A stretch of DNA of 64,000 bases from the NCBI GenBank assembly GCA_964354755.1, contig CAYHBA010000002.1, forward strand, positions 92,002 through 156,001, read 5' to 3'. The notes below the pieces were generated by a model. That model searched no databases and was not told the origin of the DNA. It worked only from the letters and a program-made list of their open reading frames with translations. Numbering within the stretch: position 1 is the stretch's first letter; the number at the start of each line of letters is the position of its first letter. A program made the position numbers and the translations under genes. Of this stretch, positions 1 through 64,000 are shown in pieces. Source of the DNA: an uncultured Thermoplasmata archaeon (GTDB taxonomy: Archaea; Thermoplasmatota; Thermoplasmata; SG8-5).

Positions 1-826
1 GACGACCTCGGCCGGGCCGTCAGCGTCGCCACCGGAGATACTGCTCAATTCGAGGCACATCGCCAGGCGCGTGGTGACTGTCCATGCCGAAGACCCGGCC
101 CAGTTCACGAGCGATGAATGCACAGACCTGCACAGCCACAGCCAGATAAGGAACCTGAAGGCCGAGACCGAGGCAGTCAGGAGCATACTGGCCATAGATA
201 CGCCCGCCACCATCAACCTGGCCCATCTCACCGCGAAGGAGAGCGTGGACATGGCCCAGAGGGGCAAGGCCAGCTTCGAGATAACGCCCCATCACATCCT
301 CCTGGACGAGGCCATGCCGCTAGGCGCGCTGGGCAAGGTCAATCCCCCGCTCAGGAAGAAGCAGATAGTGGAGAAGCTGTTTGATGTGGCGCGGTCAGGA
401 CGGGCAATAATTGCCAGCGACCATGCCCCTCATGCACTGGCCGAGAAGAAAGCTCATTTCTCCATAGCCCCCTCCGGAATCCCCGGGGTCGAGACAAGAA
501 TACCCCTAATGCTGGCCCTTGCCGAGAAAGGCATGCTGAAGCACCAGGCGGTTCAGGACATGTGCTGCCAGCTTCCGGCGGATCTGTTCGGCCTGAGGAA
601 AGGCAGGATTGCGCCGGGGTATGACGCAGACATTGCATTCTATGACATCTCAAGGGTAGTGAAGATTAAAAGTGCAGGCCTGCACTCCAAATGCGGCTGG
701 ACCCCGTTCGAGGGCTTTGACGCGATATTCCCGGCCGGCGTCATGCTCAGGGGCAGGATGATAATCCGCGGAGGACAACTGATCCTTGAAAAATCAGGGC
801 TCAATTTACTGCCACACAAAGCTTAG
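1..826 (+). CDS. Cyclic amidohydrolase, dihydroorotase-like, C-terminal part; the gene begins upstream of the window. The in-frame reading is open from nt 2.
   Basis: SDHAPH motif typical of dihydroorotase/allantoinase-type amidohydrolases. Stop codon at 824-826. Confidence 0.5.
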   Translation, partial: TTSAGPSASPPEILLNSRHIARRVVTVHAEDPAQFTSDECTDLHSHSQIRNLKAETEAVRSILAIDTPATINLAHLTAKESVDMAQRGKASFEITPHHILLDEAMPLGALGKVNPPLRKKQIVEKLFDVARSGRAIIASDHAPHALAEKKAHFSIAPSGIPGVETRIPLMLALAEKGMLKHQAVQDMCCQLPADLFGLRKGRIAPGYDADIAFYDISRVVKIKSAGLHSKCGWTPFEGFDAIFPAGVMLRGRMIIRGGQLILEKSGLNLLPHKA

Positions 827-871
827 CGACGAATCAAAGATTCGTCTGAGTCGCAGTCAAGTGTGACTGCT

Positions 872-1151
872 CCGAACGCCGGGCCATTCATGGCCTGGAT
901 GAAAGCGCAGGGCAGTAAACGTCGGTAGACCGTTGCATACCGTGAATCTGTGAGCGTCGGAAATCGAAGCCCTTCAGCTTCGATGGCTCAGGTAGGCTAC
1001 TAATGTGCTGACGCTTACCTAGATTTCCCTAAAGTCAGCAAATTTAAGTCGAATATTGAATTGGGTCATCTGATAATATTCGACGTCAGCCATATGGTAA
1101 ACTTCCGACCCTGTCCGTGAACGCCAATCCCTTTAGGGGTCGGTAGTTTAC
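872..1151. repeat. Dispersed structured repeat (family 1, copy A, diverged with an insertion of about 90 nt) abutting or overlapping the stop of the TrmY-like gene
   Basis: Shares accgttgcataccgtg, the hairpin atcgaagc/gcttcgat and the terminal stem gtaaacttccgaccc/ggggtcggtagtttac. The ag/ct to ga/tc change keeps the base pairing intact. Confidence 0.6.
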
Positions 1152-1735
1152 GGTGAGTTGTCCAGCGAATTCAGCACGACGGTGATGCAGTGGTCCGCAT
1201 GGAGGCTCCTCGTTCCCAGCGAGACTTTCAGGGTTTCGGGCCAGGCTGCAATGGTTTTTTCATGTTCCGCGGACAGGTCCTCCTTGCCGCCCAGGACGAA
1301 GATGTCGTCCGGCCTCAGTGTCATGCCGGAGAGCATGTTGCCGCCCTCCTTCAGATACACCAGCCTCCTTTTGCCGAGCCCTTCCAGAATGCCTGACAGG
1401 TCCATCCTTGCCACGTATATGCCGGGCGTGGAGAGTGTCCAGTCGCCCGTTGCCTCTTTCATCAGGGCATTCTTCACCAGTGCCGCAGTGGAGCGCTCGT
1501 CCGGATTCAGGTATTTCAGTTCACGACCCCTGAAAAGTATGGCCCTGGGCGGGTCAGGCTCACCGAGTAGCAGTAAGTACAGGTCCACGTCCCGCCGAAT
1601 GTCGTTGGACAGCATGAACGCGGAATTCACGCACCTGAGAAGAACGTCCAGCCTGCCTGTGGAACCAGTGAGGTCGTTCAGGGAGAATTTGGGGTCGGTG
1701 CACACATTCTGGCCCACCACAAGGAACGCGGGCAT
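1148..1735 (-). CDS. SPOUT-family RNA methyltransferase, TrmY-like (tRNA pseudouridine54 N1-methyltransferase, DUF358)
   Basis: 195 aa. N-terminal SLNDLTGSTGRLDVLLRCVNSAFMLSNDIRRDV resembles archaeal TrmY. Ends 1 nt before the SRP54 start, so the two are probably co-transcribed. Confidence 0.5.
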   Translation of the reverse strand: MPAFLVVGQNVCTDPKFSLNDLTGSTGRLDVLLRCVNSAFMLSNDIRRDVDLYLLLLGEPDPPRAILFRGRELKYLNPDERSTAALVKNALMKEATGDWTLSTPGIYVARMDLSGILEGLGKRRLVYLKEGGNMLSGMTLRPDDIFVLGGKEDLSAEHEKTIAAWPETLKVSLGTRSLHADHCITVVLNSLDNSP

Positions 1736-3079
1736 CTACATCCCCAGTCCGCCCAGGTTGCCGTCCTTCATCTGTTTCTGCAGCTGCTTGCGCAGCTTTC
1801 TGTTTCCCAGGAGGCCCTTCATCTGCCTCTTGGATGTGTTGTAATGTGACAGCAGCGCCCTCACGTCCTGGGCCTTCATGCCGCTGCCCTTTGCGATTCT
1901 CTTGACCCTGGAGGATTTGACGATTTTCGGGTCTTCCAGCTCTTCCCTGGTCATGGAGGACATGATTATCTTGAACCTGCGCAGTTTCTCCTGTGTGGCC
2001 TCCAGCTCCTCATCCCCGAGCTTCGCCGGCGCCCCCGGGAACATGCTCATCAGCTTCTTCAGCGGGCCCATGTTGGTCAGCATCTCCATCTGGTCCCGCA
2101 TCTCTATCAGCGAGAAGCGGCCGTGCATGATGTTCTCCAAAGTTTTCTCGGCCTTCTGTTCGTCAATGGCACCCTCGGCCGCCTCAAGCAGCGATTTGAT
2201 ATCGCCCATCCCGAGCAATCTGGATATGAACCTGTCCGGGTTAAATAGTTCCAGGTCCTCGATGTGCTCCCCCGTCCCGATGAACAGGACAGGCGCCTCT
2301 GTCTCGTTGATTGCTGAAAGCGCGCCGCCGCCCTTGGCGGAGCCGTCCAGCTTGGTGAGGACCACGGCCGTGACGCCCACTGCCTCATGGAATGCCCTGG
2401 CCTGGGGCCCGGCCTGCTGGCCCATGGACGCGTCAATTATCATTATCTTCTCTGTCGGGTTCGCAAGCTTCGAGATGGATTTTATCTCCTCGATGAGGTC
2501 TTTCTCCAGGGAATGCCTGCCTGACGTGTCAAGTATGACCACATCGGATTTCTCGAAGTGCTTCAGCCCGTCCTTCACAATCTTCGTGGCGTTCCTTTCT
2601 CCGGGCATACCGAAGACCGGGACATCGATCAGGGCACCGATCTGGCTCAGCTGGTCATAGGCAGCCGGCCTGTGCACGTCGGCCGCAATCATCCCGACCC
2701 TGTGGCCCTTCCTCTTGAAATATCTGGCCAGTTTTCCCGTGGTCGTGGTCTTGCCCTGGCCGTAGAGGCCGACCATCATTATGACCTGCTTCCCCTCGCC
2801 AATCTCCCTCTTCTCCCCGAGGAAGCGGACCAGTTCGTCGTAAACAATTCGCACGACATGGTCTTTCGGACTCACGCCCGCTTTAGGCTTCTCAGTGAGG
2901 GCTCTCTTCTCGATATCCTTCGTCATTTTAAGCGCGAGCTGAACATTGACATCCGCCTGGAGAAGCGCTCGCTGGATGTCCCTGACTATCTCCTTCACAA
3001 GCCCCTCGTCCACGTGGGAGGCGCCCGCAATCTTCCTCAGGACGTTCTTGAGGGACTCGCCCAGCTTTTCCATGACCAT
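1736..3079 (-). CDS. ffh: Signal recognition particle protein SRP54
   Basis: 447 aa. GTPase motifs GLYGQGKTTT, DTSGRH and TKLDG are present, plus a Met-rich C-terminal M domain. Confidence 0.92.
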   Translation of the reverse strand: MVMEKLGESLKNVLRKIAGASHVDEGLVKEIVRDIQRALLQADVNVQLALKMTKDIEKRALTEKPKAGVSPKDHVVRIVYDELVRFLGEKREIGEGKQVIMMVGLYGQGKTTTTGKLARYFKRKGHRVGMIAADVHRPAAYDQLSQIGALIDVPVFGMPGERNATKIVKDGLKHFEKSDVVILDTSGRHSLEKDLIEEIKSISKLANPTEKIMIIDASMGQQAGPQARAFHEAVGVTAVVLTKLDGSAKGGGALSAINETEAPVLFIGTGEHIEDLELFNPDRFISRLLGMGDIKSLLEAAEGAIDEQKAEKTLENIMHGRFSLIEMRDQMEMLTNMGPLKKLMSMFPGAPAKLGDEELEATQEKLRRFKIIMSSMTREELEDPKIVKSSRVKRIAKGSGMKAQDVRALLSHYNTSKRQMKGLLGNRKLRKQLQKQMKDGNLGGLGM

Positions 3080-3125
3080 ATGTTACCGGTTCAACAGATG
3101 GGGGAGGGTGATAAAAGGCTTCCGG

Positions 3126-3218
3126 CGAGTATTTTTCTTTTAAGCCTCGCTGCGCTGGCTCGCCCTCTAAAAGAAAAATATTCAGCAAATAAGAAAATTC
3201 GGGCTCGCCTGCTCGCTC
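3126..3218 (-). terminator. T-rich terminator-like element (repeat family 2, copy 1) just 3' of the GTPase gene
   Basis: Minus-sense reads aattttcttatttgctgaatatttttcttttagag. A second copy of about 90 nt lies at 21112-21199 and includes an identical 16-mer gagtatttttctttta. Confidence 0.45.
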
Positions 3219-3265
3219 GGCAATGCTGGCGCGCGGGCGCGCCAGACATGCATATTAGTGATGGA

Positions 3266-4144
3266 TTACTTGTCCTTGTAGCCGAACAGCTTCAGCCTCA
3301 TCATCCTGTTGTTCTCGACCTCTGCCTGGGTCTTGAAGCATATCTCGATTTTGGTTAGCCGCTCAATGAAATTCATCACTGCGACCTCGCTCGGTGTTGT
3401 GATATTGAGGCCGGCGAGGTCCATCTGGTGCTTTATTACCGGCGTCGCGTTCTCGATTCCGCCGTACTGCTCCGAGAAATCCGCGATGATGTGGTCAACC
3501 ACGTCCTTCAGGGACGTGACCTCTTTCGGATCCATCAGGTTCCATGGCATGTTCATGCTTATCTTGGGTCTCGAGACGCGGGAGAGCGTGGCTATGTTCA
3601 TAAACGCCTCCTCGACGTTCTCCCCGGTCTTCGCGCTGGCCAGATAGCATATGTTCTGGGCCCCGAAGGAGACGCAGGTGTTGGCCACTTTCTCGATATC
3701 CTTCAGGCCTATCTTCAGCTCTTTCTTCAAATCAGCTTTGTTGCCCAGAAAAACCATCGGAATCGGGCCGGTCATCTTCAGCAGAAGGGGAATCCAGTAA
3801 CTGCGGAGCCCGTCCAGGGTTTCCTTGCGGGTCAGGTCTGCAACAAGAAGTGCGCCGTGCATGTTCTGGAATGTGATGGACTGGGAATATTTGTAGCCCC
3901 TCTGGCCTATAATATCCCACACCATCATTGTCATTTCCGTTGTTTTATCCGCATCCACAAGTGTGACTTCCTTCTTTGTCACTTTGGAGCCTATGGTTGT
4001 AATATAATTGTCGCTGAACTGGTCCAGAACATAACGCTTTATCAGGCTGGTCTTGCCGACGGATGCGTCACCAAGGAGGACTATGTTTCTTTTGACAATG
4101 CTCGGAGGCAGTCTCTCACCAGGGGGGAACAACAATGTTGCCAT
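3266..4144 (-). CDS. Small Ras-like GTPase with a roughly 120-aa C-terminal extension. The likely start is the Met at 4144; the longest ORF reaches 4219.
   Basis: G1 GDASVGKTS, switch I YITTIGSKV, G3 WDIIGQ, G4 GNKAD and G5 SAK are all present. Confidence 0.75.
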   Translation of the reverse strand: MATLLFPPGERLPPSIVKRNIVLLGDASVGKTSLIKRYVLDQFSDNYITTIGSKVTKKEVTLVDADKTTEMTMMVWDIIGQRGYKYSQSITFQNMHGALLVADLTRKETLDGLRSYWIPLLLKMTGPIPMVFLGNKADLKKELKIGLKDIEKVANTCVSFGAQNICYLASAKTGENVEEAFMNIATLSRVSRPKISMNMPWNLMDPKEVTSLKDVVDHIIADFSEQYGGIENATPVIKHQMDLAGLNITTPSEVAVMNFIERLTKIEICFKTQAEVENNRMMRLKLFGYKDK

Positions 4145-4175
4145 ATTAATAAATTGCCCAGGCAATACTGTATAT

Positions 4176-4370
4176 ATGCCGAGAACGTTCAGCACTTCAG
4201 GGCTGGGATGAATCGGCATAAGCTGTCGTCAATACACCGTTGCATGCCGTGCTTATAATATCAAAGTAAATCGAAGCCAATGGCTTCGATAAATCAGGTA
4301 TGCAACTGGCCTATGGTAAACTTCCAGCCCTGTCATCGAACGCCAGTCACTTTAGGGGCTGGTAGTTTAC
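4176..4370. repeat. Dispersed structured repeat (family 1, copy B) between the giant-protein gene 3' end and the GTPase gene start
   Basis: About 85% identical to copy C at 38098-38292. It contains a 9-bp hairpin atcgaagcc/ggcttcgat and a 15-bp terminal stem gtaaacttccagccc/gggctggtagtttac that covers the stop codon of the 4367 gene. Confidence 0.7.
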
Positions 4371-7300
4371 TCCTCGAAGTCAACCTGCACGATGCCGATC
4401 CTGCACTTTTCCCCATTCAGCTCTATCTCTCCGACATGATACTCATCCGTGCTCAAATGATCGTCCAGAGGGAAAATCACATCGTATGCATTGCATTTTT
4501 CCATTATGGTGTTCTTCGCTCCTTCCAGCGTTTCAGCGAGTGCATCGTCCGTAACCACCTGGACCTCTATCTTTGCCTCGTCCCCTATTTCGACCTCCCG
4601 CCTCATTTCCTTTATCTTGTCTATCAGCGCATTCAGAGACACATCTGACTTTACCTGCTCGGTAATCATCGTATCTATGTATATGGTTCCGGAATCAATC
4701 TCCCCCTCGAAGGCTCCGGGAGGCAGGGAGAATGATATCTGGACCATGTCGTCCGTTATGTATATCTGCTGCCCCTCGACGCCGATGGTGAATGTTCCCT
4801 TTTTGATGTTGGCCAGCAGCTTGTCCGGGGGCATGTACTGCAGGACGCTTATGATTTTCTTGGCAATGTGCTTGTATGAATTCCTAATGTGCTCTTCGTT
4901 GACATTGATTGCCGGGACAAGGCCCGCCCACACTTCGTCCCGCCTTAGAAGCTGGATGTCGAATGCATTGGCCTGTTCGAGGACGAGCGTCCTCATGTTT
5001 TCCAGCACTTCGTTCCACCGCTCGTAATCCCTGTGTCTGATGGCGACGCGGGCAAGCTTCTGTCCGGCAGGTATGCCGTGTTCCTCTCTGAGGCCGAAGA
5101 CCGCGTCCGCAATCTTGCCGACAACCTCCAGGTAGTTGTTCAGCCGCGCGTCCATTATGGCGCTGTCTTTGTCGATGCGGCCCGACCTTATCATGACATC
5201 GTACATCCTCTTCTTCAGGGAGTCTGCATCAATGTTTTCCCCGCCCTCGCCACCTGTGCTTGGTAGTGATGCCAGCTTCACGAGCATCGCCTCCATCTCG
5301 GTGAGGTATCTGGCTGCCGCCTCCATGCCGTTCTGCTCCACTGCATAGTTTATCTCGGCAATCCTTTTCTCTATGTCTTCGAACTTCTGGCCGTCTATCC
5401 CTCCGCCCCCGGCTTTTTCCAATATCGGGGCCAGGATGCTGGATTCGAGCATCGGCCTTCCATCTATTCCGGTACGGTTGACAAATATTATCTTTTTCAC
5501 AATATCCTTTATTCCTGCCAGTGCATCCATCTCCCCGTTCCAGTTCTTGAGCTCCCCCGAATAAATATTCTCTATCTCCCGGATGACTTCGGTCATGAAG
5601 AAGGGTATGTACGCGGATTCCTCGCCCGAGACTGTGATGGCTAGGAATACGTACTTTCCCTTTTCAATCAGTAGTTTATGGCCCCCGAACTCCATGCGGT
5701 CAAGCCCGCCCTTGTTCTGGATGTTGAACGCCTCCCTGATGAAGTCGGTCATTGCTTTCAGCATTGCGCTGAACAGGTCGCCATCCACCTCCTCCCGGAT
5801 GCGCCTTGTCTCTCGTGCTATGAGCAGCCCGTTGTTGTGTATCAGGAAAGCATCCTCCACAATGTAGCTGCCCTGTGTCTGGACATCGAGGTCCTTCATG
5901 TCATTCAGCTGATATTTTGTTTCATCGAAGTATCTCTGGTAAGAGGCAGATACGTCCACCTTAAGTTTGCCGTTTTTGGTTGGCCTCACTGAAACCTCGG
6001 CCCTCCTGGAACTGCCCGGCTCGATAATGTCCAGCGTGTCCGTGTCCTTTACTTCGATGTCCCCGGTGAAATTCAGGCCTATGTTCCTTGCCGGCGTATT
6101 TCCCTTATTGCTCACCACCACATCCATCCTGGACCATTTGCCGGCCTCGTGGCCCTTCGCCTCCCCAATGTCCACCTGCAGCTTGGGGTATTTATTGGCC
6201 ATAAATGCGCCTGTTCTCTCGGCCAGCCTATTCCCGATGTCCCTGAACCTGGCTTCAATATTCTCCGCTTGCATGCCGGATAGTTCGTTCTCAGTGCCCG
6301 CAACAGTGCCTTCGATGTCGGAAACGTCGACACCCATTCTTGAAGCCGCGGTCAGATTCGATTTCAGAAGGTCAAGATGCTTCAGATGCGATTCGGCAGC
6401 CATGCGCTTATCCTTCTCGTTCAGAAGATTCTTGATATCGGTCAACATCCCCCTGGTGCTTGCGTAATCCTTTTCTTCCAGCAAATTTAATAATTCTTGA
6501 AGCAGGGCATCCTCCTTTGAAATGTCGACCCCCGCAGTCTCAGCCCGTTCTATCTGGCGGCGGACAATTTCCACCTCGCTTCTCATGCTTTCCATAAGCA
6601 TTTTATCTTTTCTTTTCTCCTCCTCGCCCTCCCCCAAGGCGCTGCCGAGGCCTTCCTCCACTTTCTCTCTGATCTTGCCCATAAGTTCGCTGGCATCGCC
6701 CATCTCACCGCTGATGAGTTCCTCTTCGAAGGACATGAGCAGTTCTTTGATGTTCTTGTCAAAATCAGGAATAATGGCTCCGTTCTTAATGGCATCGAGG
6801 GCCGGTTGCAGGATGCTGTTTTCAAAGTAGGGGACGCCGGAATCGGTGTTCTTAATAAACAGTATCTTCTTAACAATGTCGTCAACGCCGGCCAGAGCAC
6901 TGATGTCCCCTTCCCAGCCAGACAGGGTTTCTCCGAATTTTTCCTCTATCTCCCCGACTATCTCCGAAATGTAGAAAGGCATGTAGACGGAATCGCTTCC
7001 GAGCAATGTGGCAGCCACGTAGAAACAGCTTCCGCGTTCGATAATCACCTGATTGTCCCCGAATTCCAGTCTGCTTAACGCGACCTTGTCTTCAAGCTTG
7101 AACGAATCTATGGCGAACTGCGAAATTGCCGTGAGCATTGCGCTGAACAGGTCGCTGTCGACATCTTCCTTTATCCTTCTGGTCTGCCTCGAGATGAGCA
7201 GTCCGTTGTTATGAATCAAGAATGCATCCTCCACAAGGTAGGTCCCGGTCTCGTCGACATCAATATCCTTCAGGTCATTGAGCTGGAATTTCGTGTCGTC

Positions 7301-8986
7301 GAAACTTTTCTCATACTGGACAGTCATGTCCAGCGGAACCTTTCCGGGTTTGAGGGGTTTCAATGCTATGACCCTGCTGTCATGCTGCCCGGGTATGAGC
7401 TTCGGAATGGTCTGCCAGCCCTTGACCTCGACATCCCCGAAGAAATTCATGTCAATGTTCTTGGCAATGCTGTTCCCGGCATTGCTGAACTGCACATTCG
7501 CCCTTCCCCATTTCTGCGCCTCAAAACCCTCTGAATTTATGCTTATCTTAAGGCGCGGATGCTTGCCAGCCACTCCGGTTTTTATGGCTCCGCTCAATGC
7601 CGCTTCGGCTTTGTTGACGATGTCCGCAATCCCGGCGCCGTGGGCATCCTCGGCCTTTGCCTTGGAAGCCAGCATCTCCGCCTCTGCGACGTCTATGCCT
7701 ATGGTCTTTGCCTCTTCAAGCATTGTGAAAAGTCCCTCAAGCTTATTCTGGGTTTCCATGGTCTGGAATCCAGACTTGTCGTCCTGAATGTGCCTTCTCA
7801 GCTCTCTGGCAAGCTCGAATGATTTGTCGAGCCGATGGCCATTCAGCGCCTCCTCAGTGTCATTAATCAGTCTGTTGATTTCCGAGGCATCGATGCCGCT
7901 CGCTGTTGCCCTGCCAGCCAGAACCTTGGAGTCTTCGAGCTCTTCCTTTATCAGGGTGACGAACCCCTCCTCCTGTTCTTTGTCCAGGCTGCCGAAGTTA
8001 ATGCCTGTGAGCTTGTCGAAAAGCTTCAGGTTCTTCACGGCCTGCTTGGCACTCAGCTCCATTGCCCGGACCTCCGTGAAGTTGCCGTCGTGCAACGCGA
8101 TGGACGCTTTCTGCAGCATTTCCTCCAGATCATCGGATTTTATTCCTGCCCGTTTAGTCTCTCTCACGAATTGTCGTATGGTCCTGAGGGTCAGGTCAGC
8201 CTCCCTGCGCAATATCACCTTTTCAATTTCCCTGCGGATTTTGTTGACATTTGTCTTGACATCTCCGAACCTTTCGTCCTCGAGCGCCTTTTTCGCCTCC
8301 TTCAGAAGAACAGCCATCTCTTTTATGTCAACGCCCGACTCGGCCACCGTGTTTATCCTGGCCTCCATGTCCAAGATGGATATCTCATAACTTTTTTGTT
8401 CCTCGGCGATGTTAAGGACAGTAGAAGTCTTCTTCACCAGTTCGGTCACAAGGTCGAAATTTCCGCCGTTGAGTGCCTGCCAGGCCTCGAGAAGGATTGT
8501 TGTTGCCTCCTGGACATTCACACCCCTCCTCTTCGCAGCTTCGACGATTGGGGCTATCCTTTGAATATGCCCCTTGGCAGTCATGAAATGTTTGGCATTG
8601 TCCGCCTCCCTTCTGGCCAGTTTTATCTGCTCGTGGGCATCACCGAAATCCCCCCTCTCCAACAGTTCCCTGGCTTTTGCAAGCAATGCCTCGGAGGCGG
8701 CGACATTGGCTCCCGCCCTCTTCGCTTTCTCAATGATGGGGAGGGAATTGAAAATCATCATATCGTATTTCTTTTTGGCCTTGGCTTGTTTCAGCATCAG
8801 GTCTATGTTGTCCATTATTTTAGTGGCCTCTGCCTCCTCCCCCTTTTGCAGGCATTTTTCCACCTCGCTGAGCAGGGCAGCGGCCATTGCTACGTCTGCT
8901 CCGTCCTTCTTCACCCTCTCAATTTGCTTCTTGGTGGCCTCTAACCTTGCCCGAAGTTTTTTCAACCCACCTTTCTTTGGTTCCAT
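4367..8986 (-). CDS. Giant 1539-aa helical-repeat protein with two tandem [CARDB/Ig-like + Roadblock/LC7-like] modules
   Basis: An internal duplication of about 265 aa spans aa 476-745 and 934-1195 (nt about 6752-7561 and 5402-6187). The two copies include YLVEDAFLIHNNGLLISRQTRRIKEDVDSDLFSAMLTAISQF and YIVEDAFLIHNNGLLIARETRRIREEVDGDLFSAMLKAMTDF. About 40-aa two-helix repeats of the form GxDVxxAxxLL fill the N-terminus and the linker regions. Confidence 0.8.
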   Translation of the reverse strand: MEPKKGGLKKLRARLEATKKQIERVKKDGADVAMAAALLSEVEKCLQKGEEAEATKIMDNIDLMLKQAKAKKKYDMMIFNSLPIIEKAKRAGANVAASEALLAKARELLERGDFGDAHEQIKLARREADNAKHFMTAKGHIQRIAPIVEAAKRRGVNVQEATTILLEAWQALNGGNFDLVTELVKKTSTVLNIAEEQKSYEISILDMEARINTVAESGVDIKEMAVLLKEAKKALEDERFGDVKTNVNKIRREIEKVILRREADLTLRTIRQFVRETKRAGIKSDDLEEMLQKASIALHDGNFTEVRAMELSAKQAVKNLKLFDKLTGINFGSLDKEQEEGFVTLIKEELEDSKVLAGRATASGIDASEINRLINDTEEALNGHRLDKSFELARELRRHIQDDKSGFQTMETQNKLEGLFTMLEEAKTIGIDVAEAEMLASKAKAEDAHGAGIADIVNKAEAALSGAIKTGVAGKHPRLKISINSEGFEAQKWGRANVQFSNAGNSIAKNIDMNFFGDVEVKGWQTIPKLIPGQHDSRVIALKPLKPGKVPLDMTVQYEKSFDDTKFQLNDLKDIDVDETGTYLVEDAFLIHNNGLLISRQTRRIKEDVDSDLFSAMLTAISQFAIDSFKLEDKVALSRLEFGDNQVIIERGSCFYVAATLLGSDSVYMPFYISEIVGEIEEKFGETLSGWEGDISALAGVDDIVKKILFIKNTDSGVPYFENSILQPALDAIKNGAIIPDFDKNIKELLMSFEEELISGEMGDASELMGKIREKVEEGLGSALGEGEEEKRKDKMLMESMRSEVEIVRRQIERAETAGVDISKEDALLQELLNLLEEKDYASTRGMLTDIKNLLNEKDKRMAAESHLKHLDLLKSNLTAASRMGVDVSDIEGTVAGTENELSGMQAENIEARFRDIGNRLAERTGAFMANKYPKLQVDIGEAKGHEAGKWSRMDVVVSNKGNTPARNIGLNFTGDIEVKDTDTLDIIEPGSSRRAEVSVRPTKNGKLKVDVSASYQRYFDETKYQLNDMKDLDVQTQGSYIVEDAFLIHNNGLLIARETRRIREEVDGDLFSAMLKAMTDFIREAFNIQNKGGLDRMEFGGHKLLIEKGKYVFLAITVSGEESAYIPFFMTEVIREIENIYSGELKNWNGEMDALAGIKDIVKKIIFVNRTGIDGRPMLESSILAPILEKAGGGGIDGQKFEDIEKRIAEINYAVEQNGMEAAARYLTEMEAMLVKLASLPSTGGEGGENIDADSLKKRMYDVMIRSGRIDKDSAIMDARLNNYLEVVGKIADAVFGLREEHGIPAGQKLARVAIRHRDYERWNEVLENMRTLVLEQANAFDIQLLRRDEVWAGLVPAINVNEEHIRNSYKHIAKKIISVLQYMPPDKLLANIKKGTFTIGVEGQQIYITDDMVQISFSLPPGAFEGEIDSGTIYIDTMITEQVKSDVSLNALIDKIKEMRREVEIGDEAKIEVQVVTDDALAETLEGAKNTIMEKCNAYDVIFPLDDHLSTDEYHVGEIELNGEKCRIGIVQVDFEE

Positions 8987-9259
8987 GTTTGTGATTCTCC
9001 GCCCGCCCCATGGTTATAATGAATTGAGAGGCATGATGGTTATGATAATACAAATACATATTGATAATTTTTCGGACCACAAACCAAGGGAGACCTAGAT
9101 TAAGAGCTTATGCCACAAAATTAAATAGCATATTCCTTATCCATGCAAGCAGAAAACAACATGGATGCCGAGGTAACATTCACAAAATATCTGGGAACAG
9201 GAAATAAACGATTTTTGTAAATATGCCTGGGCATGTACGATAGCAAGCAATGGCTGAAT

Positions 9260-9330
9260 GCCGAGGTAACATAGTGGCTATGTGGCGGACTGCAGATCCG
9301 CATACGGGTGTTCAAATCTCCCCCTCGGCT
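9260..9330 (+). tRNA. tRNA-Cys (anticodon GCA)
   Basis: Manual fold gives acceptor GCCGAGG/CCTCGGC, D-arm ACAT/ATGT, anticodon stem GCGGA/TCCGC with loop CTGCAGA, and T-arm GGGTG-TTCAAAT-CTCCC with one U-U mismatch. CCA is not encoded. Confidence 0.7.
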
Positions 9331-9379
9331 TTTCATTTCGCAATCTTTTTTATCCCGAGTTAATCATACCCTCCGGCAC

Positions 9380-10927
9380 ATGAGAGAAAAGGTTCTGAAA
9401 ATCCTCCTAGACCATGGCACGCTTATCGAGCCAGAAGCAGCCGATTTCATACTAAAGCAAGGAGATCCAGTGGGCTTTATTAATAATTTTCTAGAGGGCA
9501 GGGGCAACCAGCCCCTGATCCTTACGGTCGACGACCTCGTGCCGGCCGCATCATTGGGCAACCTCGACCGGCCTCCGGCCCCGGCTCAGGCAGTGCGCGA
9601 GAACCCCCAGACCCAGGGGACGCTGCAGACAGCCACTTCCGAAAATGGAGCGGTTGACGCTCCGCCCGGAAAGCTGGCCGGCGGCAAGACCGAACCGGGT
9701 TATCACATAATATCGGATGTGACAGGGTCAAGCACATGCAACGGTTCGATAGAGAACTTCACCCAGTACTTCAGGGACAGGTTCAGGGTGCTGCGCAGAA
9801 TCATACGCTCGCACGCAGAAATGGGGGCCTCCGTGAAGATAGCTGCCCTCGATGCACAGGACAGGGAGGCCAGAGTCATCGGCATGGTCATGGATGTAAA
9901 CAAGACCAAGAACGGTCATATCGGGCTGACGATCGAGGACGACACAGGGGAACTGTATGTTCTGATTCACAAAGACACAGAACTGGTCAAGGAAACATAC
10001 CTCAAGGACGAGGTGCTGGGCTTTACAGGGCGGCTCAGTTCCGGCCGGAGCGGAAACGGCTCGCCTGACAAAAAGGGGGGTATGTTCATTGCCTCGGCAA
10101 TGCGCAGGCCCGGCATCCCCGCGATAAGGGAGCAGCGCCGCTCGTCCGAAGATGCGGAGGTGGTGTTCATGTCCGACATACACGCAGGCAGCTCGCATTT
10201 CCTTGCCGAGCCCTGGTTAAGGTTCATGGAATGGCTCAATTCGCCCCAGGCTGCCAAGGTGGATTATATTGTGGTGGCGGGAGACCTGGTGGACGGCATA
10301 GGTGTGTATCCGAACCAGGAGGAAGAGCTACAGATTCATGACATATACATGCAGTACGGCGAGCTTGCAAGGCTCATGGCCCCCGTGCCGGAGCGCATCC
10401 GGGTATTCCTCCAGCCAGGAAACCACGACGCTGTGCGGCCGGCAGAACCGCAGCCCGCCATACAGGAAAAATTCAGGAAGGGTTTCGGGCCGAATTTCAC
10501 ATTCATAGGCAATCCCTGCCATTTTGCCCTGGCCGGCGTTGAGATACTGTCATACCACGGGAAGAGCATCGACGACCTTGTAGGCCAAGTGCCAGGAGTG
10601 ACCTATCTTGACCCGATACCGCCCATGCACGAGATGCTGAAACGGCGGCTTCTGACCGTATCCTACGGCGGAAAGACCCCTCTGGCCCCCGAGGCAAGGG
10701 ATTACATGGCAATCAATCCCCTCCCAGACATTCTGGTGACAGGCCACGTGCACAGGGCCGCGATTCACAGGACCAGCGGGACGACCCTCATCAATGCCTC
10801 GGCCTGGCAGTCCCAGACCCCTTTCCAGAAGACGCACAACTTCAACCCTGACCCGGCGAAGATAATTGTCGTCAACCTGAAGACGGGACGATGCAGGATG
10901 GTGGACTTCCTCAGTCCAGCAGAATAA
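9380..10927 (+). CDS. polB1: DNA polymerase II (PolD) small subunit DP1
   Basis: Calcineurin-like phosphoesterase motifs MSDIHAGS, GDLVDG and GNHDA are present, and the N-terminus MREKVLKILLDHG is DP1-like. The start was moved to 9380 so the gene does not overlap tRNA-Cys. Confidence 0.8.
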   Translation: MREKVLKILLDHGTLIEPEAADFILKQGDPVGFINNFLEGRGNQPLILTVDDLVPAASLGNLDRPPAPAQAVRENPQTQGTLQTATSENGAVDAPPGKLAGGKTEPGYHIISDVTGSSTCNGSIENFTQYFRDRFRVLRRIIRSHAEMGASVKIAALDAQDREARVIGMVMDVNKTKNGHIGLTIEDDTGELYVLIHKDTELVKETYLKDEVLGFTGRLSSGRSGNGSPDKKGGMFIASAMRRPGIPAIREQRRSSEDAEVVFMSDIHAGSSHFLAEPWLRFMEWLNSPQAAKVDYIVVAGDLVDGIGVYPNQEEELQIHDIYMQYGELARLMAPVPERIRVFLQPGNHDAVRPAEPQPAIQEKFRKGFGPNFTFIGNPCHFALAGVEILSYHGKSIDDLVGQVPGVTYLDPIPPMHEMLKRRLLTVSYGGKTPLAPEARDYMAINPLPDILVTGHVHRAAIHRTSGTTLINASAWQSQTPFQKTHNFNPDPAKIIVVNLKTGRCRMVDFLSPAE

Positions 10928-10963
10928 AAAGGGGATGGGGCGGTGAGCCCCATCATTATTTGT

Positions 10964-11506
10964 CTAAGGGATGTTGAACGTTGTGTCTCCAACCAGCGAA
11001 CATACGCTATTCGTCTCGTAATGGAAGAGTATGACTTCGTATGTGGTGTGGGGATGCAGTCCTTCCACGATGATGAAGTCGCCGCTGTTCAGTTCCTGGC
11101 TGTTGTAGTTGAGGTCAGTATAAGTCGCTGAGGCCCCTCCCGTAGCCACCATATCCACGGTCGAAGCGCCCGGCATTCCGGAAAAGGTCAGTTCCACAAT
11201 GTCGGTTTTGTCTGTTATGTTGGTTATAATGGCCTTTATTTCTATGGGTGCCGGCGTGGGGCTGAACGTCCCGAATCCTATCTCAACACTGCTCTGGCTC
11301 TGAACATCAAGCATGATGCTCCCAGCCGGTGGGATATCGTCGGGCGGTCTGATGTTCATTACCATCACGTACAGCACCGCCGCCAAGACCACGGTGATGG
11401 CCACCATCAGGATGGTCGCTATCACCGGAGACACTCCTTCCTCGCTCCTTTGCTTCCATATCTTCTTCATGTTTAGTCCTCCTGCGGTTTCCCGCATGGA
11501 TAACAT
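10964..11506 (-). CDS. Archaeal type IV pilin-like protein with a class III signal peptide
   Basis: N-terminus is KQRSEEG followed by VSPVIATILMVAITVVLAAVLY. It is a paralog of the protein at 20451-20972, sharing a C-terminal domain MPGASTV...ATGGASA.YTD. Confidence 0.7.
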   Translation of the reverse strand: MLSMRETAGGLNMKKIWKQRSEEGVSPVIATILMVAITVVLAAVLYVMVMNIRPPDDIPPAGSIMLDVQSQSSVEIGFGTFSPTPAPIEIKAIITNITDKTDIVELTFSGMPGASTVDMVATGGASATYTDLNYNSQELNSGDFIIVEGLHPHTTYEVILFHYETNSVCSLVGDTTFNIP

Positions 11507-11588
11507 TCTCGGCAGACTTTATTAATCCATTTTTGACATGTCAGTTTTCACCCCAAGGTTTATCGTGTCCCTGGGAAATCGGGAGCCG

Positions 11589-13883
11589 ATGGCTAGGAAG
11601 AGGCTTCTCACGGTCGAGGATGCGGTCCTGCTCCATCTGCTGGACTACACCAGGTTCACTCCCGAGGATTCTGTGCCCATGGAGCTCACCCAGGCCGGGA
11701 TGTCTGCAACACTCGGGGTAAGGCGCAGCCACATCTCGATGTCACTGGACGCGGCAGTTACACAGGGGAATGCAGAAGAGCATCTTTCCAGGGTGAAAGG
11801 GGAGAAGCGCAAGCGCAAGTGCTATTTCCTCACTCACGCAGGCAAAGAAGCAGCCAGGGGCCTGAAGGCTTCTGTTGCGGCCACCCGGGTCCGTGCGGAG
11901 CTTCCGGACGGAAGTCCGTTCAAAGGCACTCTTGACGGGCTCGCTGAAAAACTGGGCATCAGGCTGCCCGCACTGGCCCTGCTGGTCAAGGAAGGCCGTG
12001 TCAGCATTCCGGGCGCGGTCCGGGGATTTCCAAGACATGCAGCAAAGCTTCCCCAAGTAGCGGGGTTCAGGGGCAGGGAAGAGGAACTGATGAGGGTCTC
12101 CGAACTGCTGGAAGGGAAGGTCCGCAACCTTGCAGTCATAGGCATGCCCGGGATAGGCAAAACCGCGCTTGTGGCCAGGGCAGTGCAGGATTGCCCAGCC
12201 GACAGGATTCTTTGGTACAGCGTCACAGACTGGACAAGCCCCCGCAATGCCATAACCCATATTGCTGACATACTGTCTGCAGGCGGCTCGAACAGGCTGA
12301 AGAGATACCTGGAATTCCATGAGATACCTGACATGGGGGATGTGAGGGACATACTGGCTGCTGAAAGCTTGCAGCTTACCATGATTTTCGATGACTGCCA
12401 CAAAGCAGGCCAAAGCATGCAGGCATTCCTCGGGATGCTGGCGCATGCCTGCGATAAATCTTCCCGCCTCGGATTGTGCCTTGTCGGAAGGCACATCCAA
12501 TTCCTTGACGGGTTCAGGGCACATGGAGAGCAGTCAGGCACATCGGTCATTGTCCTGGGGCCTCTGGACATGGAGTCCAGCCTTGAAATGCTCAGGGACA
12601 GGGGAATAAAAGAGAACGAGGCCAAGGCCATTGCCGAGAAGAGCGGCGGCCATCCGTTCTATCTCTCGCTGGCAAAGTCGCGCTCAGACCCTGGCGACAT
12701 AACGGAAATGCTGGCCCGCGAGGTGCATGCCTCCTTGTCGGAAACCGAAGCAGGGCTCATGCACCAGATATCTGTCTTCAGGGAGCCGATATCAGCAGAA
12801 GAAATTGCAGAAACTCAGGATGAGATTGACGCGCTGGACAATCTGTCCCGGCTGTTCCTTCTTATCCGGGCGGGGGAATGGTCCATGCATTCCCTGCTGA
12901 GGGACTTCTATTATTCGAGGCAGCCGCAGCCCATGAGGGAGGCAAGGCATGAAAGGGCTGCGGAATACTACGCAATGCGGGGCCAGGGCGGAAGCGTGGA
13001 AAGGCTCTATCACCTGTTCATGGCCAGGGATTACGATTCTGCAGTCATGGGCCTTGTCTCTTCGGGGGGGAAACTTGTCACTCAGGGTTATGTGGACGAG
13101 ATACTGGCCCTGTGCGCCCTTGTGCCTGAAGGCTGGCAGAATCCGGACGACAGATTCGGCATAGGCTTCCTGCATGCATCGGCGCTGGATATGCTGGGCA
13201 GATGGGACGAGGCCTCGGACCTTTACAGGCAAAGCCTCGCCATCGCCAGGGAACTCGGTGATTTGGCAGGGGAGGCCAAGGTGCTGGGCCGGCTCGGGGC
13301 AGTACAGTACAGGAAGGGCGACCTGAAGGGGGCGAGGGGAACCCTTGAAAAAGCACTGGCAATGTCGACCGAATGCCCGGAAACACTGCGGGCAGAGCTC
13401 AGCGGAAGCCTGGGCGTGATCCTGTGGAAGCTCGGGGAAACAGACGATGCCAGGAAATCCCATGAATCCGACCTGCGCATATCACGGGAACAGGGGGACG
13501 GCAGGGGCATTGCCAGAGCCCTTAACAACCTGGGGATCCTGGACTGGCAGTCATCCGATTACACGAAAGCGCTGGAGAAATACGCGCAGGCACTGGCCTG
13601 CGCCGAGAAACTTGTCGATTCCAGGCTGGTGGCCATACTCTACAGCAACATGGGCGATGTGCACAGGTCCACAGGGAATCCGGCCGAGGCCAGGCGGTAT
13701 TACGAGAGATGCCTGGAACTGGCCGAAGACCTGAAATTCGACTGGCAGATAGCCGAAGCCTACAGAGGTCTTGCAGAAGTTGTTCCGGAGAAAAGGCAGG
13801 ACTACCTTTCAAGAGCGCTCAACATCTTCGAAAGGCTGGGCGCGGCCGAGGATGCGAAAACAGTAAGAGAGACAAGGAGATGA
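11589..13883 (+). CDS. wHTH-STAND (AAA) ATPase-TPR regulator; the longest ORF starts at 11538
   Basis: N-terminal winged-helix-like region, Walker A VIGMPGIGKT, Walker B MIFDDCH, and C-terminal TPR repeats. It is divergent from the pilin gene. Confidence 0.65.
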   Translation: MARKRLLTVEDAVLLHLLDYTRFTPEDSVPMELTQAGMSATLGVRRSHISMSLDAAVTQGNAEEHLSRVKGEKRKRKCYFLTHAGKEAARGLKASVAATRVRAELPDGSPFKGTLDGLAEKLGIRLPALALLVKEGRVSIPGAVRGFPRHAAKLPQVAGFRGREEELMRVSELLEGKVRNLAVIGMPGIGKTALVARAVQDCPADRILWYSVTDWTSPRNAITHIADILSAGGSNRLKRYLEFHEIPDMGDVRDILAAESLQLTMIFDDCHKAGQSMQAFLGMLAHACDKSSRLGLCLVGRHIQFLDGFRAHGEQSGTSVIVLGPLDMESSLEMLRDRGIKENEAKAIAEKSGGHPFYLSLAKSRSDPGDITEMLAREVHASLSETEAGLMHQISVFREPISAEEIAETQDEIDALDNLSRLFLLIRAGEWSMHSLLRDFYYSRQPQPMREARHERAAEYYAMRGQGGSVERLYHLFMARDYDSAVMGLVSSGGKLVTQGYVDEILALCALVPEGWQNPDDRFGIGFLHASALDMLGRWDEASDLYRQSLAIARELGDLAGEAKVLGRLGAVQYRKGDLKGARGTLEKALAMSTECPETLRAELSGSLGVILWKLGETDDARKSHESDLRISREQGDGRGIARALNNLGILDWQSSDYTKALEKYAQALACAEKLVDSRLVAILYSNMGDVHRSTGNPAEARRYYERCLELAEDLKFDWQIAEAYRGLAEVVPEKRQDYLSRALNIFERLGAAEDAKTVRETRR

Positions 13884-13889
13884 CCCACC

Positions 13890-14615
13890 ATGAAATTCGA
13901 GGAACTCACGAGCAGGGAAGTCAGGGCCAAAGTGAATGCCAAGTCCGTAGCCATTTTCCCGATAGGGGCGACAGAGGAGCACGGGCCGCACCTGCCGCTT
14001 TCAACGGACAGCCTCCAGCCCGAGTACGTGGCAAATGAGGTGGCGAAGAAACTGGGGAACTGCTATGTGCTGCCCATGCTGAAGTACGGCCAGTGCTCCA
14101 GCACCCGGAACTTCCCCGGGACGATATCGCTGAGGTTCGAGAGCCTCCAGATGGTTGCGGAGGACATTATTTGCGAGCTGCACCGCACAGGGTTCAGGAA
14201 TGTGGTCGTGCTATCGGGCCACGCAGGCCGACTGCACATGGCCGCGCTCAGGCTTGCGGCCGAGCATGCCCTGGAGAGGCATCCCAAGCTGAAAATAATG
14301 GTCCTCTCGGACTACGACATCGCCTATGCCATGAAGGAAATCGAGATTCCGCCGGAGGACGGCCATGCCGGAATGGTCGAAACATCCAGGGTCATGGCCA
14401 TACGCCCGGACCTGGTGAAGGGAAAGGCAAAACCCTGCCACCCCAAGTTCCCGAAGTACCGCGTGATGCACGATTCCGAGAAATACTTCCCCGACGGCGT
14501 GATGGGTGACCCCCAGCTGGCCAATACCAAGTTCGGGAGGAAAGCGAACAAAATAATCGTGGACGAACTCGCAGAAATCATCAGGGAAATGGTTAAGGAG
14601 GAGAGGAGAAAATGA
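13890..14615 (+). CDS. Creatininase-family amidohydrolase (ArfB-like)
   Basis: VAIFPIGATEEHGPHLPLSTD motif of the creatininase family. Confidence 0.6.
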   Translation: MKFEELTSREVRAKVNAKSVAIFPIGATEEHGPHLPLSTDSLQPEYVANEVAKKLGNCYVLPMLKYGQCSSTRNFPGTISLRFESLQMVAEDIICELHRTGFRNVVVLSGHAGRLHMAALRLAAEHALERHPKLKIMVLSDYDIAYAMKEIEIPPEDGHAGMVETSRVMAIRPDLVKGKAKPCHPKFPKYRVMHDSEKYFPDGVMGDPQLANTKFGRKANKIIVDELAEIIREMVKEERRK

Positions 14616-15355
14616 ATTACTGCCCGAAATGCGGCATGCAGATGGCCTTTGTCCAGCAGTACGGCCAGTGGTACTGCAACAGCTGCAAGCAGTATGCAGT
14701 GCCGATACAGCCTAAAGCCCCGCAGGCGCAGGCAGTTCCTGGGCAGCAGGCCCCTGCGGCCCAAGGCCCTCCGGCCGCCGTCAACCCCCTGTGGACCCAG
14801 AACTTCTACAGGATTCGGAAGAAAGTGCTCACACTCTGGAACAAGTACTGGATAGAGGACCAGCAGGGCAAGATTCTCGGGTTCAGCAAGATGAAGATGT
14901 TCAAGCTCAAGGAGGACATCCGCATATACACGGACGAGAGCATGACGACCGAGCTTTTCTCAATCCAGCAGCAGCAGATACTGGACATCTGGGGCACGTT
15001 CGCTGTCGTGGACAATTTCGGCAACAAGCTCGGGTACATCAAGCGGAAGGCGCTGGCCTCCTCGTTCGTCAGGGACGAGTACGAGGTTTTTGACGCCTAT
15101 GACAGGCTGATTGGCGGCATATACGAGGACACGGGCCGCGGCCTTGCCAGGAAGTACGTGCCATTCGGGGAGCTGATACCGGAGCACATGGAACTGACAC
15201 TGAACGGCTACCCGGTCGCGACGATCAACCAGCTGTTCAAGATAATAGGCGACATCTGGGAGCTGAACTGCATAAACGTGCCGCCGTACCTGGACAGGCG
15301 GGTGCTGCTGGCGTGCCTGCTGATGATGGGGATGATCGAGCGGAGCCGGAAGTAG
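14612..15355 (+). CDS. Zinc-ribbon protein with a C-terminal LOR/tubby-like (DUF567-like) domain
   Basis: N-terminal CPKCG...CNSCK, then a P/Q-rich linker, then a beta-rich C-terminal domain. Its start overlaps the previous stop by 4 nt. Confidence 0.4.
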   Translation: MNYCPKCGMQMAFVQQYGQWYCNSCKQYAVPIQPKAPQAQAVPGQQAPAAQGPPAAVNPLWTQNFYRIRKKVLTLWNKYWIEDQQGKILGFSKMKMFKLKEDIRIYTDESMTTELFSIQQQQILDIWGTFAVVDNFGNKLGYIKRKALASSFVRDEYEVFDAYDRLIGGIYEDTGRGLARKYVPFGELIPEHMELTLNGYPVATINQLFKIIGDIWELNCINVPPYLDRRVLLACLLMMGMIERSRK

Positions 15356-15371
15356 TGGCAACGACCTTCGC

Positions 15372-15617
15372 TCATTTTTTGAACAGCGTCTGTTGATACA
15401 TTCCCTTATTCGCATTCAGCCTGGCCACGCTGCGTGTGCGTTTCATTCTGATAATCCCTACAACCAGCACTAAAAGTGCCAATATGATTGCACTGAATAG
15501 GCCGAATATGAACCAGCCTGCCAGGAATCCCATCAGGGCCAGGAACGAAATAAATACCTCATCAACATTGTTCACTTTCATCTTTTGCTTGTATATTGTC
15601 ATATTGTTTTCCTCCAT
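15372..15617 (-). CDS. Small membrane protein, hypothetical
   Basis: 81 aa with one strongly hydrophobic TM segment. No homology recognised. Confidence 0.3.
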   Translation of the reverse strand: MEENNMTIYKQKMKVNNVDEVFISFLALMGFLAGWFIFGLFSAIILALLVLVVGIIRMKRTRSVARLNANKGMYQQTLFKK

Positions 15618-15809
15618 CTATAGCAATCACAATGAATGGCCGATATAAGGGATTATTTCAACATCATGGGCGGTTTTGTGGAGGATTTGATGCAAATCGT
15701 TGAAAGACAGGAACGAACCGCGAAACATGAGTCCACATCCCAACCGCACGAAAGTCCCAGACAAAGCCATCAACATACTTCACCTCGGGCACTGGCCCAA
15801 ATTATCGCA

Positions 15810-15818
15810 ATTAATATG
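15810..15818 (+). promoter_or_regulatory. TATA-box-like element upstream of tRNA-Leu
   Basis: ttaatatgt lies about 28 nt upstream of the tRNA 5' end. Confidence 0.4.
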
Positions 15819-15844
15819 TACGAATAGCATATTGTGCCCATTGT

Positions 15845-16053
15845 GCGAGGATAGCCAAGCCCGGCCAATTATGCTTACAGGCATCATTGCTTTGCAATGC
15901 AAGCTGAGTTCACAGGCCACGGCGATAGGAGCGGCCACACCTGGCCGCGACTAAGCCGATGACCGGATATCGGAGCCTGCAGGCATAGGTCATCGGCGAT
16001 AGACTCAAGATCTATTCCTTAGTGGTTCATCGGTTCGAATCCGATTCCTCGCA
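15845..16053 (+). tRNA. tRNA-Leu (anticodon CAA) with an intron of about 126 nt in the D-loop. Exons are 15845-15868 and 15995-16053.
   Basis: Acceptor GCGAGGA/TCCTCGC pairs 7 of 7. The Leu-type D-arm GCC-AAGCCCGGCCAA-[intron]-GGC is present. Anticodon arm is ATAGA-CTCAAGA-TCTAT, with a variable arm and T-arm ATCGG-TTCGAAT-CCGAT. The intron contains a 10-bp hairpin GCCGATGACC/GGTCATCGGC next to the 3' junction. Confidence 0.6.
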
Positions 16054-16430
16054 TATTATTTCCATAATCTCTTTGAGCATATGCTCGTCAGCACCGTTCC
16101 TTTCGCCGCAGCGAAAGGTATGCGCCCGGACGGGAAGTTTGAGAGAGACGAAACCGTGCGACCCATGCAAGAGCTAATAATATGGCACCCCGCCCTCTGC
16201 GCCGAATTGTGCGCAATTCGGCTTGCTCGCATCGATGTTGATAAACTGAAAGGAAGCTACGATGCTCGTACAGGCGGGGCTTGTTGCAGATAAACCGCCT
16301 TCATGCACGCCATGCGAAAGCGCACTCGCGGCCATATCGTTTCAAGACCCCGGGCTTACACCCGGGGCATGCTGGTGAGAAAGCGACGTGAATGGCGCTG
16401 GGTTGGCCGGCGCTCGTGCTGCGCCATCTA

Positions 16431-16440
16431 AACATTTATA
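16431..16440 (+). promoter_or_regulatory. BRE/TATA-like element upstream of tRNA-Val
   Basis: aacatttata lies about 30 nt upstream of the tRNA 5' end. Confidence 0.45.
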
Positions 16441-16469
16441 CACGATGGGCATTTCCCACAATACCCGAT

Positions 16470-16572
16470 GGGCCGGTGGTCTAGTGGTTCTGGTGCCGGG
16501 TTTTCCGACATCAACACAAATGACGTCGCCCTTACAAGGCGAAGATCGGCGGTTCAATTCCGCCTCGGCCCA
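16470..16572 (+). tRNA. tRNA-Val (anticodon UAC) with a 30-nt intron in the D-loop (16490-16519)
   Basis: Acceptor is GGGCCGG/TCGGCCC with a G-U at 7-66. D-arm is GTC-TAGTGGTT-[intron]-AT-GAC. Anticodon arm is TCGCC-CTTACAA-GGCGA, followed by a 5-nt variable loop and T-arm GGCGG-TTCAATT-CCGCC. Confidence 0.65.
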
Positions 16573-16845
16573 CTCTTTTTTCATTTTGTTATCATACGTG
16601 GGCCTCAGCGGAATTCACAACTTATGGTGGGATATGTTGGGGTCTTAAGTTGTGAACACAGCCGAATTCCTCTGGTGTCATATGCTGAATACGGAATTCG
16701 GCTTGGCCGCGAAATATGCTTCGATATAGCCAGGGTCTTAATTCGCGGCTTCCGCCCCGGCCCCTGTGCAACTTCCGATTGCGGCCTTTGTGATGCTAGA
16801 CTTCGGGATTTTGGTGGGGGGATAAGCCGGGGGGAAGTCGCTTTA

Positions 16846-18951
16846 TCATACGATTTTTAACTTCATCCTCCTCTTCCTCGCGCAGATTGGACACCAATGT
16901 TTCTGTTTTACACTCGAAGGTGTAGCTTTCCATATGTGGCCATCTGCACATTGCCAATCTAACTTTATATGGTTTCCAAAGTATTTTTCTGAAAGGCAAC
17001 GACCGCCATGTTCAGCAGCCATCTCCCGCATCTTTTCAATAGTAAGTCTCTTCGGTCCCATTGTCTTTCTCATGCATGTAGTACACCAATGACCCGCTCT
17101 GATGTTTTGAGGTGTAGCCCACCATTCATGGCCAAATTCACAGCGCCAGTGTAGGTTAGTGCTATTATTGACATACACATCAGATAGACACTCACCTTTC
17201 CTTTCCCTGGCAATTTCTCGCATCATCTCGATTGTCAGTTTCTTTGCATTGTCTGAGCACTGCCTGCACCAATTACCCTTTTTTACACTGCTTGGATTCA
17301 TCGAGAACTTGTGCCCAATTTTACACTGCCATTTCAATTTGACATTTGCTCCAAGATACCTATCGGAAAGGCATTCTCCTCCCTGTTCTTTAGCTAATTC
17401 TCTCATTTCTTCAATGGAACCAACATTGTGTCCACAATATGGGCACCAACTACCACGAATTACATTGCTCGGTGTTGCCTTCCAGGTATGTCCTTTAGAA
17501 CATTGCCATTCTAATTTGCGATATATGCCCCGATATTCTTTGGATAGACAAAGACCGCCATGTTTCCTTGCTACTTCCATCATCTCTTCAATTGTTCTGT
17601 TTCGACCATAGCATTTCGGGCACCACGAGCCCATCTGTTTGATAGAATAAGGGATTGCTTCCCAAACATGTCCTTTACTACATCTCCATTTTAATTTCTT
17701 ATCTGTTGAATAATAAATATCAGATAAGCACTCCCCCCCTCGTTCTTTAGCCAGTTGCTGCATTTCTTCCAATCGTTTCCTGGAAAACACATCGAAATCC
17801 AGGTAATTAATTGTTGAAAGGTCTACATTGATGCTAATTTCTCTTTTTTTACATTCTTGAGCAATATATTGGCCCATCTCCTTGTGCGAAACGTCGTAAG
17901 GCACTTCAATCAGAGTGACATGGTTCCTGGCACATATTGACCGTTTCCATTGATCTCGTTGTATCAATTCATGTAATTTATCCTCCCCATATATCGGACG
18001 TGTGTGTTGAGCCCCCTGATATTCAAATGCCAGCTTCAGGTCTTTGTTAAACCCATCCAATTCCATTTTTTGCGATGTTTCTAAATTTACTAACCACGAA
18101 GGCCGTACCTTCTTGAATTTCACTCCGAAAATAGCCTCAAACCAGCCTCGGCAGATATTTTCACTGAGTGTGTTTCTACATATTGGGCACCAATTACCTT
18201 TATTAATTTCGGCCCAAGGGGCTTCCCAATCATGACCCTCGCAGCATTTCCATTTTAATTTTGTATGTGCGTTTTCATATTCATCAGATAGGCATTCGCC
18301 ACCTCTTTTTTTCGCTTCATTCTTCATTTGTTCAAGTGTATGTCTCATATGGCCAGAGCATTGAAGACACCATCGGCCAGTTCTAATGTCTCTCGGAGTA
18401 GCCCACCAAGTATGGCCTTTTTTGCATTGCCATTGTAATTTTGAAGCATTCCCCCCATAGTCAACCGAAAGGCATTTACCACCTTTCGCTGCAGCATTTA
18501 TTTTCAGGTCTTCAATGGTTAGCCGTTTCTGTCCAGCACATTCTGGACACCAATGTCCATTTATTATTGCTCCTAGGCTTGTTTTCCAAATATGTCCTTC
18601 TTTACATTGCCATTTCAAATGCGTTTTACTATTAACATATTTTTCAGAGAGGCATTTACCCCCTTTATTGTGTGCTATCTCTTGCATATCCTTGATTGTT
18701 TTACAAAAATGTCCTGCACACTCTGGGCACCATGTTCCCATTCTTATATGATTAGGAACTGCCTTCCAGACATGTCCTTTGGCACATTGCCATGTTAGAT
18801 GGGTTTGACTATTGATATATGCCTCTGAGAGACATTTGCCTCCCCGTTCCTTTGCAAGGTTCTGCATATCTTCTATTGTGTACCTTATCCGAGCCATTAT
18901 ATCACTCAATTGCTCGTCTTCGACCCCTTTCATAATATTCTTTACATTCAC
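16846..18951 (-). CDS. Protein with nine tandem zinc-ribbon repeats (4 + 5) flanking a central PD-(D/E)xK / DUF559-like nuclease domain
   Basis: The repeat unit is about 58 aa, for example LTIEDM.A.ERGGKCLS..Y.....L.WQC..GH.W.A.P...R.G.WCP.C.G. The central segment MELDGFNKDLKLAFEYQGAQH resembles the catalytic core of restriction-endonuclease-fold (Vsr/DUF559) proteins. Low GC. Confidence 0.65.
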   Translation of the reverse strand: MNVKNIMKGVEDEQLSDIMARIRYTIEDMQNLAKERGGKCLSEAYINSQTHLTWQCAKGHVWKAVPNHIRMGTWCPECAGHFCKTIKDMQEIAHNKGGKCLSEKYVNSKTHLKWQCKEGHIWKTSLGAIINGHWCPECAGQKRLTIEDLKINAAAKGGKCLSVDYGGNASKLQWQCKKGHTWWATPRDIRTGRWCLQCSGHMRHTLEQMKNEAKKRGGECLSDEYENAHTKLKWKCCEGHDWEAPWAEINKGNWCPICRNTLSENICRGWFEAIFGVKFKKVRPSWLVNLETSQKMELDGFNKDLKLAFEYQGAQHTRPIYGEDKLHELIQRDQWKRSICARNHVTLIEVPYDVSHKEMGQYIAQECKKREISINVDLSTINYLDFDVFSRKRLEEMQQLAKERGGECLSDIYYSTDKKLKWRCSKGHVWEAIPYSIKQMGSWCPKCYGRNRTIEEMMEVARKHGGLCLSKEYRGIYRKLEWQCSKGHTWKATPSNVIRGSWCPYCGHNVGSIEEMRELAKEQGGECLSDRYLGANVKLKWQCKIGHKFSMNPSSVKKGNWCRQCSDNAKKLTIEMMREIARERKGECLSDVYVNNSTNLHWRCEFGHEWWATPQNIRAGHWCTTCMRKTMGPKRLTIEKMREMAAEHGGRCLSEKYFGNHIKLDWQCADGHIWKATPSSVKQKHWCPICARKRRMKLKIV

Positions 18952-19156
18952 TCAACGTATAATCATTTAAAGACTTCGGTATATTGGCCGCAAACGTATC
19001 TAATATAAAAAATAATAAAACTCTTTTTACCTTTGGGGTTAATATTCCCTTTATATCTTCATCATTTCCTGTCCAATTTTGTTTTACAGCATATGTTACT
19101 AGTTCTTTCATTAGTCTTTGAAATTCAGCTTCCCGAAACATGCCATTCAACCTCAC
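18902..19156 (-). CDS. Hypothetical 84-aa protein; overlaps the start of the zinc-ribbon gene by 50 nt
   Basis: ORF only, no recognisable domain. Possibly co-transcribed with the gene at 16846. Confidence 0.25.
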   Translation of the reverse strand: MRLNGMFREAEFQRLMKELVTYAVKQNWTGNDEDIKGILTPKVKRVLLFFILDTFAANIPKSLNDYTLSECKEYYERGRRRAIE

Positions 19157-19209
19157 ACTTAATATCCATAATGATTTCAGAATGTATAATGGTTTACCGA
19201 AAGACTAAT

Positions 19210-19233
19210 AAAGAGAAAAAGAGGGACGATTTC
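19210..19233 (-). terminator. Shared T-rich terminator-like motif
   Basis: Minus-sense reads gaaatcgtccctctttttctcttt just 3' of the gene ending at 19269. Variants of the same motif occur at 23272-23297 and 26101-26123. Confidence 0.45.
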
Positions 19234-19268
19234 CTGAACAATACACATTTTTAATTGAGAATACAGCA

Positions 19269-19814
19269 TTATAGAACTATTCTTACCCAACATGAACCAA
19301 AACACACTGGGCATCTGCCAGTGCCATTGCAATATGAGCAAGGTTTTTTCAGAATACTACCAATTTTACCAGTCCCGTGGCACTGCGAACACATTCCTGA
19401 AGGCCTACCTGAAACCAATCCATATGGGCCTATTGGATCACAAGCAATGCAAGTGGCAACTCTCTGCCTCTGATGCTCTCTGCATAAATTACGACCTCCA
19501 TCATTAACGATTCTGCCCATGTTTGCCGCACTCTGGAATAGACCCTGTTCTCGCGAATTTAGTTTACTGCAAAAATAACATTCCTGTTTCTCGCAAATTT
19601 CACACTTGAATAAACGATTACCTTCTGTCAGAGTGTTACCACAATTTGGACATAATGGTAGACTGCTAACTGCCCCAGTGTGATGAACCTGCATACTATT
19701 TTCTTCTATCAGAACTTTACCTCCGCAATGACTGCAATATCCAATTTTTAAAGTATCTGGGAATTGAAGATCCGCACCACAATTTGGACATCTTGCAGGA
19801 ATTAAGTTCACCAT
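19269..19814 (-). CDS. Cys-rich zinc-finger protein with several CxxC/CxxCxGxG-type ribbons; start trimmed to the Met at 19814
   Basis: Contains CPNCGADL, CSHCGG, CPNCGNT, CEICEKQECYFC, CSQCHGTGK and CSYCNGTGRCPVCFGSC. Confidence 0.5.
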   Translation of the reverse strand: MVNLIPARCPNCGADLQFPDTLKIGYCSHCGGKVLIEENSMQVHHTGAVSSLPLCPNCGNTLTEGNRLFKCEICEKQECYFCSKLNSREQGLFQSAANMGRIVNDGGRNLCREHQRQRVATCIACDPIGPYGLVSGRPSGMCSQCHGTGKIGSILKKPCSYCNGTGRCPVCFGSCWVRIVL

Positions 19815-19835
19815 AACATTCCCTTTGTTAATGTT

Positions 19836-19860
19836 AAAGCCCGGTAATAAGGCTTTCGTC
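19836..19860 (-). promoter_or_regulatory. Shared promoter-like motif: a TTATTA TATA-like element sits inside the inverted repeat AAAGCC...GGCTTT
   Basis: Minus-sense reads gacgaaagccttattaccgggcttt about 38 nt upstream of the ATG at 19814. The same motif occurs upstream of at least four other island genes. Confidence 0.5.
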
Positions 19861-19917
19861 AGGAGGCAGGGATCCTCCGGCAGGGCATCACGCCGGCCAG
19901 GGGCTTCAGGATACATT

Positions 19918-20355
19918 CTACCATATGTAATGTTTAACATTATTTCGACAATTAATGCAATATCTTGTATCTGGTGCAAGATTGGTTTTGCATCGGTGAC
20001 ATTCAAAATAACCTTTTTCTCTAATCATTTCTATTCGATTTAAATTATATAATCCCTCTAAGAATAATAAGATTGAACATAAAATAAGGATTATCCACGT
20101 ATATACACGAGTATGTATTAGTTCATTCCATCCTTTAATAAGGGGTATAACAATTATTATCATCCATACAATGATTGGAGAAAAAATTGAGGTGTAAGTA
20201 TACCATTTTAATTTTCGAGGTATTGCGTTGTTTTGAAGAATGTATGTTTTTTGAACATGCCCGCATTTGTCACATTTTGATGTCGAAATGGGATTTGCAC
20301 AGTAACCGCACCAGTTATGATGGAAATCACTTCTTTGAGGAATAATTGTTGACAT
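19918..20355 (-). CDS. Zinc-ribbon membrane protein, hypothetical
   Basis: N-terminal C-x2-C...C-x2-C ribbon. C-terminal C-x2-C...C-x2-C ribbon. Two or three TM helices lie between them. Confidence 0.4.
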   Translation of the reverse strand: MSTIIPQRSDFHHNWCGYCANPISTSKCDKCGHVQKTYILQNNAIPRKLKWYTYTSIFSPIIVWMIIIVIPLIKGWNELIHTRVYTWIILILCSILLFLEGLYNLNRIEMIREKGYFECHRCKTNLAPDTRYCINCRNNVKHYIW

Positions 20356-20370
20356 GCGCCTTTCGCCCCT

Positions 20371-20406
20371 CAAGTGAATGCGAAAGCCCGGTAATAAGGC
20401 TTTCGT
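20371..20406 (-). promoter_or_regulatory. Shared promoter-like motif copy upstream of the gene starting at 20355
   Basis: Minus-sense reads acgaaagccttattaccgggctttcgcattcacttg, followed by gaggggcgaaaggcgc and then ATG. Confidence 0.5.
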
Positions 20407-20450
20407 AAGCCAGCCCAGTGGTAATTTCGCCTTGGTCTTTGATCTTCGAC

Positions 20451-20972
20451 TTAATCCAGTGTGAAGGTTGTAGGTTCATCCATCCGAAGTAAATCCTCCC
20501 ATGAATATTCCCAAATGACTACCGAATAAGTCGTATGCTGACCAAGGTTAGAAACAACGATGAAATCATTTTTATTAACCTCATTCTCCTGGAAATTCAT
20601 GTCTGTGTACTCTGCTGATGCGCCTCCTGTTGCACTCATCGTAACAGTTGATGCGCCCGGTGGGGTCTGTAAATATATTTCCACAACATCAGATTGATTC
20701 GAAGTATTGGTGATAATCAATTTTATATCACATGGCATTGGATTATAACTGGGTGGTGGGTGTCCAGCTAATATCTCCATAAAAATGATTTTCACACTCG
20801 TTGAACTTTGAACATCGAATTGTAGTTTGGCATGAGGGGATGTGTCTTTGGGTGGTCCGAATGGACCTATACCCAATGCCATTGCGAGAGTTAGCGGAAT
20901 TAAAACTGCCCCGGCTACTACAATGAAAATAATTTCACCTTTGTAATTCTCCCAATTCCTTTTGGATTTCAT
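20451..20972 (-). CDS. Archaeal type IV pilin-like protein (class III signal peptide); paralog of the protein at 10964-11506
   Basis: KG then EIIFIVVAGAVLIPLTLAMAL. The shared C-terminal domain is PPGASTVTMSATGGASAEYTDMNF. Confidence 0.65.
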   Translation of the reverse strand: MKSKRNWENYKGEIIFIVVAGAVLIPLTLAMALGIGPFGPPKDTSPHAKLQFDVQSSTSVKIIFMEILAGHPPPSYNPMPCDIKLIITNTSNQSDVVEIYLQTPPGASTVTMSATGGASAEYTDMNFQENEVNKNDFIVVSNLGQHTTYSVVIWEYSWEDLLRMDEPTTFTLD

Positions 20973-21028
20973 TGCATATGAATTGATTTGAATCTATATA
21001 TAGTTATTATTGACATGTCAATAATGAT

Positions 21029-21055
21029 CCTGTAACAAGGCTTTCGTTTGTTACC
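21029..21055 (-). promoter_or_regulatory. Shared promoter-like motif variant upstream of the pilin-like gene
   Basis: cctgtaacaaggctttcgtttgttacc lies about 60 nt upstream of the start at 20972. Confidence 0.35.
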
Positions 21056-21111
21056 AATCCACAGTCCAAACAGCATCCACTGGGACATGAATCCAAAATA
21101 TCCGAGTATTT

Positions 21112-21199
21112 TTCTTTTAAATTTTCTCCGCTGGCTCGGGCTCTAAAGAAAAATATTCAGCAAAGAAGAAACTCGCCACTCGCCTGCTCGAAAATTCAT
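21112..21199 (-). terminator. T-rich terminator-like element (repeat family 2, copy 2) 3' of the surface-protein gene
   Basis: About 80% identical over 90 nt to the element at 3126-3218. Minus-sense is T-rich. Confidence 0.45.
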
Positions 21200-23215
21200 T
21201 TACCAATTAATTGTCCATATCGTATCCGCAACCACGTGTACCCAGTACCCTTCGCCCGGCTTCATGATGTATGTCGGGCCGGCCTCGGATATTAGGTATG
21301 GTGAGGCAGGGTCGAAGACCTCCACCCGATTCGCCCCTGTACCCCAGAGGGCGTTGGCTACTGTGGTATTATTGTTCAAGGTGGGGAAGCTGACCAGGTT
21401 CCAACCCGCGTAAAGAATGATGCTGGTGGATTGCGGTTCCGCCCCGAAAACTGTCAAGTTGCAGGCCACCGTGGCGTGTAGCCATAAACCCATCGTGTTG
21501 TCGATATAGGTGAGGTCGTTGGCTGTGCCTCCTATTCGGTATGACTTCCAAGGATCCATTTTATCTGTTGGGTCGCACCATTTCACGACATCCCATTTTC
21601 CAGAAATGGAGGACAGTACATTCTCTATTGAGGTACTGGTCATTTCGAAAGGCACAGAGACGAGGTTCCAACCAGCTATAAGTTCGATGGTGCAGACCTG
21701 TGGCAAGGGTTGCCACCGGAACAACGGGTAAGTAATACCCTCCCTCATCCACCAGATGTTTTCGAAGTCCCAGCTTACGTTAGTAAATGTGCTCTGGGTT
21801 TTCATCACGACCGTTGTTTCTCCGGTAGCGTTGCCCGCGGTGCTGTTTTGCCCGCTGGTTTCGACGTCCCAGAAGTTGCCAGTCATCTCATAGTTCCCGC
21901 CTGTGAATATGTCTCCGACAAAGCCTTTGTTCGTTGGATTTGAACCACCATAATAAATCACCTGGCCCGTGGAATAACAGTTGATGATCTTGCCTTGATA
22001 ATTTCTCGCGGCAAACCCACCGAAATACTCATTTGTCCCAGATGAACGTGTCACTGTTCCAGTGGCGTATGAATTTCTAATAGTTCCTAGATAATTCTGA
22101 CTCACTAGTCCGCCAACATACCATACACTTCCACTTACGTTTCCAGTAGCATACGATTTATTAACCGTTCCCCTATTCTGTCCTATTAAACCACCAACAT
22201 TGGATTCTCCAGTTGTGGCTCCAGTGGCATAACAAGCCCTCACTGAGCCCATATTTTCTCCTATTAAGCCACCTATATTATTGAAAGAACCAGTCACTGT
22301 TCCAATGGCGAATGAGTCAATTACAGCGCACCCCCCTAATTCGTTGTAGCCCACGAGTCCTCCCACAATAGAACCACCAATAACATTTCCCATGGCATGT
22401 GAGTTTAAAACCAGGTCTCGGTTTACTCCCACGAGCCCGCCGACACTACCACCGGTACCGCTCACATTTACAATGGCATATGAGTTGTTCACCGTGTCAT
22501 AGTTCGCTCCTATAAGCCCACCGATTCGATGTTTTCCATTCACGGTGCCTGTAGCATGTGAGTTGGCCACAATACCATAGCTGTAACCCACAAGCCCGCC
22601 AATATAATAACTACCAGTTCCACTAACGGTACCTATGGCATATGAATTTGTTATCGTACCCTGATAGTTTTGACCTACGAGCCCGCCAACATACTCGTAT
22701 CCACTCACGGTTCCAGTGCAGTATGAGTTGGTCACTGTATCACAGTTAAATCCCACCAGGCCGCCAACATTGGATCTTCCAGTGATATTGACTTCAATGA
22801 GGCCAACGTTCTTTACGAAACCCCCACTATCAATATATCCGAGGAGTCCTTGATAATTCGTACCCGTTCGGTTGATGTGCAGTCCAGTGATGGTGAAGTT
22901 CTGGCCGTCAAGACTACCGGTAAACCGATTTGGATTTGTTCCAACCGCCACGAAACCTGCGCCACTGTTCCAGTTTATAGTATCGTGCGCGTCAATGTCA
23001 TTCCCCAATGCATAATGTGCCGTTAAGTTCAAACTCATATTTTGCAGTTCCCACACATTCTCAATTATATACGGGTCCTCGACCGTTCCGGAACCCCCAG
23101 CTAAAGCGGTTACTGGTACATCTGAACTCACAACCTCATCCACACATATTCCCACAAACATGCCGCTGAGAAGCATCAGGGCAACGATATAAATTAAGAT
23201 TGACTTCTTCCACAT
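21200..23215 (-). CDS. Secreted surface protein with GLUG-motif beta-helix repeats (VGGLVG.N.G.I.NSYATG) and a duplicated C-terminal beta domain
   Basis: Signal peptide MWKKSILIYIVALMLLSG. More than 12 GGLVG/GGLIG repeats. The C-terminal GWNLVS.P...EAGPTYIMKPGEGYWVHV domain occurs twice. Confidence 0.6.
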   Translation of the reverse strand: MWKKSILIYIVALMLLSGMFVGICVDEVVSSDVPVTALAGGSGTVEDPYIIENVWELQNMSLNLTAHYALGNDIDAHDTINWNSGAGFVAVGTNPNRFTGSLDGQNFTITGLHINRTGTNYQGLLGYIDSGGFVKNVGLIEVNITGRSNVGGLVGFNCDTVTNSYCTGTVSGYEYVGGLVGQNYQGTITNSYAIGTVSGTGSYYIGGLVGYSYGIVANSHATGTVNGKHRIGGLIGANYDTVNNSYAIVNVSGTGGSVGGLVGVNRDLVLNSHAMGNVIGGSIVGGLVGYNELGGCAVIDSFAIGTVTGSFNNIGGLIGENMGSVRACYATGATTGESNVGGLIGQNRGTVNKSYATGNVSGSVWYVGGLVSQNYLGTIRNSYATGTVTRSSGTNEYFGGFAARNYQGKIINCYSTGQVIYYGGSNPTNKGFVGDIFTGGNYEMTGNFWDVETSGQNSTAGNATGETTVVMKTQSTFTNVSWDFENIWWMREGITYPLFRWQPLPQVCTIELIAGWNLVSVPFEMTSTSIENVLSSISGKWDVVKWCDPTDKMDPWKSYRIGGTANDLTYIDNTMGLWLHATVACNLTVFGAEPQSTSIILYAGWNLVSFPTLNNNTTVANALWGTGANRVEVFDPASPYLISEAGPTYIMKPGEGYWVHVVADTIWTINW

Positions 23216-23387
23216 CGTGGATAATAGGAACGTTCTGCTAAATTAACCTTTCCTATGTGATTTATAGTTCATAAAAGAGAAAAAGATGGCCGGTTTCCCC
23301 GCATTCCGAGATTTTAATTCACGTATGAACTAACCTTTAGCCAGCAGAGTCAGATTCAATTCCGCCTTTAATGGACGAATCCAGATA

Positions 23388-25733
23388 CTACCAATCCACA
23401 GTCCATATTGTATCCGTTGGGACATGTACCCAGTACCCTTCGCCCGGCTTCATGATGTATGTCGGGCCGGCCTCCTTGATGTAAGGCGAAACAGAGTCGA
23501 ACGCCTCCACCCTATCCGCTCCCGTGCCCGAGAGAGCCTCTGCGACTGTCATTTCCGAATTCCGGGCCGGGTATCCGACCATGTTCCATCCTGTGTGCAG
23601 AGATATGCTTGTGGATGCGGGCATAATTCCCTCGCCTGCGGTCAGCACCCCGTCCCCGCCGTTGTCGGTGATGTGGAGCCAGATGCCCATGGTATTGTCG
23701 ATCTCCGGCATGTCGTTTGACGATGCCTGCCCTTTCTTATTGAATGATTTCCAGGGGTCCGCAGCATCCTGGGTGTCGAACCACATCGCCCGGTCCCAGG
23801 TCGTGCCGCCGTCTCCATACAATACATCGTTGAACACGGCAGTAATTCTTGTATGGACAGTCAATGGTACGGAAACGAAGGTCCAATAGCCGGTGCCGTC
23901 TCTTGACCGGTTGCTATCTGTATTCACGTCGAAAGTCTTCCAGTTGAACGGCCCTGCTTCCGGCGCAGTGCCGTTGGCAGGAATGCCGACATCATCGGCT
24001 CCGCCCTTCGCGTTCGCGATCCAGTAGAATTTACTCGGCTTTGGGCAGGGATTGGATTCGGGGGTCCAGTCGAACGAGCCATCCACACTTGCATCTGTCC
24101 CGATACAGTTCCAGTTGTCTCCGTGGTTCGTAGAATAAAACAGGTCGATTTCTGTCGGGGTTTCTGTCCAGTTATAGGTGATTGTAATGATTGGGTCGTG
24201 GCCGGCGCCCTGGGGGCCGGTGGCGGTGGCTGTTGAATTTGAATAAACCGTGACGTTTAAAGTATCAATTGAATACAAACCAGTTGTACTTGTAACATTT
24301 AAAGTCACAGTATAGACCCCTATAGATTCATATTTATGAGTTGGAGTAGAACCTATTGCGTCAATATCATTCGTTGGATTACCATCTTGATTAGTATCAA
24401 TATTAGCATTGAAATCCCAACTATAACTAAGTACTTCTGCATTTTTTGCATTATCCCATTGCCAGAGTAGATTTGAACCACCTGCTGTGGTGAACACGTA
24501 TAAAGTTCCATTTGAAGTTGCGCCAGCGTAATAATTTCCATCAAAAGAGCATGAGATATGATTGACAATTCCATTAGTATAAAAAATAGATTCTGGTGTT
24601 CCATTTGCTGGCGTGAATTGATATATTCCTCCATCTTGATTACCGCCAAAGATGTATTGACCATCAGTAGCCATATCTAATGACATACATGCCATACTGG
24701 TCACATGGGTCCAAATTGGAGAAGAACTTGAATTACTGAAAAGTCGAAACCCGTGAGAGGTAGAGGCTCCCCTAGTCTTATACTCTGCAGTGGCAATATA
24801 TTGACCATTATCTGCTGTAACCATCCCGATATGTTTCCCCAAAGATTCTGCAACCCATATACGATTTCCATTGTTATTAAATAACTGTGTATGTTGTAAA
24901 TCGCCTTGTCCCGCTGCAATTTTATTACCATAATAATCTAAAGAAATAGTATAAATTGGACAAAAATAATCAGAATTTTCAGGGAGTATTTTAAAAATGA
25001 AACCTTCTGAAATACCATAATACCGAATTTCATACCAGAATGAGCCTGCGGCAAAGTGAGTACCGTCACCCGAAAATCGAACACTCAATACGGACTGAGG
25101 GAAATCAAAAATATTTATTGGTGATCCTGAATTTGTTTCAAAGAGATAAACTTTACCTACTTTTTCCATTTGAGCTGAAATAGAGAGAAATGTTCCTAGA
25201 GCAATATAATTTCCATCACGAGTCATATCGAAGGCTCTCCGACTTGTTCCATATATGGGATAATTGGTTTGATATGTCCATATCGGTGTACTTTGATTGG
25301 TATTAAAAAAGGAAACATAACCTCTCGATTCCCAAGTATTTGATGGGTCATCATTTTGTGCGGTTGCAAGGTATGTGCCATTTTCAGAAAGAACAACAGC
25401 TACAACTGTTTTTTCAGTGTTAAATGTCCAAAGAGGCTCACTGTTGTTAAGATGAAATAAAGTAATATTTGTTCCCCATCCAATAACAATATAATTACCA
25501 TCCCCAGATATATCTACTACATTAATCGCTTGTCTGTAATTTGGATCATAAGATCCAGTTCCATTGAACTGAACGATTTCATTTACATCTACAAATTGAT
25601 CTGGACCAGCATCAGCTATTGGTGGCAATAAATTATTTATTATATTTTTATCTATGGTTGAAGAAATAACAGTGGGGCTGATGAGAAGAATAACAATTAC
25701 TATTGGTAAGAAAAATGTTCTCATACTTTTCAC
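23388..25733 (-). CDS. Secreted surface protein with beta-propeller repeats, a PKD domain and a C-terminal domain shared with the protein at 21200-23215
   Basis: Signal peptide is present. Propeller blades are YIATA- and YFAAG-type. The PKD-like segment reads TPTHKYESIGVYTVTLNVTSTTG. The last roughly 45 aa are nearly identical to the neighbour at 21200, with a 50-nt identical stretch in the DNA. Confidence 0.6.
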   Translation of the reverse strand: MKSMRTFFLPIVIVILLISPTVISSTIDKNIINNLLPPIADAGPDQFVDVNEIVQFNGTGSYDPNYRQAINVVDISGDGNYIVIGWGTNITLFHLNNSEPLWTFNTEKTVVAVVLSENGTYLATAQNDDPSNTWESRGYVSFFNTNQSTPIWTYQTNYPIYGTSRRAFDMTRDGNYIALGTFLSISAQMEKVGKVYLFETNSGSPINIFDFPQSVLSVRFSGDGTHFAAGSFWYEIRYYGISEGFIFKILPENSDYFCPIYTISLDYYGNKIAAGQGDLQHTQLFNNNGNRIWVAESLGKHIGMVTADNGQYIATAEYKTRGASTSHGFRLFSNSSSSPIWTHVTSMACMSLDMATDGQYIFGGNQDGGIYQFTPANGTPESIFYTNGIVNHISCSFDGNYYAGATSNGTLYVFTTAGGSNLLWQWDNAKNAEVLSYSWDFNANIDTNQDGNPTNDIDAIGSTPTHKYESIGVYTVTLNVTSTTGLYSIDTLNVTVYSNSTATATGPQGAGHDPIITITYNWTETPTEIDLFYSTNHGDNWNCIGTDASVDGSFDWTPESNPCPKPSKFYWIANAKGGADDVGIPANGTAPEAGPFNWKTFDVNTDSNRSRDGTGYWTFVSVPLTVHTRITAVFNDVLYGDGGTTWDRAMWFDTQDAADPWKSFNKKGQASSNDMPEIDNTMGIWLHITDNGGDGVLTAGEGIMPASTSISLHTGWNMVGYPARNSEMTVAEALSGTGADRVEAFDSVSPYIKEAGPTYIMKPGEGYWVHVPTDTIWTVDW

Positions 25734-26049
25734 TTCACCTATAATATGAATGATTATGCATCCTTATAATGTTTTCGTGTAAGCTTACTAAAATTAGATA
25801 ATAAATGGTCATTTTTAGACATTTTAATATGCTGGCACCTGACCACCATTTAGTAAAAATACAAGTTCTTCTCCTATCTGTAATGTAGTAAGTGAACTTC
25901 TGTTTCCAATTAAACGAAATTCTAATCCCCCACAACCTAATCTATTTCTAAACGACTTTAAAATCTTTTCTATTTACTTACGATGACCGCCAAACACTTT
26001 GTTTTTTATGCACATTAATCGGGCATACAGCCCTAGCCAGTAGTCGCTT

Positions 26050-26091
26050 GCCCCAAGTGAATGCGAAAACTCAGTATTAAGGGTTTCGTCG
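26050..26091 (-). promoter_or_regulatory. Shared promoter-like motif variant, about 320 nt upstream of the start at 25733 across an AT-rich leader
   Basis: ccccaagtgaatgcgaaaactcagtattaagggtttcgtcg is related to the motif at 20371-20406. Confidence 0.35.
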
Positions 26092-26142
26092 ATAAGAAGA
26101 AAGAGAAAAAGGGGGACGATTTCGTCGCCTTCCATTTCGCCC

Positions 26143-26673
26143 CTAGTACTTCCTAAAATCCAGGAACGTCATCCCCTTCCTGGCCCTCTCCCTCTCCTCC
26201 TTCAGATGCTGCTGCAATCCGACCTTCATCACCCGTTCGTGGTGCTTCAGAACCACCGGGTACCTGCCGCGCTGGTATTCCGTCCTCTTGCAGGTCGGGA
26301 ACGTCTCGCACAGAAGGCAGCTCTTCAGCTTCCGCGCTTTCTTGCATTTCATGACCTCGCACCACGGCTCCTTGATGTTCTGGCATCCGGGGCACTTCAT
26401 CTTGGAGAGCCACACAAGCCCTTTGTCCATGTCCCCGAAGTCGAAGTCCACCGAATCCTGGGCCCACAGGCAGTTGCCTTTGGTTGTGCGGGAGAGCTCT
26501 GTGGCCAGTTCGGCCACCCTTCCGTTACCGGTGGGGCACATCTCGCAGAACACGCCGCAGACACCGTATGTATATTCTTGTTTAGGGGTTTTCTTCATGG
26601 CAATCGCTCTCCGCAGTGCTGGCAGAAATCTCTCGCGCATTTGAGGTATCTGCCTTGCCTGGATAGGACCCAT
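26143..26673 (-). CDS. Cys-rich protein, DUF3795-like, possible metal or Fe-S binding
   Basis: Contains CGVFCEMCP, CPGCQ, CEVMKC and CLLCETFPTC. The start could be the internal Met at 26598. Confidence 0.4.
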   Translation of the reverse strand: MGPIQARQIPQMRERFLPALRRAIAMKKTPKQEYTYGVCGVFCEMCPTGNGRVAELATELSRTTKGNCLWAQDSVDFDFGDMDKGLVWLSKMKCPGCQNIKEPWCEVMKCKKARKLKSCLLCETFPTCKRTEYQRGRYPVVLKHHERVMKVGLQQHLKEERERARKGMTFLDFRKY

Positions 26674-26777
26674 CGTAAATCAAGTTTCTTTTTCTTGGGT
26701 GTTTTTTTTGGTAATTGTTTGCCGCACCATGGACATGTATTCGAATCGCATTGCATGTCGCATTCTTCCTTCATCGC

Positions 26778-26813
26778 GTGTGAATGTTAAGTTCTCGTAA
26801 TAAGGTTTTCGTC
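26778..26813 (-). promoter_or_regulatory. Shared promoter-like motif variant upstream of the Cys-rich protein gene
   Basis: gtgtgaatgttaagttctcgtaataaggttttcgtc. Confidence 0.35.
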
Positions 26814-26974
26814 TCCCGATATCTGTTGGATGTGAATCCCTACGGCTCGCCTAGCGCCTTCACGCACTTGCCGGCCCGCGGCTTCATGCTTATCTGGGCG
26901 GCATCGGAGAGTGATTATTCGCGCCCGCTGCCCGGTGGTGTCGCCCCCCGCTGTATTTTAGGCCCAAATGGTCC

Positions 26975-29900
26975 TCAACCCAATTCACGCCTGACAATCT
27001 CGACCTTGTAACCGAGTTTGAGCTCCTCGAATGTGCGCAGGGCTTTCCCCAGCATATCCTTGGCTGCAGGAATCCCCTTTTTCTTCATGGCCCGCCCGTA
27101 CTCGAGATAGGTCTCAGCCAGCTCCAGTTTTATCTTCGCGGACGTGAGGACCGTAATCGAGGTCTTGAAATGGTCTTCCGCCTCGGGCCAATTCCCGCGC
27201 CCTGCCTCTATCATCCCCCAGAATCTGTGGGAGATGCCTTCGCCCTCCTTGACGTCCAGCTCCTTCGCCAGTTCAATGGTTTTCTTAACGAATTCCTCGG
27301 CCTCGTCGGACTTCCCCGTCTTAATCAGCAGTTCTCCTTTGGCCTGCAGGATATCGACCATCAGCCTTTTGTTGCCCATCTCCAATGTGGCCTTCTCCGC
27401 TGCCTCTATATTGGCTCTCGCCCCTTCGAAATCGCCGGTCTGGAGCTGAACAAGGGACATGTTGAGCTCCATCATCGCCTCACCAATTTTGTCCCCCAAC
27501 TTCGTAAAGATGTCGAGTGCCCTCCTGTGGAATTCCAGCGACTTTGTATGATCTCCTCGGGTATGGTAAATGACTGCCAGGTTGTTCAGCGTGCTTCCCA
27601 TGCCGCGTGGATGTCCGAGTCTTTGGAAAACTGCGTGGCACCTCTCGTAATTGTCATGAGCCCTGTCGTAATCGCTCATGGATTTGTACACGATCCCCAG
27701 GTTGTTCAGGGCGACGCCGATGGATAATGTGTCCCCCAGCTTCTCGAAGGTCTTCAGGCTGCGCTCGAACACCTCCAGAGCTTCGGCATACCGGTCCCTG
27801 TCCGCCAGGATATGCCCGATGCTGTTGAGCGCGATTCCGGTTCCCCTGAGGTAGCCGATCCGCTCGAACTCCTCCAAAGCTTTATGGAAATTCACGAGTC
27901 CGCGATCGTAATCGCCGATGTCTACGTATAGCTGCCCCATCCTGTGGAGCACATCCGCGACGTCCTTCTCGGTCCCGCTGAGTTTCTGGAATATCTCCAG
28001 AGCCCTATTCTCTTTGGATATGGCCTCTTCGTACAATCCTTTATGTTCCTGGACAGCGCCGATTGCAGACAGTATCCTGGCGAATTCTACCCCTTCCCCA
28101 GCGGCGACCAGCACCCTCGCCTTCTCAAGCTCGTCGGCCACCCTGTCGTATTCCCCTCTCGTCGCATATATGGAGGATACCTTCCTATGAACCCTGGCTA
28201 TCACTTCCGGGTCGTCGCTGAGGTCCTTGACCCTCTCAAAGGCAGTCTTCGCCTCGTCGAGCCTGCCTGTGATTTCGTAAACTTCTCCCATTTCCTCCAG
28301 CAGCCTCGCGAGCTCCGCCCCCCGTTTCCGCCCATCCATTTCCATGAGCTCAAGCGCGTAGTTGCTGTACCGCAGGGTTTCCTTGTTCGCATATTGGGCC
28401 TTTGCAAGCTCGATTGCCCTCCTGAGGTTCGGCAAGGCCTTGTTCGCATCCCTGGCCATGTAGAAATGGTATCCGGCTTCGGCGACAACCTCGTCTGATG
28501 CGCCGTAGAGGTCCGTGATAGAATCACCCACCATCCCGTGGTACTCCCTTCTCAGCTCTCCGGGCAGGCCGCTGTAAAGCACTTCCCGTATCTTCACATG
28601 GCTGAAGGCGTAATTCCTCTCCATGGAGACAATAAGTCCGTGAGACCTCTCTATCTCGCTGAGGTTCTTCAGCAGCTCGATCTTTTTCACCTCAGCCACT
28701 TTACTCAAAACATCCGACGTGAACACGTCGCCGATGACCGAAGCCGGCTCCAGGATGAGCATCTGGTCTTTCGGTAGCCTCGCGAGCCTCCTGGATATCA
28801 CATCGTGGATTTTCACGGGGAGGTCGATGGTGTCCGGCCTTTTTGTTAGGCTCCAGGCGCCGTCCTTGTGGACCAGCGCCCCCTCCCCTTTCAATAAATT
28901 GATCACTTCGACTGCGAAGAGAGGGTTCCCCTGCGTTTCCCTCCAAAGGAAATCCACGAACTCGTCTCTGCCATCTACTTTGCCCAGGGTCGCGCCGACC
29001 AGCCCGGTCACAGCATCCCTCCCGAGGTTCCGCAGCTCGACCCGTTCCAGCAAGCCCTCGCCGCTCATGAGCTGTATGGCCTCCTTCAGCTGGTGCATCT
29101 TGCCGTCCCATGACGCCAGTATGTCCTCGGCCCTGTAGGTTGCAAGCATGAAGAGCCTTGAAGCCCTAGTGTTCCTGGAGATGTAATGCAGCAATGCCAG
29201 CGTCGACGGGTCTGCCCACTGGAGGTCGTCTATGAAGAGCAGAATCGGGCGCGCCTTGGTCTCCCTCTCCAATCCCTTCAAGACATTCTCGAAGATGCTG
29301 TTCTGCTTCGATTTGGGGTCCCCCTTCGCCCAGTCTATGCCGTCGAACCTCTCCGAGTCGAACATCTCCTTCAACGAGTCCTTGGCTCCTGTGAATTCGT
29401 CCACCAGTCCATCGAAATGCACTAACTTCCCGCCAAACCTGGCCTCCAGTTCCGCGAGAGTTTGCTGCAGATCGCCAAGCAGCGCCTCGTTCTCCCTCCC
29501 CTTGTAAATAGCCGCCAGGCTCGCGTACCGCCCGTGAATGCAGGAAATGTTGAAATCTCCGTAGCCGAGCCTGGACACATCCCCCTCGGGAAGCCTCCCC
29601 ATCTGTTTCATCGTGTCCTTGATGAACTCGTTGACTGCGGTGAGCATTCCGGAGAAAATGTCGATGTCTATGCCGCTTCCCTCCCGCTCTTGCTTCGAAA
29701 GGACGATGCCGGTCTGCGCGATGAGTAAAACTGTCTCGAGCCTCGGCGGTACCTCCAGGGTCACGAGGTGCTCCAGCCCTCCCGAAGCCAGCAGCTCCCT
29801 CATGGGCAAGAACGGCGTCATGCATCTGCTGAGGCACCATCCTCTCATCACCTTGAACCCCATCGAAGAAGCATTATGGATGCACTCCTCTGCGAGCCTT

Positions 29901-30040
29901 GTCTTGCCCACACCTGCTTCCCCAGCGATGAAGATGGTCGAGCCCCTGCCTGCCATCGCGTTGGTCAGGGATTGGTTGAGCTGGTTCAATTCCATATCTC
30001 GCCCGATAAGTTCCGGCTGTTGCAGGGCTGATTCTTCCAT
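26975..30040 (-). CDS. STAND-type ATPase with C-terminal TPR repeats and a Roadblock/LC7-like domain inserted between Walker A and Walker B
   Basis: N-terminus ELIGRDMEL. Walker A FIAGEAGVGKTRL. Walker B LLFIDDLQWAD lies about 220 aa later. The insert at aa 95-205, DIDIFSGMLTAVNEFIKD...VSRLGYGDFNISCIHGRYASLAAIYKG...ELEARFG, aligns with the modules of the giant protein. More than 10 TPR units follow. Confidence 0.75.
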   Translation of the reverse strand: MEESALQQPELIGRDMELNQLNQSLTNAMAGRGSTIFIAGEAGVGKTRLAEECIHNASSMGFKVMRGWCLSRCMTPFLPMRELLASGGLEHLVTLEVPPRLETVLLIAQTGIVLSKQEREGSGIDIDIFSGMLTAVNEFIKDTMKQMGRLPEGDVSRLGYGDFNISCIHGRYASLAAIYKGRENEALLGDLQQTLAELEARFGGKLVHFDGLVDEFTGAKDSLKEMFDSERFDGIDWAKGDPKSKQNSIFENVLKGLERETKARPILLFIDDLQWADPSTLALLHYISRNTRASRLFMLATYRAEDILASWDGKMHQLKEAIQLMSGEGLLERVELRNLGRDAVTGLVGATLGKVDGRDEFVDFLWRETQGNPLFAVEVINLLKGEGALVHKDGAWSLTKRPDTIDLPVKIHDVISRRLARLPKDQMLILEPASVIGDVFTSDVLSKVAEVKKIELLKNLSEIERSHGLIVSMERNYAFSHVKIREVLYSGLPGELRREYHGMVGDSITDLYGASDEVVAEAGYHFYMARDANKALPNLRRAIELAKAQYANKETLRYSNYALELMEMDGRKRGAELARLLEEMGEVYEITGRLDEAKTAFERVKDLSDDPEVIARVHRKVSSIYATRGEYDRVADELEKARVLVAAGEGVEFARILSAIGAVQEHKGLYEEAISKENRALEIFQKLSGTEKDVADVLHRMGQLYVDIGDYDRGLVNFHKALEEFERIGYLRGTGIALNSIGHILADRDRYAEALEVFERSLKTFEKLGDTLSIGVALNNLGIVYKSMSDYDRAHDNYERCHAVFQRLGHPRGMGSTLNNLAVIYHTRGDHTKSLEFHRRALDIFTKLGDKIGEAMMELNMSLVQLQTGDFEGARANIEAAEKATLEMGNKRLMVDILQAKGELLIKTGKSDEAEEFVKKTIELAKELDVKEGEGISHRFWGMIEAGRGNWPEAEDHFKTSITVLTSAKIKLELAETYLEYGRAMKKKGIPAAKDMLGKALRTFEELKLGYKVEIVRRELG

Positions 30041-30156
30041 GAGGGAGACCTTTGGAAGGCAATGAGGTTGATTGTTAAAATGATTTCTAGCTTTAATTGA
30101 GGAAAACGGGTCAATCCCCGCTCTCCAAGGTTATCGCTCAGGCATGGACCGCTGGC

Positions 30157-30924
30157 CTACATCGGCCTCAGGGTTCCGGCGAACACCTGCCATGCCAGCG
30201 CCGATTTCGCGACCAGGCTCAGTATGATGTACATGCGCTCGCCATGCAGGTAGTCCTTCCACTTCCCGGCTTTCTTGTACTGCAGGGCCATGTTGAGCGC
30301 GAAGATGTTGAAGAACACGGCGATCGAGATGAATATCCAATACACGAAGTCAGGCGGGTTGGCCCTGAGCAGGTATATGGCGATGACGACCCACGGAACA
30401 GCCCCGGCAAAGCAGCCGAAGATGTAGTCTGTCCAATCGACCTTCTTCCTTCCCTGGTTGTGCTTCTCCATCGTGTAGCCGAAGAAGATCATTACCGCGT
30501 TCAGCGAGAAGGCCATGATGAGGCTGCCTATGTCGTAGATGCCGACCAGCATCGCAACGACCACAATCATGACTGACGCGCTCAGGGAGTATTCGGCCCA
30601 CCTGTACGGGTTCATCCCCTTCTTCAGGTTGGCGACGTACTTGCGGTAGAAGACTGTCGAAATCAGGAAATGCGCGCCTGCCGAGATGAACAGGAAGAGG
30701 GCGACAACCGGCCCAATCCTGAGGTTGAAGAGGGTCTCGGAGACATGGTCGAGGCTCTGGGTTGCTGTATTGTACGTCAGGTAAAGCCGGGTCACAGGCA
30801 GGGCGAACGAGTTGCTCAGCAGCAGCATCGCAATTCCCTGGACGAGGTGGATGACGCCCATTGTCAAGTTCAGGTTCCTCAGCTTCTTGAATCTCGAATC
30901 ATCTTCGGGCATGGGGGCTAGCAT
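30157..30924 (-). CDS. Probable heliorhodopsin (7-TM; Schiff-base Lys in the last helix)
   Basis: 255 aa with 7 predicted TM helices. N-terminus reads RFKKLRNLNLTMGVIHLVQGIAMLLLSNSFALPVT. TM7 reads SLVAKSALAWQVF, which is heliorhodopsin-like. Confidence 0.55.
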   Translation of the reverse strand: MLAPMPEDDSRFKKLRNLNLTMGVIHLVQGIAMLLLSNSFALPVTRLYLTYNTATQSLDHVSETLFNLRIGPVVALFLFISAGAHFLISTVFYRKYVANLKKGMNPYRWAEYSLSASVMIVVVAMLVGIYDIGSLIMAFSLNAVMIFFGYTMEKHNQGRKKVDWTDYIFGCFAGAVPWVVIAIYLLRANPPDFVYWIFISIAVFFNIFALNMALQYKKAGKWKDYLHGERMYIILSLVAKSALAWQVFAGTLRPM

Positions 30925-31022
30925 CTGCCTCTGAAATATATATTATCCCCCTGAATTAACAGGGCCGGACAAACACCCGAACCCTTAATATTTATTATTG
31001 CGTTGCAGCTCCCGGTGATGCA

Positions 31023-31451
31023 TTGGCAACCAGAATCCAGATCGTATTCGACTGCGCCGATCCAGCGGCCCTCGCCCGGTTCTGGGCCCAAGCCCTCCAT
31101 TACAAAGTCCAGGACCCGCCAACCGGGTTCGGCTCCTGGGCCGAATACCTCGCCGCGCAGGGAGTCCCAAAAAAGGATTGGAACTGCGCCAACGCGATAG
31201 TGGACCCCCAGGGTGTGGGGCCACGCATATTCTTCCAGAGGATGCCAACTCCAAAGCCGAAAAAGAACAGGCTGCACATAGACATCAACGCCAGCACGGG
31301 AGCCGCGCCGGAAGAGCAGAGGAAGAAAGTCAGCGCAGAGGTTAAGCGACTGGTCAAACTCGGCGCCAGCAAGCAAAAGGAGTGGGAGGAGGACGGCGAG
31401 TACTGGGTCGTGATGCTGGACCCTGAAAAGAACGAGTTCTGCGTGCAGTGA
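31023..31451 (+). CDS. VOC/glyoxalase-family protein
   Basis: 142 aa with a glyoxalase-like betaalphabetabetabeta N-terminal pattern IQIVFDCADPAALARFW. Confidence 0.5.
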   Translation: MATRIQIVFDCADPAALARFWAQALHYKVQDPPTGFGSWAEYLAAQGVPKKDWNCANAIVDPQGVGPRIFFQRMPTPKPKKNRLHIDINASTGAAPEEQRKKVSAEVKRLVKLGASKQKEWEEDGEYWVVMLDPEKNEFCVQ

Positions 31452-32272
31452 TTATTAACATCTCCGATATTTTTAATAACCCGGACCGCTATCGGGCATC
31501 CATGTCCCCCCTGATCTGGATACTCCTGGCCACAGTCCTCGTCAGCCTGCTGTCCTTCGTGGGCGTGGTCACGCTCGCGCTCTCCCCCAAGACCCTGAGG
31601 AAGATTCTGCTGGCCCTGGTCGGGCTCTCCGCCGGGACACTGATCGGCGGCGCCTTCCTCCACCTGATTCCCGAGGCTCTCACCGAGATGGAGGACATCG
31701 TGGGTACAAATAGATCTCAGGACACGGTGATGCTGATGGTCATAGTCGGCTTTGTCATATTCTTCATACTGGAGAAGCTGCTGTGGCGCCACTGCCATGA
31801 GAAGGACTGCAAGATCCACACCTTCGTCTACCTCAACCTTTTCGGCGACGGCATACACAACTTCATCGACGGCCTCATCATCGCGGCCGGGTTCCTTGCG
31901 AGCTACGAGATCGGCCTGGTGACCACTCTGGCTGTCGCTTTCCACGAGATTCCCCAGGAAATAGGGGATTTTGGAGTGCTCCTGCACGGCGGCATCCCCC
32001 GGAAGAAAGCCCTCGCATACAATTTCATCACGGCGATAACGGCCATAATCGGCGGCATACTGGGCTACTTACTCATACCCCATATCGGCAACTTCGAGGT
32101 CTACATCCTGCCGTTCGCGGCTGGCGGTTTCCTGTACATCGCTGCCGCGGACCTCATCCCGGAGCTGCATAAGGAGAAGCGCGTTTCCAGGACTGTTCTG
32201 GCATTTGCAATGTTCCTGGTGGGCATAGCCCTAATGTGGGCCATGAAATATATTCTCGGCGGGGCAGTCTGA
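31448..32272 (+). CDS. zupT: ZIP-family metal transporter (ZupT-like)
   Basis: Contains the HEIPQEIGDF motif and about 8 TM helices. It overlaps the neighbouring genes by 4 nt on each side. Confidence 0.75.
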   Translation: MIINISDIFNNPDRYRASMSPLIWILLATVLVSLLSFVGVVTLALSPKTLRKILLALVGLSAGTLIGGAFLHLIPEALTEMEDIVGTNRSQDTVMLMVIVGFVIFFILEKLLWRHCHEKDCKIHTFVYLNLFGDGIHNFIDGLIIAAGFLASYEIGLVTTLAVAFHEIPQEIGDFGVLLHGGIPRKKALAYNFITAITAIIGGILGYLLIPHIGNFEVYILPFAAGGFLYIAAADLIPELHKEKRVSRTVLAFAMFLVGIALMWAMKYILGGAV

Positions 32273-32676
32273 TGGCTTCCAAGAACGGGACCAGAATTGT
32301 CTCCCTCAGCCTGCCCGAAGCCACACTAGGCGACATGGATAAGGCAGTCCAGGACATAGGTTACACCAGCCGGTCCGAGATGGTCAGGGACGCAGTGAGG
32401 GCCTTCCTCAGAGAGAAGGAGGAACTGGCCGGCCTGAAGGGTCATGTGCACGGGGTCCTCTTCCTGATTTATTGCCATGAATGCGCCGCCCAGGTGATGG
32501 AGCTGAGGCACAGACACAAGGCCATATTCAAATCCATGAATCATGCCGATTTCGACGGCGGGGACGAATGCTGCGAGGTTCTCATGTTCTGCGGCGAAGC
32601 AGACGAAGTAAAGGACTCATACAACCAGCTTTCCGCACTCGTGGGCGTGAAAGAAGCCAGGATTTTCCTGGCCTGA
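32272..32676 (+). CDS. nikR: NikR-like ribbon-helix-helix metal-responsive regulator
   Basis: RHH N-terminus RIVSLSLPEATLGDMDKAVQDIGYTSRSEMVRDAVRAFL, plus a His/Cys-rich C-terminal metal-binding domain. Confidence 0.65.
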   Translation: MASKNGTRIVSLSLPEATLGDMDKAVQDIGYTSRSEMVRDAVRAFLREKEELAGLKGHVHGVLFLIYCHECAAQVMELRHRHKAIFKSMNHADFDGGDECCEVLMFCGEADEVKDSYNQLSALVGVKEARIFLA

Positions 32677-32720
32677 ATGCGAACCACATCCTTTTATCGC
32701 ACTTCAGATTTGCAGGGGCC

Positions 32721-33914
32721 ATGGATTTTCTGCCTGACTACGGAGACACCCGCGACCCGGGTGTCAGGGCCAGATACGGCAAGCTGGAAGCCACGGTGGG
32801 CCTCGGGGGCAACATGCTTGTGTTCGTCGGCAAGCTGGCCCTTGCCCTGATTGTATCGAGCATGGCCATCCTGGGCGATTCCCTGAACCATCTCATGGAC
32901 ATTGCCGTCTCCGGTGTCATTCTCTACTCCTTCATGATATCATCAAAACCGGCGGATGAACACCACCCGTACGGGCACGGGAGGGCAGAATCAATACTGG
33001 CGATTTTGGTCTCATTCCTTGTCATCGCGATGGGCGTTCTGGTCATTCACGAAGCCCTGTCCAGTCTTGACAATCCGAGCATAGACGCGGACCTTTACGC
33101 GGTGCTGCTGATACTGGCCTTCACGTGCGTCAAGGTATTTCTGGCTGCGTTCGCCTTCTCTGTGGCGCGCAAGATAGACAGCAGCGCGATACGGGCCGAT
33201 GCTTGGAACCATCTCTCGGACTCGCTGATTTCCATAGCGGTCGCGGTCGGAGTTGGCGTCACCGTGATGTTTCCCGACTACCTGATACTGGATCCCATTC
33301 TCGCGGTCGGCATAGGACTTTTCGTGGTAGGCGTGGGCTCCAAGCTGACGTATGACTCGGCAAAGAGCCTCATGGGAACGGCACCCGACAAAGCGACGCT
33401 GGAGGACGTGGACAAATGCGCCAGGAGCGTGTCCGGCGTCATGGACGTCCACCGCATCGAGATACATGAATACGGTGCCTTCAAGGCCATATCGATGCAC
33501 GTCATGGTGTCTGAGTCCATGGGCGCGGTGCAGGCCCATGACATTGCCGAGAAGGTGGAGAAATGCGTACAGGACAAGTTCAGGACAAGGCCGCTTGTAC
33601 ACATTGACCCGGTAAAGAGCCACTGCGAGGAGTGCGAGCTGGCCATGATAAAGGATTTGGCAAGGGATTTCCCAGCCGTAATATCCGTGCATGAGGCGAC
33701 AATTCTCCACGGGGCCAATGGAGCGGTTGTGGACATGCATGTGCTGGTGGACAGCAAGAAAAGCATTGAGGAGGGTCACGCTCTGGTCCACGACATAATG
33801 GCTGAAGTGGAGAGGAAATTCCCGGGCCACAGGGCGGACATACATCTCGAGCCCTGCTCCGGCGACTGCCACACATGCAGGGAGGAATGCGACAGCCGAG
33901 GTGCAGAACGATGA
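32721..33914 (+). CDS. Cation diffusion facilitator (CDF) efflux transporter with a Cys-rich tail
   Basis: Six TM helices. Contains HPYGHGRAE and a cytoplasmic C-terminal domain. The start was trimmed to the Met at 32721. Confidence 0.75.
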   Translation: MDFLPDYGDTRDPGVRARYGKLEATVGLGGNMLVFVGKLALALIVSSMAILGDSLNHLMDIAVSGVILYSFMISSKPADEHHPYGHGRAESILAILVSFLVIAMGVLVIHEALSSLDNPSIDADLYAVLLILAFTCVKVFLAAFAFSVARKIDSSAIRADAWNHLSDSLISIAVAVGVGVTVMFPDYLILDPILAVGIGLFVVGVGSKLTYDSAKSLMGTAPDKATLEDVDKCARSVSGVMDVHRIEIHEYGAFKAISMHVMVSESMGAVQAHDIAEKVEKCVQDKFRTRPLVHIDPVKSHCEECELAMIKDLARDFPAVISVHEATILHGANGAVVDMHVLVDSKKSIEEGHALVHDIMAEVERKFPGHRADIHLEPCSGDCHTCREECDSRGAER

Positions 33915-34762
33915 TATCTCTGCCCAGAGAGCAACACTGGAAAGCGGAAAAGCCCCTGGAAGCCGTTCCGTTCAACACCCTTTTTGCTAGCACAGTCGTG
34001 GACAATGTCCTTACCGGCCAGATATACGTGGACAATGTTCAGAATCCGTCTGTATTCCTCGTCGCCCACCCTTATGGGATGTCTTTGCTTTTCGGAAGAA
34101 CCGGCGATGCGGGGTTCAACAGTTCACTGCGCGAGTACATGGCGGATGCCAAGGGAATCCGCAAGGCAATGGAGTGGCTGCAGGTGCATCCGGCCGAATG
34201 GAAGCCTGTGCTGGGGGAACTGCTGGGCTCCGACCTGGTAAGAAAGGAATGCCCTGCGGAAATGCCGTCAGCCGCTCCGGACGACCCGGGCAAGGTGATT
34301 GAGTACACCAGGGTGAATTTCCTGTTCAACAAGGACAGATACATCGCGTTCGCCGGCCGATACTCCGCCCCGCCGGAAATCATTGTAAAGACAGACGCAA
34401 AGCTGTTCCATGACATCCAGGGCCAGGTAATCCCGAAGCATTTCTGGAAGGACGTAGACCATTTCCTCGGCGAAGGTGTCGGGTTCACCCTCATGGCAGA
34501 AGGCAGGGCCGCATCCACGGCTTTCTGCGCGTTCGCGAAGGATAACATGCTCGAGATTGGCATAGAAACGCCTCCGGAATTCCGCGGTAAAGGCTATGCG
34601 GTCCATGCCTGCAAGGCCCTGATTGACTATTGCATGGAAAATGGCTACGAGCCAATCTGGTCCTGCAGGCTGGAGAACGCCGTCTCATTCAACCTCGCCC
34701 AAAAGCTGGGGTTCGAACCCGTGCTGTATGTTCCGTATTACCAGCTTGTCAGCGCCCCGTGA
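33911..34762 (+). CDS. GNAT-family N-acetyltransferase
   Basis: C-terminal acetyl-CoA-binding motif FRGKGYAVHACKALIDYC. Overlaps the CDF stop (ATGA). Confidence 0.55.
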   Translation: MISLPREQHWKAEKPLEAVPFNTLFASTVVDNVLTGQIYVDNVQNPSVFLVAHPYGMSLLFGRTGDAGFNSSLREYMADAKGIRKAMEWLQVHPAEWKPVLGELLGSDLVRKECPAEMPSAAPDDPGKVIEYTRVNFLFNKDRYIAFAGRYSAPPEIIVKTDAKLFHDIQGQVIPKHFWKDVDHFLGEGVGFTLMAEGRAASTAFCAFAKDNMLEIGIETPPEFRGKGYAVHACKALIDYCMENGYEPIWSCRLENAVSFNLAQKLGFEPVLYVPYYQLVSAP

Positions 34763-37700
34763 GGCCGTTGGCAGATTTTGACTCGGCAAGGGCGGCTTCG
34801 GACTTTCTCAGCCATATGCCCATCCCCATCCTTCGGAACGACTCCCTTGCCTTCTCCAGGAGCTTGGTTCCGGCCTCAGCCTCGCCAGACATCCTCAGGC
34901 AAACCCCCTCGTCATAGTCCATCATGGCCTGCAGCGTGGTGTCGCCCACATCTGCCAGCAATTCCCGCGCCCGGGCGAAAGTCTCCAGGGCCGACATGAA
35001 ATCGCCCCTGTCCCTGTGAATGGTGGCGAGCACATAAGTCGACGCGCCCACCTCCCTCTTGGCCCCGAGCTCGTTCGACAGGGCCAGCGCCAGGTCGACA
35101 TATTCTGTCGCCTTCTCGAAATTTCTGCACTTCCTGTACGAATCTGCGAGTCCATAATAATCATAGATCATGATGTGCTGGTCGCCTATCTCCCTGCATA
35201 TCTCCACGCTCTCCAGGTGATGCCGTATGCTCTTCTCCAGCTGGTCCAGGTCCTGGTATACGTACCCCAAGCTGCTCAGGGACCAGGCTATGCCGTTCCT
35301 GTCCCCGCTCATCCTGTAGAGCTCGAGGCCCCTGAGCTGATATTCGAGCGCCTTCTCGGTATCTCCCTTGGTGTGGAGAAGATTGCCTATGTTGTCGAGG
35401 GTGCTTGCCGTGCTGCTCTTGTCCCCGACCATCTCTCCGTACTCGAGGCCCTCCATGAAATATACCAGGGCTTCGTCCAGCCGGCCTGTCTCCATGTACA
35501 CGACCGCAATATTGTTCAGCGTGCTCTCCTTGCCGGTGTCATCGCCTATATCCTTCTGAATGACCAGCGCATTCTGATAATGCTCCAGAGCCCTGTCATA
35601 GTCCCCACGGAACCACCATGTTATACCTATGAGGCGGTGCGCGTTCGCAATCTCCTTCCTCTCCTTCAGCCGTGTCGCGTCCGTCATTGCCTGGCACAGG
35701 ATTTCCAGGGCTCTGTCATAGCTCCCCATCCTGATGAGGCTCAGGGCCATGGATGTGATAAGCCCGCATCTCACAGGATCGTCGCTGTCCCCCAGAATGT
35801 CGAGTCCTGCCTGGGCCGCTGCGATGCCGCGCTCGTATTTGCTGGCCCTCTCGAAGGTCAGCGCCATCTTCCTTTGCAGGTCCGCCTTCCTTGCGGGCTC
35901 CTTCGCATTCTCGAATACTCTGGAATAGGAGGCAATCGCCCTGTCGCAGTCGCCGACCACGGTGTACAGATCGCCGAGCCATTCGCTGATGCGCCCTGTC
36001 TCGGCCATGTCCTTCGCAATCCCCAGGGCAAGGCTGTAGAATGCTATGGCTTCCTCGTTGGCGTAATTCTTTCTGGCTTGCTCCGCGGCGATGTTCAGGT
36101 ACACGGCGGCCTTAGGATCCTTCGCCTCCAGGAAATGCCGTGCCAGCTCGCCAGCCATCTCCCCCTCCCTTCCGGCGAACAGCTGCTCGTAGCTATGGGC
36201 GACAGTCCTGTGGTATTCCGCCTTAAGCTCGCCGCTTATGCCCGCGTAAATGACGTCCCTTACCTTGCTGTGGTCGAACCTGTATCCGCCTTCTCCGGAA
36301 TGAATCAGCCTGTGCGTCTTCTCGATATCGTTCAGGTTCTTCAGGAGCTGCATCCTGTTCACGCCCATTGAAAGGCCCACGACATCGCTGCCGAACCTCT
36401 CCCCCACGACGCTGGCGCATTCCAGAACCTCGTGCTGCTGCTTCTGGAGACGGTTCAACCTCCTCTGAACAACATCGAAAATCTTGGAGGGCAGGTGCAG
36501 CTCGCTCAGCGGCTTGTCCATGACCCATGCATCTCCCTTGCGCAGGACTGACCCCTCGTCCACCAGCAGCCGCAATATTTCCAGCACGAAGAACGGATTC
36601 CCCTCTGCCTCGGCATGTATCCTGACGAATAGTTCCCGCGGAAACTCGGCGCAGCCAAGGGCGGTTGAGACTATGCCTTGCGTCCCGTCCTGTCCAAGGC
36701 GGTACAGCTTTATGTCCCTGAACAGAGACTCCCTGCTCATGTCCTGCATGATGGTCTCAAGGGCATGCGGAGTTCCGTCCGGTCTGGGCATGATGTCCTC
36801 GGGGCGGTAGGTGGCCAGCAAGAATACCCTGCTGTTCCGTGTGTTCCTGGACAGGTAATGGAACAGGCCCAGCGTGGTCGGGTCGGCCCACTGGACATCG
36901 TCAAGGAAAAGCACGACAGGCGACTCTGCGGAAGCCCTCTGCAGGCCCAGCAACACGCTGTCGAACATGTTCTCCAGTTTCAGCTTGGGGTCTTCCCGGA
37001 CAAACTCCCCGGCGTATTTGGCTGAATTGACAAGCCTGGAAAGTCTGTCGCAGAGCCAGCCGGTTTCAGCATGGTCGTACAGGTCCGGGTTGAGTTTGGA
37101 TTTCAGTTCGTCAAGCTCCCTCTTCATGTCCTCAATCAGGAATTCGTTCTCCTCCCCCTCGATGACAGCGGCCAGTGACATCCTTCCCCTGGTCTGAATC
37201 ACTATGTTGTACCCGGAATGTCCTATCTTGCTCAGGCCCACATCGCAGCTGTTCTTTCCCATCATGCCCAGGGAGTCTGAGATGAACGAGGAAACGGCCT
37301 TCAGCATCGCCGCAAATATGTCCGCGTCCATGCCGGTCTTCGTGCGCTCTGCCTGGCCGTACAGCATACCGGCGTCGTTCAGGATGTAGGCGGAAAGAAT
37401 CCTCGGCGGAGCCCTCTCCTGCATTAGGCCGAGCATTCCCGCCCTTCTCAGCGCCTCCTTGACCGGCATCAGCGGCTCCAGGCATTCTGGAAGGCACCAG
37501 CCCCTCAGCACGGCGGCATGGCGCTTCTCTGCGATGCCCAGCATTTCGCTGACCAGCCTGGTTTTGCCTATGCCGGCTTCCCCGGAAACGAACAGGGTCA
37601 CGCCGCTTCCGCCAAAGGCCAGGTCCATGGACCCCGTGAGTCTGGCTATCTCCGGCTGCCTGCCTATGAGTTCAGGCTGCAGCAGACGATTTTCATCCAT
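34749..37700 (-). CDS. STAND-type ATPase with TPR repeats and a Roadblock/LC7-like insert; paralog of the protein at 26975-30040
   Basis: N-terminus ELIGRQPEIARL. Walker A LFVSGEAGIGKTRL. Insert DADIFAAMLKAVSSFISDSL...LSKIGHSGYNIVIQTRGRMSLAAVIEG. Walker B VLFLDDVQWAD. TPR repeats follow. Confidence 0.75.
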   Translation of the reverse strand: MDENRLLQPELIGRQPEIARLTGSMDLAFGGSGVTLFVSGEAGIGKTRLVSEMLGIAEKRHAAVLRGWCLPECLEPLMPVKEALRRAGMLGLMQERAPPRILSAYILNDAGMLYGQAERTKTGMDADIFAAMLKAVSSFISDSLGMMGKNSCDVGLSKIGHSGYNIVIQTRGRMSLAAVIEGEENEFLIEDMKRELDELKSKLNPDLYDHAETGWLCDRLSRLVNSAKYAGEFVREDPKLKLENMFDSVLLGLQRASAESPVVLFLDDVQWADPTTLGLFHYLSRNTRNSRVFLLATYRPEDIMPRPDGTPHALETIMQDMSRESLFRDIKLYRLGQDGTQGIVSTALGCAEFPRELFVRIHAEAEGNPFFVLEILRLLVDEGSVLRKGDAWVMDKPLSELHLPSKIFDVVQRRLNRLQKQQHEVLECASVVGERFGSDVVGLSMGVNRMQLLKNLNDIEKTHRLIHSGEGGYRFDHSKVRDVIYAGISGELKAEYHRTVAHSYEQLFAGREGEMAGELARHFLEAKDPKAAVYLNIAAEQARKNYANEEAIAFYSLALGIAKDMAETGRISEWLGDLYTVVGDCDRAIASYSRVFENAKEPARKADLQRKMALTFERASKYERGIAAAQAGLDILGDSDDPVRCGLITSMALSLIRMGSYDRALEILCQAMTDATRLKERKEIANAHRLIGITWWFRGDYDRALEHYQNALVIQKDIGDDTGKESTLNNIAVVYMETGRLDEALVYFMEGLEYGEMVGDKSSTASTLDNIGNLLHTKGDTEKALEYQLRGLELYRMSGDRNGIAWSLSSLGYVYQDLDQLEKSIRHHLESVEICREIGDQHIMIYDYYGLADSYRKCRNFEKATEYVDLALALSNELGAKREVGASTYVLATIHRDRGDFMSALETFARARELLADVGDTTLQAMMDYDEGVCLRMSGEAEAGTKLLEKARESFRRMGMGIWLRKSEAALAESKSANGLTGR

Positions 37701-38097
37701 CCCGGTCAGAAAGGCTGTGTGCTTCTAAAAGGATTCCGCTGGCATGCGGCCCGCCTCTGCGCTCGTATGGGTTTTTCAGGCGTGTGCCGGGGTTTGGTAC
37801 TGGCCAAAATAACGGAGTCAATGGTTTCTCTTGGGCCAGGATGTACATCCGGCGGTTGAAACGCTCGGACTCGCCCTCAGCCCCTTGAGTCGTCGCAGGG
37901 CTCATCGTCCTGCATGGGCCTGGATTGCTCGGCGCTGAAAGCGGTCGTGCAAGCTACCAGCTGTACTGGCTTCATCTTCTTCCCGCAGCAGTTCGGAGCA
38001 TCGGCCGCATCCTTCAGCCTGCCGCATTTCTCGCATTTGTATGTTTTATCCATAATGTACGTAATCTACTTCATCCGAGATAAATGTTACTGCAACT

Positions 38098-38292
38098 ATG
38101 CCGAGAACGCTCAGCATTTCAGGGCTGTGATGAATCGGCATGAGCAGTCGTCAATCCACCGTTGCATACCGTGCATATCTTTTCGAAGAAAATCGAAGCT
38201 AGCAGGCTTCGATGGTATAGGTATGCAACTGCCCTATGGTAAATTTCCAGCCCTGCCATCAAACGCTAGTCCCTTATGGGCTGGTAGTTTAC
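38098..38292. repeat. Dispersed structured repeat (family 1, copy C) abutting the 3' end of the HerA-like gene
   Basis: About 85% identical to copy B. It carries the same two hairpins; the 9-bp hairpin has a different loop (tagcag instead of aat). Confidence 0.7.
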
Positions 38293-38293
38293 T

Positions 38294-39826
38294 CTAGTCT
38301 TCGATGATCTTGACAGACTCGCCGCCGTGCCTTGTCTCCCTGGGCCTCACTCGGACGAACAGTGGCACCTGTATGCTGCCGCCGCACACAATGGCCACGC
38401 CTATGGGCAGCTGCTGGATCTCCTTTGTCATGCCAGTGGTCAGGCCCTCGACCGAGGACGTGACTGCCTTCAGGTCCAGGTCATTGGTTATCCTGAGTAT
38501 TATCTGCGTGCCGCACTGGCTCAGAACGTTCTTCTCGACCTTTGCGGCCCTCTGGGTTATGATGACCAGACCGAGCCCGAACTTCCTGCCCTCGGACGCT
38601 ATTGTGCGCATTATCTTGGAGCAGGATGTCGTTCCCTGCTGCGGGCAGTAATTGTGCGCCTCCTCCGTCACAACCAGCATTGGCGGAATTGCGTCAATCT
38701 TGCGCATCTCGAACAGCGAGGTCAGCACCCGGTTGACTATCAGGCCGGAAATCTCCGGCGCAGTGCCCCTCAGGTTAAGGATCGTCATGTTGCCCTTTTT
38801 GACCAGCTCGTCCAGCTTGGTGCCCCTCTCGGCAAATATGTTTATCTCGTCGAGGTACTGCAATTCCTGGATGAGATTGGCGTTCTGCGCGTCCTCCTGC
38901 GCCTCCAGGGTCTTGATTATGTCCTTCATGGAGAACGACTGGCGGTTGACCTTGATCATCTCCAGGACTTTCTTCAGGGCCGGAAGGGCATGCCTCACGT
39001 TTTTCACGTTTGTCAATCCGAGGATGTCCCTGGCTTCAAGATTTCCCAGTGTGAACCTGAGCGGAGTTGCGTCCTTGTTGACCTTTGTGTCGGGCGAGAA
39101 CTCGGAAATCTGGTCGGCATAGCCGCGCGGCTTCACACCGAACTTCTCGTTGAACTCCGTGACCTTGCCTGCCTCCTTTAGAGAACTGTACTCCCCGTGC
39201 GGGTCGATCACCATCACCGTGACCTTGTGCTTGAGCAGCTCCTCCACCAGCACGCCGACCATGTAGCTCTTGCCGCCTCCTGTCTTGGCCAGGATGCTGA
39301 CGTGTTTCTGCACCATCTCGTTGATGTCCAGGTGAATGGGCAGGTCATGGCCGTTCAGCAGGCCGATGTAGGCGCCGCTCTTCTCCTTCTGTTTTATGCC
39401 GATGACCTTGGAAATGAGCTTGTCGTCCGCCCTTGTCACGGCGGAGCCGGCCTTGAAGGGCGCCTTCGGGGTCTGGAGCAAGCCTCTTTCGTCCCTGTAG
39501 CCGATAATTACAATGTTGGCCAGGACCTTCTCCTCTATGTCTATCATCTCCCCTTGGGACATGGAGATGGCCTTTTCCAGCGAGAGGTTGGTCTTCCTCT
39601 CCATGCTGTCGACCTGCCCCAGCACATGCCCGCAGGTCTCATGGGGTATCTGGACATACTCCCCGTTCTCCAGGGGGGCCATGACGCTGCACTTGAGCTC
39701 GGACGTGCCCACGTCGCCGTAGATAATGCCTATGATGCCGGAACCGTCATGGGAGTCGGCGCCATCCTCGTAATGCGCGCGGGCTTCCTCTACTGTTCCA
39801 TCCCGAGAATCCATGTCCAAGTGCAT
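38294..39826 (-). CDS. HerA-like (DUF87, FtsK/HerA superfamily) ATPase
   Basis: N-terminal HAS-barrel-like region. Walker A ILAKTGGGKSYMVG. Walker B PMLVVTEEAHNY. No NurA, Mre11 or Rad50 gene is adjacent. Confidence 0.65.
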   Translation of the reverse strand: MHLDMDSRDGTVEEARAHYEDGADSHDGSGIIGIIYGDVGTSELKCSVMAPLENGEYVQIPHETCGHVLGQVDSMERKTNLSLEKAISMSQGEMIDIEEKVLANIVIIGYRDERGLLQTPKAPFKAGSAVTRADDKLISKVIGIKQKEKSGAYIGLLNGHDLPIHLDINEMVQKHVSILAKTGGGKSYMVGVLVEELLKHKVTVMVIDPHGEYSSLKEAGKVTEFNEKFGVKPRGYADQISEFSPDTKVNKDATPLRFTLGNLEARDILGLTNVKNVRHALPALKKVLEMIKVNRQSFSMKDIIKTLEAQEDAQNANLIQELQYLDEINIFAERGTKLDELVKKGNMTILNLRGTAPEISGLIVNRVLTSLFEMRKIDAIPPMLVVTEEAHNYCPQQGTTSCSKIMRTIASEGRKFGLGLVIITQRAAKVEKNVLSQCGTQIILRITNDLDLKAVTSSVEGLTTGMTKEIQQLPIGVAIVCGGSIQVPLFVRVRPRETRHGGESVKIIED

Positions 39827-39920
39827 CCCGTCCTGCTGACCAATATATATACTATTCCGTATATATATGTTGGTATTACAAAAGCCCCGACCAAATCATG
39901 CCGTCGGACATTCTGTGCCG

Positions 39921-40985
39921 TTATAATTTCCAGTAAGGCCTCAGCTCTCTCTTTAATGATTCCAGCATGCTTGAGGTGGCCCTCTCCAGAGACTCCAGGC
40001 TGGTCGCCGGATTCCTTCTCGGCTCCTTGGGGGAGAACGCCTTGTAATCCGCGGGCAGGGCCTCTGAGCCGCAGAACTGGGCCAGCCACCCGTACGTCAC
40101 CCAATCCCCATAACCGCTCACTGTCATGTCAAGGAGATTTCCGGATGTGCCAAGGGCGATTTCCCTGGCCTTCCCGGACACGGCATTGAGCCCGTCCAGG
40201 TCAAGCCCGAGCATGGTCAGTTCGTCCGCGTAGAACGGGTCTGAACCCCCGTTCCGTATGATGAATTCGGGCGAAAACTCTCTTGCCAGAGGCTCAATTA
40301 TTGATTCGAAGGCTTGCATGTAATTGGCAGCGCCGGACAGCGGCGGCATGGGTAGGTTCGCGCTGAATCCCTTTCCCTCGCCGTCCCCTATCTCCCAGAC
40401 AAATCCCTTTCCCGGATATATGGTCCTCGGGTCCTGGTGTATCGAAATAAAAAGCACCCGCGGGTCATTATAGAAAATGTCCATGGTGCCGTTGCCCTGG
40501 TGTGCGTCCGTATCCAATATCATCACCCGCTTCAGGCCGTGCCTCTCGAGCGCGGCCATTGCAGCCATGGCCACATCATTGTATATACAGAAGCCCTCGC
40601 CGAAATCCCTGCCCGCATGGTGAAAGCCCCCGAACGTATGGGCTACTTTGCCCTCGCCATCAATGAGCAGTTTGGCTGCCTGCAACCCCGAGCCTGCGAT
40701 AAGCAGCTGGGCCTCGACCGCGCCCTCGGTCACGGGCGTATCGATGCTCAGCCAGCCTCCGGTTTTCCTCAGCTCCTCGACCTTGTTTAGATACTCGGGC
40801 GAATGCGCCAGAAGCAGGTCCCCGTCCTTTGCCGGCTCGGGCCTTATGATAGCGCAGTCCTTCAGGATTCCAGCCTTGTCAAGCAGGTCCATGAAATCCC
40901 TGAACCTTGACCCGGTGAAAGGGTGGTCCGGTCCGAAATCGAACCTGCCAAGCTCATCACTGTAGAATATCGGGATGTCGGGCAA
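39921..40985 (-). CDS. Histone deacetylase / AcuC-family deacetylase
   Basis: Arginase/deacetylase-fold motifs GFCIYNDVA and MILDTDAHQGNG. Upstream of the HerA-like gene on the same strand, with a 94-nt gap. Confidence 0.7.
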   Translation of the reverse strand: MPDIPIFYSDELGRFDFGPDHPFTGSRFRDFMDLLDKAGILKDCAIIRPEPAKDGDLLLAHSPEYLNKVEELRKTGGWLSIDTPVTEGAVEAQLLIAGSGLQAAKLLIDGEGKVAHTFGGFHHAGRDFGEGFCIYNDVAMAAMAALERHGLKRVMILDTDAHQGNGTMDIFYNDPRVLFISIHQDPRTIYPGKGFVWEIGDGEGKGFSANLPMPPLSGAANYMQAFESIIEPLAREFSPEFIIRNGGSDPFYADELTMLGLDLDGLNAVSGKAREIALGTSGNLLDMTVSGYGDWVTYGWLAQFCGSEALPADYKAFSPKEPRRNPATSLESLERATSSMLESLKRELRPYWKL

Positions 40986-41004
40986 GCTTCACCTTGGTCA
41001 AATA

Positions 41005-41241
41005 TCAGTAACCGGGGCGCCCTTCCACTCTGTCCGCCTTCTCCCTCAGCTGCCTGGATTTGGAGCGCAGCTTGCTGATCTCCATCTCCTTCTTCTGAAT
41101 CTTCGCGTCAACCTTGGCGGCCTTTGCCCGGTAATTCGCGGCCTTGGCCTGGGCCTTGGCCTGCTTCTCCATCTGCTTGGCGCTCTTGACTGCCGCCATC
41201 GCTTCCCTTTTAGCAACTTTCGGGTCGCTGTAAGTGCTCAT
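41005..41241 (-). CDS. Small basic coiled-coil protein, hypothetical
   Basis: 78 aa, rich in Lys and Ala, entirely helical. No homology recognised. Confidence 0.35.
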   Translation of the reverse strand: MSTYSDPKVAKREAMAAVKSAKQMEKQAKAQAKAANYRAKAAKVDAKIQKKEMEISKLRSKSRQLREKADRVEGRPGY

Positions 41242-41593
41242 GGTATCGTGAGATAATGGCGTTCGAATAATATAAGCCTATCCACAGGTAATCCCATTGC
41301 TCTCAGATTGCCGATTACCTGTCAAATGTTGAATGTGTTTGCTTCGAGTTTGCTCATTCACGGCGAACGCTCTTTCCTCCATCCGAAGCCTTCGGAACTA
41401 CGGATTGTCGCGTTCACCATTTGATTCGGGAATGCTCACAATTAATGTTCTTCATTCAGATGGCACATGAATTACAGGCCATCGTCGAATGCGTTTTTCG
41501 GTATCCAAAGTCCAAGGACATTTGGAACGCTGAGAGTTACATTCAACTTATGATTGACATTCTACGGATTGAAGAATCTAATTATCTATCAAT

Positions 41594-42886
41594 TTAAGCG
41601 CCCTTGTTCATGTAGTCGCATATCCTGCGCGTGGCCTCGAGCGTCTTGCCGCAGTTCGTTTCCAGGAAATTGTCAGGCAGAGGTTTGCCGAGCGGCACTT
41701 TCTCGCTCGCGGCCATGGCCTTCGCGCCGTCAAAGTTAACGTACGAGACGCGGAACGTAAGCTCCGGTTCGGGCCTTGAGAATGCGGAGCCGGGTACGGC
41801 GGCGACATGTGTCTCGTTCAGGATGGCCTCGCACAGTTCCTTGTTGGTCCTGATGCCGCGCTTCTCCATTTTGCCCGCCATCGGGGAGAAGTCCGGGAAC
41901 AGGTAGAACCCGCCCTCGGGCGCGTGTATCCTGGCGCCCGCCTCCCTGAGCATGTCCGCGGACCTGACGCTCAGCTCCCCGAATATGCGCCTGACATGCG
42001 CGAGATAGGCGTCCAGCTCGGGCCCTCCCTTGAAGGCGGTCACGCCCGCCCACTGCACGGGGCTGGTGACAGAGCTGTAGGTTTGGCTGCCCGCATCGGC
42101 CATCGCGCCGCACAGCCATTTCAGGCTCTCCGGGAAGGCGAACGTGCCCAGCCTCCAGCCGCCGGCCGCGGCCCACTTCGAGAGCCCCGAGCTGATGATT
42201 GTGCCCTCGGGGTAATACTTCGCAATCGAAACATGGCCCCCAGTGTGGTGCATCAGGGCGTAAATCTCGTCCGAGAGAACAATAATTCCGTGCTTCCTGG
42301 CCACCGAAGCCAGCGACTCAAGCTCTTCTGACGAGTATGTCCCGCCGTCAGGGTTTCCCGGGTAGTTTAATATAAGGAGCTTTGGCAGTTTCAGCCCGGA
42401 TTCGCAGGCCTCAGCGAGCCTGGCCGCATCCACATGCCACTTTTCTTCGTAGCCTGTCTCTATTAGGCGCAGGGGGGCGCCCACAAGCCTGGCCTGCGGG
42501 ACGTAGGAGACCCAGCAGGGCGTCGGGACAAGCGTTTCACCGGCGAAGGACAGCTGGAGGAGGTACATCAGCAGCTTGGAGCCGGGCCCGACAAGCACGT
42601 TGTCGGCCTTGATGTCGACTCCGTCCTGGCGCTTATGGTAGTCCGCGACAGCCGACCTAAGCTCGGGAAGCCCCTTCACAGGCAGATAGGTCCTCTCCGC
42701 GGCATGCTGCCTGAGCGAGTCCACGATGAAGCCCGGGACAGGGAATGGCGATTCGCCGATGCCCAGATTGAATACTTCTATTCCATCCGTCTTCATCTGC
42801 CTGCATCTCTCGTTGAGTGCTAGGGTCGGCGACGCGCCCATTCCGCGCAGGTTGGGATTAAGGCTGAGGTTCATTTTGCTGTTCAT
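41594..42886 (-). CDS. PLP-dependent aminotransferase, class I/II
   Basis: PLP-lysine region SGLSKWAAAGGWRLG and the aminotransferase fold-type I layout. Confidence 0.7.
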   Translation of the reverse strand: MNSKMNLSLNPNLRGMGASPTLALNERCRQMKTDGIEVFNLGIGESPFPVPGFIVDSLRQHAAERTYLPVKGLPELRSAVADYHKRQDGVDIKADNVLVGPGSKLLMYLLQLSFAGETLVPTPCWVSYVPQARLVGAPLRLIETGYEEKWHVDAARLAEACESGLKLPKLLILNYPGNPDGGTYSSEELESLASVARKHGIIVLSDEIYALMHHTGGHVSIAKYYPEGTIISSGLSKWAAAGGWRLGTFAFPESLKWLCGAMADAGSQTYSSVTSPVQWAGVTAFKGGPELDAYLAHVRRIFGELSVRSADMLREAGARIHAPEGGFYLFPDFSPMAGKMEKRGIRTNKELCEAILNETHVAAVPGSAFSRPEPELTFRVSYVNFDGAKAMAASEKVPLGKPLPDNFLETNCGKTLEATRRICDYMNKGA

Positions 42887-42966
42887 GGAATCACGGGGTG
42901 ACCGGAAAGGCCATTCCCCTTCATTAAGATTTTGAACCCCTCAATAAGGATTTATAGAAAGGAGCG

Positions 42967-44202
42967 TTGGCAATGCCAATGAGAGTGCTGGTCGAGGCCT
43001 ACGGTTGCACAATGAACAGGGGCGAGGCAGAGGAGTTCGCGGACGGATTGCTGGCCGGGGGCCATGCCCTTGCGGCGGACGCTGCCGCAGCCGAAGCCTT
43101 CGCGATATTCACCTGCGGGGTCATCGACACGACGGAGCGCCGCATGCTCAGACGCATATCCGAGCTTGGGGCCACAGGAAAGCCGCTGCTGGTGTGCGGC
43201 TGCCTGCCCAACATATCCCCCAAGAAGATTCAGAAGATAGCGCCACACGCAATCCTCCTGGGCCCGGGCAGGCACATTGAGGGACTCGCCACGCTCGGTG
43301 GCGGGAAATCAACAAGCCCCGGTAACCAAAGGACTGTCGGAATGCTTCCCATCGCAAGCGGCTGCACAGGCAGCTGCGCCTACTGCATCACCAGGAAGGC
43401 GCGGGGGCAGCTGGCGAGCAGGGAGCCCGAGGCGCTCAGGGCCCGGCTCGGGGAACTGGTCGGCAGGGGGGCGGTCGAGATTCAGCTGTGTGCCCAGGAC
43501 ACGGCAGCCTACGGAGCTGACCTGGGCATCGGCCTCGGGGAGCTTGTTTCTGCGCTGTCGGCGACCGGGGGCGACTTCATGGTGCGCATCGGCATGATGA
43601 ACCCGGCCAGCGTTGTCCGGGCGAAAGTGGGAGTCATGGACGCGTTCTCCAACCCCAAAGTTTTCAAGTTCCTCCATCTGCCTGTCCAGTCGGGCTCGGA
43701 CAGGATTCTGGAATCAATGGGGCGCGGTCATACAGCTGACGAGTTCGAGGAACTGTTGTCGGAGTTCAGGTTACGGTATCCGGGCATGGCTGTTTCCACC
43801 GACATAATCACCGGATTCCCCGGGGAGACGGACAGCGATTTCGCGATGAGCATGGAACTGATTGAACGCATCAGGCCGGACATTGTGAACATAACCAGGT
43901 TCTCCTCGAGACCGGGAACTGCGGCCCACGCCATGCAGGGCAAGGTTCCGAGCCGCATATCCAAGGACAGGTCACGAATCCTGACTGAGCTGAGGTTCAG
44001 CATCACAGCCCGGAACTATGCGTCAATGAAAGGCAACGAAGTCAGAGCGCTGGCCACCGAGCGCCGCCTCTCCGGCACCACGTTCCTGAGAACACCCGAG
44101 TATAAGCCGGTCGTCGTTGGCGCGGAAATGCCCCTGGGCCGTTGGTACAACGTGAAGATAACCGGGCATGCCAAGACCCACCTTTGCGGGAAATTATTGT
44201 GA
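42967..44202 (+). CDS. Radical-SAM methylthiotransferase (MiaB/MtaB family, archaeal e-MtaB-like)
   Basis: N-terminal MTTase domain with Cys residues YGCTMN, VCGCLP and others. Radical SAM CxxxCxxC motif SGCTGSCAYC. C-terminal TRAM domain. Confidence 0.7.
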   Translation: MAMPMRVLVEAYGCTMNRGEAEEFADGLLAGGHALAADAAAAEAFAIFTCGVIDTTERRMLRRISELGATGKPLLVCGCLPNISPKKIQKIAPHAILLGPGRHIEGLATLGGGKSTSPGNQRTVGMLPIASGCTGSCAYCITRKARGQLASREPEALRARLGELVGRGAVEIQLCAQDTAAYGADLGIGLGELVSALSATGGDFMVRIGMMNPASVVRAKVGVMDAFSNPKVFKFLHLPVQSGSDRILESMGRGHTADEFEELLSEFRLRYPGMAVSTDIITGFPGETDSDFAMSMELIERIRPDIVNITRFSSRPGTAAHAMQGKVPSRISKDRSRILTELRFSITARNYASMKGNEVRALATERRLSGTTFLRTPEYKPVVVGAEMPLGRWYNVKITGHAKTHLCGKLL

Positions 44203-44236
44203 AAATTGAAGGCCGGCCCTTGCCGGCCTCATTTGT

Positions 44237-45169
44237 TTAGAGCTGTATCTCGATTCCCAGGCGCTCGGTGAGTTCCTTGTACCGGTTTCTTATTGTGACT
44301 TCGGTCACGCCCGCGACATCGGCGACTTCCCTCTGGGTCCTGCGCGCATTGCACAGGATTGAAGAGATATAGATCGCGGCGGCCGCGACCCCTGTCGGGC
44401 CCCTTCCGGACGTAAGCTCCTTCTTGGCGGCCTCATTCAGTATGTCCATCGCCTTCGTCTGAACGTCGCCGCTCAGCTTCAGCTCGCTGCAGAACCTTGA
44501 GATGTAGTCTTCAGGTCTCGTCGGCATGAGTTTTAACTTGAGCTCCCTGGTCATGAAGCGGTACGTGCGGCCTATCTCCTTGCGGCCGACACGGCTGGCG
44601 CTGGCAATCTCGTCCAGAGTCCTCGGGACATTGCACTGCCTGCACGCTCCGTATAAGGATGCGGCAACGACACCCTCGATGCTCCTCCCGCGGATGAGGT
44701 TCTTGTTCACGGCCTTCCTGTAAATCATAGCCGCAGTTTCCCTCACGTTCCTCGGCAGGCCCATTCCGGAAGCCATCCTGTCTAGCTCGCTCAGCGCGAA
44801 AGCCAGGTTGCGCTCGGTCGCGTTGGAGACCCTTATCCTGCGCTGCCACTTTCTTAACCTGTAGAGTTGTGCCCTGTTTCTCGTGGGTATGCTCTTCCCG
44901 TAGGAGTCCTTGTTCTTCCAGCCAATCTCGGTGCTCAGACCCTTGTCGTGGATGGTGTAGGTCATGGGCGCACCTGTCCTGGCCCGCTTCTCGCCCTGAT
45001 CCGAGTCGAACGCGCGCCATTCCGGACCCTGGTCTATCAGTTGCTCATCCAGAACAAGCCCGCAGTCCTCGCAGACCAACTCACCGCGGTTGTAGTCCCT
45101 TACGAGATGCCCGCCCTTGCATTCAGGGCATTGCATTATTTCTTCCGCGGCTTCCCTTTTCTTTGCCAT
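44237..45169 (-). CDS. tfb: Transcription initiation factor IIB (TFB)
   Basis: N-terminal zinc ribbon CPECKGG...CEDCG, a B-finger, and two cyclin-fold repeats. Confidence 0.9.
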
Positions 45170-45504
45170 GTATTCACCCCCTTCTTCTTTCCCGGCTCAC
45201 CTGAACCGGGCCTGAACCTTCTGTGCCGCTCCCTCGGTGCGTACGGCTTTGTGGAGCGGTTCCGTTTCGGCTGTTCCTCTGAAACCGAATACAATGTGGA
45301 GCCAAGCAATCCGACAGTCTCGATTCCGAGTTTCGGTCGAACTGAAATATAAGGCGCAATCACAGGTCCGAAGACCCGGGTTATCCTCCCGACTTCAGCG
45401 CCCCTCATGTCGCAGACCCTTGTTCCCGGTAAAGGAGCCTCGAGGGCCTGGAGGAGTATGGAGCCGTCGTGGATAATATTCTTGACCGTGCCCAACTTTT
45501 TCAT
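45136..45504 (-). CDS. gar1: H/ACA RNP protein Gar1 with a basic C-terminal tail
   Basis: [22 protein letters not shown]...[18 protein letters not shown] matches the Gar1 core. It overlaps the TFB 3' end. Confidence 0.7.
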
Positions 45505-45712
45505 ACCGCCCCTCATTGTATTTGTATTTTTGGACTTATAGCTATGATTAACTACTATATAAAGATTTCGCAGTGTTTATAATAGACTAGCCATATTTCC
45601 ACAGAAAATGGCTTATAGATGTATGTTTGCGCAGGTCTGGACAAAGTATTTAAACCCGTAATCAGATAGATATATAATGCCGATTACGGGAATTATTTGA
45701 TTGCTCTGCTGT

Positions 45713-46042
45713 TCAATCCCAGTTAATCAGCATCCGAATGCCGGCAAAAATTATCAGAATCCCGATTATGACCGGGAGAATCCAGCACAATTCCATGCTT
45801 GTGACCCATTCCGGCACGCCGTCGAGGTGCTTGAGCCCAAATTCAATGGCCACCCAGAGACCGAATACGATGACTATCAGGCCCCAGAAGATTGACCACC
45901 CGGTCGGGCGGCGTCTCCTCATTCTCATCCCGGGCTCCCAGCCTTCATGCTGCGCTGATCCCGCAGTCATTTGGCGAGCACAGCTTTTGCAATACACAGC
46001 ATCATCATCGTTCTGGGTCCCGCATTTCTGGCAATATATCAT
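45713..46042 (-). CDS. Zinc-ribbon membrane protein, hypothetical
   Basis: CQKCG...CKSC followed by two TM helices. Confidence 0.35.
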   Translation of the reverse strand: MIYCQKCGTQNDDDAVYCKSCARQMTAGSAQHEGWEPGMRMRRRRPTGWSIFWGLIVIVFGLWVAIEFGLKHLDGVPEWVTSMELCWILPVIIGILIIFAGIRMLINWD

Positions 46043-46232
46043 GGTAATCCCTTTTCGGGAATGCCGATGTGACTATTAATCCTTTTTCCGCATCTTTGGG
46101 CGTCATCCTTCCCAGACTACCGCATGTTGCTGGCTGCCAAAAATCAGAATGGTTGGCGATGCTCAACCAGTGCAAACGCACCATTCAGGGTGAAACGGTT
46201 AGGATGCCCAATGCTTTTGCGTTGGGAAGCCC

Positions 46233-47654
46233 TCACTTGGCCTTGTGGAATTCGAGGAAAGCCCGGTAGGTGGAGTATATGTCAATCTTGTTGGAAATTT
46301 CGAGCGGTGAGTGCATGCTGATGAGCGGCGGGCCGCAGTCTATGACCTGCAGATTGTGTTCCGAGAGGAATCTGGCGACTGTTCCGCCGCCTCCCTCGTC
46401 AACCTTGCCGAGCTCGGTGTACTGCCAGGGAATCTTTTTATCGTTGAGCAGCCGCCTTATCTCGCCCAGGAACTCGGCGTTCGCATCGTTCGAGCCTCCC
46501 TTGCCCCCCGCGCCGCCGAACTTGCATATTCCTATGCCCGAGCCCAGCTTTGCAGCATTGCCCAGCTCGTGCACGCCCTTGAACATCGGGTCCACGCCCG
46601 CATCAACATCTGCGGACAGAGCCCTGGAGTTGGCAAGGATCTTCTTGAGGGTCTCATACCTGAACTTGGGGTCGAGGCGTTCCATTATCTTGATCAGTGC
46701 AAATTCGAGGAACCCACTCTGCGCCCCTGTGGCGCCGATGCTGCCCACTTCCTCCTTGTCGAAGAACAGTGCCAGCGCTGTCTTGGTCGGCTTCTGGACG
46801 TCGCATATCGCGCGAAGCGATGTATAGGCGCAGGCCCTGTCATCCTGTCCGTACCCGCCGACCAGGCTCCTGTCGAAGCCTACGTCCCTGCAAGCATGCG
46901 CCGGAACGGCCTGGAGTTCAGAGCTGATGAGGTCTTCCTCCACGATGCCATACTTCTTGTTCAGTATCTCGAGTATGTTGGTCTTGAACTTGTTCTTTGC
47001 ATCCTTGTCCTTCGTGGGCCGGCCGCCTATTATGATGCGCAGCTCCTCTCCCGTGATGCCGTCGAACAGCTTTCTCTCGCCCTGGGTCTTCCTGGCCAGG
47101 TGCGGCAGCAGATCCCCTATTGAGAATATGGGGTCATCTGGGTCTTCTCCAATGGTGACATTTAAAACTTTCCCGTCCGCCCTGACTATGACACCATGCA
47201 GCGCCAGGGGCACGTTCACCCACTGGTATTTCTTTATGCCGCCGTAATAGTGGGTCTTGAACAGGGCCATGTCAGAGTCCGTGTCCTCGTACAGAGGCTT
47301 CTGTTTGAGGTCCAGCCTGGGGGAGTCAATGTGGCTGCCAACGACCTTCATTCCGCCTGTTATGGGCTCTGAGCCGATGACAGCCAGGGCTGCGATCTTC
47401 TTCATGTTTGTGATGATTACCCTGTCGCCGGTCTTGAGCGACCTGAAGCTGTCGATGGGCCTGAACCCCCGCTTCTTGGCATAGGTCTCGATGTATGTGA
47501 CCACCTCTCTCTCGGTCTTTGACTTGGTGAGGAAATCTTTGTATTCGTCCGCAAAATCGAAAACCGCCTTCTCGGTCTTCTTGTCCACGCCCAGCCAGGC
47601 AGATTCCTGCTTGACGGAGAGCTTGTCTTCCAGAGTCTGTTTCTTCTTGGCCAT
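46233..47654 (-). CDS. M18-family aminopeptidase (aspartyl aminopeptidase-like)
   Basis: GSHIDSPRLDLK, EEVGSIGA, and a C-terminal HSPLE motif. Confidence 0.6.
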   Translation of the reverse strand: MAKKKQTLEDKLSVKQESAWLGVDKKTEKAVFDFADEYKDFLTKSKTEREVVTYIETYAKKRGFRPIDSFRSLKTGDRVIITNMKKIAALAVIGSEPITGGMKVVGSHIDSPRLDLKQKPLYEDTDSDMALFKTHYYGGIKKYQWVNVPLALHGVIVRADGKVLNVTIGEDPDDPIFSIGDLLPHLARKTQGERKLFDGITGEELRIIIGGRPTKDKDAKNKFKTNILEILNKKYGIVEEDLISSELQAVPAHACRDVGFDRSLVGGYGQDDRACAYTSLRAICDVQKPTKTALALFFDKEEVGSIGATGAQSGFLEFALIKIMERLDPKFRYETLKKILANSRALSADVDAGVDPMFKGVHELGNAAKLGSGIGICKFGGAGGKGGSNDANAEFLGEIRRLLNDKKIPWQYTELGKVDEGGGGTVARFLSEHNLQVIDCGPPLISMHSPLEISNKIDIYSTYRAFLEFHKAK

Positions 47655-47748
47655 TCAATCCCCCCCTCAGGGAAAATCCTTGTGAAATTGTTAAACCTTA
47701 TAGTTGATTTATATATATATCATTTCTGTCTGAGATATTCGGGCAATA

Positions 47749-48372
47749 TCATAGTTCAATGCCAAAATGCTTGCCGAGGAGAGCGGAAACGCTTTTTTCC
47801 ACATCGGCGATACCCGCGGACGCGTCAATGACTTTGACATGCTTGGATATCCGAGCGATGTCGAGGTAATTCTGCCTGACCAGCCTGAGATTCCCCAGCG
47901 TCTCGAACTTCTCCAGCCCCGGCCGCTCCACCAGCCGTTTCAAGGAAATCTCCGGGTCGACATCGAGAAGCAGGGTGAGGTCCGGCTTCTGAATAACAGG
48001 CTCGCTCACTGCCATGAGGTACCAGATGTATTCGGAGGGCCTTCCCCCAAATTTCTGATGGAGATGCGCAGCTTGGTATGCCACTGTGGAATCTGAGTAT
48101 CTGTCCGATATCACCAGTTTTCCCTCCTGCATTCTCTCCCTAATCCATTCTGTATGCTGAGCCCTGTCAGCCAGGAAAAGGAAAGCTTCCGTGTACGGGC
48201 TCACATCCTCGGTGTAGCTGCGCCTCACTGCATCGCCCAGCCACGTTCCTGTGGGCTCTGCGGTGAGCTCGACCCTGAACCCTGCCTCCCCGAGCCTTTT
48301 GGAAATCATGCAGGTCAATGATGATTTGCCGCAGCCGTCAATGCCCTCCAATGTGATGAATCCGGATTTCAT
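47749..48372 (-). CDS. tmk: Thymidylate kinase
   Basis: P-loop FITLEGIDGCGKSS and the DRY motif ISDRYSDS. Confidence 0.8.
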   Translation of the reverse strand: MKSGFITLEGIDGCGKSSLTCMISKRLGEAGFRVELTAEPTGTWLGDAVRRSYTEDVSPYTEAFLFLADRAQHTEWIRERMQEGKLVISDRYSDSTVAYQAAHLHQKFGGRPSEYIWYLMAVSEPVIQKPDLTLLLDVDPEISLKRLVERPGLEKFETLGNLRLVRQNYLDIARISKHVKVIDASAGIADVEKSVSALLGKHFGIEL

Positions 48373-48414
48373 TGGAAGGGAATCCCATCACGGGCATATA
48401 CCCTTTTCCCTGCG

Positions 48415-48597
48415 TCATTCCTTTTTTTGGGCGGGGATGTCCTTCTCGATGACGAACGCGCCGACATAATCGCAGTCCTTGCAGTGGTATTTGTAGCCCG
48501 TGACCAGACCAGCCTCGTAGTACAGGCCGGCGCTCCCGCAGTGGGGGCACGTGAGAACTCTCGTCGGTTTGGCCATCAGTATCCCTGATATGTACAT
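48415..48597 (-). CDS. Small zinc-ribbon protein
   Basis: CPHCGS...CKDCDY, 60 aa. Confidence 0.35.
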   Translation of the reverse strand: MYISGILMAKPTRVLTCPHCGSAGLYYEAGLVTGYKYHCKDCDYVGAFVIEKDIPAQKKE

Positions 48598-48645
48598 TCT
48601 CTGGCCAGTATTAATTACTTATCATGGGAAACGATTAATCCTTGT

Positions 48646-49509
48646 TTGGCCTTGGGCAGTCCCATGCACCTGATAGTGACATCAGCGGAGGACGTTGCCA
48701 GCATGAACATCCGGTCAAGGCTCTTGGAGATGGCGGACTGGAAAGAGTCGGGGGAATTCGAGGGCTCGGCCGTTCTCACTCATGGCAATTATCAGATGAT
48801 TCTCATCAAGGACATACATCTGCACAGAGAGTACCTGGACAGGGATGTGGAAAATGTTCTCGGAAAGCGGTATGACACATTCGTCTTCGCTTCCAGGCAC
48901 AGGTCGGAGTCGGGCCTGCGCACGCTGACTGTCCACGCCCTTGGGAACTACGGTAATGCGGATTTCGGGGGGCAACCCGGCAAACTGGTTTTGACCAACC
49001 CGAGGCTCGGAACCCAGGCCCTGCTCCTGCTCAGGAGATATGGCGATGGCCTGGGGTTTGGAATTTCGTTTGAGGCATCGCATCATGGCCCTTACCTTGA
49101 GACTCCGACATTCTTCATAGAGATAGGCAGCGGCCCGGATGCGTGGCCTGAGCCCGAGCCTGCCAAGGCCATAGCCAGGGCGATTCTTGACTTGGAGAAG
49201 GAAGACATTACGGGAGATGATTCCATAGGCATAGGCTTCGGCGGAGGCCATTATGCTCCCAGACACACCGATGTCGCGGAAAGGATGAAGATATCCATGG
49301 GCCACATTGTGCCGGACCATGCCATCGGCAGGGTTGACGGCCCGATGTTGGACCAGATAATCGAAAAGACTCCTGGAGTTTCAGTCGCGTATTTCCATAA
49401 GAAAGCCGTCAGGAATCCCAGGAAGGCTGAGCTGGTGGCCATGCTGGAAGAGAGGGGGGTCAGGGCAGTCAGGTCCTCCGACCTGGAACCCAGAACAGTT
49501 GCCCCGTAA
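48646..49509 (+). CDS. dtdA: D-aminoacyl-tRNA deacylase, archaeal type (DtdA)
   Basis: N-terminus MHLIVTSAEDVASMNIRSRLLE and a length of about 280 aa are consistent with the archaeal DTD family. Confidence 0.5.
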   Translation: MALGSPMHLIVTSAEDVASMNIRSRLLEMADWKESGEFEGSAVLTHGNYQMILIKDIHLHREYLDRDVENVLGKRYDTFVFASRHRSESGLRTLTVHALGNYGNADFGGQPGKLVLTNPRLGTQALLLLRRYGDGLGFGISFEASHHGPYLETPTFFIEIGSGPDAWPEPEPAKAIARAILDLEKEDITGDDSIGIGFGGGHYAPRHTDVAERMKISMGHIVPDHAIGRVDGPMLDQIIEKTPGVSVAYFHKKAVRNPRKAELVAMLEERGVRAVRSSDLEPRTVAP

Positions 49510-49644
49510 ATCCTAATGCCCCTCAGGACTTTGGATGCAGTTAAAAGTTTCCGAATCTCCCGCAGGAGTTCGGATGCCGAAAAAAGCGAAAATTAAAATA
49601 ACCCTCGTTGTAATGGGGGTTTCTCCAGTAGGGGGGCAGTTGCA

Positions 49645-50400
49645 ATGTTGAAGGAATGCAGGACACACGGATATTTCAGAGACGAAGAATGCCCTATTTG
49701 CGGTGAGCAAGGCAGGTTTTTGATGAACGAGGAAGAGCTGGACAAGCTGGGCCGAACAATGGCCGGAGTTCTCCGCCACTTCCCAGAAAGGTACGGGCTG
49801 AGGATGAACAAGCAGGGCTGGGTGGACCTGGAGGAATTCATCAACCAGGTTAGGGACAAGCAGAGGCGGTTCAGGTGGCTCAAGCCCCATCACATACTCG
49901 CCATCATTGACACCGACCCGAAAGGCAGGTACCAGTTCAGGGACGGCATGATACGAGCGACATACGCGCACTCGGTCGACGTTGACCTTGACCTGCCCAC
50001 CAGGGGAACGCCGGACTTGCTGTACTACCCGACGACAAAGGAGGAGAAGGACGTACTCGTCGAGACAGGCCTCATGCCCTCCGACAGAAAATTAGTCCAC
50101 CTCAGCAGGACAGTCGAATCGGCCGTGGTTGCAGGCAAGGTCAGGGACCCTGAGCCCCTCATATTCGAGGTTAACTCCAAGGCAATGACCGAAGCCAACC
50201 TGGTCATCAAGAAGGCAGGAAACACGGTATTCGTCGTCGATGCCGTGCCGCCGGAGTACCTCAGGCTCATGGAACCGGAGGAAGTTCCTGTGGTTGAGGA
50301 AGAACCGAAAGTAAGGCTGGCGAAGAAAGAGGAAACCCCGGTCGAGGAAACGCCAGCTGAAGAAAGGCCGGCCGAAGACAAGCCAGCTGACGGGGAATAG
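49645..50400 (+). CDS. kptA: RNA 2'-phosphotransferase (KptA/Tpt1) with an N-terminal zinc ribbon and an acidic/Pro-rich tail
   Basis: VLRHFPERYGL, IRATYAHS and VHLS motifs are present. Confidence 0.55.
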   Translation: MLKECRTHGYFRDEECPICGEQGRFLMNEEELDKLGRTMAGVLRHFPERYGLRMNKQGWVDLEEFINQVRDKQRRFRWLKPHHILAIIDTDPKGRYQFRDGMIRATYAHSVDVDLDLPTRGTPDLLYYPTTKEEKDVLVETGLMPSDRKLVHLSRTVESAVVAGKVRDPEPLIFEVNSKAMTEANLVIKKAGNTVFVVDAVPPEYLRLMEPEEVPVVEEEPKVRLAKKEETPVEETPAEERPAEDKPADGE

Positions 50401-50439
50401 GATATTTGTCTCCCAGTGACATTTGTGTGGGGGTGCCCA

Positions 50440-51888
50440 ATGAAGGAATATGACATCATAGCCATAGGCAGCGGCTCCAGCATGAACATCGTGCCGGCCT
50501 TTCTCGGGTCCAGGCCCGGTGCGAGGGCTGCGGTCATAGACAAGGACGATCCCGGCGGAATATGCCTCACCAGGGGCTGCATACCGACAAAGATGCTCGT
50601 GTATCCGGCAGAGCTGGTCCGCACAATCCATGAAGCCGGGCAGTTCGGCATAGATGCCCCGATAAGGAAGGTGGATTTCCGGAAGGTCATGGACAGGATG
50701 AGGGCCCATGTCAGGCCCCAGATAGAGTCCATCAGAAAAGGCCTGGGCGGTTCACCGAACATTGATTATTATCCGGTGGCCGCGGAATTCGTCTCCCCTT
50801 ACACGCTGAAGGTTGGAAAGGAGACTATCACCTCGAAATTCATACTCCTCTGCCTGGGCTCCGAGGTTCTGATCCCGCCCGTACCGGGGCTTGAGAAGGC
50901 CAAGTACCACACGAGCGACACCGTGCTGGAGATGCGGAAGCTGCCCGAGTCCATGATAATAATCGGAGGCGGGTACATCGCGGCCGAGTACGGGCATTTC
51001 TTCTCGGCAATGGGCTCCAAGGTCACCATTATCGGTCGGAACCCGCAGTTCCTTCCCAGAGAAGAACCCGAGGTTTCCGCATTCGCGGTCAATGCAATGT
51101 CCGGGCACATGGCCATACTCACAAACCTGGAGGTGGTCGAAGTCCAGGGCTCGCTCACCGGCAAGAAGAAGGTCGTTGCCAGGGACAGGGCCACGGGAAA
51201 GACGACGGCGCTTTCGGCGGACGAGCTGCTGGTGGCCGTCGGAAGAAGGCCGAACACCGAAATGCTGCACCCGGAGAAGTCAGGCGTCCAAGTCGATGCA
51301 AAGGGTTGGATAAAGGTCAACGAATTCATGGAGACCAGCCAGCCCGGCATTTGGGCCTTCGGGGACGCCACGGGGAAACACCAGTTCAAGCATGCGGCAA
51401 ATTATGAATCCCGGCTGGTGTATTACAATGCCATGCTGGGGAAGAAGACAGCGGCTGACTATCATGCTGTCCCACATGCCATATTCTCCTATCCCGAAAT
51501 AGCCGGGGTGGGCATGACCGAGAGAGAGGCCATCCAGGCCAAGGGCGGGAACAATATCCTAATCGGATTCTGCAAATTCGCTGACACGGCCAAGGGCATG
51601 GCCATGGGTGCCGAAGGTTTTGTCAAGGTGATTGCCGAGTCAGGCAACCGGAGGATACTCGGGGCGCACATCATAGGCCCCCAGGCGTCAGTGCTGATTC
51701 AGGAGGTCATCAATCTCATGTACACGCCCTCGGGCAGCATCTTGCCAATAACCAGCGGAATGCACATACACCCGGCCCTAAGCGAGGTGGTGGAGCGCGC
51801 CTGCCAGAGGCTCATGACACCGGCACAGTACGCACATCTGCAGCAGCACGAGCGCGGGGAAGCCCACGAGGAGCGCCACAATCATTAG
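50440..51888 (+). CDS. Class I pyridine nucleotide-disulfide oxidoreductase (dihydrolipoamide dehydrogenase / glutathione reductase-like)
   Basis: FAD motif DIIAIGSGS. Redox-active GGICLTRGCIPTK. NAD motif IIGGGYIAAEYG. C-terminal dimerisation domain. Confidence 0.75.
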   Translation: MKEYDIIAIGSGSSMNIVPAFLGSRPGARAAVIDKDDPGGICLTRGCIPTKMLVYPAELVRTIHEAGQFGIDAPIRKVDFRKVMDRMRAHVRPQIESIRKGLGGSPNIDYYPVAAEFVSPYTLKVGKETITSKFILLCLGSEVLIPPVPGLEKAKYHTSDTVLEMRKLPESMIIIGGGYIAAEYGHFFSAMGSKVTIIGRNPQFLPREEPEVSAFAVNAMSGHMAILTNLEVVEVQGSLTGKKKVVARDRATGKTTALSADELLVAVGRRPNTEMLHPEKSGVQVDAKGWIKVNEFMETSQPGIWAFGDATGKHQFKHAANYESRLVYYNAMLGKKTAADYHAVPHAIFSYPEIAGVGMTEREAIQAKGGNNILIGFCKFADTAKGMAMGAEGFVKVIAESGNRRILGAHIIGPQASVLIQEVINLMYTPSGSILPITSGMHIHPALSEVVERACQRLMTPAQYAHLQQHERGEAHEERHNH

Positions 51889-52364
51889 AACAGCGTAGCC
51901 AGCATCCTGCAGATTTCCTTCAGAAACTCTTCGTCTTCAGCCGAGAAGGGCCCGAGCTCGTGGGAATCAATATCCAGCTCGCCGATGAACTTTTCCCCCT
52001 TGAGAATGGGGACGACAATTTCGGACTGCACCTTCGGGCTGCACGAGAGGTAGTTCGTAACCTCGCAGACGTTCTGGACCACGAAAATCTTCTTCGTCTC
52101 CGCGCTCTGACCGCATATGCCTTCCCCGAATTGGATGTTTACATGCTCTGTCGGATCGCCGACAAACGGCCCCAGTTCCAGTACCCTCTCCTTATCCGGT
52201 TTGACAGTATAGAATCCGACCCAATCGTAGTAGCTCACATTGTCCGCAAGAAGCTGGCAGACCCGCGCCATCTTCTCCTTTTTTTCTCCCTGGCCGGCTA
52301 TGACTCTCTTCACCTGGCCCATCAAAGTTCCGAACAGTACACTCTTTACCGAACTGTCCATCAT
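51885..52364 (-). CDS. GAF-domain protein, fRMsr-like (free methionine-R-sulfoxide reductase family)
   Basis: YDWVGFY and ICGQSAET motifs. Confidence 0.55.
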   Translation of the reverse strand: MMDSSVKSVLFGTLMGQVKRVIAGQGEKKEKMARVCQLLADNVSYYDWVGFYTVKPDKERVLELGPFVGDPTEHVNIQFGEGICGQSAETKKIFVVQNVCEVTNYLSCSPKVQSEIVVPILKGEKFIGELDIDSHELGPFSAEDEEFLKEICRMLATLF

Positions 52365-52705
52365 GGCCCCTCCTCCAGCTCCGCCCAGGACTTCAGGGCC
52401 CTGCGGATATGGGGTATGGTGATGGACCCGCCGACGATGAGGCCGATGTCCAATGTCTCAATCAATTCGGGTTCCGTGACCTTGGCCCTGCGGCACTGCA
52501 CCAGGTGGTAGTTTATGCAGTCGTCGCACCTGAGAACCAGGGAGGCCACGAGCCCCAGCATCTCCTTCTGCTTCGCGGGAAGAGCTCCGTCCTCGTAGAC
52601 CTTGGCATCGAGATTGAGAAACCGCCTCATGCTCGTGTCCGCCTTGGACATCATGAGTTTGGCCAGCTTCTCCCTTTCCTTCCGGAAATCATGAATGTGC
52701 GCCAT
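52361..52705 (-). CDS. Carboxymuconolactone decarboxylase (AhpD-like) family protein
   Basis: CxxC-containing CMD motif LRCDDCINYH. Confidence 0.6.
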   Translation of the reverse strand: MAHIHDFRKEREKLAKLMMSKADTSMRRFLNLDAKVYEDGALPAKQKEMLGLVASLVLRCDDCINYHLVQCRRAKVTEPELIETLDIGLIVGGSITIPHIRRALKSWAELEEGP

Positions 52706-52730
52706 GGCTTCACCCGCAAGATTATGCGCA

Positions 52731-54095
52731 TCATACTTTTATTGTTTTCCAGGCGCCCATTCTGAATCTCCAGGCTATAATGGCCGCCCTGACGCAGTAC
52801 TCCACCACGAAGGCAATCCATGCGCCCAGGATGCCAAATCCCAGCGGGAAGGCCAGGGTAAAAGCGATGGGGAGCCTCACTACGAACATGCCCAGTATAG
52901 CTACGTTGAGCGGCCAGCGCGTGTCTCCCGCGCCGCGGAGTGCGCCGGACAGCGTGAAATGGATGCCGATTGCCGGCATTGCCAGTGCCTGCAGCCGTAT
53001 CCACAGCACGGCATAATCTATTGTCTCCCGGTCGGACACGAACAGCCTGGCCATGGGATGCGCGAATATGAACATGGTGATCCCCACACCGCACATCATG
53101 AGCATGGAGAGCTTGGTTGACTCCCAGCCGCATTCCTCTGCCACGTCGGGCTTTCCCGCACCAAGGTTCTGCCCGACGAGCGCAGTGGCTGCCAGTGCGA
53201 ACCCCATGCCAGGCATGAAGGCGAGCCCCTGAATCCTCGCCCCGATCTGGTGACCGGCCAGAATCGAGGTTCCAAAGTACACTACCATTGCCGTGTAGAA
53301 CAGGAACCCCACCTGCAGCACGACCTGTTCACCGGCAGCCGGAATCCCGATCTTCGTGATCCTCCCGATGACCTTCTTGGAGTACATCATTCTTCTTGCA
53401 GGGAGACCCAGCTTCAGCCGCCCGGTTAAGAGAAGTATAACATATCCAGAAGCGCCGGCCGCGAAGCCGATTATATTGGCGATTCCCGCGCCCATCACGC
53501 CCATCTGAGGGAATCCGAAGTTTCCGAAGATGAGCAAATAGCCTACAGCCATGTTGACAAGGTTGGTCACCAGCGCCATGACGAGCGGCGTCTTCATGTC
53601 GCCCGCGCCCCTCACTGCCGCGCCCATGATGAACTCGAAGAAGCTGAAGACCGTGCCCAGGAACACGAACTTGATGTAAATCTCTCCGAGCCTCTGGACC
53701 TCGTCAGTGGCCGGGAACATCTCGATGACCCTGCCGCCCAGGAACCAGCCGAACAGCATCATGGGGATTGTGAGGAGCAGGCTCAGCACGATGCTCTGTT
53801 CCATCACCCGCTCTGCCTTTTTCCTCTCCCCGGCGCCGACATGCCTTGCAATCAGGGCGATCGTCCCAGCGCTCACAGCCATCATGATGCCCTGCGCCAG
53901 GAAGACCACCTGGCTTCCCAGCCCCACCCCGGCGATGGACTCTGTGCCGACATCTTCGCCCAGGTTCCCCACCATAATCATGTTGACCGTTACCGTGAGG
54001 GACTGAAGCAGGTTCGTGAGGATGACGGGCCAGGTGAATTCCAGAATCTCCCGGCGCCTGGCGCCATTGCCGCTGCCCGTTCCGAACAGATGCAT
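52731..54095 (-). CDS. MATE-family efflux transporter
   Basis: 454 aa with 12 TM helices in a duplicated 6+6 MATE topology. Confidence 0.75.
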   Translation of the reverse strand: MHLFGTGSGNGARRREILEFTWPVILTNLLQSLTVTVNMIMVGNLGEDVGTESIAGVGLGSQVVFLAQGIMMAVSAGTIALIARHVGAGERKKAERVMEQSIVLSLLLTIPMMLFGWFLGGRVIEMFPATDEVQRLGEIYIKFVFLGTVFSFFEFIMGAAVRGAGDMKTPLVMALVTNLVNMAVGYLLIFGNFGFPQMGVMGAGIANIIGFAAGASGYVILLLTGRLKLGLPARRMMYSKKVIGRITKIGIPAAGEQVVLQVGFLFYTAMVVYFGTSILAGHQIGARIQGLAFMPGMGFALAATALVGQNLGAGKPDVAEECGWESTKLSMLMMCGVGITMFIFAHPMARLFVSDRETIDYAVLWIRLQALAMPAIGIHFTLSGALRGAGDTRWPLNVAILGMFVVRLPIAFTLAFPLGFGILGAWIAFVVEYCVRAAIIAWRFRMGAWKTIKV

Positions 54096-54181
54096 GGCCA
54101 GGATGAGAATATGTTAAGTATTTAAACTTCTACATAATACAGAAATGGCAAGGTCCAGCTCATGCCGCGATGCGGCTGTGG

Positions 54182-54769
54182 TCATTGAGGCGGCCTGAGC
54201 CCGAGTTCGATCTCCTTGTCATTAGCCATTTTGGCACATTGTTCTTTGGTGAGCACTCCTGACTTGTAGCCCTTGTTCAGCCATTTCTTGTACTCGTGAA
54301 GCTCTGAATTGGCCCTGTCCAGCTTTCCGCCGGTCAGTGGCGTCCATGATGATTCGGGTTTGATTGGCTTAGGCACGGTCTTAGGCTTTTGGACGGCCTG
54401 GGGTTCGGGCCTTGGTTCGGGCGGCGGCTGGATATATCGCGGTGCAGGATCCGCTTTTGGAAGAGGGGCTGGTTCAGGTTTGGGCTGCGGAGTCGGCTGC
54501 ATATGCAGGACCTTGGGTTCCTGGACAGCCTTGGATTCGGGTTTAGGTTCAGGCGGGGGGTGGTCATGTTGCGGGGGCGGTTGGGCCGTGTGCTTGGGTT
54601 CTGGGGCGGCCTTGGGTGTTGCCGGCACAGCTTGCGCTGGGGACTCAGCCTGAGCTGGCTCGGGCTCTTCCTTCTTGCCAAACGAGAAAAGACCGCCTCT
54701 CTTTTCCTTCTTCCGTTTGCCACGCGCCTCGATATTCTCGAGATCCGCATACATATCTTTCGCAGACAA
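54182..54769 (-). CDS. Pro-rich low-complexity protein with a C-terminal SHOCT-like domain
   Basis: PEPKP-type repeats. C-terminus YKKWLNKGYKSGVLTKEQCAKMANDKEIELGL. Confidence 0.4.
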   Translation of the reverse strand: MSAKDMYADLENIEARGKRKKEKRGGLFSFGKKEEPEPAQAESPAQAVPATPKAAPEPKHTAQPPPQHDHPPPEPKPESKAVQEPKVLHMQPTPQPKPEPAPLPKADPAPRYIQPPPEPRPEPQAVQKPKTVPKPIKPESSWTPLTGGKLDRANSELHEYKKWLNKGYKSGVLTKEQCAKMANDKEIELGLRPPQ

Positions 54770-54884
54770 AGGCCCTTCCTCTATGACTGTAATAATCTAT
54801 CTGTCATATAATCTTTTTTATATGCTCCCGCATTGGGGTCGGATGATATGGCATTGTTAATATACTATTGAGGGATGCCCAACC

Positions 54885-55652
54885 ATGGGCAAAAAACTTT
54901 ACCCACTCCAGGACCCGTCCCTTCTGCTGAAAAGGTTAAAAGGAGACCCTGTGAGGAACTCGGATTTTCTGTACAGGGTTTTTGTCAGTCGCGGGAAGTT
55001 CGACATATACTCGACCAAGGACATGGGTGCCGCCATGGCGGTGCAGGCAAAACAACGGCATCTGATTTTCTGGGGTAATTGGGACGGTGTGGCGATTCCC
55101 CACTCCCTGCTTCCGGAGAAAGATTTCTTCGTGTCCTCGAGCCCTCCGGGTGCTGTATTGCTCATGGGGAAAAGCAGGGAAAACACGGGAGAATGGCCAT
55201 GCTGGCATTTCCTCGCCCCGGAGAGTTATGGTCCCGGCCCATGGGACAAGATAGGGCCGATAAAGCTTGAGGAGGTGCCCTTCATATCCAAGCACTGGAC
55301 GCTGAGCGACCACCCCGAGAGGGAAATGATGTCGAGCGTGAGAAAGTTCGACAGCGCATGCATCAGGATTCTGGGCAGGCCTGTTGCCTGGTGCGGCCTT
55401 CATTATGAAATCGAGGGCGTGGGAAACATGGGCTTCGCACACACTCTGGACCGGCACAGGAGAAAGGGCTATGCCGCACTTGTCACGAAGGCTCTGGTGA
55501 ACCGCCTGGCAGCCAGGGGGAACAGGGCAACGGTCCATGTGATAAAGGACAATCATGCAAGCATCGGGCTGTGCGAATCAATGGGCTTCGAAGTCATAGG
55601 GGAACTGACCTGGGCCTCCTTCGGGAAGAGGACAGTGCCATGCGACAAATGA
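54885..55652 (+). CDS. GNAT-family acetyltransferase
   Basis: HRRKGYAALVTKALVNRL...NHASIGLCESMGFE. Confidence 0.5.
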   Translation: MGKKLYPLQDPSLLLKRLKGDPVRNSDFLYRVFVSRGKFDIYSTKDMGAAMAVQAKQRHLIFWGNWDGVAIPHSLLPEKDFFVSSSPPGAVLLMGKSRENTGEWPCWHFLAPESYGPGPWDKIGPIKLEEVPFISKHWTLSDHPEREMMSSVRKFDSACIRILGRPVAWCGLHYEIEGVGNMGFAHTLDRHRRKGYAALVTKALVNRLAARGNRATVHVIKDNHASIGLCESMGFEVIGELTWASFGKRTVPCDK

Positions 55653-55754
55653 CCTGCGAAACCAATATATACTGACCTCTCTTTGTGCCGATGCTCTTTC
55701 GAGCCAATGACTGATGAAGCCCCCTCAGCGGAGGGGGTTGAAGGAGGAATTGAA

Positions 55755-56126
55755 ATGGCAAAACCGATGTATGTAAGATTCGAGATGGACAAGGAACTCG
55801 TTGACAAGACCTACCAGCTTGTCGAGCTGTCAAGGGACACGGGCAAGCTCAGAAAGGGAACCAACGAAGTGACCAAGCTCGTCGAGAGGGGGGCAACAAA
55901 GTTCGTCGTTATAGCCGAGGACGTTCAGCCTGAGGAAATATTGGCCCACATGCCTCTCCTGTGCGAGGACAAGAACGTCCCTTATGCCTACGTGCCCAGC
56001 AAACAGGAGCTCGGCGTAGCGTGCGGCCTCGAGAAGCCGACGTCATCCGTCGCCATCGTGGACGCAGGCAAGGGAAAGCCCCTCCTGGAGGAGATTACCG
56101 GAAAGGTGGCCTCCCTGAGGAAGTGA
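55755..56126 (+). CDS. rpl7ae: Ribosomal protein L7Ae
   Basis: [47 protein letters not shown]. Confidence 0.9.
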
Positions 56127-56145
56127 ATGCCCGGGATGTTTTAAA

Positions 56146-56358
56146 ATGATGAACGACAGCATACCGGCCGAGGTGGTGGAGATTGTCGGCAGAACCGGCA
56201 TGACAGGAGAAGCCACCCAGGTCAAGGTCAGGGTCCTGGACGGCCGCGACAAAGGCCGCATCATCACGCGCAACATCATAGGCCCGGTGCAGCTCGGTGA
56301 CATACTCATGCTCAGGGAGACGCAGAGAGAAGCAAGAAAGCTAGGGATGGGTAGGTAA
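56146..56358 (+). CDS. rps28e: Ribosomal protein S28e
   Basis: [47 protein letters not shown]. Confidence 0.9.
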
Positions 56359-56359
56359 C

Positions 56360-56815
56360 ATGGTCGAGCACAGGACATGCTCCTTCTGCGGCGAGGCCAT
56401 AGAACCCGGCACAGGCAAGATGTACATCAAGAAGGACGGCACGGTGTTCACATTCTGCAGCAACAAATGCAAGAAGAATAATATTAAGCTGGGGCGCGTC
56501 AACAGGCGAACTCGGTGGACCACGAGGTACGCGGAGCTAAAAAACAAGGGCCTTGACAGGGAAACAGAGGAGAAACCGGCTGAAGAGGAGAAGCCCAAAC
56601 CCATGAAGCCAGTGGCCAAGCCGGCAGCCAAACCTGCAGCCAAACCTGCAGTCAAACCTGCAGTCAAACCTGCAGATAAACCCGCAGCTAAACCGATGGG
56701 TAAACCTGCAGCCAAACCTGCAACCAAGCCTCCCCAGAAGCCAGCCGTGAAAAAGGTTCCTGCTGAGAAACCGGCTCCCGAAAAGAAGGAAAAGCCAGCC
56801 GGGAAATCAGAGTGA
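56360..56815 (+). CDS. rpl24e: Ribosomal protein L24e with a K/P/A-rich repeat tail
   Basis: [31 protein letters not shown]. The tail carries AKPAA repeats. Confidence 0.85.
56617..56741 (+). repeat. Tandem 15-nt coding repeat (gccaaacctgcagyc, about 8 copies) encoding the KPAAKPA tail of L24e
   Basis: Direct tandem repeats are visible in the sequence. Confidence 0.7.
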
Positions 56816-56819
56816 TTGC

Positions 56820-57269
56820 ATGGAGCGCACTTTCGTCATGGTCAAGCCTGACGGTGTCCAGCGCGGCATTGCCGGCCAGGTGGTTTTAAGGCTTGAGGCA
56901 AAGGGCCTGAAGCTCGTGGCGGCCAAACTGATGACCGTCGACAAGGGGCTTGCGGCCAAGCATTATGCCGAGCATGCGGGCAAGCCCTTTTACGAGGGGC
57001 TGGTGGGCTTCATCACTTCCGGGCCTGTCCTTGCGATGGTTTGGGAGGGCGATGACTCCATTTCCGTAGTCAGAACCCTGGTCGGAAAGACCAACCCCAG
57101 GGAGGCCGGCCCCGGAACGATACGCGGCGACTTCGGCATGACCACGGGCAAGAACATAATCCATGCGTCGGATTCTGAGGCTAGCGCCGAGCGGGAGATA
57201 GGCCTGTTCTTCTCCAAGAAGGAAATCCAGGAATACAAGAGAATTGACGAAGTTTGGCTTTATGATTGA
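56820..57269 (+). CDS. ndk: Nucleoside diphosphate kinase
   Basis: [15 protein letters not shown] and NIIHASDS motifs. Confidence 0.9.
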
Positions 57270-57270
57270 G

Positions 57271-57969
57271 TCACCGCAGGCCCCTGACCACCATCTTCCC
57301 CACATATTTGGAGCAGGCGTCCGCCATGTCCAAGACTGCCTCGTTCCCATAGGGTTTGGTTTCGCGCAGAGCCTCGTCCCGGGCATGGAATGGCGCGAAC
57401 TGCTGCAGCACATATCTCTTCGGATTTTCCAGCCCCTTCGCGATGTCCACGACATCCTTTTTCGTATGGATGCCCGGTACTACCGTAGTCCTGAACTCGT
57501 AGTCGATGCACGAGTCCTTGACAGCCTTGATGGACTGCTTTATTTTCTCGAGGTCGGCCTCGACGCCGATTGCCCTGCCGTATCTCTTGTCCAATGGGGC
57601 CTTCACGTCCATGGCTATGTAGTCGACCAGCTTCTTCGCGATTAGGTTCCGCAGAACCTCTGGAGAAGAACCGTTCGTGTCCAGCTTCGTAAGCATTCCG
57701 AGGCGCTTGACTTTTCGGAGCATATCCTCCAGGTCAGGTTCCAACAGGGGCTCGCCGCCCGTGATGCACACGCCGTCCAGGAAGTCCCTGTGCCTCCTCA
57801 GGCTGGCGCTCACGGACCGCCAGGACTTCTCCGGGTACCTGTCCGGATTCTCCAGCAGCTCCCAGTTGTGGCAGAACGGGCATCTGAAGTTGCACCTGGG
57901 CGTGTACAGGACCATTACTATCTTCCCGTCCCAGTCCAGAAAGGAAGCGTCAATGATGCCGCGTATCAT
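57271..57969 (-). CDS. Radical-SAM activase (anaerobic ribonucleotide reductase activating protein-like, NrdG family)
   Basis: CNFRCPFCHN motif, 232 aa. Confidence 0.55.
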   Translation of the reverse strand: MIRGIIDASFLDWDGKIVMVLYTPRCNFRCPFCHNWELLENPDRYPEKSWRSVSASLRRHRDFLDGVCITGGEPLLEPDLEDMLRKVKRLGMLTKLDTNGSSPEVLRNLIAKKLVDYIAMDVKAPLDKRYGRAIGVEADLEKIKQSIKAVKDSCIDYEFRTTVVPGIHTKKDVVDIAKGLENPKRYVLQQFAPFHARDEALRETKPYGNEAVLDMADACSKYVGKMVVRGLR

Positions 57970-58006
57970 GTCCCAGAGTATGCCGCCGGCCGATTAAAAC
58001 ATGTCG

Positions 58007-58930
58007 CTACCGAACAATGCGTGTGCCTGCCTTTCCTGCCATGGCCTCCGCGAGATTGTCATGGCTGGCTATTATGGCCCGCCTGCCGCCGTTCTCCATG
58101 AACTCTATCACGGCCTGAATCTTCGGCCCCATGGAACCGGGCGGGAACTGGCCCTCTGCCAGGAACCTCTTCGCCTCCTTGACAGTCAGGATGTCCATAT
58201 CAGCCTGGTCCGGCTTTCCGAAGTTAATCGAGACCTTGTCCACTGCGGTGAGTATTATCAATTCGTCCAGGTCCAGCTGCTGGGCGAGCTTTGAAGAGGC
58301 ATAGTCCTTGTCCACCACGGCCTCGACGCCGTCCAGGGTGCCGTCCTCCAGCTGTATTACAGGAAGACCCCCTCCGCCGCAGGCAATGACTATCTTGCCC
58401 TTCTCCAGCAGATGGCCGATGGTGTCCTTTTCAACTATCCGGAGCGGCTTGGGGGACGGAACCACCCTGCGCCATCCCCTGCCCGAGTCCTCCGCCACTG
58501 TCCATCTCTCCTTCCTGACTATCTCGTCAATCTCATCCTTGGAGAAGAACTGGCCTATGGGCTTGGTCGGGTTCTTGAACGACGGGTCATTCTCGTCCAC
58601 GACGACCTGGGTTATGATGGTGACAACGTCCTTGCGCACGACCTTGGACTTCTTCACGGTGTTCTGCATGGTCTGCTGAAGCATGTACCCCATGCTTCCG
58701 ACCGTCTCGGCCACGCACACGCCCAGCGGGTAAGGGGGAATGATCTTCCTGGCGTTCTCGTGCCTCCTTATGGAGTCTCCGACCTGGGGACCGTTTCCGT
58801 GGGTGAGAATTATATCGTAGCCCATCTCCACCACCTTCAGAAGCTTGGCGCAGGTCTCCCTCGCATTGGCGAACTGCTGGTAGATGTTCCCTTCCTCGCC
58901 CTTCTTAATCAGGGCGTTGCCGCCTATCGC
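58007..58930 (-). CDS. arcC: Carbamate kinase. The canonical N-terminus is in frame upstream of the first ATG, so the start codon is uncertain.
   Basis: HGNGPQVG and IVIACGGGGLPV motifs. The in-frame upstream peptide KTAIIAIGGNALIKKGEEG is the conserved N-terminal motif, but it is not preceded by ATG, GTG or TTG before a TAA stop. Confidence 0.65.
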   Translation of the reverse strand, partial: AIGGNALIKKGEEGNIYQQFANARETCAKLLKVVEMGYDIILTHGNGPQVGDSIRRHENARKIIPPYPLGVCVAETVGSMGYMLQQTMQNTVKKSKVVRKDVVTIITQVVVDENDPSFKNPTKPIGQFFSKDEIDEIVRKERWTVAEDSGRGWRRVVPSPKPLRIVEKDTIGHLLEKGKIVIACGGGGLPVIQLEDGTLDGVEAVVDKDYASSKLAQQLDLDELIILTAVDKVSINFGKPDQADMDILTVKEAKRFLAEGQFPPGSMGPKIQAVIEFMENGGRRAIIASHDNLAEAMAGKAGTRIVR

Positions 58931-58993
58931 GATAATCGCAGTCTTCAGATTACATCCCCCTTCGAAGGAGTCGGTAAAACCTGGGCCGGCTAT

Positions 58994-59581
58994 TTAAGCA
59001 TTGCCCATTTTCAGCTCCCACACTGCCAATGTCTCGAAGAAAAGCCCCTCCTCGGCAACCTTCCTGGCCGAATAATGCTTCCTGGCCTTCTCCAGCACTT
59101 TTGCCTCGCTCTCCGAGGATGTCAGCAGGTATATCCTTCCGCTCCTGGCCAGATGTTTTTCTGCCTGCTCCAGGAACCTTGTTGAAACCTCATGGCCGCC
59201 CGCCCCGCCGACCCGCGGCCCTTTTTCCTGCCCCGAAAGGCTATCGGTATCCTGAGACGACAGATAGGGCGGGTTGAAAATTATAACATCGAAAGTACCT
59301 TCGACCTTCTCGAACAAGTCCGAATGAACCAAATCCAAATTAAGGGTGTTTATGGCTGCATTTTGGCGCGCATTCTCTACCGCGTCGATGGAAATATCCG
59401 CCCCCTTCACCAAGCATCCGGCCTTGGCGCAGTGCAGGGCGATGATTCCTGTCCCCGTGCCCATCTCCAGAACCCGCTGGCCCTTCCTCACTTCCATGGC
59501 CGACAGCAGGAGGTGGGTGTCCTCTGACGGGGCGTAGACGCCGGGGTGGATCTCGATTTTAATAGTGGAATCGGGTTTCAC
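58994..59581 (-). CDS. HemK/Mtq2-like N5-glutamine methyltransferase (class I SAM MTase, NPPY motif)
   Basis: VLEMGTGTGIIAL and IIFNPPYL motifs. Confidence 0.55.
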   Translation of the reverse strand: MKPDSTIKIEIHPGVYAPSEDTHLLLSAMEVRKGQRVLEMGTGTGIIALHCAKAGCLVKGADISIDAVENARQNAAINTLNLDLVHSDLFEKVEGTFDVIIFNPPYLSSQDTDSLSGQEKGPRVGGAGGHEVSTRFLEQAEKHLARSGRIYLLTSSESEAKVLEKARKHYSARKVAEEGLFFETLAVWELKMGNA

Positions 59582-59635
59582 ACCTTTACATAATCGGAGA
59601 TAGGTTTAAATTAACTCCTCCCTTGAGGACCATGG

Positions 59636-60559
59636 ATGCTCGAATACCTCCCAATCCCGGCGATTATCCTCGGCGCCCTGGCCTATGCCTGGTGGCGCAA
59701 AGCGTATCTCACTCAGGTCACGGTCATAGCCCTGTTCTTCATCTTCCTCTATGTGTTCATACCCACCTGGATAGGCAATCCTGTCGGAGAGGACAATGTA
59801 GACGCCTTCACATTCGTATCCTCCAGAATCGGCAATCCGGCTTACTTTCACACTGTCATCACATCAGTTTTCATGCATGTGAGCCCGATGCACCTCATCA
59901 GCAACATCCTGATACTCTACCTCATAGGCCTGCCTTTGGAGGAGCGCATCGGGACCGGCAAATGGGGCGCCATATTCCTTGCCAGCGGCATCGCCGGCAC
60001 TCTGATGTACTTCCTGTTCGACATGTCCTCCGAGGTCCATCTGCTGGGCGCCTCGGGAGCGATATTCGGCCTGGGCGGGGCTCTTCTTATTCTGTATCCC
60101 AAGGACGAAATACCCATGTTACTCGGCCCGATTTTCAGCGCCAGGGCTCCTGTCTGGGCCGCGGTCGGCATCCTGTTCGTCTGGGAAACGGTGCTCGTTT
60201 TCCTGCAGGTGGACGACGGCACCGCGCACACAGCCCACATAGGGGGCTTCGTGTGCGGCCTTTTCCTGGCTCCTATGCTGGTCAAACATGTGGCGAGGCA
60301 AAAATCAAAGCAGTTGGATTTCGAGCTGCTGAAGAAAATGGTGCTGAAGCCCGAGGACCGGATGCTGCTGGACAAAATAGAGAAGGAGACAGAACCCGAC
60401 GTGCGCAAGGCATGGCTCGAGTTCTTCATGAAGGAGGCGGCAAGATGCCCGAAATGCAAGCGCCATTTAGGGGAAAGCTATGCGAAGGACGGGAAAAATC
60501 CCACCGAAGGAGGGCCGATAAAATGCGCCTGCGGCCAGTCATACGATATCTGGAAGTGA
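59636..60559 (+). CDS. Rhomboid-family intramembrane serine protease with a C-terminal zinc ribbon
   Basis: GASGAIFGLGGA contains the catalytic Ser. AHIGGFVCGLF contains the catalytic His. C-terminal CPKCKRH...CACG. Confidence 0.7.
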   Translation: MLEYLPIPAIILGALAYAWWRKAYLTQVTVIALFFIFLYVFIPTWIGNPVGEDNVDAFTFVSSRIGNPAYFHTVITSVFMHVSPMHLISNILILYLIGLPLEERIGTGKWGAIFLASGIAGTLMYFLFDMSSEVHLLGASGAIFGLGGALLILYPKDEIPMLLGPIFSARAPVWAAVGILFVWETVLVFLQVDDGTAHTAHIGGFVCGLFLAPMLVKHVARQKSKQLDFELLKKMVLKPEDRMLLDKIEKETEPDVRKAWLEFFMKEAARCPKCKRHLGESYAKDGKNPTEGGPIKCACGQSYDIWK

Positions 60560-60563
60560 CACC

Positions 60564-61868
60564 ATGTTCCTCGGCTTCGACGACACGGATTCAGTCAAGG
60601 GCATGTGCACGACTTACCTGGCCACTGAGATGGTCAGGGAGTTTTCCGAGTTCGACCTGCTCGGATATCCGAGGCTGGTCAGGCTGAATCCCAACGTGCC
60701 TTGGAAGACCAGGGGCAATGCAGCTTTGTGCATCAGGCTGGGCGAGGGCACGGGCGAATCCCTGAAGATCGGGGAGATTGCCGGAAGGGACATTCTTTGT
60801 TACCCGAAGGGAAAGCCCGTATTTCCCACCGAAGAGATATTCGAGAAAGCGATAAAAATCGTTGAGAGAAACGCAAGGTTTGAGGATCCTAACACGAACC
60901 CGGGGCTCGCCATATCCTTTTACAAACCACCGACTGGCCTCTACTGGAAGGCCGTGAGAGACGTTGTCAGCCTGCAGTTCCACCTCGAGGAAGCAAATCC
61001 GGACTTTGCCCACGGCTGGAAGAACAAGAGGGGCATTATCGGCGCGGTCTCGGCAATGGCCTGGCAGCCCAGGGACAGGACATACGAGCTCATAGCCTAC
61101 CGGGAGAAAAGGAAATGGGGCACCCCGAGGAAGGTCGATGCCGCAAGCGTGGTCAGGATGGACAGGAAATTTCCGGGCACGTTCAACAACTACGATTATG
61201 AAGAGAAAAGGCCGGTGTTCGCGCCGGCATCCCCTTGCCCGATTTTATTCGGCATAAGGGGCGAGGCTCCGGATTATCTGCCCGCGGCATCCAAAATGGT
61301 CAAGTCGGAAAAGATCGACCGCTGGATCATATTTCTGACCAACCAGGGCACCGACGACCACATCATGCCAGCGAGTGTCTCCAACCTGCGCCCATACACC
61401 TCGGTCCGGGTGAGGGGGACAGTCGCGCGCGCGCCCAGAATTATAGTTGGCGGCCACCTGATATTCCCGATAACCAACGGCAAGGACACTGCTGACTGCA
61501 CGATATATGAACCGGCCAAGTCCTTCAGGCATGTCGGGGAGCTCCTCATGCCCGGAGACAGAATCACAGTCCAGGGCGCTGTCCGGGAGGAACCCCTGAC
61601 GATCAACGTAGAGAAATTGTTCATCGAGAGATTGGCCGAACAAATGGTGAAGACAGCCAACCCTCTCTGCAGGAAATGCAACAAGCGCATGAAGTCCTAT
61701 GGCAGAAACCAGGGTTACAGATGCGCGAAGTGCGGGGCCAAGTCCGACAGGGCGGAATTTTCAAGGCTCAAGAGGGACCTGAAACCAGGCTGGTACGAGC
61801 CTCCGGTAGGCGCGATGCGGCACCTGGCCAAGCCCCTCAAAAGGATGAGGCAATCTGGCCCAGGATAA
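60564..61868 (+). CDS. tiaS: tRNA(Ile2) 2-agmatinylcytidine synthetase TiaS
   Basis: N-terminus MFLGFDDTDSVKGMCTTYLA...YPRLVRLNPNVPWKTRGNAA matches TiaS. A C-terminal zinc ribbon CRKCNKRM...CAKCG is present. Confidence 0.75.
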   Translation: MFLGFDDTDSVKGMCTTYLATEMVREFSEFDLLGYPRLVRLNPNVPWKTRGNAALCIRLGEGTGESLKIGEIAGRDILCYPKGKPVFPTEEIFEKAIKIVERNARFEDPNTNPGLAISFYKPPTGLYWKAVRDVVSLQFHLEEANPDFAHGWKNKRGIIGAVSAMAWQPRDRTYELIAYREKRKWGTPRKVDAASVVRMDRKFPGTFNNYDYEEKRPVFAPASPCPILFGIRGEAPDYLPAASKMVKSEKIDRWIIFLTNQGTDDHIMPASVSNLRPYTSVRVRGTVARAPRIIVGGHLIFPITNGKDTADCTIYEPAKSFRHVGELLMPGDRITVQGAVREEPLTINVEKLFIERLAEQMVKTANPLCRKCNKRMKSYGRNQGYRCAKCGAKSDRAEFSRLKRDLKPGWYEPPVGAMRHLAKPLKRMRQSGPG

Positions 61869-62616
61869 CGGCCCTGAGCTCAGCCCGCTTTGCCTCGTCG
61901 CAGAAGTCCGGTAGAGTGCCCTCTGCCCTGCTGAATTTTATGCCGTAGTCCACGTCCATCAGGACCAGGAATTCGGGCGCCAGGGGCCTGAGGCCTCCGG
62001 GCTTCTTTGCAGCCCCGTCCAGCATTTTCTCGGCTGTTTCGGGTTTCAACTTGCCCTCTGCCACTTCCAGGACCGCGGAGAGCATTCTCCTGACCAGTTC
62101 CCAGAGGAATCTCTGTGCTTTTATGTCGGCCAGAATCAGCCCGCCCTTCTCGGAGAACTCTATCGAGTCGATTGTCAGGACTGTGTTCTCCATTCCCGTG
62201 TCCTTCTTGGAAAATAATCTGAAGTCATGCTCCCCGATGAAATGCTTCGCCGCCTTTCTGAGTTTGCCGATGGGCGGAACCCCCTCTTTGGGGAAGAAAT
62301 ACCTGTAGTGCCTCTGCCTGGCATGCCTGGGATTGAAACCGTCCCCGACCTTGGCCATGCTGTGGAAGCATATTCCCTCAAGCCCAGAGTTCAGGGCCGG
62401 AATGATGCCCTTGGCCGGGAAATCCGCATCAATGGCTATGACATTCCCGGCCGCGCTCACCCCCTTGTCTGTGCGGCTGGCGCTTTGGAAGGCATCAGCG
62501 ATACCCTTGGCCTTCAGGGCCCTGAGGACTTCTCCCTCCACGGTGCTCTTTCCGGGCTGCCTGGCATATCCCTCGAATCTGGTGCCGTCGTAGGCGAACT
62601 TGAGCGCGTACCTCAT
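61837..62616 (-). CDS. truA: tRNA pseudouridine synthase A
   Basis: MRYALKFAYDGTRFEGYARQ, RTDKGVSA. Confidence 0.8.
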   Translation of the reverse strand: MRYALKFAYDGTRFEGYARQPGKSTVEGEVLRALKAKGIADAFQSASRTDKGVSAAGNVIAIDADFPAKGIIPALNSGLEGICFHSMAKVGDGFNPRHARQRHYRYFFPKEGVPPIGKLRKAAKHFIGEHDFRLFSKKDTGMENTVLTIDSIEFSEKGGLILADIKAQRFLWELVRRMLSAVLEVAEGKLKPETAEKMLDGAAKKPGGLRPLAPEFLVLMDVDYGIKFSRAEGTLPDFCDEAKRAELRAVILGQIASSF

Positions 62617-62664
62617 CGGAATCGGAACATCCTCTATTTATAAATCTGATTCTATGGGGGCGGG

Positions 62665-63381
62665 ATGCATGAAATAGTCGTGATACTGGTCGAACCGAAA
62701 TTTCCCGGCAACATTGGCTCTGTCTGCAGGGCCATGAGCAATTTCGGCCTGGACAAATTGGTCCTGGTCAACCCCTGCGAGCTGGGGGACGACGCCTTCA
62801 GGTATGCGAAGCACGGCAGGTTCGTGCTTGACAAGGCAAGGACCGTGAAGAAACTGGCAAGCGCCCTCAAGGGCCTGGACCTGGTGGTGGCCACGACAGG
62901 CAGGCCCACAGATAGCGACAAGAAATTCCTCAGGGAGCCGATAACCCCCAGGCAGCTGGCCGAGCAATTTTCGAACAAGGCAGGCAAAATCGGCATACTT
63001 TTCGGCAGGGAGGATTATGGCCTGTACAACGACGAGCTGAGGAACTGCGATGTGCTGGTCACCATTCCCACCCATGAGATAAACCCGATAATGAACCTGT
63101 CACATGCATGCACCGTGGTCTTCTACGAGCTTTATGCCCACGGCAGGAAAGCAAGGGCGAAAAAGCTGGCCAAGTCCGTGGAGAAGGAAGCCCTGAACAG
63201 GATATTCGCAGAGTTGCTGGATGAGATCGCCTACTCCCAGCACAAGAAGGCCAAGACCAAGATAATGTTCCGCAAGATTGTGGCAAGGGCCGGGCTGTCA
63301 ACCTGGGAATTCCACACCCTGGCCGGAGTTTTCACCCGGGCAACCAAGTCTGTGAAGCGCCTGAAGGCAGGCAAGCGCTGA
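62665..63381 (+). CDS. SpoU/TrmH-family RNA 2'-O-methyltransferase (TrmJ-like)
   Basis: IVVILVEPKFPGNIGSVCRAMSNFGLDKLVLVNP. Confidence 0.6.
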   Translation: MHEIVVILVEPKFPGNIGSVCRAMSNFGLDKLVLVNPCELGDDAFRYAKHGRFVLDKARTVKKLASALKGLDLVVATTGRPTDSDKKFLREPITPRQLAEQFSNKAGKIGILFGREDYGLYNDELRNCDVLVTIPTHEINPIMNLSHACTVVFYELYAHGRKARAKKLAKSVEKEALNRIFAELLDEIAYSQHKKAKTKIMFRKIVARAGLSTWEFHTLAGVFTRATKSVKRLKAGKR

Positions 63382-63963
63382 TCATTCGATGAGCTTGCCG
63401 CCGTTCTTCATGACCAGCGGGTTGAAAGTGGCGAAATCCGCTTGGTGAATGAACACTGTCTCTATGACCTGGGGCGCGCCTTCCCCTTCCTTGGCATGGC
63501 AGGCGATTGTGTTGGCCACTTCGTCCGAGAATCCGGCCATCTTTGCCATGACCGTGCCGGAAATGGGGTGGCGCATGCATGCCCCGGCTTTCGATTTCTT
63601 GTACCCGCCCTTGCCGTCGGGGGTAGTCTCCAGCAGCTTACCGACATCATGGAGCAGACCGCCGACAATGAGCCGGTCCATGTCAATCTTGTACGGCATC
63701 TTTTTATAACTGTCAATCTGCGCCTTTGCCAGGCCGATTGCGCCTTCTGTCACGGCCTTTGTGTGCTCGATAAAGCTCACTCCATGGCAATCGGTGAGCA
63801 GGGTGAAGGGCATCCTCTCCAGTTCCTTGAGGGTTTTCCAGCCGCCGTCCCTGCAGCCCTGCACCCAGACCTTCACGGCCATCTGCCGCATTTTCTTGTC
63901 CTTGATTTGCCTCAGAAGCGGGCCGAAGATTTTCTCGATATCCTTTTCAGCAATCATTGTCAC
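63382..63963 (-). CDS. HD-domain metal-dependent phosphohydrolase
   Basis: H...LLHDVGKL HD motif. Confidence 0.6.
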   Translation of the reverse strand: MTMIAEKDIEKIFGPLLRQIKDKKMRQMAVKVWVQGCRDGGWKTLKELERMPFTLLTDCHGVSFIEHTKAVTEGAIGLAKAQIDSYKKMPYKIDMDRLIVGGLLHDVGKLLETTPDGKGGYKKSKAGACMRHPISGTVMAKMAGFSDEVANTIACHAKEGEGAPQVIETVFIHQADFATFNPLVMKNGGKLIE

Positions 63964-64000
63964 ACCTTGACTATGCCCATGGCCTTGTCTGTCTTGGCCT

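Follow-up and report, generated by a model that had tools for sequence, protein, structure and literature searches.

Structured repeats at gene ends of an uncultured Thermoplasmata archaeon as a probable gene-less family of IS200/IS605-type elements

IS608 from Helicobacter pylori belongs to the IS200/IS605 type of 'peel and paste', single-strand DNA transposons. Its transposase, TnpA, cleaves on the 3′ side of a flanking TTAC located 19 nt away from the left hairpin foot, and this site is read by pairing with the guide tetranucleotide AAAG just 5′ of the foot, the third guide position being non-canonical (PMC3201880, PMC5934647). PATEs (palindrome-associated transposable elements) keep only the left and right ends of an IS200/IS605 element, and their mobilisation presumably occurs in trans (PMC3119063, PMC10055086). 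Here, a repeat carried by an uncultured Thermoplasmata archaeon is compared with these systems. The window, that is, the whole stretch of 64,000 nt that was analysed, is archaeal in its gene content, encoding SRP54, TrmY, the small subunit of PolD and a Ras-like GTPase.

The repeat is present in the window as three copies, termed A, B and C, all located on the + strand (Table 1). The earlier note on this DNA had reported three copies ending in a common terminus, and a search with an 18-nt motif from the 3′ hairpin, allowing up to three mismatches, found the same three sites and no others in the window, with 0.16 matches expected by chance. An HMM built from intact relatives likewise gave no fourth copy within the window. 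All three copies share the 3′ terminus GGTAGTTTAC. Copies B and C show 87% identity over 199 aligned positions, and copy A is approximately 81% identical to copy B over the alignable parts. The 5′ boundaries first proposed were too internal, the true limits being those obtained from comparison with 83 relatives. Copy A had been described as diverged and carrying one insertion of about 90 nt; it is indeed diverged, but it contains two insertions rather than one. Its stem 2 is damaged, GGTAGGCTAC replacing GGTATGCAAC. A 127-aa ORF on the + strand (37914-38297) that crosses copy C is an artefact produced by the element; comparable spurious ORFs lie over copies at other loci (L063, L073, L095, L098, L107 and L113), and group together by clustering.

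Table 1. Positions of the three repeat copies in the window and of their predicted parts
Feature	Position	Strand	Remark
Copy A, 5′ flanking target motif TTTAC (TAM)	805..809	+	same TTTAC/TGCC junction in type-3 relatives L006, L025, L033, L059 and L116
Copy A, degenerate, 342 nt, type-3 left end	810..1151	+	secondary insertions 824-872 and 1002-1090
Copy A, right-end hairpin GTAAACTTCCGACCC...GGGTCGGTAGTTTAC	1097..1151	+	
Copy B, flanking motif ATAC	4165..4168	+	TTAC with first T changed
Copy B, whole	4169..4370	+	
Copy B, left-end module, 5′ TGTATATATGCCGAG	4169..4226	+	
Copy B, putative guide tetranucleotide AACG	4184-4187	+	+16 to +19 of the element
Copy B, left hairpin	4188-4207	+	conserved GATGAA at 4207-4212
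Copy B, outer helix	4175-4182 paired with 4213-4220	+	
Copy B, putative central cargo domain	4227..4314	+	stem 2 = 4237-4248 with 4297-4309
Copy B, hairpin ATCGAAGCC-AAT-GGCTTCGAT	4270-4290	+	inside stem 2
Copy B, right-end hairpin GTAAACTTCCAGCCC...GGGCTGGTAGTTTAC	4316..4370	+	folded as DNA, z -3.95
Copy C, flanking target motif TTAC	38087..38090	+	
Copy C, intact-looking 202-nt type-1 element	38091..38292	+	
Copy C, left end	38091-38148	+	putative guide AACG 38106-38109; hairpin 38110-38129
Copy C, central domain	38149-38237	+	
Copy C, right-end hairpin	38239-38292	+	

Beyond the window, in a pattern scan covering one genome per species, the repeat was confined to Methanomassiliicoccales/Thermoplasmata MAGs, with about 20 matches in E21_metabat.bin.9, nine in UBA280, four at contig ends in S2_100 and one in UBA147. 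Four bacterial matches to the pattern showed odd spacing and were attributed to chance. The right-end pattern was found in 106 further stretches of metagenome contigs, most of them from the well-assembled genome Ga0180732, and in none of the viral contigs scanned. When 1.19 Mb of MAG and metagenome sequence chosen around copies was searched with nhmmer, about 250 full or partial matches were obtained in at least five Methanomassiliicoccales-type assemblies, with at least about 66 matches on seven contigs of the single assembly Ga0180732. The genes beside copies were found to be unrelated housekeeping genes (Pfam on 20 flanking ORFs), and all-vs-all ORF clustering of the loci gave no ORF recurring beside copies, the only clusters being TPR, PAS, ABC and surface-protein paralogues and syntenic genes. 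ORFs inside the elements are short and overlapping only, and own coding capacity is absent. Rfam 15 gave no match except tRNAs in the window, for copy B at E up to 10, or in 17 related loci, at gathering and permissive thresholds. The abundance of the repeat, its unrelated neighbours and the lack of a recurrent ORF thus identify it as a high-copy, gene-less dispersed element.

The ends of this element are well defined. Aligned copies start with TG and end with GTTTAC. The left flank of type-1 copies is TTAC or TTTAC, with C at -1 in 43 of 43 copies, A at -2 in 40, T at -3 in 42 and T at -4 in 41; across left-end types it reads TTAC, TTTAC, TTTAT or TTTAG. Flank conservation is limited to these four to five left positions, the right flank being variable. 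No terminal inverted repeats were found in the 83 aligned copies, the 5′ end TGCACAAATGCC being unrelated to the reverse complement of the 3′ end, GTAAACTACCAG. A target-site duplication is also absent, as copies with TTTAT or TTTAG on the left (types 1b and 2) still have TTTAC as their right end. Of the three options offered by the earlier note, only the MITE-like element fits, and with both inverted termini and duplications lacking it is not the plain MITE that the note had named as a refuting case; its ends follow the single-strand scheme of IS200/IS605. Tandem copies with one common TTTAC (L001, L018, L021 and L022) and nested copies inserted after TTTAG (L013 and L098) were observed, the nested insertions with no host bases gained. 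A boundary at TTTA^C, which would place the -1 base within the element, is ruled out by the nested insertions in L098 and L013, since host bases balance only with the -1 base counted as host DNA and the terminal C as part of the element.

The family is modular, with four left-end types, two central-stem alleles and short or long right-end loops being freely combined. At least nine mini-elements of 113 nt consist of the left hairpin module and the right hairpin and nothing else, indicating that the central domain is unneeded for spread. About eight solo right-end hairpins were also found, and many copies carry large insertions in the right-end loop. Element orientation runs in blocks along contigs (heterogeneity p = 0.006, on small counts), as expected for insertion into one replication strand.

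Both conserved hairpins described for the window copies are present, as are the compensatory change in copy A (CCAGCCC/GGGCTGG to CCGACCC/GGGTCGG) and the T:G pair in copy C. Two helices had been missed, namely a 5′ hairpin (4175-4220 in copy B) and the 10-bp stem, listed as stem 2 in Table 1, that encloses the ATCGAAGC hairpin. The + strand of copies B and C was found to fold with z of -5.5 and -4.9, compared with -3.75 and -3.1 for the - strand. The proposal of a conserved structure with covariation was tested on 83 distinct copies and holds family-wide: standard pairs occupy 89.9% of cells, against 26-38% with partners slid; 30 of 58 pairs show compensatory changes on both sides; and the covariation score is 0.265, against at most 0.079 in slid controls, with no shuffle reaching these values. 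The left hairpin (helix 4) is 95.8% paired, and seven of its eight pairs covary, several positions showing five or six pair types. In the right hairpin (helix 9) pairing reaches 98.8%, and its base GTAAAC/GTTTAC is invariant in sequence. Both hairpins fold as DNA and have CAGCCC...GGGCTG in common. In four well-supported core helices, G.U cells outnumber A.C cells by 124 to 21, which marks the + strand, bearing TTAC, as the strand on which pairing matters. The structure had also been taken as a pointer to RNA on the ground that hitchhiking could not explain it; this argument fails, because the ends of single-stranded DNA transposons face the same structural selection.

The central stem occurs as two main alleles, GUUGCAU/AUGCAAC or GCCAUGC/GCAUGGC, together with minor compensatory variants, and these alleles recombine freely with left-end types. 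In Ga0180732, the 5′ arm of this stem (GCCATGCATCGTG) was observed to be expanded to two to six or more tandem copies of the 33-nt unit CATGCTCATATGCATGACCTGCCATGCATCGTG at loci L046, L047, L050, L074, L090, L091, L100 and L134.

A further covariation crosses the boundary of the element. The last flank base (-1) and the base at +19, at the 5′ foot of the left hairpin, form Watson-Crick pairs in 114 of 134 cases (C:G 57, G:C 42, T:A 13 and A:T 2), a relation shown for the left end only. Because the -1 base is host DNA, this covariation joins target DNA to an internal base of the element; an RNA lying wholly inside the element is thereby excluded as its cause, whereas the IS608 mechanism predicts such covariation. 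Type 1 has the putative guide tetranucleotides AACG, AAAG and AATG, type 1b has AAAA, and type 2 has AACC or AACT, the third position being the variable one here. The left hairpin foot lies 19 nt from the junction, or 18 nt in type 2. The conserved internal loop GAAC/GAUGAA is better explained as an IS608-type guide together with the 3′ flank of the hairpin. A K-turn, a C/D box and a hammerhead were considered for this loop and rejected on inspection, as their strand geometry does not fit. A group II intron, suggested by a GUG...AY resemblance of the boundaries, was rejected for the small size of the element and the lack of a domain 5.

These observations are best explained if the repeat is a non-autonomous IS200/IS605-type element, a PATE, an assignment that is held with good confidence, and the element most likely moves as single-stranded DNA in the manner of IS608. 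The family itself is new but belongs to a known kind of element, rather than representing a new RNA gene. The assignment is drawn from DNA features, namely the boundaries, the absence of inverted termini and target-site duplications, the modules, the covariation, the nested and tandem copies and the strand asymmetry; from these we infer the enzyme and the chemistry of transposition. A Y1 HUH transposase acting in trans would excise a unit of about 202 nt, 5′-TGCAYAAATGCCGAG...GGGCTGGTAGTTTAC-3′, from a single DNA strand and insert it into a single strand, in both cases the + strand in the orientation given here. On the left, cleavage would occur at the flanking TTAC, recognised through pairing with the guide (AACG or AAAG), which lies just 5′ of the left hairpin and 19 nt within the element; on the right, it would occur at the terminal TTTAC, which forms a helix with GTAAAC at the base of the right hairpin. 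The element would be inserted 3′ of TTAC without duplication, and its end would recreate TTAC. The central stem-2 domain would be cargo unneeded for transposition and probably kept through its self-folding; the role favoured here is that of a spacer which folds on itself and so brings both ends near each other in single-stranded DNA. The strong compensatory change in the central stem is, however, not obviously required by transposition alone, and counts against a plain PATE.

Each copy in the window had been described as abutting the stop codon of a minus-strand gene, which is borne out in all three cases. The TAA stop (1148-1150) of the TrmY-like gene (1148-1735) is the TTA of the copy A terminus, the TAA stop (4367-4369) of the giant gene (4367-8986, 1539 aa) is the TTA of the copy B terminus, and the TAG stop (38294-38296) of the HerA-like gene lies 2 nt past the end of copy C. 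As a defining feature of the repeat, stop-codon contact does not stand: of 168 distinct 3′ ends, no more than 27 provide the TAA for an ORF of 100 codons or longer on the opposite strand, with six more within 3 nt and 13 at 4-30 nt, while TTTAC sites outside elements form such opposite-strand stops in 106 of 1595 cases. Stop contact is enriched yet far from universal, and the three of three in the window are a small-sample impression. Many copies sit between convergent genes. That copies touch stop codons is attributed to the TTTAC end, which regenerates the opposite-strand TAA. As TTAC is the complement of GTAA, insertion on an opposite-strand TAA would shift the old stop to the left flank, and the element's own TTTAC would supply a new TAA at the same place, leaving the opposite gene unchanged. 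Copies inserted there would therefore survive, and we infer a selective filter of this kind at stop codons; with insertion at TTAC and a TTTAC terminus, the element can occupy TAA stops without harm to the gene.

The window loci also bear on the state before insertion. The + strand gene at 71-826 has its TAG stop (824-826) in the 5′ part of copy A, and when copy A is taken out, TTA CGG TGA is reconstructed on reading the sequence, indicating that two convergent genes originally overlapped; the + strand gene now ends four codons later, inside copy A. The orthologous HerA 3′ end in L127 reads ...CCACTTAC|ATTCAGTCTTCGAT, with TTAC at the corresponding point and no element detected by nhmmer. As an empty site for copy C this locus is suggestive only, the left flanks being about 72% identical and too diverged to align. 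At copy B, the giant Roadblock-domain gene and the GTPase gene flank the element, and were about 20 nt apart before insertion. The TATATAT beside this copy, previously listed as a separate TATA-like site, is the diverged 5′ end of the copy itself: positions 4169-4180 read TGTATATATGCC, the family consensus being TGCAYAAATGCC. On the minus strand, ATATATA lies 27-33 nt upstream of the ATG of the Ras-like GTPase (gene start 4144), and the diverged 5′ end may now act as the TATA box of this gene.

Other repeats were noted alongside. A second family (GGATACCCCAATGCTTTAGCTTTGGGGAGCACTCATT...), absent from the window, often abuts the TTTAC/TTAAT end of the first family or sits inside first-family copies (L009:39-65, L029:88-114, L030:7533-7559 and L034:3737-3763; also L023, L107 and L127), which suggests an element with a similar target. 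In the window, a 39-nt motif ending in the hairpin AAAGCCCGGTAATAAGGCTTTCGT is present in five copies (19821-19859, 20368-20406, 26051-26089, 26774-26812 and 44076-44114). Repeats of GAGAAAAAGAGGGACGATTTC are located near the 39-nt motifs (19184, 23248 and 26074), and adjoin paralogous minus-strand genes that share 87% identity at their 3′ ends (21201-21286 and 23389-23474). A 46-nt A-rich direct repeat, AAAGAAAAATATTCAGCAAA..CTCGCCTGCTCG, is intergenic at 3170-3215 and 21145-21190 (85% identity), and a 12-nt tandem repeat, AAACCTGCAGCC, of at least nine units (56594-56752) lies in a coding region, where it encodes a low-complexity stretch of the K-P-A-A type.

A partner transposase was sought in the 1.19 Mb around copies. 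Neither tnpA nor tnpB was found beside any copy by ORF clustering and regex scans, the patterns YHxVxxxKYR for TnpA and TSQxCxxCG for TnpB giving nothing real, and tblastn with the E. coli IS609 protein InsQ gave only chance zinc-ribbon matches for TnpB, in a search of limited sensitivity over partly sampled genomes. One Y1 transposase gene was obtained by tblastn with E. coli IS609 proteins, on Ga0180732 contig L093, which also carries a copy of the repeat. This gene (Pfam Y1_Tnp, E 3.3e-25) contains one frameshift, and matching end hairpins were not found around it; that no transposase gene bounded by the ends of the family turned up in this sequence counts against the assignment. Intact Y1_Tnp homologues, up to 89-90% identical, occur in related metagenomes and Thermoplasmata MAGs; no family elements or hairpins were found within 2-3 kb of them in four contexts. 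In three lineages the homologues lie beside a DUF4258-MazE pair, and this Y1 gene looks single-copy and syntenic rather than mobile. The Y1 transposase and the DUF4258-MazE-like toxin-antitoxin pair are located at L093:292-1334, L145:2363-3447 and L151:779-2486, with 66-90% protein identity; L145 and L150 also contain a second, partial Y1_Tnp fragment.

Could the repeat instead be an RNA? The main reading of the earlier note was a structured RNA, or a 3′-UTR or terminator module, kept by the host at gene ends, and the stop codons touched by all three window copies, the + strand fold with z of about -5, the covariation with its G.U asymmetry and the many copies between convergent genes would all suit it. 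The structured strand, however, is antisense to the genes whose stops are touched, stop contact is seen in only 16-20% of the 168 ends, and a flank base covaries with an internal base, beyond the reach of an element-encoded RNA. Copies are moreover tandem, nested, truncated and modular, some are located in promoter regions (L125), and a match in Rfam is lacking. With covariation between flank and interior and stop contact in a minority of copies, neither the ncRNA nor the 3′-UTR/terminator version is supported as the primary explanation, and we regard both as very unlikely. A PATE that also encodes the omega-RNA scaffold of TnpB would retain the transposition mechanism proposed above: a + strand transcript of the central domain together with the right-end hairpin, about 135 nt, would run into the flank for its guide, and a TnpB nuclease acting in trans would cut empty donor sites. 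In size and in its position, with an end precisely at the right terminus, this segment is like omega-RNA scaffolds; PATEs are described as frequent carriers of omega-RNAs (PMC10055086), and the central domain shows compensatory changes and a plus-strand G.U bias, though the mini-elements transpose without it. Such an addition is nevertheless judged unlikely, given that TnpB was not found in the 1.19 Mb by motif scan or by tblastn with InsQ, that Rfam gave no match at either threshold, that no internal promoter was evident on reading the sequences, that many copies have either stem 2 expanded in its 5′ arm by 33-nt tandem units or the right-end loop enlarged by long insertions, and that the central stem has essentially two alleles recombining freely with left-end types.

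Rather unlikely, in our estimate, is a broader alternative in which the central stem and right hairpin are functional RNA cargo, for instance a hitherto undescribed archaeal guide-RNA scaffold serving a TnpB-like nuclease in trans, or in which the family is driven by the single domesticated Y1 enzyme beside the toxin-antitoxin pair; the latter case, if true, would be an archaeal counterpart of REPIN-RAYT systems. Movement by another class of mobile element, be it a classical MITE moved by a DDE enzyme, an IS110-type element with a bridge RNA or an IS91/Helitron-like rolling-circle element, is extremely improbable. The right-end hairpin GTAAACTTCCAGCCC/GGGCTGGTAGTTTAC alone resembles a 15-bp inverted-repeat pair and exists in solo form, but the whole element has neither the inverted termini nor the duplication of a classical MITE. 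The short motif common to the left flank and the right end is reminiscent of an IS110 'core', but many copies combine a left flank other than TTTAC with an unchanged right end, and conservation of 4-5 nt of target is far below the 11-14 nt or more of a bridge-RNA target. Both the position of the guide and the spacing of 19 nt agree with IS608 in particular.

With this reading, an apparent 'structured RNA at gene ends' becomes a mobile-element family of uncultured Methanomassiliicoccales-type archaea, which matters for annotation, as units of 113-340 nt would otherwise be called ncRNAs, terminators or spurious ORFs, such as the one over copy C. The PATEs of Haloquadratum walsbyi and Geobacillus stearothermophilus are likewise gene-less, multi-copy IS200/IS605 derivatives; they differ in sequence family and host lineage, the present family has a conserved, covarying central stem, and a parent IS with the same ends was not found in the 1.19 Mb. 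REP sequences and REPINs are also short, hairpin-forming intergenic repeats of high copy number, presumably mobilised by a single-copy Y1 HUH enzyme, the RAYT (TnpA_REP), and the solo right-end hairpins found here are REP-like; the sole Y1_Tnp lineage found here is single-copy with conserved synteny. The unit described here, in contrast, is an asymmetric one whose left and right ends differ and whose target motif is defined, and the Y1_Tnp genes are not flanked by family hairpins. The omega-RNA (reRNA) of TnpB is similarly a structured segment of about 130-200 nt on the top strand ending at the right end of a transposon, whereas the domain here comes with no TnpB found and no match to a known RNA family, and tolerates large insertions and repeat expansions.

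What does the family share with IS608 and the IS200/IS605 group? Comparison revealed the following common features: 1) insertion 3′ of TTAC without duplication or inverted termini, 2) subterminal hairpins at both ends, 3) a 4-nt guide 5′ of the foot of the left hairpin (AAAG in IS608, AACG or AAAG here) with 19-nt spacing, and 4) pairing of the last guide base with the last target base. A single active strand, as in IS608, would also fit the G.U bias and the orientation of copies, both of them indirect observations. Unlike IS608, the element carries neither tnpA nor tnpB, its host is an archaeon, and an extra outer helix surrounds the left hairpin. The right cleavage motif of IS608 is TCAA, whereas here the putative motif TTTAC is held in a perfect antiparallel helix of 6-7 bp with GTAAAC, and is not read by a 4-nt guide of the AANG type as in IS608; this difference counts against the assignment. 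The family also differs in having several left-end subtypes, with the targets TTAC, TTTAT, TTTAG and TTTAA. These four subtypes, each with a guide base matching its own target base, provide a natural test of the IS608 rule, and parallel in nature the 'guide resetting' experiments with IS608.

Follow-up and report, generated by a model that had tools for sequence, protein, structure and literature searches.

The window, as we call the whole 64-kb stretch of DNA that was analysed, contains on its forward strand (15845-16053, +) an intron-interrupted gene for a class II tRNA-Leu(CAA), delimited from the sequence and by splicing in silico. Exon 1 (GCGAGGATAGCCAAGCCCGGCCAA; 15845-15868, +) provides the acceptor 5' strand, U8 and A9, the D-stem strand GCC and the D-loop as far as A21; exon 2 (15994-16053, +) provides C22, the D-stem 3' strand GGC, G26, the anticodon arm with its CAA anticodon, the long variable arm, the T arm, the acceptor 3' strand and A73, and does not encode the terminal CCA. 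Between A21 and C22, at the border of D-loop and D-stem, lies an intron of 125 nt (15869-15993, +), the ends of which, and hence the start of exon 2 at C15994, are fixed by the bulges of a bulge-helix-bulge (BHB) splice motif and by intron-less orthologues. An earlier note had located the same gene from its letters, and the elements that it quoted (exon 1; the anticodon arm ATAGA-CTCAAGA-TCTAT; the variable arm; the T arm ATCGG-TTCGAAT-CCGAT; the acceptor 3' strand TCCTCGC, with 7/7 pairs; and the discriminator A) are found where it placed them. Its intron of about 126 nt is corrected to 125 nt, and exon 2, which it began with the D-stem GGC (G15995), starts one base earlier, at C22. The insertion site is the 3' end of the D-loop (21/22) and not 37/38, that is, a non-canonical position. 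Each exon sequence occurs only once in the window.

As it stands in the window, the gene is missed both by ARAGORN, which the earlier note had proposed to run, and by Rfam at the gathering threshold; the sole call that either makes in the window is a tRNA-Cys (9260-9330). Once the insert is deleted in silico, ARAGORN calls tRNA-Leu(caa) with a complete cloverleaf, in which the mature D arm reads GCC-AAGCCCGGCCAAC-GGC, the same form as in the intron-less orthologues on contigs L126 and L131. Below the threshold, Rfam reports a pseudo-tRNA at 15979-16053 (+) (28.6 bits against a gathering threshold of 29) that takes GCAGGCA, from the intron, as the partner of the true acceptor 3' strand. The hit is an artefact, produced because the 3' half of the gene is intact; its pseudo-acceptor pairs at only 5/7 positions and is not conserved, and automated pipelines could list it as a truncated or odd tRNA in place of the real interrupted gene. 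About 30 nt 5' of exon 1 lies an A/T-rich TATA-like box (TTAATATG; 15811-15818, +), which is also present 5' of the tRNA-Leu orthologues in L126, L113 and L125; read from the sequence, it is a candidate archaeal promoter for the whole precursor. No comparable box was seen inside the intron.

A second interrupted gene, tRNA-Val(UAC) (16470-16572, +), is encoded 420 nt downstream and supplies a further D-loop intron of the kind that the earlier note had suggested looking for among other tRNA genes. Its exon 1 (16470-16489, +) and exon 2 (16520-16572, +) are separated by an intron of 30 nt (16490-16519, +) at position 20/21. This gene, too, escapes ARAGORN and the Rfam gathering threshold, the only sub-threshold Rfam match covering 16520-16565 (25.5 bits), and ARAGORN calls it as tRNA-Val(tac) after splicing in silico. 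Because both genes are missed by both programs, the tRNA sets of such metagenome-assembled genomes (MAGs) will look incomplete, with consequences for estimates of completeness and for inferences on codon usage.

The window encodes the small subunit of the archaeal DNA polymerase D (PolD), which identifies the host as archaeal, and a creatininase gene near the tRNA pair is related to genes of Ca. Proteinoplasmatales archaeon SG8-5 and of Thermoplasmatota MAGs. The host is an archaeon related to Ca. Proteinoplasmatales/SG8-5, a Thermoplasmata-affiliated group of which some records carry the name Methanomassiliicoccales. Homologues of the interrupted gene were gathered by a pattern scan of reference genomes, by one metagenome scan and from contigs with creatininase orthologues, and twelve orthologous tRNA-Leu(CAA) genes were collected. 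The genome scan found the same interrupted gene in a Thermoplasmata MAG (L008) and in 'Methanomassiliicoccales archaeon UBA280' (L113); three of the five matches of the metagenome pattern scan (L121-L123) proved to be protein-coding false positives. The gene order PolD-TPR-creatininase-tRNA is conserved among the orthologue contigs, including those in which the tRNA-Leu gene has no intron at the D-loop site (L126-L128 and L131-L132, two lineages). Ten genes (that of the window and nine others), belonging to five or six lineages around Ca. Proteinoplasmatales/SG8-5, carry an intron of 46-125 nt at the same site: 125 nt in the clade of the window (the window, L125, L113 and L008), 123 and 122 nt in a second long-intron clade (L124 and L135), 98 nt in SG8-5 (L133), and 46-49 nt, unrelated in sequence, in the short-intron lineages (L136, L137 and L138).

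The unconstrained lowest-energy fold of the 210-nt precursor (15845-16054) has a free energy of -85.6 kcal/mol (z = -4.7 against 200 shuffles), and its pair table contains a strict 3-4-3 hBHBh' motif exactly at the junction. The 5' strand of the motif (15859-15869, +) consists of the exon 1 D-loop bases GCC-C-GGCC (15859-15866) and the adjoining bulge; the 3' strand, hereafter Y, is GGTC-ATC-GGC (15988-15997, +), comprising the 3' end of the intron and the start of exon 2. Helix h has 3 bp (G15859-C15997, C15860-G15996 and C15861-G15995) with C15862 bulged; helix H has 4 bp (G15863-C15991, G15864-U15990, C15865-G15989 and C15866-G15988); and helix h' has 7 bp, from U15870-A15987 to U15876-A15981 (UAUGCUU at 15870-15876 with AGGCAUA at 15981-15987). 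Splice sites were set by cleavage after the second base of each bulge, a rule rechecked against the canonical 37/38 geometry, which places the 5' site at A15868|U15869 within the bulge A15867 A15868 U15869 and the 3' site at U15993|C15994 within the bulge A15992 U15993 C15994. Pair probabilities in the motif are 0.76-0.92 (0.76-0.80 for the 5' strand in the full precursor), and its weak point is the short h helix of 3 bp with a bulged C. When the whole precursor is scanned for the 3-4-3 geometry, the 15869/15993 junction site is by far the best, and candidates for a nested or second BHB inside the intron are only weak minimal matches, none of them conserved. Shuffled introns yield a paired H together with an h' of at least 4 bp at the required junction in 0.035% of trials. 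The relaxed bulge-helix-bulge/hBH motif that the earlier note envisaged, in which one bulge would be lost or disrupted, is replaced by a strict hBHBh' between the exon 1 D-loop and the intron 3' end plus exon 2 start, with both 3-nt bulges and the 4-bp H intact.

Comparison of the homologues shows that this motif is maintained. Helix H is paired 4/4 in the same register in all ten intron-bearing genes, with an h' of 3-12 bp, and in a gap-free alignment of the junction (A3) 90.7% of cells are paired, a proportion that falls to 24-44% if the partners are shifted by 1-3 columns. In H, three of four pairs alternate between G-C and G-U; in h', both partners change in four pairs (14 cells). The observed covariation score of the junction alignment is reached by none of 500 shuffles; the BHB is absent from the lowest-energy folds of the three most distant homologues (L136-L138). 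The intron-less orthologues (L126-L128, L131-L132) read GGCCAACGGCGATAG (GGCCAA|CGGCG), which is the predicted ligation product. The central proposal of the earlier note, a tRNA-Leu(CAA) with a long intron at a non-canonical D-loop position, is thereby upheld by the BHB in the fold, by covariation of the motif in ten homologues and by the junction in intron-less orthologues.

The exons are 96-100% identical where homologous introns are 60-87% identical. The intron of the window is 87-97% identical to those of close relatives and 60-62% identical to those of L124, L135 and L133, while exon 1 is identical in L125, L113 and L008 and agrees at 23/24 bases in L124, L133 and L135. The T stem and the acceptor pair 7-66 vary among relatives solely by compensatory changes, the T-stem variants being ATCGG/CCGAT, ACCGG/CCGGT and GCCGG/CCGGT. 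Because the exons are conserved while the introns diverge, and because stem changes are only compensatory, the gene is taken to be a working one, and a pseudogene is ruled out for practical purposes.

It is very probable, in our judgement, that 15845-16053 is a functional tRNA-Leu(CAA) gene with a strict-BHB intron that is removed from one precursor through cleavage by EndA and ligation by RtcB. We infer the following course of events, including the enzymes, the chemistry of cleavage and what becomes of the intron: a single precursor would be transcribed from a start downstream of the TATA-like box; GCC-C-GGCC of exon 1 would pair with GGUC...GGC at the border of intron and exon 2, the two ends of the intron pairing together; the splicing endonuclease EndA would cut at both splice sites, by analogy with characterised archaeal tRNA introns; an RtcB-type ligase would join the exons to give ...GGCCAA-CGGCG...; the 125-nt intron would be freed, probably as a circle; and CCA would be added post-transcriptionally. 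To our knowledge, EndA and an RtcB-type ligase are encoded by all known archaea; no gene for either turned up in the window or among the loci collected, with M. jannaschii EndA as tblastn query. According to published work, a strict BHB is a substrate for every type of archaeal EndA, alpha'2 among them, and the part of the Euryarchaeota that includes Thermoplasmata encodes the alpha'2 endonuclease, which is of narrow specificity and accepts strict BHBs only (PMC5829648, PMC6379350). The strict motif of the tRNA-Leu intron is what an alpha'2-type enzyme would need.

A BHB-spliced intron in the D-loop is of a known kind; what is unusual here is the host group, the length and the conserved, structured interior. 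D-loop BHB introns are established in Crenarchaeota and Methanopyrus kandleri, with positions 20/21 and 22/23 given in reviews (PMC4090602). The non-canonical introns of Thermoproteales, of Aeropyrum pernix tRNA-Thr and of M. kandleri tRNA-Glu likewise lie outside the anticodon loop, in the D-loop, have a BHB formed between exon and intron, and are presumably removed by EndA and RtcB, as here (PMC4090602, PMC5829648, PMC3241643). The M. kandleri tRNA-Glu intron, however, has a relaxed HBh' motif, whereas the tRNA-Leu intron of the window has the strict hBHBh'. Published archaeal tRNA introns are 11-129 nt long, with medians of 12-25 nt (PMC4090602), and the 125-nt intron of the window is near the top of that range. 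Euryarchaea with alpha4 or alpha'2 endonucleases have been described as carrying tRNA introns only at 37/38, non-canonical introns tracking the broad-specificity enzymes (PMC4090602, PMC5829648); the host of the window stands on the Thermoplasmata side of the Euryarchaeota, to which reviews assign only canonical introns and the alpha'2 EndA. The literature searched yielded no publication about tRNA introns of Methanomassiliicoccales, Thermoplasmata or Proteinoplasmatales, and curated tRNA databases may already list such genes. A mesophilic Thermoplasmata-related lineage is here seen to have long introns at 21/22 (tRNA-Leu) and 20/21 (tRNA-Val), and its relatives have them also at 59/60, with lengths of up to 248 nt. 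The strict BHB agrees with the notion that a narrow-specificity enzyme is limited by the geometry of the motif and not by its position, and the lineage offers a natural test case for the co-evolution of endonuclease and intron, the more notable if the order as a whole were a general exception to the rule that links endonuclease type to intron position.

The interior of the intron contains two further elements related to the junction. Z (15905-15918, +), GGCCA-CGGCGATAG, repeats, in the same sense, the junction that splicing creates (GGCCAA|CGGCGATAG in the mature tRNA); a local alignment of the intron with the mature tRNA is equalled by 7/2000 shuffles for the window, and by 7-12/2000 shuffled introns overall, and an 11-mer of Z, AACGGCGATAG, is present exactly in L124 and L133. 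This internal copy spans no more than 11-14 nt and belongs to a conserved RNA helix. X (15951-15964, +), CTAA-GCCGATGACC, is antisense to Z and likewise to Y. Its partner in the splice-competent state, as represented by the lowest-energy fold and by the RNAalifold consensus, is Z (15905-15913). X is also the 5' arm of a 10-bp helix, GCCGATGACC (X, 15955-15964) with GGTCATCGGC (Y, 15988-15997), which the earlier note had described across the 3' junction: the complementary 10-mers exist and are conserved, but the helix is not part of the splice motif, and it is mutually exclusive with the BHB because Y is the 3' strand of both. When X:Y is forced, the resulting fold lies 2.4 kcal/mol above the lowest-energy fold, the exon 1 D-loop then pairs with Z, and the 3' splice site is masked. 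In the seven long-intron homologues X:Y forms 10, 10, 10, 10, 9, 10 and 8 of its 10 pairs, and the pairing is kept although Y differs at four positions between lineages, including bulge bases that are unpaired in the BHB fold; the statistics of X:Y are weak because only about three independent lineages contribute. Neither X nor Z is present in the short introns that L136-L138 carry at this site, so these elements are not needed for splicing as such.

Of the two hairpins that the earlier note had drawn in the intron, CATTGC/GCAATG (15885-15890 with 15894-15899) is in the lowest-energy fold, but ATGC-TTACAG-GCAT is absent from it because the same bases form h' of the splice motif. The fold also contains a central hairpin, GCGGCCA-CACC-UGGCCGC (15921-15938, +), in which one pair changes from G-C to A-U in L008. 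A box C/D guide RNA was considered and rejected: the intron has one CUGA (15895-15898) and, 59 nt from it, one GAUGA (15958-15962), an incomplete set of boxes with D' before C', wrong both in order and in spacing, and L124 (GTGAA), L135 and L133 do not share the GAUGA. The intron of Haloferax volcanii tRNA-Trp is also long (about 100 nt), structured and conserved, with an interior complementary to its own exons; it differs in lying at 37/38 and in hosting a box C/D guide RNA with C, D', C' and D boxes, which the intron of the window lacks.

The arrangement of X, Y and Z could be a folding switch or a footprint of the origin of the intron. That the intron is a two-state RNA switch gating its own splicing, with X:Z freeing Y for the BHB and X:Y burying the 3' splice site, is an unlikely though not negligible proposal. 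If it were true, splicing could serve to adjust how much tRNA-Leu(CAA) is supplied, and the locus would be the more notable for having X, Y and Z as a functional element; we know of no description of splicing-step control of this sort for archaeal tRNA introns.

Three other accounts of the locus were weighed against a functional gene with a strict-BHB intron. The gene might be a dead tRNA, broken by an insertion (the remnant of a mobile element or the debris of a duplication) while a separate, intact tRNA-Leu(CAA) does the work. The junction copy Z could be read as a recombination or duplication footprint, and a low-GC insertion of ~9.4 kb lies just downstream; but the exons keep 96-100% identity, and their stems change only by compensation, in lineages whose introns are 60% identical or unrelated; the splice motif is kept with covariation in 10/10 homologues; and no exon fragment is repeated within the window. 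On these grounds such an account is very improbable. Hardly credible is the suggestion that the splice signal is a relaxed motif built on the GCCGATGACC/GGTCATCGGC helix and requiring a broad-specificity endonuclease. The helix is perfect in the window and keeps 8-10 of its 10 pairs in the seven homologues despite changes in the junction strand, yet the 3' splice site would then lie inside a continuous duplex and the X:Y pairing would offer no substrate geometry, because the site has neither bulge nor loop; the strict BHB on the same strand, in contrast, is the lowest-energy fold and predicts the junction of the intron-less orthologues, and the short introns of L136-L138 have the H helix and no X.

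Group I introns are known in tRNA-Leu genes, and a self-splicing group I or group II intron would be another way of interrupting this one; against it, the intron matches no Rfam family, intron families included, even at E <= 10, its 125 nt are too few for a group I or II ribozyme, and the insert is in the D-loop and not in the anticodon loop. Split tRNAs, whose halves are joined in trans, likewise occur in nature (PMC3218864), but here the two halves follow one another on one strand in every homologue (125 nt apart in the window), and the sole TATA-like box is 5' of exon 1. A split tRNA or a self-splicing intron has, on this evidence, a very small chance of being the correct description. The preferred reading is accordingly that of one continuous, functional tRNA-Leu(CAA) gene spliced at a strict BHB.

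The BHB of the tRNA-Val(UAC) intron is slightly relaxed in the clade of the window, with a G-A mismatch in H, and is paired 4/4 in L124 and L126. The tRNA-Val intron is present in every relative examined; in the closest ones it is 30-31 nt long, and in L131 and L133 about 100 nt. In these two its first bases repeat those at the start of exon 2, ATGACGTC in L131 ((+), ~9720-9886) and ATGAC in L133 ((-), ~7330-7494), so that the exact junction is ambiguous in both; the copy resembles a target-site duplication and recalls the junction copy Z of tRNA-Leu. The T-loop of tRNA-Leu(CAA) is intact in the window, but in L124, L126, L131, L133, L135 and L136 the gene has a second non-canonical intron there (59/60; GGTTCGAA|...|TCCGG), located at 10195-10336 in L124, from ~10395 in L126 and on the minus strand in L131. 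Its lengths by lineage are 34, 48, 113, 120, 142 and 248 nt, the last (L131) exceeding the quoted range of 11-129 nt, and in L133 it has a strict BHB (h 5 bp, h' 5 bp). At fixed sites, tRNA introns are patchily present or absent among close relatives of the window, and relatives with and without each intron provide material on the gain and loss of tRNA introns.

Directly downstream of the tRNA pair lies the low-GC stretch (~16712-26146, ~9.4 kb; 0.37-0.49 against 0.55-0.58 elsewhere), which is absent from the syntenic L113 and encodes DUF4379/CapR zinc-ribbon, GLUG and WD40/PKD repeat proteins; no integrase or recombinase and no tRNA-derived att repeat was found in it, nor were att-type repeats of tRNA-Leu or tRNA-Val found elsewhere in the window or at the border of the island. 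A search against viral and integrative elements returned 0 matches for the exon junction region, and 11 for a 16-mer of the intron core that extend over only 16-19 nt, which is chance level. The window also encodes three large paralogous AAA_16 ATPase and TPR-repeat proteins, STAND-like (11538-13883, +; 26975-30040, -; 34749-37700, -), the first of which is the TPR member of the conserved PolD-TPR-creatininase-tRNA neighbourhood.

The tRNA-Val segment (16271-16711) is inverted in L113 (5186-5627), where it lies on the opposite side of tRNA-Leu, so that tRNA-Val is divergent and upstream of tRNA-Leu there and tandem and downstream in the window, a sign that the surroundings of the tRNA pair have been rearranged locally. 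In L126 a tRNA-Leu-like remnant, GCGAGGA...GGAGGTTCCTCGCA, follows the real gene (~10480-10600), and in L137 the tRNA-Leu 3' end TCCGGTCCCTCGCA occurs again ~160 nt downstream (5985-5998, -); these remnants may be scars of recombination or integration.

Follow-up and report, generated by a model that had tools for sequence, protein, structure and literature searches.

BHB introns in the D-loop of pre-tRNAs are spliced in other archaea (PMC4090602, PMC5829648, PMC3241643), and 20/21 is among the listed non-canonical archaeal intron sites (PMC4090602). In the Thermoproteales and other archaea, introns at 20/21, 22/23, 25/26, 59/60 and further sites are of the same class as those described here, being short and protein-spliced with a BHB that can lie anywhere in the tRNA (PMC4090602). 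Like the present introns, they are found in some close relatives and are absent in others (PMC4090602). In the crenarchaeon A. pernix, the D-loop BHB intron of pre-tRNA-Thr2(UGU) is removed by EndA alone, without guide RNA or modifications (PMC3241643); A. pernix has a broad-specificity (alpha-beta)2 EndA carrying a Crenarchaea-specific loop, whereas the present host belongs to the Thermoplasmata.

Like the tRNA-Val intron of this study, the 20b/21 intron in the pre-tRNA-Glu(UUC) of M. kandleri is euryarchaeal and sits within the D-loop's 3' half, just before A21 (PMC5829648). As predicted for the Val intron, it has a relaxed HBh' motif with one well-formed bulge, between the central and inner helices (PMC5829648). 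The two cases differ in tRNA and lineage, Glu in the Methanopyri and Val in the Thermoplasmata order SG8-5. The M. kandleri Glu gene also contains a canonical 37/38 intron and its EndA has an (alpha-beta)2 architecture, while the Val gene has a single intron. Maturation in vivo was reported for M. kandleri (PMC5829648).

MAGs UBA280, UBA147 and SG8-5 were assigned to the order SG8-5, non-methanogenic Thermoplasmata basal to Methanomassiliicoccales (bioRxiv 10.1101/2020.03.09.984617). The text of that SG8-5 genomics preprint mentions neither tRNA nor introns (bioRxiv 10.1101/2020.03.09.984617), and no report of tRNA introns in Methanomassiliicoccales or Thermoplasmata was found in the literature searched. 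Here we describe a locus of the order SG8-5 that is very probably a functional tRNA-Val(UAC) gene with a 30-nt, BHB-type, protein-spliced intron inserted into its D-loop between U20a and A21. The intron type itself is already well known; the Val intron represents it in a new tRNA and a new lineage, where off-position introns are apparently undescribed.

Identification of the interrupted tRNA-Val gene

The gene lies at 16470-16572 on the + strand of the 64-kb stretch of DNA that was analysed (the window), and its sequence is GGGCCGGTGGTCTAGTGGTT / CTGGTGCCGGGTTTTCCGACATCAACACAA / ATGACGTCGCCCTTACAAGGCGAAGATCGGCGGTTCAATTCCGCCTCGGCCCA (5' exon, intron and 3' exon). When the 30 nt of CTGGTGCCGGGTTTTCCGACATCAACACAA (16490-16519) were deleted, ARAGORN called a 73-nt tRNA-Val(tac) with a normal cloverleaf, the D-arm of which is GUC(U)-AGUGGUUA-(U)GAC. 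The 3' end is encoded without CCA, and the exact intron sequence has a copy number of 1 in the window. The features of the locus are listed in Table 1.

Table 1. Coordinates of the tRNA-Val(UAC) gene, its predicted splicing and expression signals, and the companion tRNA-Leu(CAA) gene in the window.
Feature	Position	Strand	Description
BRE/TATA-like element AAACATTTATA	16430-16440	+	11-mer, putative promoter; end 30 nt upstream of mature 5' end
5' exon	16470-16489	+	acceptor 5' strand, U8, G9, D-stem 5' strand, D-loop to U20a
Central BHB helix H, exon strand GUGG	16484-16487	+	exon nt 15-18, i.e. G15 U16 G18 G19 of the tRNA
5' 3-nt bulge UU|C	16488-16490	+	predicted cut after 16489
Intron	16490-16519	+	30 nt between U20a (16489) and A21 (16520), D-loop
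Inner hairpin h'	16491-16513	+	intron nt 2-24 (23 nt): 5 bp, C.A mismatch, 3 bp, GUUUU loop
Central BHB helix H, intron strand ACAC	16514-16517	+	intron nt 25-28
3' 3-nt bulge AA|A21	16518-16520	+	predicted cut after 16519
3' exon	16520-16572	+	A21, D-stem 3' strand, anticodon arm, variable loop, T-arm, acceptor 3' strand, discriminator A
Anticodon TAC (Val)	16533-16535	+	ARAGORN, spliced sequence
Oligo-T run	16576-16581	+	six T, 4 nt past discriminator; likely transcription stop
tRNA-Leu(CAA)	15845-16053	+	125-nt D-loop intron at 15869-15993, site A21/C22

Neither standard tool detects the gene in its interrupted form. Over the whole window, the sole call of ARAGORN in default mode was a tRNA-Cys at 9260-9330, and Rfam at gathering score returned the same single tRNA. 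At a permissive threshold the unspliced gene gave only a partial match to the Rfam tRNA model (RF00005), covering 16520-16565 at 25.5 bits, below the gathering score of 29; a permissive Rfam search over 15780-16800 gave nothing beyond partial tRNA matches and noise. Standard annotation thus misses this essential tRNA, and genomes of the lineage will look as if they lacked tRNA-Val(UAC) and tRNA-Leu(CAA), which distorts estimates of completeness and decoding.

An earlier sequence-only reading had proposed a tRNA-Val(UAC) whose 30-nt D-loop intron occupies 16490-16519 and whose removal leaves a 73-nt tRNA. Identical intronless genes, the BHB geometry and covariation, all described below, bear out the intron and its boundaries; the Val(tac) call and the 69.4-bit Rfam score of the identical sequence do the same for the product. 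Its statement that the D-stem has no partner unless the 30 nt are removed does not hold. In the predicted fold, GAC at 16522-16524 pairs with GUC at 16479-16481 across the insert, and what the insert interrupts is the D-loop.

Comparison with uninterrupted and interrupted homologues

We scanned one genome per species with the 24-mer of the D-stem and anticodon arm, which gave at least 119 loci. Among the loci listed, at least about 100 are uninterrupted tRNA-Val(UAC) genes. Those of Thermoplasmata archaeon CSMAG_1396 (L066) and of an uncultured Thermoplasmata archaeon (L116) are identical to the predicted spliced product at 73 of 73 positions, and this sequence scores 69.4 bits against Rfam tRNA. 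The 5' exon of the window corresponds base for base to the first 20 nt of both genes, and the intron boundaries leave no room for sliding, as the flanking bases differ. Judged by these identical genes and their Rfam score, the 30 nt are an insertion, at 16490-16519, into an otherwise intact known tRNA sequence, far beyond what chance would give.

Five genome loci among the matches listed carry an insert at the same place. It measures 30 nt in UBA280 (L072), where 26 of the 30 positions are identical to the window's, 31 nt in UBA147 (L022), 93 nt in SG8-5 (L098), 34 nt in L018 and 13 nt in L010. A metagenome scan, in which the exon sequence was fixed and a gap of 8-38 nt was required, added L121, L122/L125, L123, L124, L126 and L127. 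The site is thus occupied by ten distinct introns that measure 13-34 nt and mostly have unrelated sequences. In every homologue ARAGORN called Val(tac) once the insert was removed, and the Val exons show no decay.

All ten introns contain a 4-nt complement of exon nt 15-18 placed exactly 2 nt before the 3' junction, and the 3' bulge reads A[A/G/C]|A in 10 of 10. The inner helix starts 1 nt past the 5' junction in these introns, with a loop in its stead in L010. Bases on the two strands vary together. The second pair of helix H occurs as U-A, U-G and C-G among the ten, and where the exon has C16 instead of U16 (L010, L124 and L121) the partner in the intron is G. Six of the ten introns have a G-C pair where the window has its G.A mismatch, the C.A mismatch of the window's inner hairpin is a C-G pair in UBA280, and in the homologues both strands of h' have changed at its first three pairs. 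In an alignment of the junction-proximal parts of the introns (alignment A2), 94% of the cells were paired and 15 cells had changed on both sides, values reached by 0 of 500 shuffles; when the register was slid by 1-3 columns, just 25-69% of the cells were paired. In L022, L127, L122, L124 and L010 the central helix is part of the MFE fold itself, located between D-stem and inner hairpin, with an extra pair shortening the 5' bulge in three of them.

The 93-nt insert of SG8-5 gave no clean BHB at any junction register tried. In this gene (L098, ~3004-3170 oriented) the insert resembles two tandem BHB-like units (...GTCACCGCAA|A..., ...ACGCAG|A). The tRNA-Val(UAC) of L121 (metagenome contig Ga0180009_10110701) has its D-loop intron and is also interrupted a second time, directly behind CTTACAAGGC within the anticodon stem's 3' strand, and may be a two-intron gene.

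Predicted structure of the splice motif

The spacing of a BHB, with 3-nt bulges on opposite strands and a 4-bp central helix, is exact in the window and in the 10 homologues, one of the four central pairs of the window being G.A. In the window, helix H consists of G-C, U-A and G-C and this mismatch, that is, three Watson-Crick pairs. The 5' bulge is flanked by the inner helix h', a hairpin of 5 + 3 bp, for which pair probabilities are 0.79-0.99 in the window fold. Two things predict the 5' cut after 16489, namely the canonical BHB rule of cleavage after the second bulge nucleotide and the junction that the intronless genes define.

The D-stem (G10-C25, U11-A24 and C12-G23) forms across the insert in the predicted fold with a probability of 0.86. 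It is the outer helix beside the 3' bulge, set off from it by U13/A14 and by U22. An alternative 2-bp outer register, A14-U22/U13-G23, costs 5.8 kcal/mol more than keeping the D-stem. The exon positions of the outer helix are invariant among homologues, hence there is no covariation signal on either register. Because of the G.A mismatch in the central helix and the offset of the D-stem, the 3' side of the predicted motif appears relaxed rather than strict, and the motif is probably best described as HBh'-like. The three Watson-Crick pairs with a G.A in the modelled central helix, the shifted MFE pairing described below, the weak outer helix, the misfit of the SG8-5 insert and, as set out further below, the searches that found no EndA gene and the poor cutting of a D-loop intron by an alpha'2 enzyme were all counted against our reading of the locus.

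Alternative interpretations of the locus

The shifted MFE pairing bears on the position of the splice sites. For the window the BHB conformation has an energy of -41.2 kcal/mol, 1.5 above the MFE of -42.7 kcal/mol, which pairs the same two segments in a shifted central helix (16-49, 17-48, 18-46 and 19-45) with probabilities of ~0.47-0.67; pairs in the BHB register have a probability of ~0.12. If the shifted pairing set the boundaries, a slightly different D-loop would result, for example a 75-nt product with GGUUC|AAUGAC. We regard this as very unlikely, since the boundaries at 16490-16519 reproduce the uninterrupted genes of relatives base for base, the register supported by comparison is that of the BHB (94% of cells form pairs, compared with 25-69% when the register is slid), and five homologues form the same central-helix pairs in their own MFE folds. 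A different alternative starts from ARAGORN -i, which for the window returned a long-arm tRNA: the 103 nt would be a Leu(caa) that is either not spliced or spliced in another way, with a 5-nt intron in the anticodon loop and the Val anticodon arm serving as variable arm. The same mode gave the homologues as Arg, Val(cac), Cys, Ser, Gly, His, Val(gac) and Cys, the proposed anticodon stem contains mismatches, and the true tRNA-Leu(CAA) lies 417 nt upstream. A class II tRNA with an anticodon-loop intron is effectively refuted and its probability close to nil: nine homologues would have eight identities, while splicing in the D-loop yields Val(tac) for all of them.

The locus could also be a pseudogene, its D-loop broken by a 30-nt insertion while another genomic copy decodes the valine codon read by UAC. 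The unspliced sequence does fail standard tRNA detection, and a second copy could lie elsewhere in the genome, of which 64 kb are visible here. However, the interrupted gene persists in UBA280, UBA147, SG8-5 and the metagenomic relatives with perfect conservation of its exons and with a conserved promoter motif, and its BHB helices are maintained by compensatory changes; none of this is expected of a decaying gene. A pseudogene therefore seems highly improbable, and a functional tRNA-Val(UAC) gene with a D-loop intron is the reading followed below.

Putative expression signals and splicing pathway

The 11-mer AAACATTTATA occurs at the same distance from the gene in L072, L022, L098 and L126, where the surrounding upstream sequence is divergent, and is probably the archaeal TATA promoter of tRNA-Val. 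By analogy with known archaeal termination, the oligo-T run downstream is likely to act as transcription stop. We suggest that transcription of a pre-tRNA is driven by the conserved AAACATTTATA element and stops at the oligo-T run. In this pre-tRNA, G15-G19 of the D-loop would pair with intron nt 25-28, two nucleotides short of the intron's 3' end, and the remaining intron would fold as a hairpin, so that each splice site would lie in a 3-nt bulge, the two bulges being on opposite strands and separated by 4 bp. The archaeal splicing endonuclease EndA would then cut after 16489 and after 16519, an RtcB-type ligase would join the exons, and the CCA-adding enzyme would complete the 73-nt tRNA. 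The sequences show the exact intron boundaries, the BHB geometry and its conservation with compensatory changes, and the conservation of the promoter motif and the exons, while transcription, cleavage by EndA, ligation and the loss of the 30 nt from the mature tRNA are predicted.

A Tpt1/KptA RNA 2'-phosphotransferase homologue is encoded at 49645-50400 (+) of the window (Pfam PF01885, E = 3e-26). Tpt1/KptA finishes tRNA splicing in fungi and plants; archaea use RtcB ligation.

Distribution in the order SG8-5

Genes identified in the window by Pfam include the PolD small subunit (9308-10927), an archaeal pilin, TFIIB, L7Ae, TiaS and a heliorhodopsin. Blocks of the window align with UBA280 at 73-94% nucleotide identity over several kilobases, and alignment with UBA147 and SG8-5 is weaker. 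By sequence similarity the closest relatives of the window appear to be UBA280, UBA147 and SG8-5, with UBA280 the nearest.

The interrupted Val gene is retained at the corresponding locus in these three genomes and in the metagenomic relatives, and the intron is absent from Thermoplasmata that have identical exons with different flanks (L066, L116 and L019). The intron-bearing Val gene and its promoter motif are therefore common to the order SG8-5. In UBA280, UBA147 and SG8-5, the Val cassette (16271-16711 in the window, composed of ~200 nt of upstream sequence, the gene and ~140 nt of downstream sequence) lies on the other side of tRNA-Leu in the opposite orientation, so the window carries a small local rearrangement.

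The companion tRNA-Leu(CAA) gene

When spliced, the tRNA-Leu gene upstream of tRNA-Val gives an 84-nt Leu(caa) (ARAGORN). UBA147 (L022), which is without the D-loop intron, has the predicted junction GGCCAA|CGGCG exactly. The Leu intron also has a BHB: GGCC pairs with GGTC in helix H, the bulges are AA|U and AU|C, and the inner helix is UAUGC/GCAUA. BHB elements are thus found in both D-loop introns of the window, and two of its tRNAs do carry such introns, as the sequence-only reading had stated. Contrary to that reading, the positions are adjacent rather than the same, since the Leu site (21/22) is one nucleotide 3' of the Val site (20a/21). That reading had called the position unusual. It is non-canonical, but such sites were already documented at 20/21 (PMC4090602) and at 20b/21 in M. 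kandleri (PMC5829648).

A common insertion mechanism, also proposed there, finds no support as stated. In local alignment the Val and Leu introns score 6 and shuffles average 6.5, so that their similarity is no more than expected by chance. The window contains no further copy of the Val intron at up to 3 mismatches, and a common origin of the two introns is likewise unsupported. In Thermoproteales, near-identical introns occur in different tRNAs, a pattern of transposition (PMC4090602), whereas the Val and Leu introns of the window are dissimilar.

In sequence the 125-nt Leu intron and its UBA280 counterpart are 93.6% identical, as against 73-82% for the flanking genes. This conservation suggests that a functional RNA may lie inside the intron, which had no match in Rfam. 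Its core, CGGCGATAGGAGCGGCCACACCTGGCCGCGACTAAGCC, is also kept in SG8-5 and repeats the first nine bases of the Leu 3' exon (CGGCGATAG).

In SG8-5 (L098) the tRNA-Leu(CAA) gene has, in addition to a D-loop intron, a T-loop intron of ~130 nt at 59/60, located ~200-330 nt after GCGAGGATAGCC, for which a clean BHB centre, UUCG x UGAA, can be read from the sequence. The Leu gene of UBA147 (L022 positions 1-30) has the start of the same T-loop insert and lacks the D-loop intron; those of the window and UBA280 have the D-loop intron only. Given the Val intron and the D-loop and T-loop introns of Leu, which differ between relatives, non-canonical tRNA introns appear to recur in the order SG8-5 and to vary among close relatives. 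D-loop and T-loop BHB introns are thereby extended to a Thermoplasmata order basal to Methanomassiliicoccales, and their presence and absence among close relatives provides a natural series for the study of intron gain and loss.

Substrate range of the splicing endonuclease

These introns raise the question of the substrate range of the lineage's splicing endonuclease. Pfam scans, which covered 51 of the 52 ORFs in the window that reach 90 aa, detected neither EndA nor RtcB. A phmmer search with M. jannaschii EndA, a query verified against PDB 1A79, found no homologue among all ORFs of the window and of the 126 fetched loci. EndA of T. acidophilum is an alpha'2 enzyme of narrow specificity (PMC6379350), and the D-loop BHB intron of A. 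pernix is barely cut in vitro by the alpha'2 enzyme from A. fulgidus (PMC3241643). If the order SG8-5 inherited an alpha'2 EndA, that enzyme must cope with D-loop and T-loop sites. One possibility, which we put forward only tentatively, is that the order (SG8-5, UBA147, UBA280 and the window) has accumulated several non-canonical introns (Val 20a/21, Leu 21/22 and Leu 59/60), gained or lost between close relatives, that need an EndA of broadened specificity, e.g. one with an undescribed loop insertion or a different subunit architecture. The need would follow from the best-studied Thermoplasmata enzyme being a narrow alpha'2 form and from the poor activity of alpha'2 on D-loop introns in vitro. 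If true, this would be a case of independent co-evolution of endonuclease and intron diversity outside TACK and DPANN.

Sequence adjoining the tRNA-Val gene

Downstream of tRNA-Val, a conserved non-coding element (16596-16711) contains three GAATTC-centred arms (~16610, 16664 and 16694), for which alternative pairing is possible. UBA280 and UBA147 retain the element and L126 retains part of it; in UBA280 one of its arm pairs shows a compensatory change. It had no match in Rfam.

A low-GC block (16712-26146; 37-49% GC vs ~55% in the rest of the window) starts ~140 nt past tRNA-Val and is absent from UBA280. On the - strand it encodes a DUF4379/CapR zinc-finger protein (16846-18951), a GLUG-repeat protein (21200-23215) and a beta-propeller/PKD protein (23388-25733). 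No integrase domain was found, and near-copies of the tRNA-Val 3' end are 15 nt only (16750-16764 and 27176-27190). With such short near-copies and no integrase, tRNA-Val was not established as the attachment site of an integrated element, nor was a link to the intron.

A motif of ~39 nt (...GCGAAAGCCCGGTAATAAGGCTTTCGT) recurs within the low-GC block and at its edge, inside or close to intergenic regions, at 19821-19859, 20368-20406, 21029-21047, 26051-26089 and 26774-26812, and may be a shared promoter or leader. Further downstream, the heliorhodopsin gene (30157-30924, - strand; PF18761, E = 5e-101) adjoins genes for large AAA/TPR (MalT-like) proteins at 26975-30040 and 34749-37700.

Follow-up and report, generated by a model that had tools for sequence, protein, structure and literature searches.

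A foreign, AT-rich stretch beside tRNA-Val in an uncultivated Methanomassiliicoccales archaeon, with conserved modules ahead of unrelated low-GC genes

A real stretch of ~9.3 kb of AT-rich, foreign DNA is present in an uncultivated Methanomassiliicoccales archaeon, and its unusual part is the set of conserved modules that stand ahead of unrelated low-GC genes. We consider it likely that positions ~16,850-26,050 of the window (the whole stretch of DNA that was analysed, 64,000 nt long) form a "replacement-type" flexible genomic island, at a hypervariable tRNA-Val/DUF3795 locus whose contents are renewed by homologous recombination. An earlier note had read the region as horizontally acquired accessory DNA, and this is supported by its composition, by its absence from the genome UBA280 and by the presence of unrelated genes at the same site in the closest relative found (L011). 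The further suggestion of a single virus or plasmid integrated at tRNA-Val is unsupported, given the lack of mobility genes, the mosaic composition and a junction that lies outside the tRNA.

Composition and borders

The drop in GC that the earlier note had pointed out is borne out: the GC content of positions 16,850-26,050 is 0.421, against 0.557 in the rest of the window, and the compositional shift is real in both windowed GC and tetranucleotide usage. In 1-kb windows the mean GC outside the island is 0.558 (sd 0.027), and the island windows lie 1.1 to 8.4 sd lower, while the tetranucleotide correlation to the background goes from ~0.85 to between -0.2 and 0.18 within the island. The GC content at third codon positions (GC3) is 0.13-0.50 in the island, where whole genes range over 0.34-0.50, and 0.60-0.85 in the flanking genes; values down to 0.13-0.33 are not explicable by amino-acid composition, and thus support horizontal acquisition. 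The island is not uniform. The segment at 21.2-24.3 kb is of intermediate GC, GC3 is host-like in the 3' part of each large gene, and a low-GC patch at 24,300-26,050 includes the AT-rich leader or upstream region of the second of these genes. The island is compositionally foreign DNA and a mosaic of at least three blocks.

The conserved left flank contains two tRNA genes on the plus strand. tRNA-Leu(CAA) at 15845-16053 has a large intron (ARAGORN intron mode); its 3' half gives an Rfam tRNA match of 28.6 bits, its anticodon loop was read directly as CTCAAGA, and positions 15869-15987 are missing in a relative (L002), which fits the intron. tRNA-Val(UAC) at 16470-16572, which had been claimed earlier, is a real gene: its 30-nt D-loop intron (16490-16519) caused it to be missed by ARAGORN under default settings and by the Rfam gathering score, but once the intron is taken out ARAGORN cleanly calls a 74-nt tRNA-Val(tac), and Rfam gives a partial tRNA match.

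The variable DNA does not begin just past tRNA-Val, as had been supposed. The tRNA is followed by a conserved 3' flank (16573-16855, unstranded) which contains an inverted repeat at 16605-16665 and has the left junction at its right end. Nucleotide homology past the tRNA reaches 16711 in UBA280 (L001), 16720 in L002 and 16762 in L004, and positions 16749-16855 match L011 directly after the last gene of that genome's own island. The junction therefore lies 140-280 nt beyond tRNA-Val, with flank homology extending that far in four relatives, and low GC sets in at ~16,850. At the other end, the DUF3795 gene (26143-26640, minus strand; Pfam DUF3795, E=9.6e-9) has ordinary GC and is conserved in relatives that lack the island (84% amino-acid identity in L001, 87% in L011), which places the right border at ~26,050-26,143 rather than at 26,830; the gene belongs to the conserved core. 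The gene contents named in the earlier note are otherwise correct, and all genes of the island do lie on the minus strand, but this orientation runs on to ~32 kb and is hence not an island property.

Comparison with relatives

Relatives were located for the synteny comparison via the creatininase gene. They keep the flanks and differ in the genes at the site, which are mostly surface or membrane proteins; the content of the island, whose conservation would have argued against an accessory reading, is not conserved in related genomes. In UBA280, the closest species-representative genome, the counterpart of 16.7-26.1 kb is absent, and tRNA-Val adjoins only a small membrane protein and a pilin-like gene. 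In L004, L005 and L006 the site is taken up by different large surface proteins or different low-GC genes. Gene order is unchanged in L011, whose flanks are typically ~90% identical (300-nt windows), and its low-GC island of 6.2 kb carries other, unrelated genes: a PKD protein and five small ORFs, of which four are hydrophobic and membrane-protein-like. What the two islands have in common at the sequence level is confined to short promoter-like and terminator-like modules between genes.

Identity at the DUF3795 border is 79-84%, where 90-98% is typical, yet equally low values occur elsewhere, so the raised divergence there is only suggestive. Further points count against the replacement reading: a second genome with the same island was not found, no donor of the island genes was identified (the best non-self homologues are 41-78% identical), and the relatives are different species (~90% identity), so the turnover could have taken many steps.

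Genes of the island

The leftmost gene (16846-18933, 695 aa, GC3 0.37) encodes a predicted nuclease that resembles homing endonucleases and whose family is common among phages (535 records) and plasmids (114 records). Its predicted Vsr-like PD-(D/E)XK nuclease domain lies between groups of four and five DUF4379 treble-clef zinc ribbons. Homologues are found as solitary low-GC insertions between core genes. The domain is like that of I-Bth0305I, a Vsr-like EDxHD homing endonuclease (PMC3239194), and members of the family are annotated as homing endonucleases in phage records; the "Hef-like homing endonucleases" annotated in Campylobacter phages are a further close counterpart. Unlike these systems, the island gene is free-standing rather than within an intron or intein, and its predicted nuclease domain is flanked by nine zinc ribbons. 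It may be a selfish passenger, and might itself provoke recombination at the island edge.

Four small ORFs follow. An 84-aa ORF (18902-19156), which was taken from the ORF list and is not certain to be a gene, has no match to a recognisable family in Pfam or PHROG searches. The 181-aa Cys-rich protein (19269-19814) has several zinc ribbons and a DnaJ-like CxxCxGxG motif; its Pfam matches are weak zinc-ribbon ones only, and a close-relative scan of IMG/VR and the JGI metagenomes returned no relatives. The translation of the next gene (19918-20355) is a 145-aa membrane protein with a zinc ribbon at both ends (Pfam DZR, E=9.5e-5, below the curated cut-off). The fourth gene (20451-20972) encodes a 173-aa protein with an N-terminal hydrophobic helix and no direct Pfam match of its own, which is pilin-like by homology: its matches, at 32-37% identity (E 1e-17 to 1e-28), are orthologues of the window gene at 10964-11506 (Pfam Pilin_N, E=5.9e-10) and the pilin-like gene adjoining tRNA-Val in UBA280.

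The two large genes encode secreted proteins, a GLUG-repeat protein of 671 aa (21200-23215; Pfam Glug, E=6.6e-41) and a beta-propeller and PKD protein of 778 aa (23388-25724; Pfam beta-propeller families and PKD_4), both of which end in the same 165-aa C-terminal domain. Both are chimeras of a low-GC N-terminal module and a C-terminal domain with host-like codons. In the GLUG gene GC3 rises from 0.23-0.5 in the N-terminal to 0.6-0.72 in the C-terminal part; the beta-propeller gene is an in-frame chimera, with 0.13-0.33 over codons 1-470 and 0.55-0.78 over codons 480-778, and the C-terminal domain is missing from the best homologues (45% and 41%) of its N-terminal part. The C-terminal domain of the GLUG protein is 60% identical to its counterpart in an L005 protein from the same locus. 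The domain has 268 homologues, fused to varied N-terminal domains; the matches that carry an organism name are all from Thermoplasmata, Thermoplasmatota or an unclassified euryarchaeon, and the context is chromosomal at the loci read. The two secreted proteins probably attach through this domain.

The sequence ahead of the beta-propeller gene (25725-26050, minus strand, GC 0.30-0.43) is AT-rich and non-coding, as the earlier note said, and shows no significant fold (z = -0.63). An orphan 15-codon remnant of the C-terminal domain, FWIHVPVDAVWTVDW and then a stop, is present at 21051-21098 on the minus strand (repeat family D8) and shows past gene replacement. A copy of the promoter-like module directly follows it, and the same succession of domain end, stop codon and module recurs in a metagenome locus (L022), with 91% identity over 68 nt.

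Intergenic modules

The shared cis motifs that had been claimed for the region are of two kinds. The first is a promoter-like, palindromic module of ~40 nt with the consensus TGACGAAAGCCTTATTACCGGGCTTTCGCATTCACTTGG, found at 26051-26089 on the minus strand and, by 16-mer matches and alignment, at 26776-26812, 21032-21047, 20368-20406 and 19821-19859; the 16-mer has 5 matches in the window where 0.24 are expected by chance. Copies stand directly upstream of the 145-aa membrane-protein gene and of the 181-aa Cys-rich gene, whose start codon is 47 nt after the module start, and another stands just outside the low-GC DNA, upstream of the pair formed by a small zinc-ribbon ORF and the DUF3795 gene. 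Positions 25963-26085, which cover the first ~90 nt of the AT-rich leader and most of the module, are 77% identical to module-associated sequence in L013.

The L011 island contains two further copies, and the JGI metagenomes yielded 13 exact 21-mer matches, in related contigs; the module is absent from IMG/VR. Of these 13 metagenome copies, 11 have a called ORF, whose start codon is 47-118 nt after the module start, and the copies usually sit where GC steps down; in L016 the module precedes one low-GC ORF of 95 aa that is surrounded by ordinary chromosome. Several copies have a degenerate right palindrome arm, while CGAAA, TTATTA and a downstream CATTCAC are kept, and the first two of these resemble the archaeal BRE and TATA box.

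The second kind is a T-rich, terminator-like junction module (23272-23367, minus strand) whose core, GGAAATCGTCCCTCTTTTTCTCTTT, occurs three times in total, the other copies being at 19210-19234 and 26100-26124. The module is 84% identical over 98 nt to positions 14367-14464 of L011, where the core has four copies, each after a gene of the island (four of the six called genes). A 90-nt intergenic element (21103-21190, unstranded) is duplicated at 3126-3215 of the window (82% identity); it is present also in L003, and adjoins tRNA-Val in L011.

Alternative explanations

These modules could be read as the repeats of an integron-like cassette array built by site-specific recombination, in which a tyrosine recombinase with its gene at some other place in the genome would capture low-GC genes singly, one after another, behind the module, and the palindrome (CGAAAGCC, nine bases, GGCTTTCG) would be a recombinase target besides or instead of a promoter. 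We regard this as unlikely. Integron cassette arrays, such as the Vibrio cholerae repeats, are made of co-oriented, mostly single-gene units of unrelated function separated by a lineage-specific conserved repeat, and the island is like them in each of these respects. In the alignment the module shows 8-bp arms separated by a 9-nt spacer, which we take to resemble a tyrosine-recombinase core site, and the regular spacing ahead of unrelated ORFs, the metagenome copies at GC steps, the single-ORF case and the terminator modules of L011 fit the same scheme. In L024, a related metagenome contig, one module copy is followed ~1 kb downstream by a gene of the Phage_integrase family (E=3e-19), and for this reason site-specific recombination keeps a small probability, but the association is confined to that one locus. 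No recombinase gene, integron integrase included, was found in or adjoining the island, in the window or in L011, and the left end of the island has no module copy. The intergenic regions lack long attC-like hairpins (fold z-scores -2.3 to +1.5), and the decay of the right arm beside conserved CGAAA, TTATTA and CATTCAC is the pattern of a promoter. Integron cassettes are mostly promoterless, and the island repeats resemble a promoter and a terminator.

That one virus, plasmid or integrative element entered at tRNA-Val, with its integrase lost or outside the window, is quite improbable. tRNA adjacency is typical of integrase-mediated islands, and the island shares with tRNA-linked islands and proviruses its low GC, accessory content and position; its absence from UBA280, the nuclease family and the repeated promoter-like motifs, which some viral genomes also have, point the same way. 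Searches of Pfam, PHROGs and PADLOC returned no integrase, replication, capsid or conjugation/transfer gene, however, and the partial duplicate of the tRNA-Val 3' end proposed as an att site was not found, the best matches being 13-15 nt at chance level (E > 0.7). The conserved flank keeps the junction out of the tRNA, the segment is not one compositional unit but has host-like segments inside genes, the named matches of the anchor domain of the surface proteins are all from Thermoplasmata or a related archaeon, and a copy of the promoter module stands outside the low-GC DNA. A viral or plasmid origin draws on the phage and plasmid records of the nuclease family, but the nuclease, 181-aa Cys-rich and pilin-like proteins have no close relatives in IMG/VR.

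It is hardly credible that low-GC DNA of another organism was mis-joined here during assembly or binning. In favour of an artefact, the contig analysed, 279.8 kb long, is metagenome-assembled and unannotated, and the contigs of several relatives (L002, L003) break near the locus. Against it, composition switches inside intact reading frames whose host-like 3' parts encode a lineage-typical domain, and L011, a relative assembled independently on a contig of 633 kb, carries a low-GC island at the identical position, bordered by the same junction modules. The STAND protein, the creatininase of the flank and the GLUG protein are, moreover, each recorded both in NCBI and in an independent Logan assembly.

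Relation to known islands

Renewal as a replacement-type island has a possible parallel in the "minimal mobile elements" of Neisseria, reportedly described by Saunders and Snyder in 2002, in which different cassettes are said to lie between the same conserved flanking genes and are thought to move by DNA uptake and homologous recombination without mobility genes of their own. The present island differs from them in being archaeal, in having many genes, and in its repeated internal modules and strong compositional contrast with the host.

The passages drawn on here from a study of aquatic bacteria and archaea (Lopez-Perez, Martin-Cuadrado and Rodriguez-Valera 2014, PMC4033161) describe replacement islands as different gene clusters at the same locus, rich in exposed structures, with neither integrase nor transposase, exchanged by homologous recombination and marked by border divergence as a hallmark. 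The island studied here resembles those in its unrelated clusters at one site, its exposed structures, its lack of mobility genes and its conserved flanks, with divergence that looks raised at one border. It differs from the islands of those passages in that the comparison is between species (~90% identity) rather than strains, in the selfish-type nuclease and zinc-ribbon proteins, in the internal mosaic with in-frame chimeric genes, in the two adjoining tRNA genes, and in the conserved promoter- and terminator-like modules, of which those passages make no mention.

For the replacement-type island favoured here, DNA would enter from related lower-GC archaea and be exchanged by homologous recombination, with crossovers in the conserved flanks, the repeated intergenic modules and the conserved C-terminal domain, and each gene would be driven by its own copy of the promoter module. 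Four of the eight island ORFs (the nuclease, the two zinc-ribbon proteins and the 84-aa ORF) are not surface proteins, which counts against this explanation. The pay-off to the archaeon would be strain-specific variation of exposed structures, namely the pilin-like protein and the two secreted proteins.

Composition and limits of the island

The low-GC island is real, and the DNA that it contains was acquired horizontally. In a sliding-window profile the GC content is 42.1% between positions 16,850 and 26,050, against 55.7% in the remainder of the window, and the 1-kb windows of the island lie 1.1-8.4 standard deviations below the mean of those outside it (0.558, standard deviation 0.027). The contrast is sharper in the GC content of third codon positions (GC3), which is 0.60-0.85 in the flanking genes and 0.34-0.50 in the island genes, and the tetranucleotide correlation to the remaining window falls from about 0.85 to values between -0.2 and 0.18. 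All three measures bear out the drop in GC content described in an earlier note, and the gene contents listed there are correct. The limits that it set are revised here: low GC starts not at the end of the tRNA-Val gene but near 16,850, and the DUF3795 gene (26143-26640, minus strand), which had been counted as part of the island, belongs to the flank, because its composition is ordinary and it is conserved in relatives. At the right edge, low GC stops at 26,050, exactly at a promoter-like module. The genes of the island do all lie on the minus strand, as had been observed, but this orientation runs on to about 32 kb.

The island can be divided into three blocks: 16.85-21.0 kb, with GC3 of 0.22-0.50; 21.2-24.3 kb, with intermediate values; and 24.3-26.05 kb, with GC3 of 0.13-0.33. 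A search for a structured RNA in the AT-rich leader gave no Rfam match and a fold z-score of -0.63. The low-GC blocks of different genomes resemble one another in tetranucleotide composition (r 0.7-0.9), but this likeness, being mainly a reflection of GC content, was not taken to indicate a common donor.

The site in related genomes

The genes flanking the island encode the PolD small subunit, a creatininase-family protein, STAND ATPases, heliorhodopsin and a Ras-like GTPase. Relatives of the locus were sought by a scan of species-representative genomes with the creatininase, which yielded six loci, all in Methanomassiliicoccales/Thermoplasmata metagenome-assembled genomes, the closest being UBA280 (L001; 88% amino-acid identity). 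The 1021-aa STAND protein has a 90%-identity cluster mate that led to a still closer relative, L011, on a JGI contig of 633 kb. Gene order there is identical, and the flanks of L011 are typically about 90% identical to those of the window per 300-nt window, with a range of 69%-98%.

In the five relatives compared, the flanks and the site are kept and the gene content is different. In UBA280, which lacks the DNA corresponding to 16.7-26.1 kb as well as the STAND ATPase and heliorhodopsin genes of 26.9-31.5 kb, the left core genes are followed by a small membrane protein, and then by a pilin-like gene, an inverted tRNA-Val, tRNA-Leu and DUF3795. The site is occupied in L004 by a zinc ABC transporter and a surface protein of 1163 aa (carbohydrate-binding and Ig-like domains), in L005 by Ig/PKD proteins, HTH regulators and a 731-aa protein carrying the C-terminal domain found in the two large window proteins, and in L006 by a 540-aa low-GC protein. 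Between the same tRNA-Val and DUF3795 flanks, L011 holds a 6.2-kb island with a GC content of 0.31-0.45, encoding five small ORFs (four of them hydrophobic and resembling membrane proteins) and a PKD protein that has a membrane anchor at its C-terminus; apart from the PKD fold, no homology to the island genes of the window was found. Since the contents differ in this way among the relatives, the locus is hypervariable and repeatedly contains low-GC DNA. Conservation of the island in synteny across related genomes, which the earlier note had named as an argument against a foreign origin, is accordingly not observed in these five relatives.

Raised, mostly synonymous divergence in the shared genes at the borders, a mark of replacement islands, is at most suggested: the DUF3795 border is 79-84% identical, against a typical 90-98%, but other stretches are equally low. 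No identical island was found in an otherwise divergent genome, and the island proteins that were looked up are singletons at 90% identity in a collection of 15 billion proteins; this reflects a gap in sampling and is not counter-evidence, because the neighbouring core creatininase is also a singleton at 90%.

Other parts of the window vary as well. The genes of the 1021-aa STAND ATPase (AAA_16 and TPR) and of heliorhodopsin, at about 26,578-31,498, are missing at this position in UBA280 and present in L011, and form a further insertion or deletion of ordinary GC content. The gene of a 983-aa STAND ATPase (34,745-37,445) is 97-98% identical to its L011 counterpart, in surrounding DNA that is 76-92% identical, a pattern which suggests recent recombination between the two lineages at this gene. 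A second variable block, at 3266-8986 beside tRNA-Cys (9260-9330), contains a Ras-family GTPase gene and the gene of a 1539-aa surface protein (CARDB, DUF5915); it is present in UBA280 and UBA147 (71% and 57% amino-acid identity for the large protein) but missing in L003, L004 and L005, in which its neighbours adjoin one another, and has a GC content of 0.49-0.53 but ordinary GC3. A 90-nt intergenic element occurs at 3126-3215 and again at 21103-21190 (82% identical), as well as in two relatives, L003 (7647-7740) and L011 (20010-20098), in one of which it adjoins tRNA-Val. Its distribution points to intergenic DNA having been exchanged between these two variable loci.

The tRNA genes and the left junction

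The tRNA-Val gene (16470-16572) is genuine: its spliced sequence is called as a 74-nt tRNA-Val(UAC), and it was missed by default ARAGORN and by Rfam at the gathering score because of a 30-nt intron in the D-loop (16490-16519). Just upstream lies tRNA-Leu(CAA), at 15845-16053, with a far larger intron of about 120-135 nt. The introns of both genes are at non-standard positions, and both genes escape standard scans; the stretch 15869-15987 of the tRNA-Leu gene is absent in the related locus L002.

The left junction of the island is not in the tRNA. Nucleotide homology to relatives extends 140-190 nt beyond the end of tRNA-Val, to 16711-16762, and homology to L011 restarts at 16749-16855, immediately after the stop codon of the last L011 island gene, which places the junction 140-280 nt past the tRNA end at 16572 (homology of L001, L002, L004 and L011 to 16711-16855). 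An inverted repeat (20 nt, with a 21-nt spacer) is present at 16605-16665, just downstream of tRNA-Val, in a stretch that is also found in L001, L002 and L004. L011 has the 90-nt element in its place. Relative to the window and L011, tRNA-Val and its 3' flank are inverted with respect to tRNA-Leu in L001, L002 and L004. The variable DNA lies invariably on the 3' side of tRNA-Val, in either orientation, and the tRNA and the variable block therefore appear to have moved together.

The evidence does not fit the integration of a single virus or plasmid at the tRNA. No tyrosine or serine integrase was found among the island proteins or flanking genes (Pfam, PHROGs) or at the L011 locus. The partial duplicate of the tRNA-Val 3' end that had been proposed as an att site did not emerge above chance, the best matches being 13-15 nt long with E values of 0.7-2.5, and when the tRNA-Val region, tRNA-Leu and tRNA-Cys were compared with the entire window (blastn, 7-nt words), only chance-level matches came up. 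No genes for replication, capsid, packaging or transfer were found in the island (Pfam, PHROGs), and only its nuclease matches phage families. PADLOC reported no defence system among the island proteins. Scans for close relatives of the Cys-rich, nuclease and pilin-like proteins in IMG/VR gave no match, nor did a scan of JGI metagenomes with the Cys-rich protein. Of the acquired or integrated element envisaged in the earlier note, the horizontal acquisition stands and the single virus or plasmid integrated at a tRNA is unlikely.

Surface proteins and chimeric genes

The exposed proteins of the island are a pilin-like protein, a GLUG protein (21200..23215, minus strand) and a beta-propeller/PKD protein (23388..25724, minus strand), each with a signal peptide or an N-terminal hydrophobic helix, and exposed proteins also occupy the site in L004, L005 and L011. 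Four of the eight island ORFs are not of this type: the nuclease, two Cys-rich zinc-ribbon proteins and an 84-aa ORF without a family. The 173-aa pilin-like protein does not match Pfam Pilin_N even at E values up to 10. It is 32-37% identical to orthologues of the window gene at 10964-11506, which matches Pilin_N (E=5.9e-10), so that its membership among the pilins is indirect; its basic N-terminus and the hydrophobic helix that follows, read directly from the sequence, may belong to a class III signal peptide.

The two large genes are composite. In the beta-propeller gene, GC3 rises from about 0.2 in codons 1-470 to 0.55-0.78 in codons 480-778 with the frame intact, and the GLUG gene makes the same switch from low to host-like GC3 less sharply. 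The host-like 3' parts encode a common C-terminal domain of 165 aa, 51-59% identical between the proteins, while the closest homologues of the low-GC N-terminal module of the beta-propeller protein (45% and 41% identity) are without this domain. A profile of the C-terminal domain matches 268 proteins, in which it is joined to Ig-like, Kelch, NosD and other N-terminal domains; the named organisms among the matches are all Thermoplasmata, Thermoplasmatota or an unclassified euryarchaeon, and no Pfam assignment covers the domain region among these matches. Its structure is predicted with high confidence, with no solved structural relative. A 15-codon relic of the end of the domain is found at 21051-21098 (FWIHVPVDAVWTVDW, followed by a stop). 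The in-frame chimeras and the relic are marks of repeated gene replacement by recombination.

The zinc-ribbon nuclease

The leftmost island gene (16846..18933, minus strand) encodes a 695-aa protein in which four and five DUF4379 zinc ribbons flank a central domain with the Vsr-type PD-(D/E)XK catalytic fold. This fold makes it a candidate Vsr-like (EDxHD) homing endonuclease, the class of I-Bth0305I. Among 24 homologues the candidate catalytic residues D33, E44, H50, D67 and K70 never vary and E31 hardly does; a search of solved structures by sequence gave no match. Bacteria and archaea together have over 4000 members of this family. PHROG families annotated as endonucleases are among its matches, and it occurs in 535 phage records (some labelled "Hef-like homing endonuclease") and 114 plasmid records. 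The viral or plasmid affinity suspected earlier holds for the nuclease family; no close relatives were found in IMG/VR.

In another archaeon a homologue stands as a lone gene with GC3 of 0.32 between the TatD and FtsY genes (GC3 0.81), and the closest relative (78% amino-acid and 77% nucleotide identity) belongs to a tandem pair in a low-GC block of a metagenome contig, which is how selfish genes behave. The place of the nuclease gene at the island edge is reminiscent of phages, in which such genes are reported to lie where genetic exchange has its boundaries (PMC10055350), and by this analogy we infer that it may have a causal role in island exchange.

Intergenic modules

The shared cis motifs claimed in the earlier note are substantiated by a promoter-like module of about 40 nt (consensus TGACGAAAGCCTTATTACCGGGCTTTCGCATTCACTTGG), which has 5 copies in the window against 0.24 expected by chance, all confined to 19.8-26.8 kb and oriented with the genes. 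It contains a BRE-like CGAAA and a TATA-like TTATTA, which we take to correspond to archaeal promoter elements, and an 8-bp inverted repeat surrounds the latter; where an ORF was called, its start codon lies 47-118 nt past the beginning of the module. A second module, T-rich and terminator-like (core GGAAATCGTCCCTCTTTTTCTCTTT), lies 3' of three window genes and four L011 island genes, and these two modules are the only sequence common to the window and L011 islands.

Exact matches to the promoter module number 13 in JGI metagenomes, 10 of them on five contigs from the sample of L011, and IMG/VR contained none. The copies usually stand at a step from higher to lower GC, and the genes behind them are unrelated, with GC3 mostly of 0.21-0.36 where an ORF was called. 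The functions encoded around them include membrane proteins, a GNAT acetyltransferase, methyltransferases, a nucleotidyltransferase and a phosphoesterase beside an AAA_15 ATPase. Three copies lie directly 3' of the stop codon of a protein with the C-terminal domain, as at the relic in the window, and about 1 kb downstream of one copy is a gene for a tyrosine recombinase. We read the promoter module as a lineage-specific promoter of a flexible gene pool, for which a role in recombination is also possible. No copy was found at the left island boundary, where it was sought as a possible att site. Folding of the intergenic regions in the manner of attC sites was ruled out, the single-stranded DNA forming only a 6-9 bp stem (z -2.3 to +1.5).

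The tyrosine recombinase, at 908-2068 of L024 (JGI Ga0315274_10000290), has a C-terminal zinc ribbon and lies in low-GC DNA, and the module copy upstream of it follows a surface-protein gene; the 78-kb contig carries four module copies, is 41-45% GC in the pieces seen, and may represent either a large island or an extrachromosomal element belonging to this lineage. The phosphoesterase (calcineurin-like) and AAA_15 ATPase genes beside a module copy at 1535-3828 of L021, another metagenome locus, are in low-GC DNA and look like a defence-type nuclease and ATPase. In the window, a 53-aa ORF with two CxxC pairs forming a zinc ribbon (26595-26756, minus strand) overlaps the upstream end of the DUF3795 frame and is preceded by a degenerate promoter module; it is probably a real small gene, because L011 has it at 67% identity and preserves all four cysteines.

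Nature of the island

The island fits the definition of a replacement-type flexible island in PMC4033161, which comprises different contents with exposed structures at the same site, no integrase, and homologous recombination. The window island agrees with the islands so described in its site, its conserved flanks, its varied contents, part of which are exposed proteins, and its lack of an integrase, and its contents would be exchanged by homologous recombination. The archaeal setting is new, if unsurprising. Three features exceed the usual picture of such islands: the in-frame chimeras, which share a putative anchoring domain restricted to the lineage; the nine-ribbon nuclease with its selfish behaviour; and, most notably, the conservation of promoter-like and terminator-like modules around unrelated low-GC genes, seen in two species and at scattered loci.

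This framing of unrelated genes gives rise to another reading, to which we assign a low probability, namely that the modules constitute a hitherto undescribed cassette-capture system of this Methanomassiliicoccales lineage. Foreign low-GC genes may be taken up singly behind a standard promoter/recombination module, in one-orientation arrays at hot spots, for example the tRNA-Val site and the positions directly 3' of surface-protein genes, and may be shuffled between loci and genomes; such a system would do what integrons do, but at other sites and perhaps with another recombinase. An IntI-type integrase beside the array was found neither among ten genes at 3.3-15.4 and 30.2-33.9 kb (Pfam) nor in precomputed Pfam assignments for the L011 homologues of 27-41 kb.

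Read as a replacement-type flexible island, the window presents a well-delimited archaeal hypervariable surface-gene locus with unusually readable traces of its making: the in-frame junctions of foreign N-terminal modules with a resident, putatively anchoring domain, the 15-codon relic of a replaced gene, and short promoter- and terminator-like modules that have outlasted the exchange of the genes between them. The 165-aa domain is a candidate cell-surface attachment module whose named carriers are all Thermoplasmata or related archaea. Should the modules turn out not to be promoters alone, or should the domain and the nuclease be characterised, the nine-ribbon nuclease would bring an archaeal chromosomal setting to a family otherwise familiar mostly from annotated phages and plasmids, and the modules would reveal the way in which AT-rich foreign genes are domesticated and expressed in an uncultivated lineage of archaea.
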